A stretch of 32,000 bases of DNA from Breznakia blatticola (GTDB taxonomy: Bacteria; Bacillota_I; Bacilli_A; Erysipelotrichales; Erysipelotrichaceae): assembly GCF_004365815.1 (NCBI RefSeq), contig NZ_SODD01000025.1, forward strand, positions 1,383-33,382, read 5' to 3'. How positions within the stretch are numbered: position 1 is the first letter of the stretch; every line of letters begins with the position of its first letter. A model generated the notes under the pieces. It saw only the letters and a list, made by a program, of their open reading frames with translations. It ran no database searches and was not told the DNA's origin. The position numbers and the translations under genes were made by a program. Shown here in pieces: positions 1 to 32,000 of this stretch.

Positions 1-1051
1 AATTGACTTTCGAATCATATGGTAAAATATTTCCACTTGCATCAATATCTAATCCATAATCATATGTACCTGATTGTTGACTATTTACAAGGTACTCTTT
101 TTGTAAGGTCTTAGCCTTGTTTAAGAAGTTATATAAAGTTGCATCTCTTCCTGAAAATGGTACAACAGAAATCTTGTTATCTAATCCATATGTTTCATTT
201 TGTTTAAGTAATTCAGCAGCAAATTTCTTTACCGCTGCTTTTGCTTCTAACCAGCGGTCATAGCAACCTTTTGCTTCATCTGCATGGTCCCATAACCCCT
301 CACTTGCACCACTACGTGTATCTGTTGTATCCCATGTACTAATTCGTTCATAAGAATCACCAACTTTTTTGAAGTGATATGCTGCATCATTGTATGTTCC
401 ATCAACTGCAGCAATAACTTTTCCACCAGATAAACGTTCTGGTTGGTTGTGCGCAAATAAATGATAGTGATTGACTGGTTTTGTCATATCTAATACAACC
501 CATTTCGCTTCTACTGAAGCGTAATCTTCCGTATCCGTAGTAGAATTCGCTTTAAGTCGTGCTTTAATTGTAACTTCTTGATTGTTGTATACAATCATTT
601 CTGTGTTATCCGCATTTGGATAAATTTTTGTTGTATCTGGATCTGTTGGAATTTCATTAGGCTCAGCATCTCTTTTCTTTTGGAAGTAGAAATGATCTGG
701 ATTTAGACATGGTGATGATGCAACATGTGAACCAACATAACGTTGTGTCTTGTTTCCACTAGCATCAAGCTCAACCATATTTCCTTCTTGAATGTATTCC
801 ATATCCATACTACCTGAACGGTCGAGTACGAATACAACATCTTGTGATTTAGCAAATTGTGAACCATTTACTTTTAATGTTAAATCCGCTTCGTAATTTG
901 CTTCATTTGACCACTCTGCACTTTTTTCTGTGATCATTGCTGTATGCTTATTTGCATTTGCTTGTACACTGTTACTAGCAAACACAAAGACAGTGCACAA
1001 TAAAACTGCTACTATTGCGCACTGCAAAAAAATCTTTTTCGTTTTGAACAT
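1..1051 (-). CDS. Secreted von Willebrand factor A (vWA) domain surface/adhesin-like protein. Only the N-terminal ~350 aa are present; the gene continues past the window start.
   Basis: The frame is open from the ATG at 1049-1051 (GGAGG 7 nt upstream) to the window edge. It is absent from the ORF track only because it has no in-window stop. Hand translation gives MFKTKKIFLQCAIVAVLLCTVFVFASNSVQA (signal peptide), then DVVFVLDRSGSM (MIDAS DxSxS), then KISVVPFSG. Confidence 0.7.
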   Translation of the reverse strand, partial: MFKTKKIFLQCAIVAVLLCTVFVFASNSVQANANKHTAMITEKSAEWSNEANYEADLTLKVNGSQFAKSQDVVFVLDRSGSMDMEYIQEGNMVELDASGNKTQRYVGSHVASSPCLNPDHFYFQKKRDAEPNEIPTDPDTTKIYPNADNTEMIVYNNQEVTIKARLKANSTTDTEDYASVEAKWVVLDMTKPVNHYHLFAHNQPERLSGGKVIAAVDGTYNDAAYHFKKVGDSYERISTWDTTDTRSGASEGLWDHADEAKGCYDRWLEAKAAVKKFAAELLKQNETYGLDNKISVVPFSGRDATLYNFLNKAKTLQKEYLVNSQQSGTYDYGLDIDASGNILPYDSKVN

Positions 1052-1233
1052 AAGAGTTCCTCCTTATTAACACACTACACATTTCTTTTTTTGCACTGTT
1101 TATATTATAGCAATAATCTGGCTATAAATAATAGTAGAAGATTTATTTTTTTATACATTGTAAACGAATGTATAAAAATTAGAAGTTCTTATGCTCTCGA
1201 TTTTAATATAGAATGGTGATACATATTGCGTAT

Positions 1234-1764
1234 TTATAACGATTTTTTGTACTTGCGTAACTTCTTTAATGCCCAATCGTAATGACTTGATGTAACAGAA
1301 ACAAAATAACTGCCAAGTACGCTACCTCCTACCCAACTATACGTATTTTTTGTAAACAGTTCATCATTTGATAATGAATCAGCAAGTTGCATTACTTGCT
1401 GATGACTTTCTTGAAACAACTGCAACGCTTCTTCATACGTTGTTTCTTGGTGGATTTCCCAAAAGTAAATATTCATATTCCCATAGGTTTTCCAATTGTA
1501 TCCTTCTTTTAAGAACTGTGTTTGCACTCCATGTAAATTTGTATCTACCCAACGTAATAGTAATTGATGCCATTCGTATAGATGAATTAGCACATCGCGG
1601 ATATTTTTATCTCGTTTCCAGTGTGCTTGCTTTTCTTTCTCTACATCAAAAGCAAACGATTCATATAATGCCTCATCTGTAAATGAATCCAATAGTGTTA
1701 TTAGTTTTTCATACATTTCATTTCCTGTAAGTAATAAATCTTTTTTCGTTGCTGGTCTTGCCAT
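1234..1764 (-). CDS. ClbS/DfsB-family four-helix-bundle protein (DUF1706, like the colibactin resistance protein)
   Basis: 176-aa ORF with family-typical strings HLYEWHQLLLRW, GYNWKTYG and SHYDWALKK. The ATG is preceded by an AAGGAGGA RBS. Confidence 0.72.
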   Translation of the reverse strand: MARPATKKDLLLTGNEMYEKLITLLDSFTDEALYESFAFDVEKEKQAHWKRDKNIRDVLIHLYEWHQLLLRWVDTNLHGVQTQFLKEGYNWKTYGNMNIYFWEIHQETTYEEALQLFQESHQQVMQLADSLSNDELFTKNTYSWVGGSVLGSYFVSVTSSHYDWALKKLRKYKKSL

Positions 1765-1795
1765 GAATATATCCTCCTTATATTACTTTATATAC

Positions 1796-1828
1796 ATACT
1801 ATGAACCCATACGTAACGTACGAGTCAA
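1796..1828 (-). promoter_or_regulatory. Candidate MerR-type promoter for the ClbS-like gene
   Basis: Read on the minus strand: TTGACT (1823-1828), then a 19-21 nt spacer, then CATAGT/TAGTAT (1796-1803). The spacer contains the dyad TACGTAaCGTACG (1810-1822). An over-long spacer with an internal dyad is the MerR-family hallmark. Confidence 0.4.
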
Positions 1829-1907
1829 TATCTTTTTTAAAAAATATCGTTTTTCTTTAGATTGCTATATACTAAATGTAAGAAAACATAAAATGGAGGA
1901 TATCATT

Positions 1908-2732
1908 ATGTTTAAAATTGGTGATTTTTCTAAGTTATCCAACCTGACAATTCGTGCTTTACACCATTATGAAGAACTGGGTATTCTAATACCTGATAAA
2001 ATTGATACAATGAGTAATTATCGTTACTACTCATCTAGTCAACTAGCAACTGCAAATCAAATCAAGATGTTGCAGCGAATTGGGTTATCTTTAAAATCTA
2101 TAAAAGAGATTATCGATGGTGATAATCCTGAAATACTAGAGAGTGGTTTGTTAGCAAGAGAGATGGAAATTCAAAATGAAATTGCAGAACTTAAAATCAA
2201 ACAGAATCTCATTGACATGTATAAAAAGACAATTCATGAAGGACGCTCTATTGCATCGTATCATGTGGAAATAAAAACAGTTCCAAAGCGTAATGTTATG
2301 TCGATAAGAAAATGTATTCCTTCCTATCAAGATGAAGCAGTTCTTTGGAATGCATTATATGAAAAATCGATCCAACAAAATGTGAAAATGGCAACTCCCT
2401 ACCAAGGTATGAGTATTTATCATGACAAAGAATACAAAGAAGAAAATGTTGATATTGAAGTTCAAAGCAATGTGGTTGGTATCTATGAAAACATAGATGA
2501 TGTAACATTCTATGAAACAAAGCCATTTGTGATGGCTTCCATTATCTTTCATGGTAGTTTTCAACAAATGGAAGAAGTCACGCAAGCACTTGCATCATGG
2601 ATTGAAGCAAATCATTATGTAATTGATGGACCAATGATTCAGATTCCTCACGTATCTCCAGCACAGGATGATAATCCAGAAAACTGGATAACCGAAGCAG
2701 GCTATGCAGTACGTTTACTAAATATAGAATAA
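1908..2732 (+). CDS. MerR-family transcriptional regulator with a C-terminal GyrI-like effector-binding domain (BmrR-like architecture)
   Basis: The N-terminus MFKIGDFSKLSNLTIRALHHYEELGILIP...YRYY is a MerR HTH. The ~150-aa C-terminal part resembles the GyrI-like/AraC-E-bind fold. GGAGG lies 7 nt before the ATG at 1908; the track start at 1893 falls inside this RBS region. Confidence 0.85.
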   Translation: MFKIGDFSKLSNLTIRALHHYEELGILIPDKIDTMSNYRYYSSSQLATANQIKMLQRIGLSLKSIKEIIDGDNPEILESGLLAREMEIQNEIAELKIKQNLIDMYKKTIHEGRSIASYHVEIKTVPKRNVMSIRKCIPSYQDEAVLWNALYEKSIQQNVKMATPYQGMSIYHDKEYKEENVDIEVQSNVVGIYENIDDVTFYETKPFVMASIIFHGSFQQMEEVTQALASWIEANHYVIDGPMIQIPHVSPAQDDNPENWITEAGYAVRLLNIE

Positions 2733-2742
2733 TTGTTAGATG

Positions 2743-2766
2743 GACACTCTATGTAGTGTCTTTTTT
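2743..2766 (+). terminator. Intrinsic terminator after the MerR gene
   Basis: Stem GACACT (2743-2748) / AGTGTC (2755-2760), followed by TTTTTT. Confidence 0.6.
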
Positions 2767-2771
2767 CAAAG

Positions 2772-2804
2772 AAAAAACGCCTACTTGTATGTAGACGTCT
2801 TTTT
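2772..2804. terminator. Bidirectional hairpin terminator downstream of the glycyl-radical domain gene
   Basis: Stem ACGCCTAC (2777-2784) / GTAGACGT (2791-2798) with one mismatch, flanked by an A-run on one side and a T-run on the other. Confidence 0.5.
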
Positions 2805-2819
2805 AATAAATCTTTTGAA

Positions 2820-3053
2820 TTACATCCCTTCGTGCATTGTACGGTGGATAACATCATCTTGTTGTTCTTTTGACAACTTGTTGAAGTTTACCGCATATCC
2901 AGATACACGAATTGTAAGTTGTGGATATTTTTCTGGGTGTGCTTGTGCATCTAATAATGTTTCACGATCAAATACGTTTACATTTAAATGGTGTCCACCA
3001 CTTTGTGCATATCCATCAATCATTGTTACTAAGTTTTCTGCTTTATTGTTCAT
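2820..3053 (-). CDS. Free-standing glycyl-radical domain protein (GrcA/YfiD-like). It corresponds to the detached C-terminus of pyruvate formate-lyase.
   Basis: 77 aa: [28 protein letters not shown]...[27 protein letters not shown]. The RVSGYAV radical motif is present. AGGAAG lies 8 nt before the ATG at 3051-3053; the GTG start in the track (3062) overlaps that RBS. Confidence 0.85.
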
Positions 3054-3076
3054 TTTCGCCACTTCCTATCTATTTT

Positions 3077-5083
3077 TTAGTCTTCGTCTTTTCCTAGCGC
3101 GTCAGGTACAATTGAGAACGTGTTAGAAATTCCATCACGTGAATATTCATATGGTAATTTTGCAACTGATTCAAGTGAAGCTACCGCACCATGTGTATCA
3201 CGTCCGTGCATTGGGTTAGCCCCTGGTGCAAAAGGTTCTCCAGCTTTACGTCCATCAGGCGTATTTCCTGTTTTCTTACCATAAACAACGTTTGAAGTAA
3301 TCGTTAAGATACTCATTGAAGGTACACCATGACGGTATGTACGGTGTTCTTTAATCATATTCATAAACGTTTTTACTAAGTCAGCTGCAATGCGGTCAAC
3401 ACGGTCATCGTTGTTTCCATATTTAGGGAAATCACCTTCGATTTCGTAGTCTACTGCAATACCATCTTCATCACGAATTGGTTTAACTTTTGCATATTTA
3501 ATTGCTGATAATGAGTCAGCAACAACTGATAATCCTGCAATACCTGTCGCAAAGAAACGACGAACATCATGATCATGTAATGACATTTCTAATGCTTCGT
3601 ATGAGTATTTATCGTGCATGTAGTGAATTACGTTTAATGTATTTACGTAAAGTCCAGCTAACCATGACATCATTTGTTGGTATTTTTGCATAACTTCTTC
3701 ATAGTCTAAGTATTCTGAAGTAATTGGTTCCATTCTTGGTGAAACTTGGATTTTTTTCTTTTCATCAACCCCACCGTTAATTGCGTAAAGTAGACATTTT
3801 GCAAGGTTTGCTCTTGCTCCAAAGAATTGCATATCTTTACCAACACGCATACAAGATACACAACATGCAATTGCATAGTCATCACCCATTTCAATGCGCA
3901 TCAAGTCATCATTTTCATATTGAATTGAACTTGTTTCAATTGAGATTTTCGCACAGAAACGTTTGAAGTTGTGTGGTAATCTTGTTGACCAAAGAACGGT
4001 TAAGTTTGGTTCTGGTGCTGGTCCTAAGTTTACAAGTGTATGTAAGAATCTAAATGAGTTCTTTGTTACTAAAGAACGACCATCAAGAGACATCCCACCA
4101 ATACTTTCTGTTACCCAAGTTGGGTCTCCAGAGAATAATTCATTGTATTCAGGAGTACGCATGAATTTAACTAAACGTAACTTCATAATGAAGTGGTCAA
4201 TCATTTCTTGCGCTTCTTCTTCTGTAATTTTTCCAACTTCTAGATCTCTTTGAATGTAGATATCTAAGAATGTAGAAGTACGTCCTAATGACATTGCAGC
4301 ACCATTTTGGTCTTTAACAGCTGCTAAGTATCCAAAGTAAACTGCTTGAATCGCTTCTTGTGCAGTTACTGATGGTTGTGAAATATCGATTCCGTAAATT
4401 AATGCCATTTCTTTAAGTGCGATCAATGCACGAATTTGTTCACTTACTTCTTCACGATCACGAATTCTTTCTTCAGTCATTGAACCAAGAAGAACTGTGT
4501 TTAATAAGTTTTGTTTGTCTTCAATTAAGAAGTCTACACCGTATAGGGCAATACGACGGTAGTCACCAATGATACGACCACGTCCATATGCATCAGGAAG
4601 ACCTGTGATGATTCCACAAGTACGTGCACGACGCATTTCTGGAGTATATGCATCAAAAACACCTTGGTTGTGTGTTTTACGGTATTTTGAAAATACTTCT
4701 TTAATTTCTGGATCTAATTCATATCCATATGCTTGTAAAGCTGTTTCACTCATACGAATACCACCAAATGGTTGTAATGAACGTTTGAATGGTTTATCTG
4801 TTTGGAACCCAACGATTTTTTCTAAATCTTTGTTTAGGTATCCAGCACCATGACTTGTTAATGAAGATACGATTTTTGTATCTGCATCTAACACACCACC
4901 AGCAGCAGCTTCTTGTTTATTTAATTCTGTAACTTGATCCCATAATGCTTTTGTTCCATCTGTAGGATCTGCTAAGAAACTTTCGTCTCCTTCGTATTCT
5001 GTATAGTTACGTTGAATGAAATCACGAACGTTAATTTCGTCTGTCCAGTTTCCTAAATTAAAACCTTCCCAACCTTTGTACAT
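3077..5083 (-). CDS. pflB: Pyruvate formate-lyase (formate C-acetyltransferase) body that lacks the glycyl-radical domain
   Basis: 668 aa collinear with PflB. The active-site IACCVS Cys-Cys pair is present. The protein ends at [12 protein letters not shown], just before the point where the radical domain begins in intact PFLs. RBS AAGGTGAGG. Confidence 0.9.
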
Positions 5084-5262
5084 TTGTTTACCTCACCTTC
5101 TTAAGGGACAATTCCCTTATCATTTCGATGTTTGCAGTATAGCATAATCGTATATACTTGTCACACTTTATATAACATCCTATATATTAACATTCCACCA
5201 AATATAATATTTTAAACCATATATAAAACTTTGTAATTTATATACCCTAATATAAGTATTAT

Positions 5263-5595
5263 TTAGTGCATGGCTTTTGCTTTATATTCTTCCATTTTTG
5301 ATTCAATATAAATCTCTAAGATTTCCTCAGGTTGGTACCCTTGTACTTTACTAATTAATTCATCTCTAAATAAAAATAGAATCGTTGGTACTTGTTGTAC
5401 CTTATAGTATGTATTTATATCTTTGTTTTGTTCGCTTGCATCTACAATATATACTTGTAGATTCTCAAACTTCTTACCGACATTTTGAATAATGGGTGAC
5501 ATTGTTGTACAGTTTGCACAACCACCTCCACCAATTAACACCAAAGAAAATTCATTCTTTGCAAATTCATTTCTAAAATTCTCATTTGTTAGCAT
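5263..5595 (-). CDS. Thioredoxin-fold protein (CxxC = CANC)
   Basis: 110 aa with GGGGCANC and a VPT cis-Pro-type loop (QQVPTILF). AGGAG lies 9 nt before the ATG. The start overlaps the pflA stop by 14 nt. Confidence 0.7.
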   Translation of the reverse strand: MLTNENFRNEFAKNEFSLVLIGGGGCANCTTMSPIIQNVGKKFENLQVYIVDASEQNKDINTYYKVQQVPTILFLFRDELISKVQGYQPEEILEIYIESKMEEYKAKAMH

Positions 5596-6337
5596 GTGAT
5601 TTTACTCCTAAGATTTCTTTTGTTCTATCAATAACTTCTTTACTTGGTTTTTGTACACCTTCAAGAGGATATGGAATATTTAAGTTCTGATATTTTGCAA
5701 TTCCCATTGTGTGGTATGGTAATACTTCAATTTTTTCAATATTACGATACCTACTTAAATATGTATGGAGTGCTTCTATATCGTGTTCATCATCACTGTA
5801 TCCTGGAACGAGTACATAACGAATCCATACAGACTTGTTATGATCTGCAAGATATTGCATGAAATCTTGAGGATTTTTATTTTCTTTTCCAGTTAATGCT
5901 TTATGTTTCACTGGATCAATGTGTTTAACATCAAGTAAAAATAAATCCGTTACTTCCAACAATGCATCAAATTTAGCAAGTGTAGCAGCACTGTTTTTTA
6001 CAAATGTAATTCCACTCGTATCAACGGCTGTATGTAATCCTTGAGCTTTTAAACGTTTCAACAATTCAGTTACAAACTCGATTTGCACTAGTGGTTCTCC
6101 ACCACTGATAGTAACTCCACCCTTCTTGATGTAGTTTTTATATTTCATGATTTGATTGAATACATCATCTACGCTGTATACATCACCACCACTGCCTATT
6201 TTCCATGTATCTGGATTATGACAATACAAGCAACGCATTGGACAACCTTGCATAAATACAACAAAGCGAATGCCTGGTCCATCTACAGTTCCAAAGCTTT
6301 CAAATGAATGAATTCTCCCTAATAATTGCTCACTCAA
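5582..6337 (-). CDS. pflA: Pyruvate formate-lyase activating enzyme (radical SAM)
   Basis: GRIHSFESFGTVDGPGIRFVVFMQGCPMRCLYCHNPDTW contains the CxxxCxxC cluster and the PflA N-terminal signature. TTG start with an AAAGAGGTG RBS. Confidence 0.92.
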   Translation of the reverse strand: MSEQLLGRIHSFESFGTVDGPGIRFVVFMQGCPMRCLYCHNPDTWKIGSGGDVYSVDDVFNQIMKYKNYIKKGGVTISGGEPLVQIEFVTELLKRLKAQGLHTAVDTSGITFVKNSAATLAKFDALLEVTDLFLLDVKHIDPVKHKALTGKENKNPQDFMQYLADHNKSVWIRYVLVPGYSDDEHDIEALHTYLSRYRNIEKIEVLPYHTMGIAKYQNLNIPYPLEGVQKPSKEVIDRTKEILGVKSHANK

Positions 6338-6538
6338 CTACATCACCTCTTTACACATGCATTATAGCACAATAAAAAATTAGCTTAATCAATTTGCCCC
6401 TATATACTATAACGAAATTTTCTTCTCCTTATGCGGAAATCTATATAGTGTTATTGTACTTGAAATTTACAATAAAGAAAGTGCTATTTTCACAATTAGA
6501 GGTTTGCCTTTTTTGGTATTGCAATTTATACTTGATAT

Positions 6539-7048
6539 ATGATGAAACAAGTACTTGACGCAAATGGTATGCGTCGCTCACTTATACGAATCACACATGA
6601 AATTCTTGAACACAATAAAGGTGTAGATCAAATCGTTTTAGTTGGTATTGAAACACGCGGTATCGACTTAGCTAAGCGAATCCAAACAAACCTTGAAACC
6701 TTCGAAAACAAAAAGGTAGAGTGTTATGGAATTAACGTCTATCCTTGGCGTGATGATGTAAAAGATGAAGCAAAGCCAGAAATTAATTTACCCATCAATG
6801 ATAAGAAGGTAATTCTTGTTGATGATGTACTATTTAAAGGTCGAACAGTTCGTGCCGCAATGGATGCTTTAATGGCTAATGCACGCCCAAAAGAAATCCA
6901 ACTTGCTGTACTTATCGATCGAGGACATCGTGAGCTTCCCATTCGTGCAGATTATGTTGGGAAAAATATTCCAAGTTCTATCGATGAAATTATCCGCGTA
7001 AAAGTAGAAGAACAAGATGGTAACGATGAAGTCGTTATCGAAAAATAA
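6539..7048 (+). CDS. pyrR: Bifunctional pyrimidine regulatory protein / uracil phosphoribosyltransferase
   Basis: The PRPP-binding loop VILVDDVLFKGRTVRAA and the string DRGHRELPIRADYVGKNIPSS are typical of PyrR. Confidence 0.88.
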   Translation: MMKQVLDANGMRRSLIRITHEILEHNKGVDQIVLVGIETRGIDLAKRIQTNLETFENKKVECYGINVYPWRDDVKDEAKPEINLPINDKKVILVDDVLFKGRTVRAAMDALMANARPKEIQLAVLIDRGHRELPIRADYVGKNIPSSIDEIIRVKVEEQDGNDEVVIEK

Positions 7049-7056
7049 GGAGAATT

Positions 7057-8097
7057 ATGAAATTTAACAAAGATTATGTCTTGCGTATTGCAAAAGAATT
7101 ACTAAGTATTGATAGTCCGACAGGATACACAAACAAAGCAATCGAATACTTAGAAAAAGAAGTGAATGCCCTTGGATACACATATTCAAGAAATGCAAAA
7201 GGAAACTTAATTGTATCTTTAAAAGGAACTAGTGATTACACGATTGGATTATGTGCACACACTGACACACTTGGTTTAATGGTTCGTTCTATTTCAAGTG
7301 ATGGAACCCTTGCACTTACCAATCTAGGAGGACCATTGATTCCAACTCTTGATGCAGAGTACTGTCGTATTCACACAAGAGAAGGAAATATATACACTGG
7401 TACAATTCTTGCCAATGTACCAGCAAGTCATGTATATCCTGATGCGGCAACAAAAGAACGCAAAATAGAAAACATGCTTGTACGCATTGATGAAGTTGTA
7501 AAAACAAAAGAAGATACAGAAAAACTTGGTATCCAAAATGGTGACTTTGTGGCTATTGACCCAAAAGTTGAGATTACAAAAAGTGACTTTATTAAATCAC
7601 GCTTCTTGGATGATAAAATTTCAGTTTCTATATTAATGGGAGTATTGGAAGCAATCAAAACCAATAACATAGAACTTCCATACAATGTAGAAATTATCTT
7701 CTCAACATATGAAGAAGTTGGACATGGTTCAAGTAGTATTCCTAGTAATATCAATGAACTTCTCGCAGTTGATATGGGATGTATTGGTTTAGATTTAGCT
7801 TGTACAGAGTACGACGTAAGTATTTGTGCAAAAGATTCAAGTGGACCTTATGATTACAACATGACAACAAAATTGGTGAACCTAGCTAAAGCAAATAAGT
7901 TATCCTACGCAGTTGATATTTATCCTTACTACGGAAGTGATGTTAGTGCTGCTTTGAGTGGTGGAAACAACATTCGTGGTGCACTGATTGGACCTGGTGT
8001 TCATGCAAGCCATGGAATGGAACGTACACACTACCAAGCAGTTGAACAAACGATGCAACTTGTATATGCCTATATTACAGACAAAGACCTCGCGTAG
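7057..8097 (+). CDS. M42-family metallo-aminopeptidase (FrvX/YsdC-like)
   Basis: 346 aa. The HxD motif GLCAHTDTLGLMV and the EEVG motif (YEEVGHG) fit M42 peptidases. AAGGAG RBS. The start is 8 nt after the pyrR stop. Confidence 0.72.
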   Translation: MKFNKDYVLRIAKELLSIDSPTGYTNKAIEYLEKEVNALGYTYSRNAKGNLIVSLKGTSDYTIGLCAHTDTLGLMVRSISSDGTLALTNLGGPLIPTLDAEYCRIHTREGNIYTGTILANVPASHVYPDAATKERKIENMLVRIDEVVKTKEDTEKLGIQNGDFVAIDPKVEITKSDFIKSRFLDDKISVSILMGVLEAIKTNNIELPYNVEIIFSTYEEVGHGSSSIPSNINELLAVDMGCIGLDLACTEYDVSICAKDSSGPYDYNMTTKLVNLAKANKLSYAVDIYPYYGSDVSAALSGGNNIRGALIGPGVHASHGMERTHYQAVEQTMQLVYAYITDKDLA

Positions 8098-8106
8098 GTC
8101 TTTTTT
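8084..8106 (+). terminator. Intrinsic terminator after the M42 peptidase gene
   Basis: Stem AAGACCT (8084-8090) / AGGTCTT (8096-8102) plus a T-run. The hairpin includes the TAG stop codon. Confidence 0.65.
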
Positions 8107-8131
8107 CTTTGACTAAAGAAAAAACCAACGA

Positions 8132-8311
8132 TTATCTCGCTGGTTCCCATTTGCATCGTACTGGTGATACGATTGCTTCTTCTTTTTTTAGTTCTTTGAA
8201 AGCTTTATCGATTTCTTTACGGTCAAGTCCTGATAGCTTTTCAACTTCTCCAGCACTCATAGGTTGACCATGATCTCTCATAACTTCCAATACTTTTTCT
8301 TTTACATCCAT
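8132..8311 (-). CDS. Small (59 aa) winged-helix-like DNA-binding protein
   Basis: MDVKEKVLEVMRDHGQPMSAGEVEKLSGLDRKEIDKAFKELKKEEAIVSP has a wHTH-like pattern. GAGGTG lies 6 nt before the ATG at 8311. Confidence 0.5.
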   Translation of the reverse strand: MDVKEKVLEVMRDHGQPMSAGEVEKLSGLDRKEIDKAFKELKKEEAIVSPVRCKWEPAR

Positions 8312-8383
8312 TGTATCCACCTCTTTCTATTATCTAAACTATAGCAAAAGTAACAATAGAAATTAAAGCGAATTGACCTAAAA

Positions 8384-9193
8384 TTATAGTCCTTGTTCTT
8401 TCACGAATGCATAGAAGGCTTGTTCTGCTTTTTCATCACTTCCAATTGTGCCTACAGGAGCACAATATACAACAAATTCTTCATCACCATCTAGATCAAG
8501 TAAAGTGTTACATTTTTCATTATCAAATGCTGCAATTCCACAAGTACCTAAGCCAAGTGCGCTACATGCAAGATATAAGTTTTGTCCGACATGACCTGCA
8601 TCAATCAATGCAACTCTTTGTGCTTCAGGACCATAACGCCACTCTGCACGATATGCTACAAAACTCCAATACAACATAACATTTGCTTTACTTGCCCATA
8701 CCTGTCCACATACACTTTCACTCACTACTTGTTGCATATCATCAAGTTCTTTTAAAAATGCAAGTTGATGAGTCAGTGGCAAATACATGTACACTCCTGG
8801 GTTTAATCCCTCACAGTTACGCACAACAATATACGTTTCGAAAGGATGACGTGCCCCACCTGAGGCAACTGTGCGAATTGTCGCATATGATTTTCCGCGA
8901 ATTTCTTTAACCCCTTGACTAGCCCACAAGACATACGATACTTGTGCTAAAGACATCACTTCATCTGTATACACACGATGACTTCTTCTTTCATAAAACA
9001 CCTTAGTTATATCTGAGTTTACAATTTTGGCATCACTGATTTTAGGTAAGTCAATAATCAAATTAGCTGTAATTGGTTTTGTAAGTGGTGGTTGTTGTAA
9101 TTTCAGTTCTTGATCACTTTCAAAATCAATATCTTGATATTTCATAAATGCACGATGTGCTTTAATCATATTTGTTAGTTCTTCTTTTTTCAT
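8384..9193 (-). CDS. SagB/ThcOx-type dehydrogenase (nitroreductase superfamily)
   Basis: Matching strings: RRSHRVY, ASGGARHPFETYIVV, and the GLGTCGIAAFD nitroreductase C-terminal motif. GAGGTG RBS before the ATG at 9193. Confidence 0.72.
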   Translation of the reverse strand: MKKEELTNMIKAHRAFMKYQDIDFESDQELKLQQPPLTKPITANLIIDLPKISDAKIVNSDITKVFYERRSHRVYTDEVMSLAQVSYVLWASQGVKEIRGKSYATIRTVASGGARHPFETYIVVRNCEGLNPGVYMYLPLTHQLAFLKELDDMQQVVSESVCGQVWASKANVMLYWSFVAYRAEWRYGPEAQRVALIDAGHVGQNLYLACSALGLGTCGIAAFDNEKCNTLLDLDGDEEFVVYCAPVGTIGSDEKAEQAFYAFVKEQGL

Positions 9194-9430
9194 GTTCACC
9201 TCTTTTCTAAAAGTATATCAAACTTTCCTTACAATCTTATGAATATTTGTTTTTTCTTGTATTTCTTTCGATATTAAAATTCATGTTTTTACTTTTTTAT
9301 GAATCTTTAGCAATATTTTATGATGTTGCATGTCACTTATTGAGTCTATGGATATGCAATGTTATGATATACATGTTTTTCATACAAATCCTCTGTTAGG
9401 AAAACAAATCAATCAAAATCTCTATAAGAC

Positions 9431-9464
9431 GCAAAAAGTTTCCCGATTTCAGGAAACTTTTTGC
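9431..9464 (-). terminator. Hairpin terminator downstream of ptsI
   Basis: 13-bp perfect stem GCAAAAAGTTTCC (9431-9443) / GGAAACTTTTTGC (9452-9464). Confidence 0.55.
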
Positions 9465-9473
9465 GTTTTATGC

Positions 9474-11180
9474 TTATTTATTAATTACTGATTCAACGTA
9501 AGCTTCAACTTCAGCAGCAGTTTCAAATGATAAACATTTTTCAGCTACAGCTTCCATTTCTTTCTTATCTAATGATGTAACCATTTTACGAGCACGTAAG
9601 ATTGAAGTTGCTGACATAGAGAATTCATCAAGTCCAAGACCTAGAAGAATTGCAACTGCATTTGGTTCTCCAGCCATTTCTCCACACATACCAGCCCATT
9701 TTCCTTCTTTGTGAGCTCCATCAATTGTCATTTTAATTAGACGTAAGATTGCTGGGTTGTATGGTTGGTATAAGTAACTTACTTTTTCACTCATACGGTC
9801 AGCAGCCATTGAGTATTGGATAAGGTCATTTGTTCCAATTGAGAAGAAGTCAGCGTGTTTAGCAAATTGGTCAGCAAGTACTGCAGCAGCAGGAATTTCA
9901 ACCATCATACCGACTTCGATGTTGTCACTAACTTCAACACCTTCAGCAATTAATTCAGCTTTACATTCTTCGAAGAATGCTTTTGCTTCTACGAATTCAT
10001 TAACTGTCGCAATCATTGGGAACATAATACATAATCTTCCGTAGATTGATGCACGACATAATGCACGTAATTGTGTTCTGAAGATATCTTTTCTGTCTAA
10101 GCATAGACGAATTGCACGATATCCTAAGAATGGGTTCATTTCTTCTGGGAATTCAAAGTAAGGAAGTTTTTTATCTCCACCGATGTCTAATGTACGAACA
10201 ACGACACGTTTTCCTTTCATTCCTTCAAGAACCATCTTGTATGCGATGAATTGCTCATCTTCTGTTGGGAATTCTTGAGAGTTCATGTATAAGAACTCTG
10301 TACGGTAAAGTCCAACACCTTCTCCACCATTTTCTAATACACCTTCAACATCTTTTGGTGTTCCGATGTTTCCAGCTAATTCTACATGGTGACCATCTTT
10401 AGAAATTGATGGTTTATCTACTAATACTTTAAGTGCTTCTTTTTCTTCTTCGTGTGCAACACGTTTTGCTTCGTATTCCACTTTTTGTTCAGCAGTAGGA
10501 TCTAAAATTACATCCCCTTTAATTGCATCAAGAATTACTTCTTGACCGTGTTTTGCTGTTTCAAGGATTCCAGCACATCCAACAACTGCAGGAATTTCTA
10601 AACTTCTTGCCATAATTGCTGAGTGACTTGTTCTACCACCAATTTCAGTAGCAAATCCTTTTGTATACGCTTTGTTTAATTGTGCTGTATCAGATGGAGT
10701 TAAATCGTAAGCAACGATTACAACTTCTTCGTTAATTGCTGTTAAATCAGGAATTTCTACTCCTAATAAGTTAGCTTTTAAACGAACTGTAACATCTTTA
10801 ATATCTGCTGCACGTTCACGCATATATGCATCTTCCATTGCTTCGAACATAGAAACATACATATTTGCTACACTGTCAGCAGCATATTCTGCATTACAAT
10901 TGTCTGAATTGATTTGTCCTTCAACAGCACCAATGAATTCTGGATCTTGTGCAACCATTAAGTGTGCATCGAAAACTGCTAATTCTTCAGCAGATAAGTT
11001 TTGTGAAGCTCTTTCCTTAATTGCTTCAATGTCCTTAACTGTTTTTTCAACTGCAGCCTTTAATTTTGCAACTTCTTCTTCTGGGTTTGCCGTTTTTTTC
11101 TCGATTTTCATTTCTGGCATTTCAAGTTTGTATACTTTAGCAATAGCTACACCACTTGACGCCGCAATACCTTTTAACAT
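9474..11180 (-). CDS. ptsI: Phosphoenolpyruvate-protein phosphotransferase (PTS enzyme I)
   Basis: [17 protein letters not shown]..., [21 protein letters not shown] (phospho-His region), and a PEP-utilizer C-terminal domain. GGAGG lies 7 nt before the ATG at 11180. Confidence 0.93.
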
Positions 11181-11218
11181 ATTACATCCTCCGAATCTCT
11201 TATTAATCTCTACTGTCA

Positions 11219-11246
11219 ATTATAACAAACTCATAGTCAAAATCAA
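11219..11246 (-). promoter_or_regulatory. Sigma-A-type promoter for ptsI
   Basis: Read on the minus strand: TTGATT (11241-11246), 16 nt, TATAAT (11219-11224), with a TG extended -10. Confidence 0.5.
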
Positions 11247-11263
11247 ATAAGTTATGCATCTTT

Positions 11264-11277
11264 TGAAAACGGTCTCA
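11264..11277. promoter_or_regulatory. Catabolite-responsive element (cre, CcpA site)
   Basis: TGAAAACGGTCTCA matches the TGWAANCGNTNWCA consensus at all 14 positions. It lies 17 nt upstream of the ptsI -35. Confidence 0.55.
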
Positions 11278-11295
11278 TTATTTATAAAAACATAA

Positions 11296-11326
11296 GAAAA
11301 CAAAAGAGCATAACCCTTTTGTTCTC
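11296..11326 (-). terminator. Terminator after the BspA-like gene
   Basis: 13-nt arms (11296-11308 / 11314-11326) pairing at 11 of 13 positions, followed on the minus strand by a T-rich tract. Confidence 0.5.
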
Positions 11327-11356
11327 TTACATATAATACTTTGTAGTTTAGAATTG

Positions 11357-14098
11357 TTATTTTGATTTTCTTTTATTACGTAAAACAACCATTCCACCTG
11401 TCAATGCGATCAATCCAAGGTAAATAAACCATTCAACACTTGTCGAATCACCTGTATCTACGACTTTATTTGCATCTTTTACTTGCCCATTGAAATCTGG
11501 TGCAATGGATGGATTTGAAGGATTGCTTGGCGAATCTGTATTTGTCTCATTATTAACTGGTGGAAGTACAATTTTTTCCCACTTCGCAACTAATGTTACA
11601 TCATTATAAATTAAGGTATCAAAATCCCAGCTTTGTCCATCAGAAAGTTCCCATCCTTTAAAAATATATCCATCTCTTTCTGGGTCTAACGGTTTTGTTG
11701 ATGTATTTCCATATTCAACTTTTTGTGAATCAATTGGATCACTAGTTCCACCATTCAAATCAAAGATGATGTCAAACTTCGCTATTTCCCAAATATATGT
11801 ATCTGGAATACTTCCATCGTAGCTATCCATAAATGTTGTACTATCTGCATATGTATTTCCAGTATGAATACCAATCCAACGACCTGTGTATTTTCCACTT
11901 GTCGTATCAATTAATGGCAATGCAGCACTCTGATCAAGTATGGCATTAGGTCCCAATTGTATAGAACTAAGAAGTGTACAATTGTAAAACATTTGCACAA
12001 AATCCGTTACATTTGATGTATCCCAATTTTCTAAATTAATTTTCTCTAAACTTTGATTTTCATAGAACATACGTTGCATATTTACTACATTACTTGTATC
12101 CCAATTGGATAAGTCTAATTCCGTAATTGAAGGGCATAGATCAAACATATTTGACATATTAGTCACATTTGCTGTATTCCAATTCGCAATTTCTAAACCA
12201 TCCAATACGGCGCAGTCATGGAACATAAATGACATATCCATAACACTTGATGTATCCCAGTCTTTCATATCTAGTGTTTCAAGTGCACTACATCCTAAGA
12301 ACATACTTCCCATGGTTGTAACATTTTCTACATTCCAATCGCTAACATCTAGGTTATTGATATTCTTACTTCTAAAAAACATTAAGTCCATTGCTGTAAC
12401 ACTTCCAGTATCCCAATTACTTACATCAAGTGATTCCAAGCTTTCGCAAGCATAAAACATACTCGACATATCTGTAACATTTTCTACGTTCCAATCTGAA
12501 ACATTAAGATCTGTTAATACTTTACAATTAACAAACATCCCACTCATATCTGTTACAACACCAACATTCCAATCATCGACTGATAATCCAGTGAGTTTGT
12601 TGCAACCATAGAACATTTGTTTCATGCTTTCCACTTTTTCTGTATTCCATGTACTTACATCAAGGTTGTCTAAAATCGTACATCCATAAAACATGCTACG
12701 CATATTTTCTACAAGTCCGACATTCCATTCTTCAACATCTAACACCTCAAGATTCGCACATCCTGAAAACATACTACTCATGTCTTTTACTGCAGCTACA
12801 TTCCAAGTACTAACATCAACATCTGAAAGTTTCGTACATCCCGAGAACATAAATGCCATCGTATTTACATTCCCTACATTCCAATCACTTACAGCAATTT
12901 CTTCCAATTTCTTACAGTTCCAAAACATGTAACTCATATCTTGAATATTATGCACATCCCAATTATCAATTGTTAATGTTGTTAGTGCTTCACAATCTGT
13001 AAACATGCTTTTTGTTGATAATGTTTTTGATAAATCCCAACCTGAAAGATCAATGCTTGTTAATTTTGTACTACTTCTAAACATATTCTCTAGTGTTTTA
13101 ACACTTGATGTTTCCCAATCAGATAAATCTAAATTTTCTAATTTCGTACAATATCTAAACATGTTTTCCATTGTTTCAACTTTACGCACATCAAAAGATT
13201 CAACGTTAATTTCTTCCAGTGCAAAACATTGGTCAAACATGAATTTCATATCTTTAACTTCACCAGTATCCCAAGTATCTACCTTTAATTCAGTGATTAT
13301 TTTACATCCTTTAAACATTGATGACATATTTGTCACAGCACTTGTGTCCCAATCTTCTACATCAATTTCTGCAAGTACTGAACAACCATCAAACATTCCC
13401 ATCATTAAGGTTACATTTTCTGTATCCCATAATGATACATCGACATTTGTTAATGCAGAACATCCTTTAAACATGTATGACATATCTGTAAAAGTTGATG
13501 TGTTCCATGATGATACATCAATACTTGTTAGTGAACTACATCCCTCAAACATACTTTGCGCGTTAACTGGTCCTGAAAACGTAATCTTCTCTGCACCAAC
13601 CACAGTTTCTAAACTTGTGAATTTTTCAAACATACTTGCTGCATTTGTAATTGTCACTGGTTGTGCAAATGTAATCTTCTTAATTTGATTTTTGTGTTGA
13701 ACAAAGTTATTAGGATTTGCCCAATGTTCTCCAGTCAATACACCTTGTTGGTAACTTTTGTTTCCACATGTATTCGTTAGTGTACCACCTTCTAGCACGA
13801 GTTCTCCATCTGCATACAACGTCCAAGTTACACCCCACGTGTTTGTATCAACAACTACACGATCTGCTTGTGGCAAAATCTCTACAGTTTTTGCACTTGG
13901 TTTTGTCTCATCCTTAATTTCTGTTTGCTCATCTACACGCTTAACAACTTCATCTTCCTTATTAGCTGTTTCTTCGTTTACCTCATCAGTAGTTTGCTCA
14001 TTTGCATGTATTTCTTCTTTTGCTAGTACAATACCGTTTGATGAAACTACAATAATTCCAATCAACATCAAAATTACTATCTTTTTTAATTTATCCAT
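11357..14098 (-). CDS. BspA-family (DUF285-type) leucine-rich-repeat surface protein with a Listeria-Bacteroides (Flg_new) repeat and a C-terminal membrane/sorting anchor
   Basis: The protein has a signal peptide (MDKLKKIVILMLIGIIVVSSNGIVLA) and about 22 units of DVSxWNTSxVTxMxxMFxGCxxL. It also has a GYIFKGW Flg_new module, a Pro/Ser linker, and the tail VVDTGDSTSVEWFIYLGLIALTGGMVVLRNKRKSK. Confidence 0.88.
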   Translation of the reverse strand: MDKLKKIVILMLIGIIVVSSNGIVLAKEEIHANEQTTDEVNEETANKEDEVVKRVDEQTEIKDETKPSAKTVEILPQADRVVVDTNTWGVTWTLYADGELVLEGGTLTNTCGNKSYQQGVLTGEHWANPNNFVQHKNQIKKITFAQPVTITNAASMFEKFTSLETVVGAEKITFSGPVNAQSMFEGCSSLTSIDVSSWNTSTFTDMSYMFKGCSALTNVDVSLWDTENVTLMMGMFDGCSVLAEIDVEDWDTSAVTNMSSMFKGCKIITELKVDTWDTGEVKDMKFMFDQCFALEEINVESFDVRKVETMENMFRYCTKLENLDLSDWETSSVKTLENMFRSSTKLTSIDLSGWDLSKTLSTKSMFTDCEALTTLTIDNWDVHNIQDMSYMFWNCKKLEEIAVSDWNVGNVNTMAFMFSGCTKLSDVDVSTWNVAAVKDMSSMFSGCANLEVLDVEEWNVGLVENMRSMFYGCTILDNLDVSTWNTEKVESMKQMFYGCNKLTGLSVDDWNVGVVTDMSGMFVNCKVLTDLNVSDWNVENVTDMSSMFYACESLESLDVSNWDTGSVTAMDLMFFRSKNINNLDVSDWNVENVTTMGSMFLGCSALETLDMKDWDTSSVMDMSFMFHDCAVLDGLEIANWNTANVTNMSNMFDLCPSITELDLSNWDTSNVVNMQRMFYENQSLEKINLENWDTSNVTDFVQMFYNCTLLSSIQLGPNAILDQSAALPLIDTTSGKYTGRWIGIHTGNTYADSTTFMDSYDGSIPDTYIWEIAKFDIIFDLNGGTSDPIDSQKVEYGNTSTKPLDPERDGYIFKGWELSDGQSWDFDTLIYNDVTLVAKWEKIVLPPVNNETNTDSPSNPSNPSIAPDFNGQVKDANKVVDTGDSTSVEWFIYLGLIALTGGMVVLRNKRKSK
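11960..13680 (-). repeat. Tandem array of about 22 diverged 75-nt (25-aa) LRR coding repeats
   Basis: Periodic xMF-x-x-C-x-x-L ... W(D/N)(T/V) pattern in the translation. This periodicity also generates long spurious antisense ORFs in the track. Confidence 0.85.
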
Positions 14099-14128
14099 AC
14101 TTTTTCCTCTCTATAACACTTGCTATTT

Positions 14129-14160
14129 GTTAGATATTCAAAATACAAAATAGTTTGAAC
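14129..14160 (-). promoter_or_regulatory. ECF-type promoter candidate in front of the BspA-like gene
   Basis: Read on the minus strand: GTTCAAAC-N15-ATATCTAAC, ending about 30 nt before the ATG. The same 8+9 nt at the same spacing occur at 15513-15544. Confidence 0.55.
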
Positions 14161-15473
14161 TAAATTGTAAAACTGAATTCATTACAATGTTTTTTCATAT
14201 CACACAACATCACTTCAATTTTCTTGTCCTGATTTAGTGATACATACAACTCTTTTGTTAGTGGAACTTTGCTTCCATTTACAATCACATATGACAAATC
14301 ATAGTTAATGTCATATTCCGCTTCTTGAACGATGAAATATCCAACATCATCTTTTACTTTGATTCCCTTTATAACAGGAATTTTTTGATCAATATTATCT
14401 ACTTCAAAATATTGCTCATCATTTCCTACTTTCACATAATACCTTCCATTATCATTCGCATACATTTGAATATATTCATCAAATATTGTGTATGCACAGT
14501 TTTCATCTTGAAATGTAATTTGAACTGCATCAGTTACCTTTTCTTTTGTATAAATACGTATTTCAATTGGTCCGGCAATTGGTGACTGATCATACGCAAT
14601 CGATGCAATCGTATCCTCTCGATTTGAAACTTTGTATACTGGATGACTCGTAATTGACGGATATACATCATAAAGCAAATCATGATCTTGTAATATTCCA
14701 AAGGCTTGTGGAAATATCATCACTGCTGCAAGGAAAACCGTGAATAATACTCCACTTTTCTCACTTCTTATCATCGCATTCACAAAATCACGTATACTTC
14801 CATGTCGAATCGATTGCTCATTACTACCAATCGATGGATGTGTTTGCTCTTTTGCTTGATACCTATTTGTCATTTCTTGATACAACAATGGAATCCCTGT
14901 CACACTGAAGTATTTTCTAGGATGATATCCTTGATCTTTCAAATCCTTCGATACCTTCTTACGAATTTCATACAATCTACTTTTTACCTTTTTTGTGTCT
15001 ACATCCATTTCACTCGCAATTTCATCCATTGAAAATCCACCTAAGAATCGCAATTCTGCAGTTCTTTTATTGTTTTGATTCAACTTTGAAAATGACTGAA
15101 TGATTGCATCCATTAAGGAAGAACGCGTTAATTCATCAATTTGATTATCTTTTGCTTCTACTACCTCTTCGATTGCATTTTCATCATCTAACTGAATATA
15201 CTTATTTTGCTTATTTAATCTTGCATTACACTCATTTGTTGCAATCGTGAACATCCATGAATGAAATGCATCAAGTTTCTTTAATTGATGAATCTTCATT
15301 TGTACTTTAAGCATCACTTCCTGAACGACTTCCTCTGCTTCATGTGCATTTTTCAAAATTGAAAATGCATAATAATAAAGAGGTCCACGATAAAACTTAT
15401 AAATTTCATTTAATGCATTTGCATTTCCTTCTTGTAGTTCCTTTACATATGCATTAGATATTCGGCTTGCCAC
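14160..15473 (-). CDS. ECF-type sigma-70 family factor fused to a transmembrane helix and a ~176-aa extracytoplasmic domain
   Basis: aa 1-185 contain sigma region 2 (EAEEVVQEVMLKV...FHSWMFTIATNECNARL) and region 4 (RTAELRFLGGFSMDEIASEMDVDTKKVKSRLYEIRKK). A TM helix spans aa 241-261 (GVLFTVFLAAVMIFPQAFGIL), with basic residues on the N-terminal side. The C-terminal domain has no family I can recognise. GTG start. Confidence 0.8.
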   Translation of the reverse strand: MASRISNAYVKELQEGNANALNEIYKFYRGPLYYYAFSILKNAHEAEEVVQEVMLKVQMKIHQLKKLDAFHSWMFTIATNECNARLNKQNKYIQLDDENAIEEVVEAKDNQIDELTRSSLMDAIIQSFSKLNQNNKRTAELRFLGGFSMDEIASEMDVDTKKVKSRLYEIRKKVSKDLKDQGYHPRKYFSVTGIPLLYQEMTNRYQAKEQTHPSIGSNEQSIRHGSIRDFVNAMIRSEKSGVLFTVFLAAVMIFPQAFGILQDHDLLYDVYPSITSHPVYKVSNREDTIASIAYDQSPIAGPIEIRIYTKEKVTDAVQITFQDENCAYTIFDEYIQMYANDNGRYYVKVGNDEQYFEVDNIDQKIPVIKGIKVKDDVGYFIVQEAEYDINYDLSYVIVNGSKVPLTKELYVSLNQDKKIEVMLCDMKKHCNEFSFTI

Positions 15474-15512
15474 TACACACCACCACTCCTCTCACATTCA
15501 CACATCCCATTA

Positions 15513-15544
15513 GTTAGATATGTCATTTTTTAAAAAGTTTGAAC
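15513..15544 (-). promoter_or_regulatory. ECF-type promoter candidate in front of the sigma gene (autoregulation)
   Basis: Read on the minus strand: GTTCAAAC-N15-ATATCTAAC, ending about 40 nt before the GTG start. It is the twin of the site at 14129-14160. Confidence 0.55.
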
Positions 15545-15570
15545 TTTTTTCTCATTTTTTTAAAATTTTA

Positions 15571-15614
15571 AAAAAGAAAAAAGGTTACTTCTCCCAACTG
15601 GAAAATGTAACCTT
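15571..15614 (-). terminator. Intrinsic terminator (minus strand) upstream of the sigma promoter
   Basis: Stem AAGGTTAC (15581-15588) / GTAACCTT (15607-15614). On the minus strand it is followed by TTTTCTTTTT. Confidence 0.55.
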
Positions 15615-15779
15615 ATATGGTATATTTAGGTTTTTTACATTGTAAAAAAAGACGCACTTGTTGTGCTTTTCACTTGATTACCCACACTGATTGCATCATA
15701 TAGTATCTATCAATTAGAAACTATATATATATCCCCTACAAATCACTTTACACACATAAGGAAAGAATTTCCTAGGTTA

Positions 15780-15808
15780 ATAATATTTTTTCAGAAGATT
15801 TCTGTCAA
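15780..15808 (-). promoter_or_regulatory. Orphan near-consensus sigma-A promoter
   Basis: Read on the minus strand: TTGACA (15803-15808), 17 nt, TATTAT (15780-15785). No ORF lies downstream before the terminator at 15571-15614. Confidence 0.5.
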
Positions 15809-15832
15809 CAATTTTGCTTCTTTATCGATTAA

Positions 15833-15868
15833 AAAACTTCGTTAGTTTTATGTCTCTAACGAAGTTTT
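15833..15868 (-). terminator. Terminator of the ribokinase remnant
   Basis: 13-bp perfect stem AAAACTTCGTTAG (15833-15845) / CTAACGAAGTTTT (15856-15868), with T-runs on both sides. Confidence 0.65.
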
Positions 15869-15872
15869 TATG

Positions 15873-16073
15873 TTATGTATTATTTAAAAATGCTTCGATT
15901 TTTTCCTGCGTCGGAATTCCTGTTTGTGCACCCAAGTGCTCTGTTGATATCGATGCTCCTGCACTTGCAAATTGAATTGCTTCCTTCAACTTGATTCCTT
16001 TTGCTAATTGCATTGCAAGAATCCCATTAAATGTATCTCCAACAGCAATCAAAAATATTATAACAACCAACAA
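15873..16073 (-). pseudogene. 3' remnant of a ribokinase/PfkB-family sugar kinase (last ~57 codons only)
   Basis: AVGDTFNGILAMQLAKGIKLKEAIQFASAGASISTEHLGAQTGIPTQEKIEAFL matches the C-terminal GAGDxFxG anion-hole region of RbsK-type kinases. Upstream of ~16048 the frame is AT-rich non-homologous sequence. The remaining ~240 codons of the gene are absent. Confidence 0.7.
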
Positions 16074-16110
16074 AAAAGTGTAAAATACACTACAAAAAAG
16101 TGCGAAAGTA

Positions 16111-16151
16111 AAAATTGCTAAAACCTTATGAATAAAGGGCTTAGCAATTTT
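16111..16151. terminator. Bidirectional hairpin terminator downstream of the HAD gene
   Basis: Arms AAAATTGCTAA (16111-16121) / TTAGCAATTTT (16141-16151) with inner CCTT/AAGG pairs. T-runs follow on both strands. Confidence 0.6.
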
Positions 16152-16233
16152 TTATGCTTTTTTACTTCTAAAGTCTAGATACCAATGGATATAGAAAGAA
16201 CATAAGAAATGTATCAAATTTATGTCTGTTAAT

Positions 16234-16896
16234 TCAATCGGATTCATTCATCTTTAAAACTATACGCACTGCATCAAACATTGTGTCCACAATAATATCT
16301 GCATCACTTTGATCAATATCAAAATTATAGTCCTTGATTGCAATAACATACATTCCTGCTCGTTTTCCTGCTTGTATTCCATAATAAGAATCCTCAATTA
16401 CAACACATTCATCTGGATTTATCCCAAAGTGTTTAGCACATGTGATGTATATTTCAGGATCCGGTTTACTGTTTTCAAACATTTCACCAGAAATTATGTA
16501 ATCTAATTTTGGTATTAACCCACAGTTCTTCAAGTTATACTTTAGTGGTTCTAATCGTGATGAACTTGCTACAGCTACATGAATATTATGATCTTTAAGC
16601 ATTTGAAACGATCTTGGCACATCTTCAAACATAATCTCTTTGTAATCTAATCGACGTACAACTTCACGAAAATCCCATAGTTTTTGTTGGAATTCTTCAT
16701 ATGTGTATGGTGGGTTTGCTTTATCATATATAACTCTCCACAAATCCATTTGCACACTTGAGCCAATTAGATTACGTAAATCTTGAGGATCATACGATAA
16801 CCCTAATTGCTTTACAAATTCTTCATTTAATCCGTTCACTAAGACTTCTGAGTTGACAATTACACCATCAAAGTCACTAAATACCGCTTTTATCAT
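16234..16896 (-). CDS. HAD-IA family sugar-phosphate phosphatase / beta-phosphoglucomutase-like hydrolase
   Basis: MIKAVFSDFDGVIVNSE carries the DxDG nucleophile motif, and the protein has the GxxAGxxxG-type C-terminal motifs (EDSYYGIQAGKRAGM). Confidence 0.8.
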   Translation of the reverse strand: MIKAVFSDFDGVIVNSEVLVNGLNEEFVKQLGLSYDPQDLRNLIGSSVQMDLWRVIYDKANPPYTYEEFQQKLWDFREVVRRLDYKEIMFEDVPRSFQMLKDHNIHVAVASSSRLEPLKYNLKNCGLIPKLDYIISGEMFENSKPDPEIYITCAKHFGINPDECVVIEDSYYGIQAGKRAGMYVIAIKDYNFDIDQSDADIIVDTMFDAVRIVLKMNESD

Positions 16897-16957
16897 AGTT
16901 ATATTATCTTCCTTCCTCATATATAAAGCAAGGTAGAGATTGCTCTCTACCTAATGT

Positions 16958-17848
16958 TTATTTTATATTTCGAATGTGTCCTTTACTTGTTTCTAGTAAA
17001 GCTTCTGCTTTAGCTACATCACAGTTATGTAAGATCATCACTATTGCAACTTTCACTCTGTTCCCACTTGCTTCTATTGCTTGTTCGATTACTTCATCAC
17101 TTGCATCTGTAACTTCTTTAATGATATTTTTCCCTCTTTGTACAAGTTTTTTATTTGATAGCTTTACATCCACCATCAGGTTTTCATAAGCTTTTCCTAC
17201 TCCAACCATCGCTCCTGTTGAAATCATATTCAAGACTAGTTTTTGAGTTGTTCCTGCTTTTAAGCGTGTGGATCCAGTCAATACTTCTGGTCCAGGAACT
17301 GCTTCAATTGCCAGTTTTGCAACTGCTCCAATTTCACTATTTTTGTTGCATGCAATTGCTACTGTATGACATCCAATTTCATTTGCATATTCTAATGCTT
17401 CAATTACATATGGTGTTCTTCCACTTGCTGCCAATCCAACAACTAAATCATTTTCATTTGCATCAATACGCTTTAAATCTTCAACACCTTCACTTAGTGA
17501 ATCTTCACTTCCTTCTTTTGCTTTTACGAATGCACTATCTCCTCCGGCAATCAAACCGACAACTGTATCATATGATACCCCGAAGGTTGGTGGACATTCT
17601 ACTGCATCTAGTACACCTAAACGACCTGAAGTACCTGCACCCATATAAATGATTCGTCCACCATTACTTAATGCTTCAATTCCCCAAGTAATTGCTTGTG
17701 CAATTTCAGGAAGTACTTTTTCAATAGCTTCAGGAACTTTTTTATCTTCATCATTCATTTTCTTGGCAAATTCAAGAGGTGATAAAATATCTAAATCCAT
17801 TGTATTTGGATTTCTTTGTTCCGTTGTTAATTTCGTTAAATCTATCAT
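16958..17848 (-). CDS. murQ: N-acetylmuramic acid 6-phosphate etherase, copy 1
   Basis: TEQRNPNTMDLD, GRIIYMGAGTSGRLGVLDAVECPPTFG and LTGSTRLKAGTAQK-type motifs. 296 aa SIS-domain protein. Confidence 0.92.
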   Translation of the reverse strand: MIDLTKLTTEQRNPNTMDLDILSPLEFAKKMNDEDKKVPEAIEKVLPEIAQAITWGIEALSNGGRIIYMGAGTSGRLGVLDAVECPPTFGVSYDTVVGLIAGGDSAFVKAKEGSEDSLSEGVEDLKRIDANENDLVVGLAASGRTPYVIEALEYANEIGCHTVAIACNKNSEIGAVAKLAIEAVPGPEVLTGSTRLKAGTTQKLVLNMISTGAMVGVGKAYENLMVDVKLSNKKLVQRGKNIIKEVTDASDEVIEQAIEASGNRVKVAIVMILHNCDVAKAEALLETSKGHIRNIK

Positions 17849-17858
17849 GTTTTCTCCT
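16958..17858. repeat. Dispersed direct repeat A (murQ CDS plus RBS), partner at 21703-22603
   Basis: Collinear with copy B at a constant offset of 4745 nt with no indels. My hand alignment finds about 39 mismatches in 901 nt. Confidence 0.85.
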
Positions 17859-17880
17859 TGTTCAAAGTAGTACTCTTTTA

Positions 17881-18579
17881 TTACTTATTAGAATACTTTG
17901 CTACTTCATTGGCGAAACGTTTTGTCAGTATTTCTGGTCGTGTAATACTTGTTCCAACAACGACTGCGTATGCACCATTTTCTAATGCCAATCGTGCTTC
18001 ATTAGGTGTCTCGATTTTACCTTCTGCAATGACTGGTGTATCTGTAAACTCGGAAATCTCCTTAATCAATTTCAAATTAACGGATGTGATTTCTGAACTC
18101 TCATCAGTATATCCCGATAGCGTTGTGGATAAAAAATCAAAGCCTAATGTATCTGCATATTTTGCTTCTTCAAGCGTTGATATTTCTCCCATAATTAGTA
18201 CTTCTGGATAATTTTCTTTAATCTTTTGTACAATACTCTCAATGTTCTCCCCATTCGGTCTAGCCCTTTTTGTTGCATCTAAAGCAATAATATCAATGCC
18301 AATCTCTAAGATTTCTTTCGCACTTTCATAGGTTGGTGTGATATAGACATCACAATCATCACGAAACTGTTTATTTATTCCAATCAAAGGTAAATCAACT
18401 TTTTCTTTGATTGCTAGTAAATTGTCTTTACCAGTAGCACGAATTCCAACAGCTCCACCTTCTTTTGCAGCACTAGCAAATGCTGCCATAATTGATGAAC
18501 CATACATTGCCCATCCAACGCGAGCTTGACATGAAACAATCAACCCACCTTTGATTTCTTCCATTACCTGCTTTTTCAT
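17881..18579 (-). CDS. nanE: Putative N-acetylmannosamine-6-phosphate 2-epimerase
   Basis: 232 aa with the IKGGLIVSCQA signature and NanE-like TIM-barrel length. The ATG immediately follows the upstream TAA stop. Confidence 0.82.
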   Translation of the reverse strand: MKKQVMEEIKGGLIVSCQARVGWAMYGSSIMAAFASAAKEGGAVGIRATGKDNLLAIKEKVDLPLIGINKQFRDDCDVYITPTYESAKEILEIGIDIIALDATKRARPNGENIESIVQKIKENYPEVLIMGEISTLEEAKYADTLGFDFLSTTLSGYTDESSEITSVNLKLIKEISEFTDTPVIAEGKIETPNEARLALENGAYAVVVGTSITRPEILTKRFANEVAKYSNK

Positions 18580-20172
18580 TTAGAACATCCCAATCATCTT
18601 TCCAACAATACCAAGAATAAAACTTACGATAACACAAATATACATTCCTTTTTTGTTTTTCATTAATAATTGATAGAATCCTAAAGTTATTAACAATGGA
18701 ATTAGACAAGGTAAAATTGAATCTAGCAATTCTTGAACGATAATTTCTTTTTCACCGAATGTCCAAACATAAGCGACTGGTGCTTTAACAAATCCAACGA
18801 TCATTGCACCAACAACCATCATTCCGACAATTGTTGCTCCTTGTACAAACTTGTCAATAAGGTTTCCTTCTTTCATACGAGCAACGATGCTTGTTCCTAG
18901 AGCATATCCGTGCTTGATAAATAACCATCTTGATCCAACATTTAAGATTAAGTTTGGAACAATAAAGATGATTGGTCCAAGAATACTTCCATCCAATGCT
19001 AATCCAGCTCCAATTGCAGCAAATACTGTCATGAATGTTGCCTTAAATACAGAATCTCCAATTCCTGATAAAGGTCCCATTAGTGCAGCTTTTGTTGATG
19101 AAATAGCTTCACCTGTAATTGGCTTACCTAAAGCTCTTTGTTCTTCAAGAGCAAGAGATACTCCCATTACCGCATTTCCAGTATATGGATGACAGTTAAA
19201 GAATTCATTGTGACGAGTTAGTGCTTCTGTTAAATCTTCTTTATTTGGATATAGTTTTTTCAGTGCTGGAATCATTGCAAATGCAAACCCTAAACTACAG
19301 TAACGTTCGTAGTTGATACTAGTCATTGAGAAGAATGAACGGAAGAATGTTGAACGTAATTCTTTTTTAGTAAGAATGTGTTCAAGTTCTTCTGGTGCAC
19401 TTGAGTCACCATCATCATCTAAGTCAAATTCATCTTTTGGTTCGTTTTTCTTTTCAAAGATAAACATCGCAGCTGCAATACCAAACCCAAGTAAAGATAC
19501 AGGAAGAACCGCTAAATTCACATATGTTGCTAAAACAAATCCAATTAAGAAGAATGGCCAGTATTTTTTCATATCCATCATTTTAAGTAACATTGCCATT
19601 CCTACTGCTGGCAAGATACCAGAAGCAACTTTCATACCATCAGTGACAATTGCTGGCAAACTAGCAACTATGTTGTTTACAAAGTCACTACCGAAATACA
19701 CCGCTAAAAATGATGGAATAAAGAATACGATAAAGAATATTGGTATCCCTGCTAAATGAGCTAATTCTACTTTACGAATTTCACCGTTTGCTAAGTATTT
19801 ATCTGCACGGTGCATAATAATAATATTTATATTCCATGCAAACATAATCAATAATTGTGCTAGCATCCCAATTGGTAATGCTAGTGTAATCCCAACTTCT
19901 GGATTTCCTCCATTTTGAATTGCGAATACAGTTGATAGCATACCGGCAATTTGTGCATTTGGTGGTACACTTCCTCCAATTGGTAGGATTCCCATATACA
20001 TAAGTTCTACACTACCACCTACAATAAGTCCGGTTTGAACATCTCCTAAAATCAAACCAATCACTGGTCCTGCAAAGATTGGACGTGAGATCATCCAATA
20101 TCCATAACCATAGTTTTCAGTTATTACAATTGCGATAAAAACACTCAGTAATAACGCGCTTACTAATGACAT
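18580..20172 (-). CDS. Mannose-family PTS fused IIC-IID membrane component
   Basis: aa 1 to ~250 are ManY-like IIC (GPVIGLILGD...ELMYMG...PPN). An acidic linker (DEFDLDDDGDSS) follows. aa ~270-530 are ManZ-like IID (LTKKELRSTFFRSFF..INYERY...HNEFFNCHPY). Confidence 0.85.
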   Translation of the reverse strand: MSLVSALLLSVFIAIVITENYGYGYWMISRPIFAGPVIGLILGDVQTGLIVGGSVELMYMGILPIGGSVPPNAQIAGMLSTVFAIQNGGNPEVGITLALPIGMLAQLLIMFAWNINIIIMHRADKYLANGEIRKVELAHLAGIPIFFIVFFIPSFLAVYFGSDFVNNIVASLPAIVTDGMKVASGILPAVGMAMLLKMMDMKKYWPFFLIGFVLATYVNLAVLPVSLLGFGIAAAMFIFEKKNEPKDEFDLDDDGDSSAPEELEHILTKKELRSTFFRSFFSMTSINYERYCSLGFAFAMIPALKKLYPNKEDLTEALTRHNEFFNCHPYTGNAVMGVSLALEEQRALGKPITGEAISSTKAALMGPLSGIGDSVFKATFMTVFAAIGAGLALDGSILGPIIFIVPNLILNVGSRWLFIKHGYALGTSIVARMKEGNLIDKFVQGATIVGMMVVGAMIVGFVKAPVAYVWTFGEKEIIVQELLDSILPCLIPLLITLGFYQLLMKNKKGMYICVIVSFILGIVGKMIGMF

Positions 20173-20190
20173 ATATTTCCCTCAATCTTT

Positions 20191-20655
20191 CTAAATTAAT
20201 TTCATTAAATCTTCACTTGTGTCTGAAGGTGTAGTTCGTACATCAAGTGCAACACCATTTGCATCTAACTTTTTGAAGTCTTCAATCATTGCATCATCCA
20301 CATAAACAGTCTTTGATAGTTGACGACGACCTTCTTTAAAGTAGATACCTCCAACATTAATAGAGTCAAATGTAACTCCATTGTTCATCATTTTTACAAG
20401 AACTCCTGGTTCTTTTACAACGATGAAGAAACGTTTATTTCCGTTTCGTTCTAAAAATTTTACTGCTTTTTCATCATCAACAACTAAGCATTTCAAACCT
20501 GCGGGGCAAGCCATTTCCAATAATGATTTTTGAAAATCATCTTTAGACACTTCGTTATCAACGACCATTACTACGTCTACTTTATACGCAGTTGTCCAAG
20601 CAAAAGCAACTTGGCCATGAATTAATCTTTCATCAATTCTGGTAATTGTAATCAT
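20191..20655 (-). CDS. Mannose/sorbose-family PTS IIB component
   Basis: MITITRIDERLIHGQV carries the phospho-His motif of the IIB-Man family. 154 aa, so there is no fused IIA domain. Confidence 0.88.
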   Translation of the reverse strand: MITITRIDERLIHGQVAFAWTTAYKVDVVMVVDNEVSKDDFQKSLLEMACPAGLKCLVVDDEKAVKFLERNGNKRFFIVVKEPGVLVKMMNNGVTFDSINVGGIYFKEGRRQLSKTVYVDDAMIEDFKKLDANGVALDVRTTPSDTSEDLMKLI

Positions 20656-20685
20656 TTGGTATCCTCCATTTTCTTTTACACCTTC

Positions 20686-20713
20686 ATCATAGACTAATGA
20701 AACTATATGTCAA
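20686..20713 (-). promoter_or_regulatory. Sigma-A promoter of the Man-PTS/nanE/murQ/HAD operon
   Basis: Read on the minus strand: TTGACA (20708-20713), 16 nt, TATGAT (20686-20691). The spacer contains an ATGAAAC half-site (20697-20703). Confidence 0.5.
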
Positions 20714-20732
20714 TAAAGTAAGCGTATAACGA

Positions 20733-20761
20733 AACAAAGTTTCATATAATGAAACTTTGTT
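20733..20761. promoter_or_regulatory. 29-bp perfect palindrome, candidate operator
   Basis: AACAAAGTTTCAT-ATA-ATGAAACTTTGTT has 13-nt arms with no mismatch. It overlaps the murR stop codon and sits 19 nt upstream of the -35 at 20708-20713. No T-run follows on the minus strand. Confidence 0.6.
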
Positions 20762-21596
20762 AATTGGTGATTCGCGTTTTATTTACTTTCTCAATTGCTT
20801 GATCATAATCTAATTGTGATACTAATGCATATAAAATATCAACGATATACAATTGCGTAATACGTGATGCCATCGCTCCACTTCTAAACAGTGTTTCTCT
20901 ACTACTCACAGCAATCGATACATCTGCAATTGAAGCTAATGTATTCGAAGTACTGCTCGTAATACATATAACATAACATCCGTTTTTTTGACACTCATTT
21001 GCAATGTCAATCATCTCCTTTGTTTCTCCACTATAAGAAAAGACCATTGCAACATGTTTCGAAGAAGAGTTTAAAGCTTGTACCCACTGTCTATCATTTA
21101 GTTGATAACAAGCAACATTTTTTCCAATTCTCATAAATTTATACGTTGCATCAAGTGCAACTACATTGGATGCTCCAATGCCATAAAAATCTACTACTTG
21201 TGCTTTATGAATCCGATTAGCAGCCTCCACAAGACTATCTTCATTTAGGATTATTCTTGTTTCCTCAATAGAGTGCACATCAATATTCGTAATCTTATCA
21301 ATGACTGTTTTTGGACTATCATCTCGACTTACAGTTGTTGTATCCAATACATTTAAATGTACATTCTCAAACCCCTGTAGTTCAGAAGCAATCATTATCT
21401 TAAACTGATTAAAGCCTTTTGCACCAACTCGTTTACATAAACGAACAACCGTTGCAGTTGATGTAAATGTTTCTTTTGCAACTTCATAAATTGTCATATC
21501 AACAATTCGCTTTGGATCCTTTAAAATAAAATCTCTAATTTGTTTTTCTGCTTCTGGAAGGTTTCGATAATCTCTTAATTTTATTAGCACGCTCAT
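20760..21596 (-). CDS. murR: MurR/RpiR-family transcriptional regulator (HTH_6 plus SIS domain)
   Basis: MSVLIKLRDYRNLPEAEKQIRDFIL...TATVVRLCKRVGAKGFNQFK is an RpiR-type HTH. The C-terminal part is a SIS domain. GAGGT lies 5 nt before the ATG at 21596. Confidence 0.85.
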   Translation of the reverse strand: MSVLIKLRDYRNLPEAEKQIRDFILKDPKRIVDMTIYEVAKETFTSTATVVRLCKRVGAKGFNQFKIMIASELQGFENVHLNVLDTTTVSRDDSPKTVIDKITNIDVHSIEETRIILNEDSLVEAANRIHKAQVVDFYGIGASNVVALDATYKFMRIGKNVACYQLNDRQWVQALNSSSKHVAMVFSYSGETKEMIDIANECQKNGCYVICITSSTSNTLASIADVSIAVSSRETLFRSGAMASRITQLYIVDILYALVSQLDYDQAIEKVNKTRITN

Positions 21597-21615
21597 GTTA
21601 TACCTCATTTGTTTC

Positions 21616-21644
21616 ACTATAGCAAAGTGCTAAAAATTAAGCAA
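21616..21644 (-). promoter_or_regulatory. Candidate murR promoter
   Basis: Read on the minus strand: TTGCTT (21639-21644), 17 nt, TATAGT (21616-21621). The -10 is immediately followed by GTGAAAC, which resembles the ATGAAAC half-site of the palindrome at 20733-20761. Confidence 0.4.
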
Positions 21645-21645
21645 A

Positions 21646-21690
21646 CACAAAAAAACTTGGTATAAAAGCGACTCTCTTCTACCAAGTTTT
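21646..21690 (-). terminator. Intrinsic terminator after murQ copy 2
   Basis: Stem AAACTTGGTA (21653-21662) / TACCAAGTTT (21680-21689). On the minus strand it is followed by TTTTTTT. Confidence 0.65.
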
Positions 21691-21702
21691 ACTTTACTAT
21701 TA

Positions 21703-22593
21703 CTATTTAATGTTTCGAATGTGTCCTTTACTTGTTTCTAATAAAGCTTCTGCTTTAGCTACATCGCAGTTATGTAAAATCATCACTATTGCAACTTTCA
21801 CTCTATTTCCACTTGCTTCTATTGCTTGTTCGATTACTTCATCACTTGCATCTGTAACTTCTTTAATGATATTTTTTCCTCTTTGTACAAGTTTTTTATT
21901 TGATAGTTTTACATCCACCATCAGATTTTCATAAGCTTTTCCTACTCCAACCATCGCTCCTGTTGATAGCATATTTAGGATTAGTTTTTGGGTCGTCCCT
22001 GCTTTTAAGCGTGTGGATCCAGTTAATACTTCTGGTCCAGGAACTGCTTCGATTGCCAGTTTTGCGACTGCTCCAATTTCACTATTCTTGTTACATGCAA
22101 TTGCTACTGTATGACATCCAATTTCATTTGCATATCCTAATGCTTCTATTACATATGGTGTTCTTCCGCTTGCTGCCAATCCAACAATTAAATCATTTTC
22201 ATTTGCATCAATACGCTTTAAATCTTCAACACCTTCACTTAATGAATCTTCACTTCCTTCTTTTGCTTTTACGAATGCACTATCTCCTCCAGCAATCAAA
22301 CCGACAACTGTATCATATGACACACCAAATGTTGGTGGACATTCTACTGCATCTAGTACACCTAGACGTCCAGAAGTTCCTGCACCCATATAAATGATTC
22401 GTCCACCATTACTTAATGCTTCAATTCCCCAAGTAATTGCTTGTGCAATTTCAGGAAGTACTTTTTCAATAGCTTCGGGAACTTTTTTATCTTCATCATT
22501 CATTTTCTTGGCAAATTCAAGAGGTGATAAAATATCTAAATCCATTGTATTTGGATTTCTTTGTTCCGTTGTTAATTTCGTTAAATCTATCAT
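21703..22593 (-). CDS. murQ: N-acetylmuramic acid 6-phosphate etherase, copy 2
   Basis: It differs from copy 1 at 4 of 296 residues (V/I, E/G, V/I, I/L). AGGAGAAAAC lies before the ATG at 22593. The longer start in the track (22644) would overlap the upstream gene. Confidence 0.92.
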   Translation of the reverse strand: MIDLTKLTTEQRNPNTMDLDILSPLEFAKKMNDEDKKVPEAIEKVLPEIAQAITWGIEALSNGGRIIYMGAGTSGRLGVLDAVECPPTFGVSYDTVVGLIAGGDSAFVKAKEGSEDSLSEGVEDLKRIDANENDLIVGLAASGRTPYVIEALGYANEIGCHTVAIACNKNSEIGAVAKLAIEAVPGPEVLTGSTRLKAGTTQKLILNMLSTGAMVGVGKAYENLMVDVKLSNKKLVQRGKNIIKEVTDASDEVIEQAIEASGNRVKVAIVMILHNCDVAKAEALLETSKGHIRNIK

Positions 22594-22603
22594 GTTTTCT
22601 CCT
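21703..22603. repeat. Dispersed direct repeat B (murQ CDS plus RBS), partner at 16958-17858
   Basis: See repeat A. Similarity stops abruptly just beyond the RBS on one side and at the stop codon on the other. Confidence 0.85.
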
Positions 22604-23642
22604 ATTTTTCTACGAACATCAGTTTTGTTCCAGGTGTAATACACTCTAATATACTAAGGTAATCTGGATGAACATTACCAATAACATTCACTCTTTCATC
22701 AGCAGTGAAATCCTTTTTTGTTATTTGAATTTCTCCACTGTATCGCAAGTATTTCTTGTTATCTATAGTAATACTTCCATAATCGCGAGATATCGTATTT
22801 ACTGCTTCTATAATCGCTCCTTGGCTAGCAAATTCACGACTTTCTTGAAGGCGAATCAGTTTACTAGGAGAATCAATCCGATTGGTAAATACTTGATTTA
22901 TAAATGGCTTTAATAGCTCATGAACATTCACTACAGGAATTCGAATTACTTGATCATCTAAGGTATCTGACAGCAATTGATAATCCATAAAGTTCATACC
23001 TATATCACCAACGAATACGTATTCTGCATAATGATTCCACAAAATTTCTAATGCAGCTACATAACCATTCATATCACGATGTTTTTCTAGTGTTGGTAAC
23101 CCTTCAAATATAGGTCCTCTATATTTCTCACCTGGTATAAATGCAATGCTTTTTACTTCGTGTTTTACTAATGTTTCATGCATATCTTTCAGTTGTTTTA
23201 CATCCAATCCTGTATCTTTACGGGGATAGAAATTATGCATTGCATATACGCGTCCTTTTGGAAGTTTTTCGATTAATTTCACATCTATCGTTGATGCATT
23301 AACTACTAACGGTACTTCTTTGGCAATTGCAATTGTTTCCTCATCACTAAACCCATAATCCAAACGAACAAGATCAATATCTAATAATTGAATTAAACTA
23401 TGTACATTTGATAAGCCAAACTTCGTTAACGTTCTTTTTGAAATATCTGCAATAATTTTTGTATCCTGTTTTTTTAGTAATCGAAACATTTCCTTTACAT
23501 CTTCAACATATGCATCATCATATTCTTCAGCTATATGTAATGATGTAAAAACCATATTACCTTGTAAGGGCAACGTTTGAAGTTGCCCTTTTTGTTCTCT
23601 AAATGTTGTTACGTAGTATGCAAAACCAATGGTCTTAAGCAC
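22602..23642 (-). CDS. mupG: DUF871 / MupG-family 6-phospho-N-acetylmuramidase
   Basis: 346 aa. The N-terminus (IGFAYYVTTF...NMVFTSLHIAEE) resembles the DUF871 TIM-barrel family. The gene is sandwiched between murP and murQ, as in the Staphylococcus aureus locus. The GTG start overlaps the murP stop (GTGCTTAA). Confidence 0.72.
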   Translation of the reverse strand: MLKTIGFAYYVTTFREQKGQLQTLPLQGNMVFTSLHIAEEYDDAYVEDVKEMFRLLKKQDTKIIADISKRTLTKFGLSNVHSLIQLLDIDLVRLDYGFSDEETIAIAKEVPLVVNASTIDVKLIEKLPKGRVYAMHNFYPRKDTGLDVKQLKDMHETLVKHEVKSIAFIPGEKYRGPIFEGLPTLEKHRDMNGYVAALEILWNHYAEYVFVGDIGMNFMDYQLLSDTLDDQVIRIPVVNVHELLKPFINQVFTNRIDSPSKLIRLQESREFASQGAIIEAVNTISRDYGSITIDNKKYLRYSGEIQITKKDFTADERVNVIGNVHPDYLSILECITPGTKLMFVEK

Positions 23643-25074
23643 GTTCTACTTCTTCCTTCGAAACAAAGAACCAAGTTACAATAAACCCACCGATGTATGC
23701 AACAATTAGTCCAATGAAGTAGTAAAGCATTCCCATTGCACCATTGCTTCCACCTGTCATTAATGGAATTGCTACCATTCCTGAAGGTCCCCATGCAGTT
23801 GCCATTACTTTGGTTAACATTACAAATGCTCCACCAAATCCAGCTCCAATTCCAGCTGTAATAAATGGTTTACCCATTGGAAGAGTTACCCCATAGATTA
23901 ATGGTTCACCAACTCCAAGGATACCTGCTGGTAATGCACCTACAATAACTTCACGTAGACGTTGATTGTTTGCTTGTTTTGCTTTAATGTAAATCGCGAT
24001 TGCTGCTCCAACTTGACCAGCTCCTGCCATTGCTAATACTGGGAATAATGTAACTCCACCTAACTTTTCTAATTGAATTGCATAGATTGGAATTAATCCA
24101 TGGTGAAGTCCTAATAACACCATTGGTAAGAACAATGCAGATAATACAAATCCTGAGATTACTTGTACTACTGGGTTACTTGAGTTAATAAGGATATTTA
24201 ATGCACTAATCAAGAGATCAGATAAGAAACCTGCGACTGGCATAATCGCAAATACAAAGATCACTCCTGTAATTACGATTGCACAAATTGGTGTTACGAT
24301 TAAATCTAAGATTTCTGGTACGACTTTACGTAATCCTTTTTCTACTTTTGCTAAAATCCAAACACCGAAGATAACTCCGATAATTCCACCTTTACCTGTT
24401 GTCAGAATTGATTCTAAAGGTACATCTACATTATACCAACCAAAGAATGTTGATAATGTGATGATTCCAGGTGCAATTGAGATTGCCCCAATCATTCCTC
24501 CTAACGCTTCTGTTGCTCCAAATTGTTTTGCAGCATTTACACCAGTGAAAATAGCAAAGTATGATAGGAATCCAGATCCTAACAATGAAAGTGTTTGTTG
24601 GATTAAGAACCATACACTTGTTTCATTAACAGTAATTACTCCTGATGTTCCAAGTTGTCCAATTAAACTTGCAATACCATTTAATAATCCAGCAGCAATA
24701 ATTGCTGGAATTAGTGGAATAAAGATATTTCCAATTGTACGTAATCCTTGTTTTAATGGTGAGTCTTTTTGATTTGCTTTTACATCCGCTTTGTTTTCTT
24801 CCCAACTTGGGTCGATTTCTCCAGCGTGTACTCCCATTTCATTGATCAGAATATCAGCAACTCTTTTTGCTTTTCCTGGTCCTAGTACAATTTGCATCGT
24901 TGCATCTTCAACAACACCCATTACACCTGATGTTGTCTTCAACTCTTCTAATTGTACTTTACTCATGTCTTTAATTTTCACACGTAAACGTGTCATACAG
25001 TTTGCAGCAGTAAGAATATTTTCTTTACCACCTAACAGCTCTAATAATTTTGCTGCTAATTCTTGATTATTCAT
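23635..25074 (-). CDS. murP: Glucose-family PTS EIIBC, N-acetylmuramic acid (or MurNAc-GlcNAc) specific by context
   Basis: The N-terminal EIIB domain has NCMTRLRV (phospho-Cys), followed by an EIIC domain of about 10 TM helices. The position next to mupG and murQ supports the specificity. Confidence 0.8.
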   Translation of the reverse strand: MNNQELAAKLLELLGGKENILTAANCMTRLRVKIKDMSKVQLEELKTTSGVMGVVEDATMQIVLGPGKAKRVADILINEMGVHAGEIDPSWEENKADVKANQKDSPLKQGLRTIGNIFIPLIPAIIAAGLLNGIASLIGQLGTSGVITVNETSVWFLIQQTLSLLGSGFLSYFAIFTGVNAAKQFGATEALGGMIGAISIAPGIITLSTFFGWYNVDVPLESILTTGKGGIIGVIFGVWILAKVEKGLRKVVPEILDLIVTPICAIVITGVIFVFAIMPVAGFLSDLLISALNILINSSNPVVQVISGFVLSALFLPMVLLGLHHGLIPIYAIQLEKLGGVTLFPVLAMAGAGQVGAAIAIYIKAKQANNQRLREVIVGALPAGILGVGEPLIYGVTLPMGKPFITAGIGAGFGGAFVMLTKVMATAWGPSGMVAIPLMTGGSNGAMGMLYYFIGLIVAYIGGFIVTWFFVSKEEVERA

Positions 25075-25126
25075 TTTGTGTTCTCCTTTTTGTTTCTATT
25101 ACAATAAATTGCTTTTAAACAATTTA

Positions 25127-27478
25127 TTAATAACCCTTGTTATTCAATTTTCTTTTGTTCAAAATATACAACCCTGCACTCAATCCAACAATTAGTAATC
25201 CGGCAAAGAACATAATGTTTGTTTGATCTCCTGTTCCAATTGATGGATCGTTTTTATTTGTATTTGATGACCCTGGTTTTGATGGTTGATCCGTATTCGG
25301 TTTGTTTGATGAACCATCTTTAACAATGTTAGTTACACGTACATTAACTGATCCTTTGTGTCCGTTTTTGTAAACTAGGTTCACAGTTTCTTCAGCGTTT
25401 TCTGTGTAAACTTTTTCATATTGTTCAACAACACTACGTCCTGTTGACTCCACTTTTGTCCAACCTTCAATATCATTTACTTTTTTACTAACAGAGATAG
25501 TTGCTTTTACAGGTCCTTTAGTTTCTCCGTTTGTATCGTACGCTACTGTAGCAGTTGGTTCTTTTGCATCAACAACTGTAATGTATTTTTTCATTTTCAC
25601 GTCATGTAAGCCACTATTATCATTGTAAAGAGATACATAGTAATCACCCTCTTCACTCGCATTGAAATAGTATGATGCCCCTTTTGCATGCCAGTCAGCA
25701 GGTTCTAATAAATCACTTGATCCTTCTGGACCATCATAATCAGTAGGTACTTCTGGAGCTGGATCCCCACAATCTACTCTTGTGACCTTAAGACTACGAT
25801 AATCAACTTTTGTAATTTTCTTATTTGATAGTGGACTTAATAAGTCAACATCAACTTTCACTGTTGGATTTGCTTCAAAATCATTGACGATAACTTCTTT
25901 TTCTTCACCAATATTTGGTAATGAAGATACATATGTGTCAAAGCCAAATGCATCGCGGTAGATTCTTTCAGCAACCATACGGTATGTACTTGCTCCTGTT
26001 CCAGAATTCACAAATGAATTTGGATATTCAGGACCTACAACTGGGTTGTGTGGTCTATTTCTCATGTATACAACAACAATGTTGTTTTCTGGATCTGCGA
26101 ATGCGACTGGACCAGACCATCCTTGATGTCCAAATGTTGAATAGTCTGCATAGTATGAGAAATATGTTGGCCAGTTTGTTGATCCCCATTGGTAATCTAC
26201 ATCATTTGTATACCATCCAAGTGCATATGTAGAATTCGTGTATCCACCATCATTAATAATGTCGTTAGGTTCTAAGAACATATCTACTGTTTCTTTATCA
26301 AATAATGTAACACCATTGTAAGTTCCGTTATTTAGCATCAATTGATACAAGATAGCAACATCATGTGGTGTTGAGAAAATTCCAGCATGACCAGCAACTC
26401 CTGCTAGTGTGTAGTATGCTTTTTCATCATGTACTTCTCCACGTAAAGTATATGTTCTCATTCCAGTAAATGCATATTCATTTGCATTATGCCCATCTAC
26501 TGTACGATATCCATCTCTTGAGTTTCCGTTGATTTCAGTAGCTGCAATATCTTCTTGAGTGAACCCTTTTTGTAGTGGATTATACATTGTATGCGTCAAA
26601 CCTAATGGTGCATAAATTTCATTTTCAACATATTGATCTTGTGGCATTCCAGTAATCGATTCAATAATCAATCCAAGTAACATGTAATCTACATCACTGT
26701 AAGCAATTGCCGTTCCAGGCATGGTAGTAATTGGTGTCTTACATATTGCTTCAAGTGCTTTTGTTCGATCACTTGGATCTGTTTGTGGTTCGATATAGAG
26801 CGTATCATACGCTGAACCAGCAGTTGCAAATCCCATATAGTCTGCAGCAGCCTGACTCTTTAAATAATTATCATTGTGATATTGTGGATCTGGCGCTTGA
26901 CCTGCTTCATGATGTAGTAACATCTTTACCGTAATCAAATCCTTATGTTGAAGTGATTGTGCTTCAGGTTTTAACAAGCTTGTAACCTCATCATAATCAC
27001 GGTATTCAGGAATATATGTACTTACAGTTGCATCCAAGTCTAACTTACCTTCATACACTAGTTTTTGTAGTGCCAAATTAGTAGATAGCATTTTTGAAAC
27101 AGATGCCATATCCCACATAGTGTTTTCATCAACTGCATCCCAATCACTTTCATCTAGTAAAACAGATTGGTGATCATTAAATATATCGGTTCCTTCTTTG
27201 TACTTTGCTTCATAACCAAAGTAATCTTCATATTGAACCTTACCATCTTTTAAAACCATTACAGCAGATCCAGTATGACCATTGTCAATTAAGTTTTGTA
27301 CTCCCTCTTTAACTGAACTGAAATCATAGTCACTTGCTTCATCAGTGATGATGTTTGGTACAACATCATGACCTTTCATACCCTCTCCAACTCTACTAGC
27401 CAATACTGGTGCACTTGCTATTGTCCCTACATATGCAATTGATAGTGCTCCTAATATCACTTTACGAAAAACATTCAC
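25127..27478 (-). CDS. Secreted, C-terminally anchored serine hydrolase of the beta-lactamase/PBP4* (COG1680) family
   Basis: GAGGAGGG lies 7 nt before the GTG at 27478. The protein has a signal peptide (NVFRKVILGALSIAYVGTIASAPVLA), an SxxK motif (ASVSKM), YSD and HQG motifs, and a C-terminal beta-rich region of ~200 aa. The tail is PSIGTGDQTNIMFFAGLLIVGLSAGLYILNKRK. Confidence 0.78.
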   Translation of the reverse strand: MNVFRKVILGALSIAYVGTIASAPVLASRVGEGMKGHDVVPNIITDEASDYDFSSVKEGVQNLIDNGHTGSAVMVLKDGKVQYEDYFGYEAKYKEGTDIFNDHQSVLLDESDWDAVDENTMWDMASVSKMLSTNLALQKLVYEGKLDLDATVSTYIPEYRDYDEVTSLLKPEAQSLQHKDLITVKMLLHHEAGQAPDPQYHNDNYLKSQAAADYMGFATAGSAYDTLYIEPQTDPSDRTKALEAICKTPITTMPGTAIAYSDVDYMLLGLIIESITGMPQDQYVENEIYAPLGLTHTMYNPLQKGFTQEDIAATEINGNSRDGYRTVDGHNANEYAFTGMRTYTLRGEVHDEKAYYTLAGVAGHAGIFSTPHDVAILYQLMLNNGTYNGVTLFDKETVDMFLEPNDIINDGGYTNSTYALGWYTNDVDYQWGSTNWPTYFSYYADYSTFGHQGWSGPVAFADPENNIVVVYMRNRPHNPVVGPEYPNSFVNSGTGASTYRMVAERIYRDAFGFDTYVSSLPNIGEEKEVIVNDFEANPTVKVDVDLLSPLSNKKITKVDYRSLKVTRVDCGDPAPEVPTDYDGPEGSSDLLEPADWHAKGASYYFNASEEGDYYVSLYNDNSGLHDVKMKKYITVVDAKEPTATVAYDTNGETKGPVKATISVSKKVNDIEGWTKVESTGRSVVEQYEKVYTENAEETVNLVYKNGHKGSVNVRVTNIVKDGSSNKPNTDQPSKPGSSNTNKNDPSIGTGDQTNIMFFAGLLIVGLSAGLYILNKRKLNNKGY

Positions 27479-27613
27479 GTTATTACCCTCCTCGTTAAGT
27501 AATCTGTGTTTCAATGTAGCGCTAATTTTTGATACCTTTGCGTATCATTCAAATTCTGATTTAATTTTTCACATTTCATTGGCCAAATATTCATGTGGAA
27601 AAGCGTGGTTTTA

Positions 27614-27655
27614 ACAAAAAAAGAGCCAAAAAACAATAATTGTTTTTTAGCTCTT
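27614..27655 (-). terminator. Leader intrinsic terminator (attenuator) between the promoter and the hydrolase-murP operon
   Basis: Read on the minus strand: AAGAGCTAAAAAACAAT / ATTGTTTTTTGGCTCTT (17-nt arms, one G-U pair), followed by TTTTTTTG. It lies 136 nt upstream of the GTG start. Confidence 0.65.
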
Positions 27656-27683
27656 GCTCTTTCGATGCACGCCTTACACTTAG

Positions 27684-27712
27684 AATATAGCATAGGTCAT
27701 TTTTGTTGTCAA
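27684..27712 (-). promoter_or_regulatory. Sigma-A promoter of the hydrolase-murP-mupG-murQ operon
   Basis: Read on the minus strand: TTGACA (27707-27712), 17 nt, TATATT (27684-27689). A 7-1-7 AT-rich palindrome ACTTTTTgAAAAAGT (27716-27730) lies just upstream. Confidence 0.55.
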
Positions 27713-27760
27713 ACTACTTTTTCAAAAAGTTTTTATCCGTTTGCAATGAATGAAATGCTG

Positions 27761-28615
27761 TTACTGTCTTGCTTTACCCTCTAACATATTCACTAAATGA
27801 ATCAAGATATATACTCTTTCTTGCTTCGCTAATTTCACTCCGGTTAAGTCCTCAATGATTTGTAAAATATCATCGCAAATCCCAGTATATTCAGGGTAAC
27901 TCTTTACCAATGCATCATTTACATGTTCGTTCAATTGGCGTTTTTCTTGTTCTGTACCTTCAACTAAAAACCGCAAATGGGTAATAAATCTTAGGTAATT
28001 TAAGTCGTCATTTTTAATATCAAACTTATATGTAATCGTAAGTAAATCGTACACTTCACTAATAATGGCATTTAATAAATCTATTGATTTTTCACCACTT
28101 TGGATATTTTGGATATGCAAAGCGATATAACTTACTTCCGCATCTGGAATCATTAGTTCATGTTTTCGATAAATCGCTTGTGATATTTTTTGTGCCTTAT
28201 CATATGATTCTGGGTAAAGTGCTTTAATCTCATAAGAGAAAAATTGTTTAATTGCTTCCCCATTTAATATTCTAGTATATGTTGCTGCTAAGTGGTTTGC
28301 CAATGTAACGAATGTTGTATGATTCACTCCATTTTCTTCATACGCTACAATCAGTTGCACTGTGTCCATGACAATCGAGATGATTTCATCATTAAAACCA
28401 TTTACTACATTTGAGAATTGATTACTCCCTAATGGACTGGAATACATTCTTTCATAAGGTGTCCCTTTTTTTATTTGCATATCTGCCTTTATTCCAAATC
28501 CGATTCCCTTTTGGATAATTACATATTCTCTAAAACGATCATGTACAATTAGCGAACTATTATTTAAAACTTTTTTCACTTTATAGTTTTTTGTTGTTTG
28601 TTGCATGTATATCAT
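27761..28615 (-). CDS. BglG/LicT/GlcT-family PRD-containing transcription antiterminator
   Basis: The CAT RNA-binding N-terminus is YKVKKVLNNSSLIVHD...VIIQKGIGFG. Two PRD modules follow (HLAATYTRI..., YIALHIQNI..., FITHLRFLV...). Confidence 0.85.
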   Translation of the reverse strand: MIYMQQTTKNYKVKKVLNNSSLIVHDRFREYVIIQKGIGFGIKADMQIKKGTPYERMYSSPLGSNQFSNVVNGFNDEIISIVMDTVQLIVAYEENGVNHTTFVTLANHLAATYTRILNGEAIKQFFSYEIKALYPESYDKAQKISQAIYRKHELMIPDAEVSYIALHIQNIQSGEKSIDLLNAIISEVYDLLTITYKFDIKNDDLNYLRFITHLRFLVEGTEQEKRQLNEHVNDALVKSYPEYTGICDDILQIIEDLTGVKLAKQERVYILIHLVNMLEGKARQ

Positions 28616-28814
28616 TTATTTCATAAAGGTTGCCTCATTACAAAGACGACCTTTCATTCTCCTTTCATCCCTAACGTAGTACTTCACTCATACATTATGG
28701 ACCTTTCATGACAATGTTTCAATATTTATATTTATAAAAACAAAAGAATCAATAAGGGTTAAGAAAAGGATTCACCATAATTGGCAAACCCTTTTCATTA
28801 ATTTTTTTCTTAGA

Positions 28815-29294
28815 TTACGCGATTGTTACGCGTCCTTCTTCAGCTAGTTCGCATGCTCCAGCATTAGCTGTAACTGCTTGTCCATCAAGGTTTAAGAAGA
28901 TAACCATAATGTCAGTTGCAGGTACTTTAGGTCCAATTGTTTGTAAATCCATTTCTGCAATTGGTTCCCCAGCTACAACTTTTTGACCATCTTTAACTTT
29001 GATTGTAAATCCTTCACCCTTTAGGTTTACTGTGTCAATTCCCATGTGCACCATTACTTCTTTGCCATCATCAGCAACAAGCGTAATCGCGTGTTTTGTT
29101 GGGAAAATTGATCCAATCGTTCCACTTACTGGTGAACAAACTGTTCCTTCACTTGGACGTACTGCAAATCCATCACCCATCGCTTTACTTGCAAACACTT
29201 GATCCTCTACTTCTGTAATTGGCATCAAAGTTCCTTTTGCTACAGTAACAATTCCTTTTTTTGCTTCAAATTTTGGTTTTCTTTTAAAAAACAT
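28815..29294 (-). CDS. crr: PTS glucose-family EIIA component
   Basis: DQVFASKAMGDGFAV...VMVHMGIDTVNLKGEGF carries the two-His EIIA-Glc signature. GAGGAG lies 6 nt before the ATG at 29294. Confidence 0.9.
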   Translation of the reverse strand: MFFKRKPKFEAKKGIVTVAKGTLMPITEVEDQVFASKAMGDGFAVRPSEGTVCSPVSGTIGSIFPTKHAITLVADDGKEVMVHMGIDTVNLKGEGFTIKVKDGQKVVAGEPIAEMDLQTIGPKVPATDIMVIFLNLDGQAVTANAGACELAEEGRVTIA

Positions 29295-29505
29295 GTCTTT
29301 CTCCTCTATCACATCTGTGTGTTGTCATTTTTTCATCCACTTTTATCATATAGCAAATTGCTAGATTTCTCTAAAATCATGCACGAAAGTATAACTATAC
29401 ATCGATATTTCATTATTTTTATGCTTATAGAATACCAATAAATTAAAAATGTTTCCACTATTTTAGCAATCTTCACACAAGATTCCAAAATTCATCACTT
29501 TTCAT

Positions 29506-29538
29506 TAAAAAAAGATGTCACACATTTGCATGACATCT
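29506..29538 (-). terminator. Intrinsic terminator after the phosphofructokinase gene
   Basis: Stem AGATGTCA (29513-29520) / TGACATCT (29531-29538). On the minus strand it is followed by TTTTTTT. Confidence 0.65.
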
Positions 29539-29546
29539 AAGTTACA

Positions 29547-30764
29547 TTATTTTACTTGCATGTAGTAAGGAACTACGTAAGCAGGTACTCCATTTTCCAT
29601 AATTAAATCTGGTTCTCCCATGATTAATGGTTGGATGTAGTCGTGACCTTCTTGTGTAAGACCAGCGTAGTTAGGTAAAATCCATTCAGCAGGAATGTTT
29701 TTTACGTGGTTAGCAAATTCGTTTGCAGGTCCAGCAATGTATTCAACATCGTATTCTTTACCTGGTTTACGAACAACACCAACAACTTGTCCAGTGTATT
29801 CTGGGTTCATTGAACGCATGTGTGCACTTTGTCCAAGTTTGAAACTTTCTTCAACATCAACTTTAGATTGGATGTAGTTAGCACAACGTTGTGCAGTACT
29901 TAAGTCTTGTACTTTTGCACGTGGTGCAACACCAGCTTCTAAAATCATGTTTTTAAGAGCGTTACCAGCTCCACCTAATACAGCATGTCCAAATCCATCG
30001 TTGCTTGCTTTAGCAGCTGCTAAGTAAGAACCATCAGCGTAGTGAGCACCTTCACTAACTACAACATAACATTTTCCTTTTTCGTCCATTACTTTTTTAA
30101 CTTGTGCCAAGAATAAGTCTTTATCGAAGTCTACTTCTGGTAATACTAAGATATCAACTTTTCCAGATACAACAGAAGATCCTGCTAACCATCCAGCATC
30201 TCTACCCATTGTTTCAAGAATGAAAACTTCTGGACGAGTTTCTGGAGCGTAAACATTTAAGTCTAACCATGTAGATACAACAACTGCGTTAACGAATTTT
30301 GCAGCTGAAGCGAATCCTGGACAGTGATCAGTAACCATAAGGTCATTATCTACAGTTTTTGGACATCCAACGAAACGTTTGCTGATTCCGTTTTTCTTTG
30401 CCCATGCACTTAATGCATCAACTGTATCCATTGAGTCGTTTCCACCGATGTAGAAAAGAATTTCAATGTCATATTTTTCCATAATATCAACTAAACGTTG
30501 GTAATCTTTATCGTCATCTCTTTTTAATTTGTAACGACATGATCCTAACGCACTTGATGGAGTTTGACAAAGAATTTGGTTTTCTCTATCACTCATGTTT
30601 GTTAAGTCGTAGAATCTTTCTTCTAAAATTCCTTCGATACCGTTTAGTCCACCGTATACTGTGTCATAAATTGGGTTTAATTGGTTTGCTTTAACAATTC
30701 CCGCTACTGTAGCGTTAATAACTGTTGTAGGTCCACCAGATTGTGCAATTAAACAATTTGCCAT
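29547..30764 (-). CDS. pfp: 6-phosphofructokinase of the long (~405 aa) type with the pyrophosphate-dependent signature
   Basis: MANCLIAQSGGPTTVINA, YIGGNDSMDT (Asp where ATP-PFKs have GGDGS), CPKTVDNDL (Lys where ATP-PFKs have PGTIDND), and TMGRDAGWLA. AGGAGG lies 9 nt before the ATG at 30764. Confidence 0.85.
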   Translation of the reverse strand: MANCLIAQSGGPTTVINATVAGIVKANQLNPIYDTVYGGLNGIEGILEERFYDLTNMSDRENQILCQTPSSALGSCRYKLKRDDDKDYQRLVDIMEKYDIEILFYIGGNDSMDTVDALSAWAKKNGISKRFVGCPKTVDNDLMVTDHCPGFASAAKFVNAVVVSTWLDLNVYAPETRPEVFILETMGRDAGWLAGSSVVSGKVDILVLPEVDFDKDLFLAQVKKVMDEKGKCYVVVSEGAHYADGSYLAAAKASNDGFGHAVLGGAGNALKNMILEAGVAPRAKVQDLSTAQRCANYIQSKVDVEESFKLGQSAHMRSMNPEYTGQVVGVVRKPGKEYDVEYIAGPANEFANHVKNIPAEWILPNYAGLTQEGHDYIQPLIMGEPDLIMENGVPAYVVPYYMQVK

Positions 30765-30903
30765 TTCTAAAGTCCTCCTGTAATTATACAATACCCTAAT
30801 ATATTACCATTTGCCCAAGCGCTTTTCAATAAAACTTGAGATTTCTTTCACGAATCAAGCATCCCTTCTTTCATCCCATTTTAAAAGTATGTATAATATT
30901 CGT

Positions 30904-31482
30904 ATGAAACAAACAAAAGTAGCACAAACATGGTGGATGATGCTTTATTTTATGGGACTTTTTGTTATTCCATGTCTTTCGATTTTTATAGCAACAAGAA
31001 GCTCTTTACTATATGAAAATTTCACCTATGTTGGCAACCAAACAAGGTATCGTCCCATCTTTATTATTTGGGGACTTTTGTTATCACTACACATGTTAGT
31101 GACATTTTTTACACTCCTTTATATAACAAAAAATCATAAGCGTATGTATTGGTATTTGGTAAGTCTTCTTGGACTACTTCATGCAACATCATATGTACTG
31201 CCTTATGATAAAAGTAAAAGTTTGCTAACTAGTGAATTACATGTATATATTTCAATTTCCACTTTTGTTGCATATATCTTTTTATTACTATTTTACTTGT
31301 ATAAACTGAATCACTTTTACTTGTTTATCTCAAGTGTCAAAGCGATGATCAGCTTACTTGTTGCTATGTTTTTTGCTTTATTGCTTACTGGAGATATTTC
31401 TAGTTTAGTAGAACTTATCAATACAAATTTTATGGCAATCTATATGATCATCTTATTAAAGAGAACAAAACCATATTTCTAG
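30904..31482 (+). CDS. Hypothetical polytopic membrane protein (~6 TM helices)
   Basis: From MKQTKVAQTWWMMLYFMGLFVIPCLSIFIA onward the protein is very hydrophobic. I recognise no family. I chose the ATG at 30904 because the track start at 30811 would lie on top of the divergent pfk promoter/RBS region. TATAAT lies 6 nt before the ATG and there is no SD, so the mRNA may be leaderless. Confidence 0.55.
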   Translation: MKQTKVAQTWWMMLYFMGLFVIPCLSIFIATRSSLLYENFTYVGNQTRYRPIFIIWGLLLSLHMLVTFFTLLYITKNHKRMYWYLVSLLGLLHATSYVLPYDKSKSLLTSELHVYISISTFVAYIFLLLFYLYKLNHFYLFISSVKAMISLLVAMFFALLLTGDISSLVELINTNFMAIYMIILLKRTKPYF

Positions 31483-31486
31483 ACAA

Positions 31487-31589
31487 TGTTTTCCTATTGT
31501 TCAAATTCGTTCATTTAACTTTCACGTGTTTTCCCTTTGATAGTCATGCATGTCCATTATGATATAGACAGTCAAAGGAGGTGAACTTG
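31487..31589 (+). repeat. Promoter/RBS module copy 1 (103 nt), partner at 31763-31865
   Basis: Ungapped alignment with copy 2 gives 73 of 103 identical positions and 33 of 39 in the 5' block. The shared parts are TTCAAAwTCGTTCATkTAwCTTTCAC, the -35/-10 elements, and ACAGACArTCAAAGGAGGT before the start codon. Confidence 0.6.
31536..31563 (+). promoter_or_regulatory. Sigma-A promoter of module 1
   Basis: TTTGAT (31536-31541), 16 nt, TATGAT (31558-31563). It aligns position for position with TTTACT-16-TATAAT in module 2. Confidence 0.45.
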
Positions 31590-31755
31590 AAGAAGAAAGA
31601 CTCAATAATACACAACACATAGAAACAAAATTAGAAATAACATTCTCCCTTAAATAATAATGTTAGAAAAATAATGAAATAAAATATTCTCCCTTTTTAA
31701 ATAAATATACAAATCAATCGAAAAGCAACTTTATCCTCCCCTGAAGTTGCTTTTT
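31570..31755 (+). ncRNA. Candidate ~185-nt small RNA with three UCCC (anti-Shine-Dalgarno) motifs
   Basis: Bounded by the promoter at 31536-31563 and the terminator at 31721-31755. AUUCUCCCUU (31642-31651) sits in the loop of a 7-bp hairpin. AUUCUCCCUUUUU (31686-31698) is in an AU-rich stretch. AUCCUCCCCU (31733-31742) is in the terminator loop. The only ORF is 11 codons with a TTG start. Confidence 0.4.
31721..31755 (+). terminator. Intrinsic terminator
   Basis: 11-bp perfect stem AAAAGCAACTT (31721-31731) / AAGTTGCTTTT (31744-31754) with the U-run included. Confidence 0.7.
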
Positions 31756-31762
31756 ACATATT

Positions 31763-31865
31763 TGTTTTCATATCATTCAAAATCGTTCATGTATCTTTCA
31801 CTTTTCTTCCATTTACTGCTCATAACAAGTTTGTATAATACAGACAATCAAAGGAGGTAGACATG
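31763..31865 (+). repeat. Promoter/RBS module copy 2 (103 nt)
   Basis: See copy 1. It ends in AAAGGAGGTAGACATG and is followed by a 23-codon ORF (31863-31934, MDQNEILLAYILKLVGLIQPMRT). Confidence 0.6.
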
Positions 31866-32000
31866 GACCAAAACGAAATACTATTAGCCTATATACTCAA
31901 ATTAGTAGGCTTAATTCAACCGATGCGCACCTAACTTAGATTGTTACATGTATGATGATACATTGAAATGTAAGATTACCATATAAAAATAAGGAAGGTA

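Follow-up and report, generated by a model that had tools for sequence, protein, structure and literature searches.

Among glycyl radical enzymes, pyruvate formate-lyase (PFL) is the archetype, and two questions about it are still open: how the buried radical segment gets out of the barrel and to the activase, and how damage by O2 is repaired. In Breznakia blatticola we found the gene for this enzyme in two pieces, a long open reading frame (ORF) for the catalytic part and, behind a short spacer, a small one for the segment with the radical glycine. This raises the question if the 32,000-nt stretch of contig NZ_SODD01000025.1 analysed here (the window) carries a damaged gene, a spare part for another PFL, or an enzyme made from two proteins. 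We propose the last of these: the locus probably encodes a naturally split, obligate two-subunit PFL, with the neighbouring PflA as its activase. What we observed is the anatomy of the genes, their conservation, the selection on them and their homology; the function as an enzyme we infer from the sequence.

Two complementary genes and their surroundings

The larger gene (3077..5083, minus strand) encodes a PFL catalytic body of 668 aa (75.3 kDa) without the glycyl-radical segment. It matched the TIGR01255 model from position 2 to 664 of 744 with 1141.7 bits (cutoff 994.2) and the Pfam PFL-like model with E=3.7e-217. The catalytic pair Cys407/Cys408, equivalent to C418/C419 of E. coli, was located in the motif IACCVS (codons at 3860..3865, minus strand), in agreement with a sequence-only reading of this DNA that had aligned the frame along PflB including this motif. 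The pair is invariant among body homologues, as are most columns of the catalytic core, and homologues of 658–673 aa account for 115 of the 120 best matches (79–100% identity). A search of a representative library with the body could not tell split from fused lengths, since PFLs of at least 50% identity form a single cluster there.

The radical glycine is not on the body polypeptide, which ends at TIGR01255 position 664. The motif RVSGYAV is instead found on a separate ORF of 77 aa (8.8 kDa; 2820..3053, minus strand), a GrcA3-like glycyl-radical subunit covering model positions 665–744. As the two matches abut, the two products complement each other exactly, nothing being lost or duplicated; coordinates and profile matches thus bear out the two-piece layout noticed earlier. 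The predicted radical site Gly52 (codon at 2898..2900, minus strand) aligns with E. coli G734 and is invariant in all 26 aligned homologues. Most of the 120 best matches to the small protein are 75–83 aa long.

By sequence inspection, the spacer between the genes comprises 23 nt (3054..3076, minus strand) and carries a Shine-Dalgarno (SD) sequence, AGGAAG (3067-3062), 8 nt ahead of the small-ORF ATG at 3053. The small ORF is in a different frame from the body, and the stop codons TAA (3079-3077), TAG (3072-3070) and TAG (3068-3066) occupy three different frames; both the stops and the SD, which had been pointed out before, were seen again in the sequence. A GTG at 3062, overlapping the SD, appears as an alternative start in the mechanical ORF list and would give 80 aa. 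Because the homologues are mostly 77 aa long and start at the equivalent ATG, we assigned 77 aa to the small protein. RNA folding predicted the junction to be unstructured (0 kcal/mol). Directly past the small ORF, it predicted an intrinsic-terminator-like hairpin followed by a U-run (2772..2802, minus strand; -15.8 kcal/mol, z=-5.25), and none of 200 shuffled sequences was equally stable. Upstream of the body, the predicted promoter-like site GTGACA-17-TATACT with an extended TG (5136..5164, minus strand) is the best consensus match of the region (10 of 12 positions). An Rfam search of 2500-6700 gave no match, and no second radical-domain gene was found within the window.

The family that scored best with the 77-aa protein, end to end, is NF038360 (GrcA3; 153.7 bits, just below the cutoff of 158, model positions 3–78 of 78), and the small proteins at the equivalent position of other split loci lie above this cutoff (159.4–171.4 bits). 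The GrcA/YfiD model TIGR04365 (spare_glycyl) gave 95.8 bits against a cutoff of 170, with model positions 64–125 only, and the GrcA2 model NF008341 98.2 bits against 145. In the AF2 model, residues 27–74 reach a pLDDT of 78–87 and adopt the glycyl-radical fold, a beta-hairpin finger (strands 47–50 and 53–56) with G52 at its tip and a C-terminal helix at 62–75. This core matches the NMR structure of YfiD (Foldseek TM 0.72), and its rmsd to YfiD and to the C-terminus of E. coli PFL is 0.7–0.8 Å. In the sense of GrcA/YfiD, the claim that the small ORF encodes a complete radical domain is correct, since the ORF supplies the helix, the strand, the Gly loop and the helix at the C-terminus. For the Pfam Gly_radical domain the claim does not hold: the ORF covers positions 50–106 of 106, and the first ~50 positions remain in the body (residues 618–667).

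A PFL activase gene, pflA (251 aa; 5582..6337, minus strand), was recognised by TIGR02493 (PFLA; 323.5 bits, cutoff 231.75) and the Pfam models Radical_SAM and Fer4_12. Its end is overlapped by a gene for a thioredoxin-fold protein of 110 aa with a C-A-N-C motif (5263..5595, minus strand; Pfam Thioredoxin, E=1.5e-11). In type-A split loci pflA lies upstream of the body, and the thioredoxin-like gene holds the equivalent position in 24 of the 25 such loci in which the body is complete and the upstream sequence long enough. Type-B and type-C loci lack the latter gene, as do the fused relatives L038 and L040; tentatively, we assign it to the split-PFL system. A homologue search by word index yielded six matches for it, and its distribution was instead read from the fetched loci.

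Conservation, selection and distribution

Among the things that the sequence-only reading had left to be checked are whether the junction is genuine, whether relatives keep the split and whether both parts are under purifying selection. The junction is base-identical in assemblies from three independent sequencing runs. Relatives do not restore one ORF: of the 80 loci of other species that most resemble this one, 77 are split in the same linker, with spacers that vary in length and frame (20 and 15 nt, for example) and keep the SD. Against the closest relative, dN/dS is 0.041 for the body and 0.024 for the small gene, and over 13 pairs it ranges from 0.005 to 0.13 for both genes. By this measure of selection, both genes appear functional. 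The divergences of body and small protein co-vary (Mantel r=0.70; 0 of 2000 permutations as high), and to judge from the sequences the two genes are inherited as a unit.

A programmed frameshift or read-through was rejected in view of the stops in all three frames and of spacers that differ between relatives in length and frame. On the same grounds, the earlier assertion that neither a single-base frameshift nor a read-through artefact is involved proved correct. The further suggestion of a deliberate two-cistron design is well supported by the conserved split, the retained SD and the purifying selection. The functional claims of that reading, an enzyme that has no covalent radical domain, relies on a replaceable 9-kDa subunit and is activated by PflA, enter our proposal as inference.

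Many anaerobes of the gut and the vagina have the split architecture, among them Blautia, Dorea, Collinsella, Lancefieldella and Amygdalobacter, and it occurs across very divergent lineages. Beyond the architecture of the window, we found two others, one in which the body has a Cys-rich tail and one with a third small ORF. In relatives of Breznakia, the radical subunit is encoded a second time, at an unlinked site beside Fur/PerR and rubrerythrin genes. Fused genes occur as well: L038 and L040 are nested within type A, P0190 lies beside the group of the window, and L091 carries a fused PFL of the Lachnospiraceae type. The AF2 model of fused P0190, built from a shallow alignment and of poor reliability (mean pLDDT 51.6), no more than weakly suggests that the fission point (664–666) is a coil before a helix. 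For Amygdalobacter (L061), which has the same architecture as the window, PFL was detected in vivo, and A. nucleatus is among the listed formate producers whose growth falls with the PFL inhibitor hypophosphite (PMC12208373). Being present in many gut and vaginal anaerobes, the split architecture bears on formate production there and on PFL as a drug target.

Proposed mechanism and alternatives

According to our proposal, an ancestral pflB would have undergone fission in the linker between the catalytic barrel and the C-terminal glycyl-radical segment, at a site now taken by ~20 nt with a stop codon, an SD site and an ATG. The two cistrons would be co-transcribed, from the promoter-like site (5164-5136) to the terminator (2802-2772), and translated separately. 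To the enzyme, the 75-kDa body would contribute the barrel and the Cys407/Cys408 loop, and the 8.8-kDa subunit a helix, a strand, the loop with Gly52 and the C-terminal helix. PflA, whose gene lies two genes upstream, would abstract a hydrogen from Gly52 while the subunit is free or loosely bound. The subunit would then dock in the body, where the Gly52 radical would generate a Cys thiyl radical and thus lead to pyruvate cleavage. O2 cleaves the PFL chain at the radical glycine. As the cut falls at this residue, damage would destroy the small subunit only, and a new copy could replace the damaged one.

That two such parts assemble is not a given for a body cut near residue 679, since binding of YfiD to an engineered E. 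coli PFL truncated at residue 695 was not detectable (PMC8683613). The natural split contrasts with this E. coli construct. With the radical segment available as a separate natural protein of 8.8 kDa, both of the PFL questions raised at the outset become directly testable.

Taken by itself, the interrupted gene could be an error of sequencing or assembly, or an intact pflB that has recently become a pseudogene. We consider this refuted, and its probability negligible, given the identical junction in independent runs, the three-frame stops, the split kept in 77 of 80 loci and dN/dS values far below 1 for both parts. It is also improbable that the 77-aa protein serves as a GrcA-type spare part for a full-length PFL from another locus, and that the 668-aa body is a remnant or has another role. 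The NCBI family name, "autonomous glycyl radical cofactor GrcA3", points in this direction. However, purifying selection on the body is strong and its Cys pair and most catalytic-core columns are invariant, the two genes co-evolve and lie side by side in essentially all loci, and the small protein, which falls far below the GrcA and GrcA2 cutoffs, has a PFL-type helix that is missing from YfiD and the phage homologues.

Another alternative is that the split enzyme works but that its fission is essentially neutral, the halves assembling with no gain in repair or economy and no exchange of subunits; we regard this as less likely than not. Fused forms within or beside the split clades (L038, L040 and P0190), together with the fused PFL on L091, suggest easy interconversion, and an insertion of ~20 nt in a variable linker suffices for fission. 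With these fused relatives nested among split ones, fission may be nearly neutral rather than adaptive. On the other hand, the split state has lasted across very divergent lineages, it is accompanied by conserved lineage-specific accessories (the thioredoxin-like gene, the Cys-rich tail or the third ORF), and the unlinked second subunit copy in Breznakia relatives lies by Fur/PerR and rubrerythrin genes. The two-subunit PFL activated by PflA, which we prefer, can also be extended, though the extension strikes us as unlikely. Split PFLs would then form a distinct, widespread class of glycyl radical enzymes, with a radical cofactor that is itself a protein subunit, exchanges freely and is activated off the enzyme. 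Docking, quenching or repair of this subunit would be the task of a dedicated thiol partner (the C-A-N-C protein here, a Cys-rich tail or mini-protein elsewhere), and unlinked copies would serve as an oxidative-stress reserve.

Comparison with known systems

Our literature search found no paper describing a natural split PFL; the small-protein family is already catalogued by NCBIfam as GrcA3, and truncated bodies are already in the PDB. The entry 38LA (2026, "Formate acetyltransferase") consists of a tag and a 666-aa body ending in ...SLGKE, which is ~80% identical to the body of the window and nearly identical to that of Amygdalobacter. The entry 38LB (2026, same title) consists of a tag and a ~718-aa body with a C-terminal extension and most resembles the body encoded at L019, which has a Cys-rich tail. 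Each of the two is a naturally truncated body from a split locus, and neither entry contains a small radical-bearing chain. No publication linked to either entry was found in the literature search, nor any paper using the name GrcA3. This name implies a spare part and not a subunit that a truncated PFL cannot do without. In genomes with a split locus, the genes annotated as "formate C-acetyltransferase" and as "GrcA" should be read as one two-subunit enzyme.

Like the small protein, E. coli GrcA/YfiD and phage T4 Y06I are separate proteins that are homologous to the C-terminus of PFL and have the RVSGYAV loop. They are activated by PFL-AE and can provide the radical for a PFL without a functional radical segment (PMC8683613, PMC13450708); trans-complementation has a precedent in E. 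coli YfiD/GrcA (PMC8683613). YfiD, however, has 127 aa with a disordered N-terminus of 60 residues, is unlinked to pflB and rescues the O2-cleaved full-length enzyme. In the window, the protein has 77 aa, its gene lies 23 nt downstream of that for the body, and the body never has a radical segment. The N-terminus of the 77-aa protein corresponds to the PFL-type helix (E. coli residues 683–697), which YfiD and the phage proteins do not have; the phage homologues (1585 records) align to residues 19–77 only.

E. coli PflB (1H16) aligns with the body over residues 10–678 and with the small protein over residues 683–758, the Cys pair and the radical glycine being conserved, but it is one polypeptide where the window encodes two. 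The gene order differs as well: pflA follows pflB in E. coli, whereas pflA and the thioredoxin-like gene precede the body here. Large catalytic and small subunits are also combined in benzylsuccinate synthase (alpha-beta-gamma) and 4-hydroxyphenylacetate decarboxylase. The small subunits of these enzymes are accessory and the radical glycine is on the large subunit, whereas at the locus described here it is the small subunit that carries the radical glycine.

Two genes for one pyruvate formate-lyase chain

The pyruvate formate-lyase (PFL) of this Breznakia blatticola locus is distributed over two minus-strand ORFs, a body of 668 aa (5083..3077) and a radical subunit of 77 aa (3053..2820). The body can be assigned unambiguously as a PFL (Pfam PFL-like, E=3.7e-217; TIGR01255, 1141.7 bits at a cutoff of 994.2) and carries the Cys pair Cys407/Cys408 in an IACCVS motif; it covers only positions 2-664 of the 744 in TIGR01255. 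Positions 665-744 are covered by the small ORF, which harbours the motif RVSG52YAV with Gly52 aligned to G734 of the E. coli enzyme. Judged from their sequences, the two products add up exactly to a single PFL chain, cut in a variable linker equivalent to E. coli residues ~679-683.

The ORFs are separated by a 23-nt spacer (3076-3054, minus). All frames are closed at the junction, by the TAA stop of the body (3079-3077) and two TAG codons in the spacer (3072-3070 and 3068-3066). A Shine-Dalgarno sequence, AGGAAG (3067-3062, minus), lies 8 nt ahead of the ATG at 3053 with which the small ORF opens. An ORF finder extends the latter to a GTG at 3062, yielding 80 aa; since this GTG overlaps the Shine-Dalgarno sequence and most small-protein homologues begin at the equivalent of ATG 3053, we take 77 aa as the true length. 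The layout described in an earlier sequence-only reading (two ORFs, spacer, stops and Shine-Dalgarno sequence) was right in every detail on re-reading.

The gene order is pflA, encoding the PFL-activating enzyme (6337..5582, minus; TIGR02493, 323.5 bits, cutoff 231.75), a thioredoxin-fold gene of ~110 aa with a C-A-N-C motif (5595..5263, minus), body and radical subunit. Between the thioredoxin-fold gene and the body, the highest-ranking promoter-like sequence is GTGACA-17-TATACT, which has an extended TG (5164..5136, minus), and a strong terminator-like hairpin with a U-run is predicted at 2802..2772 (minus; -15.8 kcal/mol, z=-5.25). The junction RNA is unstructured, no Rfam family matched the split-PFL region, and no second radical-domain gene was found across the 32-kb window. 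The putative 5' leader contains an 18-nt palindrome, TAAGGGAATTGTCCCTTA (5102-5119, minus), just ahead of the ribosome-binding site of the body; it folds marginally better than shuffled sequences (z=-1.87) and may serve as an operator or form a small hairpin.

Conservation of the split and evolution of the spacer

The split is real and widespread. The exact 668-aa body protein is present on 10 contigs, and 61 nt at the junction are base-identical to the window in assemblies of three independent runs (SRR8436184, SRR24755480 and SRR24755482), which bears out the earlier claim that the break is no artefact. Both proteins match their counterparts in B. blatticola (Erysipelotrichaceae) at 100% identity. 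Scanning one genome per species yielded at least 585 relatives, and the fusion state was scored in the best 80 loci. The small-gene frame is closed just upstream in 77 of these, and only L035, L038 and L040 are fused. Among the 120 best body homologues, 115 measure 658-673 aa at 79-100% identity (from Breznakia, Traorella, other Erysipelotrichaceae, Anaeroplasmataceae, a Clostridiaceae isolate and Amygdalobacter), and most of the best 120 matches to the small protein are free-standing, with 75-83 aa. Split loci span several phyla: Bacillota (Erysipelotrichaceae, Christensenellaceae, Blautia, Dorea, Ruminococcus, Lachnoclostridium, Amygdalobacter, Anaeroplasma and Acholeplasmatales), Actinomycetota (Collinsella, Lancefieldella rimae, Atopobiaceae and Coriobacteriaceae) and Melainabacteria. 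In every split locus the same linker is broken, between ...LGKD(D/E) and ...(D/E)NLV.

The two genes travel together: over 58 loci, the divergence between two bodies is correlated with that between their small proteins (Mantel r=0.70, a value reached in none of 2000 permutations). Both are also under selection, in line with the two-cistron design proposed in the sequence-only reading. Against the closest relative (L081), dN/dS is 0.041 for the body (dS 0.47) and 0.024 for the small gene (dS 0.23); over 13 family pairs the values range from 0.005 to 0.12 and from 0.009 to 0.13, respectively.

While the split is kept, length and frame of the spacer vary. Where the window has 23 nt, its two closest relatives have 20 and 15 nt, and other loci anything from 1 nt to >100 nt. 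Among relatives, the small gene stands in any of the three frames with respect to the body, the Shine-Dalgarno sequence being the sole constant. A conserved frameshift or read-through signal is thereby excluded, and the free spacer with its retained Shine-Dalgarno sequence fits the two independently translated cistrons envisaged before. The 80-130-nt spacers of some loci built like the window (L008, L011, L020, L027 and L028) contain G+C-rich inverted repeats with the potential to fold into a hairpin; the window's own 23-nt spacer is devoid of them.

Two database homologues have internal tandem duplications, P0001 (111 aa) of the Gly-loop region and P0189 (805 aa) of PFL residues ~115-240; both are probably metagenome assembly artefacts.

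Split architectures, fused relatives and locus extras

Three split architectures were distinguished. In type A, that of the window (e.g. Erysipelotrichaceae, Christensenellaceae, Anaeroplasma and Amygdalobacter), the body ends 2-6 residues after ...LG, and pflA and a thioredoxin-like gene lie upstream. Type B (e.g. Blautia, Collinsella, Lancefieldella, Atopobiaceae and Melainabacteria) has an acidic, Cys-rich body tail (e.g. ...DCACCEPN...), no extra element, and pflA downstream. Type C (e.g. Ruminococcus, Lachnoclostridium and Lachnospiraceae MAGs) combines an acidic tail with a third ORF of ~50-76 aa, pflA being downstream where the fetched locus reaches it. Acidic, Cys-rich tails, such as ...DCACCEPNLSVDEAE and ...DPGCCQANLN, are followed by a separate radical subunit and also occur in Dorea (tailed loci: L010, L019, L022, L024, L029, L034, L039, L041, L044, L050, L051, L057, L059, L070 and L074). 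For the third ORF, between body and radical subunit (L015 3687-3985; also L037, L043, L048, L054, L063, L067, L068, L072, L076, L078 and L079), Pfam and NCBIfam gave no matching family. At the N-terminus it is similar to the helix and strand of the radical subunit (IDDIIAMLDGF...GGHMNIEV); at the C-terminus, a Cys...Cys-x-(V/I)-P-(T/N) motif stands where the Gly loop would be.

In a neighbour-joining tree, fused relatives are nested among split ones, so that fission could be nearly neutral. Fused full-length PFLs near split ones are L038 (1970-4228) and L040 (1086-3371), both inside the type-A clade, P0190, and L091 (3869-6181), a bacterial-looking contig filed as 'Bacteriophage sp.'. P0190 stands beside the window's group; it seems more divergent in its C-terminal third and may be a chimera.

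The order pflA, thioredoxin-like gene, body, radical subunit is found in 24 of the 25 type-A loci in which the body is complete and the upstream sequence long enough (among those with the thioredoxin-like gene are L003, L005, L007, L008, L013 and L061). Common to the thioredoxin-like proteins are the motifs SGE(S/G)CANC and GYQPEEILE(L/I)W. Type-B/C loci and the fused L038 and L040 lack the gene.

A second, unlinked radical-subunit paralogue of 77-78 aa exists in Breznakia relatives, namely B. pachnodae, Breznakia sp. PF5-3, Erysipelotrichaceae MTC7 and a MAG (L006 2898-3131; L083/L084 5001-5234; L085/L086 5001-5237; L001 4001-4234). It is located directly behind three DegV genes in L006 and L083-L086; in B. 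pachnodae and MTC7, genes for Fur/PerR-like proteins and rubrerythrin are 1-2 kb away. As a speculation, thioredoxin-like gene, Cys tails, third ORF and unlinked copies could together mean that the radical subunit is managed in a thiol-based or stress-linked way. The PF5-3 paralogue is directly followed by a sigma gene (in the region L006 3283-5800) similar to one in the window, where 11357-15473 (minus) encodes a sigma-70/ECF-like protein of 437 aa with a long extension at its C-terminus and then a 913-aa DUF285/LRR surface-type protein.

Proposed working and comparison with known systems

To judge by homology, the body most likely forms the ten-stranded barrel with the Cys loop, while the small protein provides the radical segment. 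Modelled alone with AF2, the latter is confident for residues 27-74 (pLDDT 78-87; <50 for residues 1-26), in which a helix precedes a hairpin tipped by Gly52, and a C-terminal helix follows; this core superposes on the NMR structure of E. coli YfiD (TM 0.72) and on the C-terminus of E. coli PFL (rmsd 0.7-0.8 A). According to our proposal, PflA would generate the Gly52 radical, the subunit would dock in the body, its N-terminal helix and strand folding on it, and the radical would be handed to the Cys pair; once O2 had cleaved the chain at Gly52, replacing the 8.8-kDa subunit alone would suffice. Indirect backing comes from E. coli and Amygdalobacter. The free radical segment YfiD can be activated and complement PFL in trans, although an E. 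coli PFL construct cut at residue 695 showed no detectable YfiD binding (PMC8683613). In Amygdalobacter, whose locus (L061) is of the same type as the window, PFL was detected in vivo, and A. nucleatus is listed among formate producers whose growth is reduced by hypophosphite (PMC12208373).

We found no paper describing a natural split PFL in the searchable literature: a glycyl radical enzyme review from 2026 deals with the YfiD-type spare part only, and according to a 2021 JBC paper only YfiD and phage T4 Y06I had been validated. Split PFL is known from annotation and structure deposits. The PDB entries 38LA and 38LB (2026), are both titled only 'Formate acetyltransferase'. In 38LA, a tag is joined to 666 aa of almost the same sequence as the Amygdalobacter body; in 38LB, it is joined to ~718 aa, a body with a C-terminal extension that appears to be of the Cys-rich-tail kind. 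The small chain is absent from both. By model scores, the small protein is neither GrcA (95.8 bits, cutoff 170) nor GrcA2 (98.2 bits, cutoff 145). It scores best with NCBIfam NF038360, 'autonomous glycyl radical cofactor GrcA3', at 153.7 bits just under the cutoff of 158, which small proteins of other split loci pass (159-171 bits); the family has therefore already been catalogued by NCBI curators, under a name implying a spare part. Phage and enterobacterial GrcA-type proteins align only to residues 19-77 of the window's small protein and lack the PFL-type N-terminal helix that the latter possesses.

Follow-up and report, generated by a model that had tools for sequence, protein, structure and literature searches.

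A family of ECF sigma factors with a fused transmembrane segment and Ig-like ectodomain, linked to surface-protein genes in Erysipelotrichales

Introduction

How could an event at the cell surface be passed on to transcription when the sigma factor, its membrane anchor and an extracytoplasmic domain are all part of one polypeptide? This question is raised by a gene of the gut bacterium Breznakia blatticola that lies, in the 32-kb stretch of DNA analysed here (hereafter the window), just upstream of a gene for an adhesin-like protein of the PARCEL/LRR type. To our knowledge, almost nothing is known about the regulation of such adhesin-like proteins. The reading that we consider fairly probable is that of an autoregulated sigma/anti-sigma-like hybrid, which would be freed by regulated proteolysis and would drive the neighbouring adhesin gene.

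Domain anatomy of the fused sigma factor

The gene (14160..15473, minus strand) encodes 437 amino acids from a GTG start and is preceded by an AGGAG ribosome-binding site (15486-15490, minus strand). The protein is 100% identical to a B. blatticola entry that is named just 'RNA polymerase sigma factor'. Pfam matches were obtained for Sigma70_r2 (residues 25-90), Sigma70_r4_2 (residues 140-173) and Sigma70_ECF (residues 10-179), and none beyond residue 180, even at E values up to 0.1-1. In NCBIfam, the sigma70-ECF model (TIGR02937) is matched with 76.6 bits against a cut-off of 42.9. As the sigma part consists of regions 2 and 4 alone with nothing between them according to Pfam, and as its fold matches ECF sigmas, it can be classified as an ECF (group 4) sigma.

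Region 2 (residues 25-90; 15204..15401, minus strand; PF04542, E 7e-12) is modelled with pLDDT above 90. Q51 and W73 are unchanged throughout the family described below, and residues of regions 2.2-2.4 are conserved as DAEEVxQE and FxxWxxxIxxN. Region 4 (residues 129-174; 14952..15089, minus strand) is recognized by PF08281 and PF04545. When the family profile was compared with the PDB, the best match was SigW (5wuq, E 1e-49).

The sigma part is followed by a post-sigma4 helix, a single transmembrane (TM) helix and a tandem Ig-like ectodomain. The TM helix (residues 242-260; 14694..14750, minus strand) has a Kyte-Doolittle value of 2.18 over 19 residues and is the one hydrophobic peak of the protein. 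It is flanked by R/K on the N-terminal side and by D/H/D on the C-terminal side, and the predicted topology has the N-terminus inside. Next comes a juxtamembrane stalk (residues 261-288; 14610..14693, minus strand), which is variable (0.49 bits per column), has pLDDT below 50 and is a plausible candidate for a site-1 cleavage region. The remainder (residues 289-437; 14163..14609, minus strand), predicted to lie outside the cell, was modelled by AlphaFold2 as tandem Ig-like beta-sandwich domains. The full-length model reached a pLDDT of 81.6 and the ectodomain modelled alone a pLDDT of 94, with the two beta-sandwiches linked by a conserved N-I-D-x-x-x-P hinge.

An earlier note on this DNA had divided the reading frame into sigma, linker, TM helix and ectodomain, and Pfam, NCBIfam, hydrophobicity and AlphaFold2 all agree with this division. 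It had left the ectodomain without a family. This still stands for Pfam, which has no family for it, but the model now shows the region as two Ig-like beta-sandwiches. Foldseek gave no specific structural relative, only generic tandem Ig/FnIII matches (best E 9e-4, TM 0.3-0.46). Homology of the ectodomain to some domain in the downstream surface proteins might have pointed to self-recognition, but this idea was dropped, as no match was better than E 0.01. The absence of a separate anti-sigma gene was also upheld: neither an anti-sigma-like gene nor a site-1 or site-2 protease gene was found within the 32-kb window.

Conservation of the fusion

The family behind this protein emerged from an exhaustive HMM search. 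A word-index homologue search returned just 3 proteins for each of two queries, the whole protein and the family profile. With the C-terminal part as query, the exhaustive search gave 89 clusters that contain the ectodomain; nearly all have a length of 415-465 residues, with the domain at the C-terminus. Among the full-length representatives scanned, 69 out of 69 carry Sigma70_r2 and r4_2, a hydrophobic segment peaking at residues 230-263 and the same C-terminal domain. The assemblies with the fused reading frame include NCBI genomes of two Breznakia species.

Several family copies per genome occur in Erysipelotrichales: B. blatticola carries another one besides that of the window (P0005, WP_134169508.1), while in B. 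pachnodae there are at least three and in a Coprobacillaceae MAG at least two. Genomes were also scanned with sigma-core patterns of the five closest sequences, which yielded one true family member (locus L009) and 79 generic ECF sigmas. The latter came from Paenibacillus, Poribacteria and others. A scan of metagenomes with ectodomain patterns gave no matches.

Among the events that would overturn its reading, the earlier note had named a frameshift in the assembly that artificially joins separate sigma and anti-sigma genes. Because the fusion is conserved, with the continuous frame shared by at least 69 divergent clusters of independent assemblies, this is refuted, and we consider such an artefact extremely improbable.

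The neighbouring surface-protein gene

The sigma gene is followed, after a 61-nt gap without terminator, by the gene of its putative direct target (11357..14098, minus strand), which encodes a 913-residue protein with a signal peptide. An intrinsic terminator (11290..11332, minus strand) closes the two-gene unit. Pfam finds DUF285 (PF03382, E 1.9e-135), LRR_5 (130 bits), Flg_new and a weak C-terminal anchor in this protein, and NCBIfam identifies it as a PARCEL-repeat surface protein (TIGR02167, 19 repeats, 487 bits against a cut-off of 30). It thus has the tandem repeats of about 25-26 residues that define PARCEL/DUF285 (BspA-like LRR) proteins. The target had been described as a BspA-like LRR surface protein; a surface protein with LRR it is, but in Pfam and NCBIfam the BspA-type LRR is a weaker match than PARCEL/DUF285. 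At the C-terminus, a TM helix and a basic tail come after a 'DTGD' motif. Compared with an LPXTG anchor, the protein has the hydrophobic stretch and the basic tail, with VVDTGD in place of LPXTG, and its Gram_pos_anchor score of 15.5 is below the cut-off of 20.

The linkage suggested by the earlier note is general in the loci surveyed. In all 11 loci, the sigma gene is directly followed on the same strand by a gene whose product has a signal peptide, and the 10 products that are complete all have a C-terminal anchor as well. In these neighbouring proteins, Pfam finds DUF285, LRR or Flg_new, or no domain at all. We also considered the cassette as a compositionally foreign island; this idea was dropped, as its GC content (0.31-0.34, compared with 0.35-0.38 in the flanks) is not distinctive.

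A paired promoter motif

Exact copies of GTTCAAAC-N15-ATATCTAAC occur at 15513-15544 and 14129-14160, both on the minus strand, and no third site was found in the 32 kb even when up to 3 mismatches were allowed. The first copy, a putative ECF-type autoregulatory promoter (P1, 15513..15544), ends 40 nt before the GTG of the sigma gene and can be parsed into a -35 element TCAAAC, a 16-nt spacer and a -10 element TATCTAA. The second, a putative ECF-type promoter with blocks identical to those of P1 (P2, 14129..14160), ends 30 nt before the ATG of the surface-protein gene and overlaps the sigma stop codon, the G at 14160 being the last base of TAG. Loci L001, L005, L089 and L009 also have an AAC element no more than about 15 nt away from the stop codon of the sigma gene.

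That the motif occurs twice at identical spacing, as had been claimed, was borne out by these exact matches and by a block-match test. In this post-hoc-safe test, the best shared exact blocks of the two upstream regions were compared with those of 300 first-order Markov simulations, and the observed score was reached in 1 of them. An identity count in 34-nt windows did not separate the pair from shuffles in this AT-rich DNA, while the block-based score did. Two further loci have motif pairs of their own, TCCAACATT-N10-TATCCGTCATATAG in L001 and a shared GTGCGTCTTACT in L095, each with 0 out of 300 simulations. These pairs too lie before the sigma gene and before the surface-protein gene, with a canonical ECF-type CCAAC-N16-CGTC that is unlike the motif of the window. 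In the close loci L005, L089 and L009 the pair test was below significance, and in L005 the shared TTATCTA lies at an unusual distance of 21-22 nt.

ECF promoters mostly have a CGTC-type -10, an AAC-containing -35 and a spacer of 16-17 nt, and usually one of them lies before the sigma's own gene. In the window, the -35, the spacing and the position before the own gene fit this description; the -10 is TATC and not the CGTC that most relatives have. Among 16 collected sites, some of them picked by eye, 11 fit AAC-N16/17-(C/T)(G/A)TC(T/A)(T/A)A. This family pattern is found in 7 of 11 sigma-upstream regions of 200 nt, against 0.11 expected per region (binomial P ~5e-5). The earlier assignment of -35 and spacing as ECF-like is in line with this enrichment. 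Altogether, the promoter sequences suggest that the sigma switches on its own gene and the adjoining surface-adhesin gene.

The repeated motif could also be a weak promoter of the housekeeping sigma or the site of another regulator, in which case the adhesin gene would be co-transcribed with the sigma gene or otherwise controlled and the true regulon of the sigma would lie elsewhere. The pair TTCAAA-N17-TATCTA is indeed partly sigma-A-like in character, albeit weakly (4/6 and 3/6). Read-through co-transcription is likely anyway, since the gap between the genes holds no terminator, and in distant relatives gaps of 3-36 nt leave no room for an internal promoter. However, a sigma-70 promoter scan flags neither P1 nor P2, because position 6 of the -10 hexamer is not a T, and the identity between P1 and P2 runs past the hexamers (G before TTCAAAC, AAC after TATCT). 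The recurrence of the two-site logic in L001 and L095 with different, canonical ECF sequences speaks against this alternative as well, as does the enrichment of the pattern upstream of family sigma genes. We therefore think it unlikely, and continue with P1 and P2 as putative promoters of the fused sigma.

Directly upstream of P1, a hairpin (AAGGTTAC...GTAACCTT) followed by a T-run (15571..15614, minus strand) can be read from the sequence and is seen in the fold. It is a predicted terminator that would insulate the cassette from upstream transcription. A strong sigma-A-like promoter with a terminator-containing leader is also found upstream of P1. Rfam gave no match in the window or in this leader.

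The cytoplasmic linker and the conformation of the sigma part

Between region 4 and the TM helix lies a cytoplasmic linker (residues 181-240; 14754..14933, minus strand) with a conserved segment QGYxPxKYFSxxxxP. Two helices are predicted after sigma4, at residues 193-211 and 218-235, and residues 181-210 are modelled with pLDDT of about 83. Conservation is concentrated in residues 181-201 (1.83 bits per column, compared with 0.74 for 202-240); this post-sigma4 segment is conserved about as well as the folded domains. No anti-sigma domain was found in the linker by Pfam, where linkers of the family were scanned including for zf-HC2, or by a PDB profile search; residues 181-240 contain no cysteine and no Cys/His zinc motif.

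Class I anti-sigma domains are helical and wedge between sigma2 and sigma4, keeping both closed. The modelled sigma part superposes best on sigmas that are bound to their anti-sigmas, namely CnrH/CnrY (TM 0.74, rmsd 5.1 Å) and SigW/RsiW (TM 0.69-0.70, rmsd about 6 Å), as compared with an rmsd of about 26 Å to RNAP-bound ECF sigmas. AlphaFold could produce such a compact model by default, since crystal structures of ECF sigmas mostly include an anti-sigma. As a whole, the linker is a candidate for an inhibitory element acting in cis.

A different possibility is that the sigma is active while tethered, in the manner of membrane-bound activators of the ToxR/CadC type. It would then stay on the membrane and recruit core RNA polymerase and both nearby promoters there, so that adhesin transcription is spatially coupled to translation and secretion, and the signal would cause the Ig-like domains to change conformation or to oligomerise. 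Several features would suit such a scheme: the length of the linker (about 55 residues) and its partial flexibility, a target gene that is invariably the neighbour and has a secreted product, and an extension in which an anti-sigma domain could not be detected. In the model, however, the sigma is closed and therefore incompatible with binding of core RNAP, and the variable, disordered stalk resembles a protease substrate. Moreover, the sole hybrid with experimentally characterised activation, IutY, requires proteolytic release, and truncation data for SCO4117 have been read likewise (PMC8999054). On balance, activity in the tethered state seems rather unlikely. We give a similarly low chance, about one that we would call slim, to an extended version of it, in which the uncut sigma is a tethered initiation factor, the paralogous cassettes are orthogonal circuits that each export their own adhesin locally, and the ectodomain reports display or engagement of the adhesin.

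Alternatively, the extension might be a positive or structural module that the sigma needs for its activity, as in the ECF41/ECF42 type, or a plain membrane anchor, and transcription of the sigma gene would be the only level of control. In other ECF groups, the sigma can depend on its C-terminal extension in order to be active, as stated in PMC7826278 in a passage citing Wu et al. 2019, and the sigma-A-like promoter with its terminator-containing leader before P1 could gate expression. Across the 69 clusters, however, conservation of the ectodomain equals that of the sigma core, which is hard to account for if the extension were a passive anchor. Also, a sigma fixed to the membrane needs an activation step to reach its promoters, unless it works in the tethered state as considered above. 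A non-inhibitory extension is in our opinion improbable, and the inhibitory linker with proteolytic release is retained in the following.

Proposed mechanism

In the reading that we favour, the locus would be a self-contained cassette of two genes, the first of which encodes an ECF sigma that carries its own membrane anchor and sensor. At rest, the sigma would be tethered at the membrane, and the linker helices probably also lock it in the compact sigma2/sigma4 arrangement that is known from anti-sigma complexes. By analogy, a signal at the Ig-like ectodomain would trigger regulated proteolysis: a site-1 cut in the stalk, a site-2 cut of the RasP/RseP type in the TM helix, and degradation of the remnant, by which the sigma would be freed. 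A precedent is IutY, which is activated via Prc and RseP (PMC8999054, PMC5411451). As the comparative evidence suggests, the freed sigma would then guide RNA polymerase to the two near-identical promoters (TCAAAC-N16-TATCTAA). Initiation at P1 before the own gene would give positive autoregulation, and initiation at P2 before the PARCEL/LRR surface-protein gene would lead to expression of the adhesin. Domain architecture, the family-wide fusion, the duplicated motif and the linkage between the genes are observed, whereas the inhibition in cis, the proteolytic release, the membrane topology and the use of the promoters by the sigma are what we infer.

Significance

If this is correct, a group from Bacillota joins the short list of ECF sigmas with a transmembrane sensor of their own, and ECF signalling gains a new type of ectodomain, a tandem of Ig-like domains without Pfam family. 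Surface sensing would be tied directly to the expression of a PARCEL/LRR adhesin-like protein in gut Erysipelotrichales. The extension without recognisable anti-sigma domain poses a mechanistic question, namely how the sigma is silenced and then released. The family is also a clean system in which to follow the divergence of ECF promoter specificity after duplication: cassettes appear to differ in their -10 variant (CGTCATATAG, GCGTCTTAC, TATCTAAC), and a multi-copy family with cassette-specific variants could therefore be a natural source of orthogonal sigma/promoter pairs for use in synthetic circuits.

In text searches of the literature, we came across no relevant description of a membrane-tethered sigma in Bacillota or Erysipelotrichaceae. 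The claim of an uncharacterised one-component route thus appears to hold for Bacillota, but a sigma and sensor in one polypeptide have precedents in IutY and SCO4117 (PMC8999054, PMC5411451). What appears to be undescribed so far is only the Bacillota family, its ectodomain and its linkage to adhesin genes.

Comparison with known systems

The closest characterised relative of the sigma domain is SigW of Bacillus subtilis, which is also the best NCBIfam match. The scores for the SigW equivalogs are below cut-off (83.6 bits against 209 for NF007223; 69.8 bits against 243 for TIGR02948), and with such a distance from the first of these cut-offs the protein is not a SigW orthologue. SigW recognizes TGAAAC-N16-CGTA, and its -35 TGAAAC resembles the TCAAAC of the window. 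The modelled conformation of the sigma is likewise similar to that of RsiW-bound SigW. In contrast, B. subtilis has its zinc-binding anti-sigma domain on a protein of its own, RsiW, and the regulon of SigW is one of envelope stress.

A functional analogy, and only that, exists with the SigI-RsgI pairs of Clostridium thermocellum. These form a multi-copy paralogous set in which single-pass extracellular sensors control their own operon and the genes of a surface-displayed complex. The multi-copy occurrence in Bacillota and the logic leading from sensor to surface protein are shared with the family described here. In SigI-RsgI, however, two separate proteins serve as sigma and anti-sigma, carbohydrate-binding modules act as sensors, and SigI does not belong to the typical ECF sigmas.

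Closer in architecture are SCO4117 of Streptomyces (ECF52) and the groups ECF48 and ECF53 of Actinobacteria, whose C-terminal extensions have one or two TM helices and an extracellular domain, and for which proteolytic activation is expected (PMC8999054). The combination of an ECF sigma, a TM-bearing extension and an extracellular domain is common to them and the Breznakia protein. They differ in the zinc-finger anti-sigma motif (ZAS-like, HxxxCxxC) of ECF48, ECF52 and ECF53, which is absent from the Breznakia linker, in the proline-rich region and carbohydrate-binding domain that are particular to SCO4117, and in phylum and gene context, which are unlike those of the Breznakia cassette.

IutY of Pseudomonas putida (ECF243) is a sigma/anti-sigma hybrid in cell-surface signalling that is activated by regulated proteolysis and becomes constitutively active when its extension is truncated (PMC8999054, PMC5411451). 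It shares with the Breznakia protein the fusion of an ECF sigma at the N-terminus, one TM helix and an extracytoplasmic domain at the C-terminus into a single chain, and it likewise lacks a separate anti-sigma gene. In the case of IutY, the extension holds a FecR-type anti-sigma/periplasmic domain, whereas Pfam finds neither FecR nor another anti-sigma domain in the 437-residue protein. IutY receives its signal from a TonB-dependent outer-membrane receptor in a Gram-negative cell, while the Breznakia cell has no outer membrane. Finally, siderophore uptake is what IutY controls, in contrast to the Breznakia protein, which has an ectodomain modelled as tandem Ig-like domains and an adhesin-like surface protein as its putative target.

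Domain anatomy and conservation of the fusion

The gene at 14160..15473 on the minus strand of B. blatticola (Erysipelotrichales) encodes 437 aa, and a 100% identical B. blatticola protein is annotated as 'RNA polymerase sigma factor', nothing more. Pfam matched Sigma70_r2 (aa 25-90), Sigma70_r4_2 (aa 140-173) and Sigma70_ECF (aa 10-179), with no match past aa 180. In NCBIfam the protein passed the sigma70-ECF superfamily model (76.6 bits against a required 42.9) and reached no equivalog cut-off, the top model being SigW (83.6 bits versus 209). There is a single hydrophobic segment at aa 242-260 (Kyte-Doolittle 2.18), flanked by basic residues on the N-terminal side and acidic ones on the C-terminal side. 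The earlier reading of an N-terminal ECF-like sigma followed by one positive-inside transmembrane (TM) helix is thus confirmed.

Two full-length homologues (40% and 37% identity) could be aligned end to end with this protein. When 1.84 billion representatives were searched exhaustively by HMM, with only the C-terminal part (aa 185-437) as query, 89 clusters were found, nearly all of 415-465 aa and matched at their C-terminal end. Sigma regions 2 and 4 were present in 69/69 full-length members scanned, as was a hydrophobic peak within residues 230-263, and a Pfam domain in the C-terminal part in 0/69. Among named sources, B. blatticola contributes another paralogue (P0005, 44% identical), B. 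pachnodae three or more members and a Coprobacillaceae MAG two or more; Erysipelotrichaceae bacterium MTC7 is represented as well. The earlier note had considered that an assembly frameshift might have fused sigma and anti-sigma genes. This is excluded by the family of 89 clusters, as all 69 full-length relatives scanned carry the same fusion, which is therefore genuine.

Paired putative promoter motifs

As claimed before, the same motif precedes the sigma and the adhesin gene: GTTCAAAC-N15-ATATCTAAC is exact at 15513-15544 and 14129-14160 (minus strand), and no third copy was found in the 32 kb with up to 3 mismatches allowed. The first base of the copy at 14129-14160 is also the final base of the sigma stop codon; this copy ends 30 nt short of the ATG of the downstream gene. 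Because the pattern came from the data, a pattern-free test was used, comparing the two upstream regions in ungapped windows of 36 nt, where exact runs of 5 nt or more were summed and the highest sum was taken as the score; the observed block score was matched by 1 of 300 first-order Markov simulations. Neither site was flagged by a sigma-70 consensus scan.

Sites from other loci were anchored on the AAC of the -35 element (n=16 from 9 loci, some selected visually before the pattern was counted; several of the loci compared are taxonomically unassigned metagenome contigs), and 11/16 carried AAC-N16/17-(C/T)(G/A)TC(T/A)(T/A)A. Locus L001 has CCAAC-N16-CGTCATATAG in two copies and CAAAC-N16-CGTCTTATATA before a 1122-aa gene; in L095, the sigma gene is preceded by GAAAC-N17-CGTCTTAC and a 1058-aa gene by AAAAC-N17-CGTCTTAC; L094, L091 and L097 have GAAC-N17-CGTCTAAT, GAAC-N17-TGTCTAAA and TAAC-N17-CGTCTATC, respectively; the window has CAAAC-N16-TATCTAAC in two copies. 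By this comparison across loci, the shared pattern argues that the window motif is a variant (CG to TA) of a putative canonical ECF promoter found across the family. The proposed AAC -35 and ECF spacing therefore stood, and the -10 needs to be read as a variant.

The pattern AAC.{16,17}[CT][GA]TC occurred in 7 of 11 sigma-upstream regions of 200 nt, with 0.11 expected per region from the background rate of the same loci (binomial P 5e-5). The paired arrangement was individually significant in the window (1/300), L001 (0/300) and L095 (0/300), and not in L005, L089 and L009 by the same simulation test. As a less likely rival, the window motifs might not be promoters of the 437-aa sigma. For the five closest loci, an AAC element lies at most ~15 nt from the sigma stop codon. 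Among more distant members, the next gene follows after 3-36 nt or overlaps, which argues that both are simply co-transcribed. The -10 variants differ among paralogous cassettes, which suggests that their specificities diverge and may be orthogonal; P0002, P0003 and P0004 are from the same samples.

In L001, two further ECF-type sites, ATCAAAC-N16-TGTCTTATATATAG and ATCAAAC-N16-CGTCTTATATACATGGGG, were seen at 9177-9220 and 9464-9510 between the 539-aa and the 1122-aa gene, so that this regulon may reach a second large protein. In most close loci, (A)TGTGTG(TG) runs lie between the putative -10 and the ribosome-binding site, before both sigma and target gene (window 15478-15502 and 14105-14120, minus strand; L001 5985-6000; L089 2725-2745 and 4140-4155; L005 1945-1960 and 3360-3375). 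The runs may belong to the 5' UTR or to an extended ribosome-binding region.

Downstream surface-protein genes

The next gene (11357..14098, minus strand) encodes 913 aa with a signal peptide, 19 PARCEL/DUF285 repeats, BspA-type LRR_5 matches, a Flg_new domain and a C-terminal anchor. The gene directly 3' of the sigma gene on the same strand encoded a product with a signal peptide in 11/11 loci, and a C-terminal hydrophobic anchor with basic tail was present in 10/10 complete products, the eleventh being cut by the contig end; the linkage of sigma fusions to surface proteins thus holds throughout the survey. Domains of these proteins were DUF285/PARCEL, LRR_5/LRR_4, Flg_new and Big_3. In L091 (5808-7034), L095 (1702-2874) and L097 (3329-4510), the gene directly after sigma has a surface-anchored product of ~390-410 aa that Pfam recognises barely or not at all. 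The three products are mutually homologous (BLASTP E 1e-21 to 1e-37) and may be a conserved third component of distant cassettes; in L095, the gene of the LRR protein comes next.

In the window (11357-11500, minus strand) and in L001, L005, L089, L009, L091, L093 and L095, every complete downstream surface protein has a short motif before its hydrophobic helix and basic tail, DTGD, ATGD, QTGD, PTGD, KTVD and ETTD being examples. Canonical LPXTG was found in none of them and Pfam Gram_pos_anchor stayed below cut-off. The DTGD-like motif may be a variant sorting signal of the lineage.

Gene neighbourhood and possible leader

In agreement with the earlier note, no anti-sigma-like gene was found near the sigma gene. 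Around it lie ptsI and genes for sugar catabolism of the MurNAc/ManNAc type. Upstream of the 15513-15544 motif lies a near-consensus sigma-A promoter (TTGACA-17-TATTAT, 15808-15780, minus strand), followed by an RNA stretch of ~190 nt with moderate structure (z -2.08) ending in a hairpin and T-run (15571-15614, minus strand) 27 nt upstream of the ECF-type motif. Rfam had no match for 15571-15808 (minus strand). This element might act as a small RNA or, alternatively, allow basal sigma-gene expression as a terminator-gated leader.

Immediately upstream of the cassette, a 66-aa ORF (15873-16073, minus strand) matches only the last 46 positions (256-301 of 302) of the PfkB sugar-kinase profile, which makes it the remnant of a truncated gene. 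This remnant suggests that a sugar-catabolism locus was rearranged by the sigma-adhesin pair or received it as an insertion; around the cassette, GC content gave no clear island signal. Two MurQ/SIS-type genes, MupG, NanE and mannose-family and glucose-family PTS components occupy 16958-23642 (minus strand), and the P0003 cassette in L005 is also bordered by mannose-family PTS genes (185-1772 and 5393-9189). This setting may be coincidence, or glycan foraging tied to adhesin control. Further away, a pyruvate formate-lyase-like ORF of 668 aa (3077-5083, minus strand) stops after position 50 of the glycine-radical domain profile (1-50 of 106 covered), and a truncation or frameshift may have affected its C-terminus.

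Structural models and proposed mechanism

AlphaFold2 with the family alignment gave a full-length model with a confident sigma domain, two helices C-terminal to sigma4 (aa 193-211, pLDDT ~83; aa 218-235, pLDDT ~54), low confidence for TM helix and stalk, and a confident all-beta C-terminal part. Modelled by itself, aa 283-437 formed two beta-sandwiches (pLDDT 94), for which Foldseek against PDB returned only generic tandem Ig/FnIII modules (NCAM, titin, CbhA Fn3-like; best E-value 9e-4, TM scores 0.3-0.46). The ectodomain, which the earlier note could assign to no family, indeed lacks a Pfam match, but its predicted fold class is now clear: tandem Ig-like, without specific structural relative.

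In superpositions, the modelled sigma part fits anti-sigma-bound ECF sigmas best (SigW/RsiW, TM 0.69-0.70, rmsd ~6 A; CnrH/CnrY, TM 0.74, rmsd 5.1 A) and RNAP-bound ones poorly (rmsd ~26 A). The post-sigma4 segment QGYxPxKYFSxxxxP (aa 181-201) is conserved at 1.83 bits per column, like the Ig domains (1.8), compared with 0.74 for residues 202-240 and 0.49 for the stalk. The closed model and this segment are compatible with an in-cis inhibitory element, although Pfam and PDB profile searches found no anti-sigma domain in the linker. A C-terminal extension with no inhibitory role is a less likely rival reading.

The best-supported reading of the 437-aa protein is an autoregulated sigma/anti-sigma-like hybrid. 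The sigma would be held silent at the membrane in a closed conformation; a signal at the Ig-like ectodomain would trigger regulated proteolysis, and the freed sigma would act on the promoters of its own and the adhesin gene. We infer proteolytic release by analogy, because IutY of Pseudomonas putida needs Prc and RseP for release and the same behaviour is expected of actinobacterial ECF48/52/53 (PMC8999054, PMC5411451). Less probably, the sigma might be active while still tethered; the closed model and the IutY precedent speak against this.

Comparison with known fused sigma factors

Fusion of an ECF sigma with its own transmembrane regulator is known from other systems. An ECF re-classification describes 19 groups with C-terminal extensions; within its main text, the sole Firmicutes group with such an extension in the table of new groups is ECF288 (Cys-rich), and the sole newly reported transmembrane extension is that of ECF263, which has either five or seven TM helices (PMC7826278). 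Full-text literature searches turned up no description of a membrane-tethered sigma in Bacillota, in line with the earlier view that a one-component route from surface sensing to adhesin expression is uncharacterised there; the fused kind is known in other phyla. We rate the kind itself as known; the present family differs in its phylum (Bacillota), in the absence of FecR or ZAS anti-sigma domains, in its predicted tandem Ig-like ectodomain outside Pfam families, in its multi-copy paralogy and in its strict linkage to surface-protein genes.

Follow-up and report, generated by a model that had tools for sequence, protein, structure and literature searches.

A mannose-family PTS operon with nanE and murQ, conserved in many Firmicutes, as a putative uptake unit for ManNAc and MurNAc

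Described amino-sugar systems and the present locus

MurNAc systems described so far and used for comparison are murR / murQ-murP-yfeW of E. coli, murQRP-amiE-nagZ of B. subtilis, and mupG-murQ-murP-murR of S. aureus. The locus analysed here, part of a 32-kb window (the whole stretch of DNA under study), has in common with them that an RpiR-type regulator, MurQ, and a PTS form one unit, often in a divergent layout, with GlcNAc-6-P as the predicted product. A PBP4B-like serine hydrolase is a further shared partner, both in a divergent variant of the locus (L092) and in the neighbouring operon of the window. Unlike the MurNAc systems, which use the glucose-family MurP IIBC, the present module has a four-domain mannose-family PTS (IIA, IIB, and fused IIC-IID) and NanE as an obligatory extra gene, and its regulator scores below the cut-off of the MurR equivalog model (106 versus 408 bits).

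The E. coli aga/gam system (AgaBCD) is likewise a mannose-family amino-sugar PTS without an IIA of its own and represents an established case of IIA sharing between Man-family systems, as AgaF serves both transporters. It handles GalNAc and GalN with the enzymes AgaA, AgaS, AgaZ, and AgaY, and its shared IIA is encoded in the same cluster, whereas the IIA would here lie outside the 32-kb window. The lmo2795-nanE operon of Listeria monocytogenes differs from the present locus in having a separate EIIA and EIIBC, which belong to the mannitol/fructose family, and a ROK protein and an oxidoreductase, while MurQ is absent. Like the locus in the window, it unites RpiR, PTS genes, a HAD hydrolase, and NanE; the Listeria operon is required for growth on ManNAc, for which its EIIA and EIIBC are dispensable, and deletion of the HAD gene reduced growth (PMC10667646). 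In E. coli, ManNAc enters through the mannose-family PTS ManXYZ, which delivers ManNAc-6-P, and NanE is required and makes GlcNAc-6-P (PMC10667646). ManXYZ is a general mannose PTS unlinked to nanE, whereas the window encodes a dedicated PTS in one operon with nanE, with a fused IIC-IID and with MurQ. No account of this gene cluster was found in the literature searched, in agreement with a preliminary description of this DNA that had considered the pathway a candidate undescribed one.

Gene content and regulatory elements

The five minus-strand ORFs of the preliminary description lie at the same coordinates, profile searches gave them the same identities, and all five are intact. They encode a mannose-family PTS IIB consisting of the IIB domain only (20191–20655, 154 aa; PF03830, 156 bits), with an intact phospho-His motif RIDERLIHGQ that includes His12; a fused mannose-family IIC-IID (18580–20172, 530 aa; PF03609 at residues 4–234 and PF03613 at residues 267–530), the IIC half of which has AgaW as its top model match (216 bits); the ManNAc-6-P 2-epimerase NanE (17881–18579, 232 aa; PF04131, 202 bits; NF002231, 277 bits, cut-off 189); the MurNAc-6-P etherase MurQ (copy 2; 16958–17848, 296 aa; TIGR00274, 401 bits, cut-off 302); and a HAD-IA sugar-phosphate-phosphatase-like protein (16234–16920, 228 aa; PF13419). 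The genes are as tightly packed as had been reported, the IICD stop abutting the NanE start at 18580/18579 and the remaining gaps measuring 18, 32, and 37 nt. Directly upstream on the same strand, the gene of an RpiR/MurR-family regulator (HTH_6 and SIS domains; PF01418, PF01380), 278 aa from an ATG at 21596 (20760–21596), has its own promoter and is part of the unit; both the ATG start and this promoter are also conserved in the closest relative, MTC7 (locus L004). The ORF list has this gene start at a GTG at 21617 instead. In the ligand pocket of the regulator, Arg occupies the position of the lactyl-group binder Lys159 of MurR, as it does in V. vulnificus NanR, and the conserved His171 is replaced by Asp.

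The site from which the operon had been proposed to be transcribed holds up as a promoter-like site: the sigma-70-type sequence at 20686–20713 on the minus strand (TTGACA, 16 nt, TATGAT) agrees with 11 of 12 consensus positions, is conserved in MTC7 bar one substitution, and ranks with the best such sites of the region. Taken together, promoter-like sites show no enrichment there (50 observed versus 65 expected). Between RpiR and this promoter lies a candidate RpiR operator (20730–20759, minus strand), in which the palindrome CAAAGTTTCATTATATGAAACTTTG (20735–20759) overlaps a GAAA-N5-TTTC box (20730–20742); an extra GTTTCA half-site is located within the promoter spacer (20698–20703). The candidate operator resembles Gram-positive NanR boxes, is conserved in MTC7, and can also fold into a hairpin immediately 3' of the RpiR stop. 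GAAA-N5-TTTC boxes were present within about 220 nt upstream of IIB in 24 of 42 orthologous loci, in most of them 63–107 nt 5' of the IIB start (background 0.12 per kb), and about 22 loci have TTTCA-N5-TGAAA in the interval from RpiR to IIB. The operon ends in an intrinsic terminator on the minus strand, a hairpin followed by a U-run (16111–16151; −16.7 kcal/mol, z = −3.4). The HAD gene is set off from murQ by a GC-containing hairpin of 9 bp (16931–16952, minus strand; −13.5 kcal/mol, z = −3.7), which may act as a partial terminator or stabilise the mRNA.

The presence of MurP 3 kb upstream of the operon, noted earlier, was corroborated. This murP-like IIBC (23635–25074; PF00367, PF02378) has the MurP model NF007152 as its best NCBIfam match (336 bits, under the cut-off of 516) and belongs to a second minus-strand operon, which opens with a PBP4B/YfeW-like protein of beta-lactamase fold (25127–27514, 795 aa; PF00144; NF002968 for PBP4B, 362 bits versus a cut-off of 385), continues with mupG (22602–23642; PF19200, PF05913), and closes with MurQ copy 1 (21703–22593), followed by a terminator at about 21640–21680. 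Also on the minus strand, a Crr-like EIIA-Glc (28815–29312; PF00358; TIGR00830, 140 bits) is likely the phosphoryl donor of the MurP IIBC and not of IIB-Man. Enzyme I is encoded by ptsI (9474–11219, minus strand; TIGR01417, 761 bits), which has no adjoining ptsH, and a search of the window for an HPr motif found none; in MTC7, ptsI directly follows the HAD gene.

Conservation of the module and loss of IIA-Man

Orthologues of the fused IIC-IID at ≥60% identity were compared in 44 species-level genomes; full-length fused relatives number at least 114 at 57% identity or more. IIB-IICD-NanE is invariant in all 44 loci, with NanE always directly downstream of IICD and abutting or nearly abutting it, and RpiR, which flanks the PTS genes, is present in 41, IIA-Man in 33, and MurQ in 31 of the 44. 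MurQ is embedded in PTS transcription units in 13 loci. In Clostridium and Solobacterium it is flanked by NanE and IIA, in Bacillaceae it precedes IIA-IIB, and in Lachnospiraceae it is co-transcribed with IIA in a divergent arm. The L092 variant has a PBP4B-like hydrolase inside its Man-PTS/NanE/MurQ operon. Another 13 loci, among them those of the Peribacillus type, lack MurQ within 10 kb, four of these owing to a short contig. The association of a Man-family PTS with NanE and MurQ is real and no chance adjacency in a single genome: dozens of species have it, with four or more gene orders among them, and the operon is a genuine sugar-uptake unit conserved in many Firmicutes. MurP was not seen within 10 kb in most other loci, and the flanks of the 44 loci have no conserved glycosidase, NagA, or NagB.

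The preliminary description had termed the system IIA-less. IIA-Man is indeed absent from the window in all six frames, as judged by tblastn with 31 IIA sequences and by an HMM of the same sequences (best match E = 0.12), and from the loci of several related Erysipelotrichaceae, but since 33 of the 44 orthologous loci do have such a gene, often co-transcribed with murQ, this is not a property of the system. The missing IIA is a local loss, mostly in Erysipelotrichaceae including the lineage of the window, where the HAD gene occupies the IIA position of Clostridium and Solobacterium. These absences would suit a decaying or silent transporter, non-functional without IIA-Man, next to which only the enzymes matter, yet we consider this very improbable: the ORFs are intact, IIB retains its phospho-His motif, promoter and operator are conserved, and the transporter is under strong purifying selection, with 188 synonymous and 12 non-synonymous codon differences from MTC7 in IICD and 26 and 4 in IIB. 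Judged by the IICD differences, the PTS is predicted to be functional even without a local IIA. IIA-Man would then be supplied in trans from elsewhere in the genome, in the manner established for AgaF. PTS cross-talk is also documented in B. subtilis (PMC6148471).

The HAD protein has the DxD motif FSDFDG. Among the orthologous loci, its gene is confined to the window and MTC7 (66% identity) and is not a conserved part of the module. It had been likened to MupP of Pseudomonas, the MurNAc-6-P phosphatase of the AmgK/MurU salvage route, with which it shares the HAD superfamily fold and the vicinity to MurNAc-6-P metabolism. It is not MupP-like, with 31 bits on the MupP model (cut-off 359), and none of the window genes compared with Pfam or NCBIfam was recognised as an AmgK/MurU partner. 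Top NCBIfam matches were beta-PGM/YqaB and HxpB, all under their cut-offs. The phosphatase is a recent lineage-specific addition and probably serves as a safety valve against stress from amino-sugar phosphates.

Putative substrates and convergence on GlcNAc-6-P

The earlier proposal that the operon serves manno-muramic acid found no support. A single undescribed amino-sugar ether, be it manno-muramic acid or another lactyl-ether hexosamine, would need NanE and MurQ in sequence, and most lineages do have the two inside the PTS operon. Such a combined route is chemically conceivable, since both reactions begin by deprotonating C2 of an open-chain 2-acetamido-aldose 6-phosphate (PMC8482478; Hadi et al. 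2008). Even so, we regard it as highly improbable. NanE shares 49% identity with the characterised enzyme of C. perfringens, and the catalytic residues Gln, Arg43, Lys66, Glu180, and Arg208 are all retained in 43 of 43 module copies. In solved NanE complexes, the free C3-OH is hydrogen-bonded by Lys and Arg208 (PMC8482478); retention of these residues argues against a 3-O-lactyl substrate and, by sequence, NanE is a canonical enzyme. The operon MurQ is likewise an ordinary etherase: it matches the solved MurQ 4s12 with 335 bits and is identical to copy 1 of the murP-mupG operon at 292 of 296 positions (99%), and in a neighbour-joining tree module-linked MurQs are interleaved with MurP-linked ones and form no subfamily of their own, which implies repeated recruitment of ordinary MurQ. 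The 13 loci without MurQ near the module also speak against an ether sugar, and no paper on 'manno-muramic acid' was found in the literature searched. We know of no abundant natural source of a sugar of this type. The operon probably scavenges known sugars.

From the enzymes of the operon, we infer that the unit serves the catabolism of N-acetylated amino sugars of the cell wall, with the mannose-family PTS at its core. In our favoured but tentative reading, the RpiR-controlled PTS imports ManNAc and MurNAc separately, and NanE and MurQ each feed GlcNAc-6-P. Phosphate would pass from PEP through Enzyme I, HPr, and an IIA-Man encoded elsewhere to His12 of IIB and on to the sugar, and the fused IIC-IID would accept at least two monosaccharides and translocate them with phosphorylation at O6. 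NanE would convert ManNAc-6-P to GlcNAc-6-P, MurQ would cleave MurNAc-6-P to GlcNAc-6-P and D-lactate, and GlcNAc-6-P would exit via NagA and NagB, encoded elsewhere. RpiR is predicted to bind the GAAA-N5-TTTC / TTTCA-N5-TGAAA element, which lies immediately 5' of the promoter and also within it, presumably with one of the sugar 6-phosphates as effector. A mixed MurNAc/ManNAc input converging on GlcNAc-6-P, as suggested earlier, is thus retained for two monosaccharides and not for one glycan fragment, given that the loci have no conserved glycosidase. The PBP4B-like family, which accompanies murQP in E. coli (PMC5061867), occurs with murP in the window and inside the L092 operon and links the module to peptidoglycan. 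To our knowledge, no Man-family PTS carries MurNAc. By analogy with the breadth of ManXYZ, a single transporter for a neutral and a carboxylated sugar is plausible, and MurNAc may be a secondary or lineage-dependent substrate, since 13 of 44 loci have no MurQ nearby.

The same distribution, with NanE next to IICD in every locus and MurQ in the vicinity of only 31, would also fit a PTS specific for ManNAc, with MurQ merely co-located and co-regulated and handling MurNAc-6-P from other routes such as MurP, a MurNAc kinase, or AnmK. The precedents of ManXYZ with NanE and of the Listeria operon, the NanR-like operator, and the Peribacillus-type loci point the same way. We nevertheless consider this reading rather unlikely, as the 13 loci, in four architectures, with MurQ among the PTS genes or co-transcribed with IIA are difficult to account for unless substrate flow is shared, the L092 variant adds its PBP4B-like hydrolase, and a second, selected murQ (33 synonymous and 4 non-synonymous codon differences between the copies) is kept in the Man-PTS operon despite the one with murP. 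The favoured reading would account for both copies by a division of labour in which the PBP4B-like-murP-mupG-murQ operon takes the disaccharide MurNAc-GlcNAc and the Man-PTS takes monosaccharides, each thus keeping its own murQ.

Conversely, a PTS specific for MurNAc, a Man-family functional analogue of MurP next to which NanE serves another purpose, for example clearing internal ManNAc-6-P or balancing the GlcNAc-6-P and ManNAc-6-P pools, appears improbable. NanE is the gene most tightly coupled to IICD and would not be needed to break down MurNAc, for which MurQ by itself leads to GlcNAc-6-P, and the 13 loci without nearby MurQ disagree as well. In its favour, most other loci have no MurP within 10 kb, L092 holds the PBP4B-like gene, and the arrangement matches that of murR / murQ-murP in E. 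coli, a divergon in which MurP stands where the module has its Man-PTS (PMC5061867).

Gene content and regulation of the Man-PTS operon

We identified five close-set ORFs on the minus strand between positions 16234 and 20655 from the ORF list and Pfam and NCBIfam profiles. They encode a IIB-Man protein of 154 aa (20191–20655; PF03830, 156 bits) with the phospho-histidine motif RIDERLIHGQ (His12), a fused IIC-IID of 530 aa (IICD, 18580–20172; PF03609 and PF03613 in a single polypeptide), a NanE of 232 aa (17881–18579; NF002231, 277 bits vs. a cut-off of 189), a MurQ of 296 aa (copy 2, 16958–17848; TIGR00274, 401 bits vs. a cut-off of 302), and a HAD-IA hydrolase of 228 aa with a DxD motif (16234–16920; PF13419). 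A strong sigma-70-like site (TTGACA-16-TATGAT, 20713–20686), a smaller hairpin in the murQ/HAD gap (16931–16952), and an operon-closing hairpin followed by a U-run (16111–16151) were predicted on the same strand, while an Rfam scan of the window gave no match. The five-gene content, the promoter, and the directly abutting IICD and NanE genes had been correctly given in the preliminary description. With a IIB carrying a phosphorylatable His, a IIC (EII-Sor), and a IID (EIID-AGA), the transporter is a Man-family PTS Enzyme II (TC 4.A.6). It consists of Man-family domains only, without the EIIB-Glc (Cys) and EIIC-Glc domains of MurP, and its different fold places it outside the MurP family. A MurP-like IIBC is encoded by a separate gene (23635–25074).

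An RpiR/MurR-family gene (20760–21596, minus strand; PF01418, HTH_6, and PF01380, SIS) lies directly upstream of the IIB gene. It has its own promoter, which is conserved in the closest genome, that of Erysipelotrichaceae bacterium MTC7, flanks the PTS genes in 41 of 44 related loci, and is split from the neighbouring murP operon by a terminator after that operon's murQ (copy 1). The gene belongs to the Man-PTS unit, which is thus larger than first described. The palindrome CAAAGTTTCATTATATGAAACTTTG is located immediately 3′ of the RpiR stop codon and overlaps a GAAA-N5-TTTC box, with a further half-site within the promoter spacer. TTTCA-N5-TGAAA occurs at the equivalent position in approximately 22 loci. 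GAAA-N5-TTTC boxes were present within about 220 nt upstream of IIB in 24 of 42 loci (background 0.12 per kb), in most of the 24 at 63–107 nt 5′ of the IIB start. We take this element to be a candidate RpiR operator. Similar boxes have been proposed for NanR, an RpiR-type regulator, in C. perfringens and S. pneumoniae (PMC4509764), a likeness that is weak evidence, by analogy, for a NanR-like regulator. The regulator is of the RpiR type, yet scored below the cut-off of the MurR equivalog (NF012026, 106 vs. 408 bits). Of the MurR ligand residues, K159 is replaced by Arg, as in V. vulnificus NanR, and H171 by Asp, a pattern that does not discriminate between the effectors of MurR and NanR.

Conservation of the module and supply of IIA

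One genome per species was scanned with an alignment of the fused IICD, which yielded 44 loci at no less than 60% identity. These derived from Erysipelotrichaceae, Clostridium, Lachnospiraceae, Oscillospiraceae, Bacillaceae (Peribacillus, Oceanobacillus, and Brevibacillus), Enterococcus, Tetragenococcus, Lacticaseibacillus, and Olsenella. IIB-IICD-NanE was present in all 44 loci, contig ends allowed for, IIA-Man (PF03610) in 33, MurQ in 31, and the HAD gene in MTC7 (n = 1) in addition to the window. The combination of a Man-family PTS, NanE, and MurQ singled out in the preliminary description recurs in dozens of species. Remoter Man-PTS loci (28–43% identity) had neither NanE nor MurQ, and a plasmid search yielded no orthologue above 60% identity. 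No glycosidase, NagA, or NagB was conserved across the 44 loci. Flanking genes (response regulator, fructose PTS, MATE transporter, aminotransferase, agmatinase, permease, GDH, LysR regulator) were of unrelated families and were rejected as parts of the module. Gene content and conservation together show a conserved and putatively regulated Man-family PTS operon, whose predicted dedicated enzymes are only NanE and, in most lineages, MurQ.

The gene order is RpiR-IIB-IICD-NanE-MurQ-IIA in Clostridium and Solobacterium and MurQ-IIA-IIB-IICD-NanE-RpiR in Oceanobacillus and Brevibacillus; in Lachnospiraceae, IIA and MurQ are divergent from RpiR-IIB-IICD-NanE. MurQ lies between PTS genes or on the transcript of the IIA gene in 13 loci and is not nearby in the Peribacillus loci. 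A PTS for ManNAc alone, with MurQ merely co-located, is an unlikely reading of this arrangement. An IIBC beside the module in Oceanobacillus, Lacticaseibacillus, and Tetragenococcus was rejected as MurP, being of the beta-glucoside type (412 vs. 157 bits). In four loci from Oceanobacillus and a Caproiciproducens MAG (L037, L042, L046, L030), a fructose-type PTS (IIA, IIB, IIC) is located directly 5′ of MurQ-IIA-IIB-IICD-NanE, and a PatB/MalY-like aminotransferase gene is also directly upstream of the module.

The reported lack of a IIA-Man gene in the window was borne out by a search of the 32 kb in six frames (tblastn and an HMM from 31 orthologous IIA proteins). IIA-Man was likewise missing from the loci of MTC7, Breznakia, VE202-08, Anaerorhabdus, Dielma, Amedibacillus, Laedolimicola (L017), and Lacticaseibacillus (L040), and from L034 and two loci on short contigs (L018, L032), while Erysipelothrix and Solobacterium retain it. 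In an uncultured Erysipelotrichaceae MAG (L006), the sole IIA-Man gene is located next to a second Man-type PTS, at a distance of approximately 9.5 kb downstream from IICD. In the window and in MTC7 the HAD gene occupies the place of IIA in the Clostridium-type order. Between these two genomes IICD differs by 188 synonymous and 12 non-synonymous codons and IIB by 26 and 4, respectively, and as judged from these codon differences the transporter is under strong purifying selection; that it is silent is therefore scarcely credible. The simplest account, by analogy, would be a trans supply of IIA from another Man-family system. Such supply is established for AgaF of E. coli. PTS cross-talk is documented for B. 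subtilis (PMC6148471). The module may be a clean test case of a Man-family EII working without its own IIA. An EIIA-Glc gene is found near several loci without IIA-Man and was rejected as a stand-in donor: the copy in L037 and L040 belongs to a neighbouring BglG/beta-glucoside IIBC system, and that in MTC7 and the window is a general PTS gene alongside ptsI.

Predicted enzymes and putative substrates

MurQ copy 2 aligned with a solved MurQ structure (PDB 4s12) at 335 bits and is predicted to be a canonical MurNAc-6-P etherase (MurNAc-6-P to GlcNAc-6-P and D-lactate). It is identical in 292 of 296 residues (99%) to copy 1 (21703–22593) at the end of the murP operon. The two genes share 96% DNA identity over the ribosome-binding site and CDS only, with unrelated flanks, and reflect a recent duplication or gene conversion. 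Their 39 nucleotide differences amount to 33 synonymous and 4 non-synonymous codons; both copies are therefore maintained by selection as the same enzyme, and copy 2 has not diverged into a paralogue for a new substrate. Evidently, a MurQ source of its own is required in each operon. The start of copy 1 in the ORF list (GTG, 22644) overlaps mupG; the true start codon is an ATG (22593).

The window NanE is 49% identical to the characterised enzyme of C. perfringens. Residues Gln14, Arg43, Lys66, Glu180, and Arg208 are invariant in all 43 module NanEs (43/43), and position 126 is Glu (n = 27, including the window) or Asp (n = 16). In complexes of the S. aureus and C. perfringens enzymes, the catalytic Lys and Arg208 hydrogen-bond the C3 hydroxyl of ManNAc-6-P (PMC8482478). 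A 3-O-lactyl group would have to displace these contacts, which argues against a lactyl-ether substrate of NanE but is no proof. A single undescribed N-acetyl-hexosamine ether (e.g. a manno-configured or isomeric muramic acid from a cell-wall polymer), on which NanE and MurQ would act in sequence, would be a novel natural sugar and would extend the substrate ranges of both enzymes. However, NanE keeps Lys66 and Arg208, and MurQ is the same enzyme as that of the murP operon. We therefore consider this reading very improbable, including the manno-configured lactyl ether suggested in the preliminary description. Sialic-acid cluster context was sought as well: no nanA or nanK homologue was present among the annotated window genes, and the 44 loci had no conserved extra gene family. 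The missing sialic-acid cluster is a trait of the context and not of the NanE enzyme family.

Among the 80 closest MurQ loci inspected in metagenome contigs, MurP was adjacent in approximately 27 and a divergent form of the Man-PTS module was present in one (L092, fermentation metagenome, 7142–13373). The latter has the order RpiR-MurQ-IIA-Man, a PBP4B-like serine hydrolase (346 aa), IIB, fused IICD (47% identity), and NanE. In E. coli, the murQP operon has PBP4B/YfeW as its third gene (PMC5061867), and the occurrence of this family inside this Man-PTS variant ties the module to peptidoglycan. Module-linked and MurP-linked MurQs were intermixed in a neighbour-joining tree without bootstrap support, so several recruitments of MurQ to the module are indicated and a module-specific MurQ subfamily is not.

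The HAD protein matched best to beta-phosphoglucomutase/YqaB-type and HxpB-type sugar-phosphate phosphatases, all below cut-offs. It is not MupP, to which it had initially been likened (31 bits vs. 359 required by NF009696). The gene is lineage-specific, with 66% identity to MTC7 vs. 86–98% for neighbouring genes. The ManNAc operon of Listeria also holds a HAD gene, whose deletion slows growth on ManNAc (PMC10667646). We read the HAD protein as a putative accessory phosphatase that might relieve amino-sugar-phosphate stress.

Canonical NanE (ManNAc-6-P epimerase) and MurQ share GlcNAc-6-P as product. The best, if tentative, reading of the module is two-branch uptake of ManNAc and MurNAc as separate substrates, in which ManNAc would be the invariant and MurNAc a frequent second substrate. 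A PTS for MurNAc alone is quite improbable; the strict pairing with NanE suggests that ManNAc is collected as well. Under two-branch uptake, the Man-PTS of the window genome would handle the monosaccharides and the MurP-MupG operon MurNAc-GlcNAc. The latter is reportedly the case in S. aureus (Kluj et al. 2018). The S. aureus MurP-MupG operon has been described (PMC5061867). In function, the module would combine features of the murR/murQP divergon with those of the ManXYZ-NanE route.

A search of the open full-text literature, with subscription-only papers and curated subsystem databases outside its scope, retrieved neither a description of the cluster nor the term 'manno-muramic acid', and a preprint on Hungatella nanAKE does not mention the cluster; an earlier in-silico mention may exist elsewhere. 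MurNAc uptake is currently ascribed to MurP (glucose-family PTS), to MurT in Tannerella, or to kinase-feeding permeases. A Man-PTS tied to MurQ would add a second PTS route for scavenging peptidoglycan sugars in dozens of Firmicutes, with carriers among gut Lachnospiraceae, Clostridium, Erysipelotrichaceae, Bacillaceae, enterococci, and lactobacilli. The linkage units of teichoic acids and secondary cell-wall polymers have ManNAc as their hallmark sugar, and sialic-acid cleavage releases it too. As a collector of both ManNAc and MurNAc, the module may therefore be a general salvage unit for cell-wall debris, which would bear on how gut and soil microbes cross-feed on bacterial necromass. These readings are relevant to the peptidoglycan recycling and PTS fields and overturn nothing established.

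Local history and comparison with MTC7

The fused IICD of the window is 98% identical to that of MTC7, in which the gene order is PFK, EIIA-Glc, RpiR, IIB, IICD, NanE, MurQ, HAD, Enzyme I. The window differs by two blocks. One lies between EIIA-Glc and RpiR and consists of bglG, the PBP4B-like gene, murP, mupG, and murQ; the other separates HAD from Enzyme I and contains genes for a DUF285/LRR surface protein and an ECF sigma fusion together with a pfkB remnant. The ancestral module was therefore flanked by crr and ptsI, both general PTS genes. Enzyme I and EIIA-Glc genes directly flank the module in MTC7; in the window, Enzyme I (9474–11219) is without an adjacent ptsH, and the Crr-like EIIA-Glc gene (28815–29312) lies farther upstream. 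No HPr motif was found across the window.

The murP operon block is missing from the corresponding position in MTC7. The operon is headed by a gene for a 795-aa PBP4B/YfeW-like protein, preceded by a promoter (27712–27684) and a strong leader terminator (27655–27621), with a BglG/LicT-type antiterminator gene (27761–28615) and the EIIA-Glc gene upstream. Antitermination, and not MurR, therefore seems to control uptake of the MurNAc disaccharide.

The second block (11357–15473) encodes a 913-aa surface protein with DUF285, BspA-LRR, and Listeria-Bacteroides repeats and a 437-aa ECF-sigma fusion, between HAD and ptsI, which are 114 nt apart in MTC7. Beside this inserted block, a 66-aa remnant (15873–16073, minus strand) aligns with no more of the pfkB carbohydrate-kinase profile than its 46 C-terminal positions and is a gene fragment. 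The pyruvate formate-lyase gene is split (2820–5083, minus strand): a 668-aa ORF (3077–5083) ends at profile position 664 of 744, and the glycyl-radical domain (RVSGYAV) is encoded 23 nt downstream by a second ORF of 77 aa that starts from an ATG of its own (2820–3053). This could be a true split, a pseudogene, or a sequencing error; the gene for the pyruvate formate-lyase activase (5582–6337) is intact.
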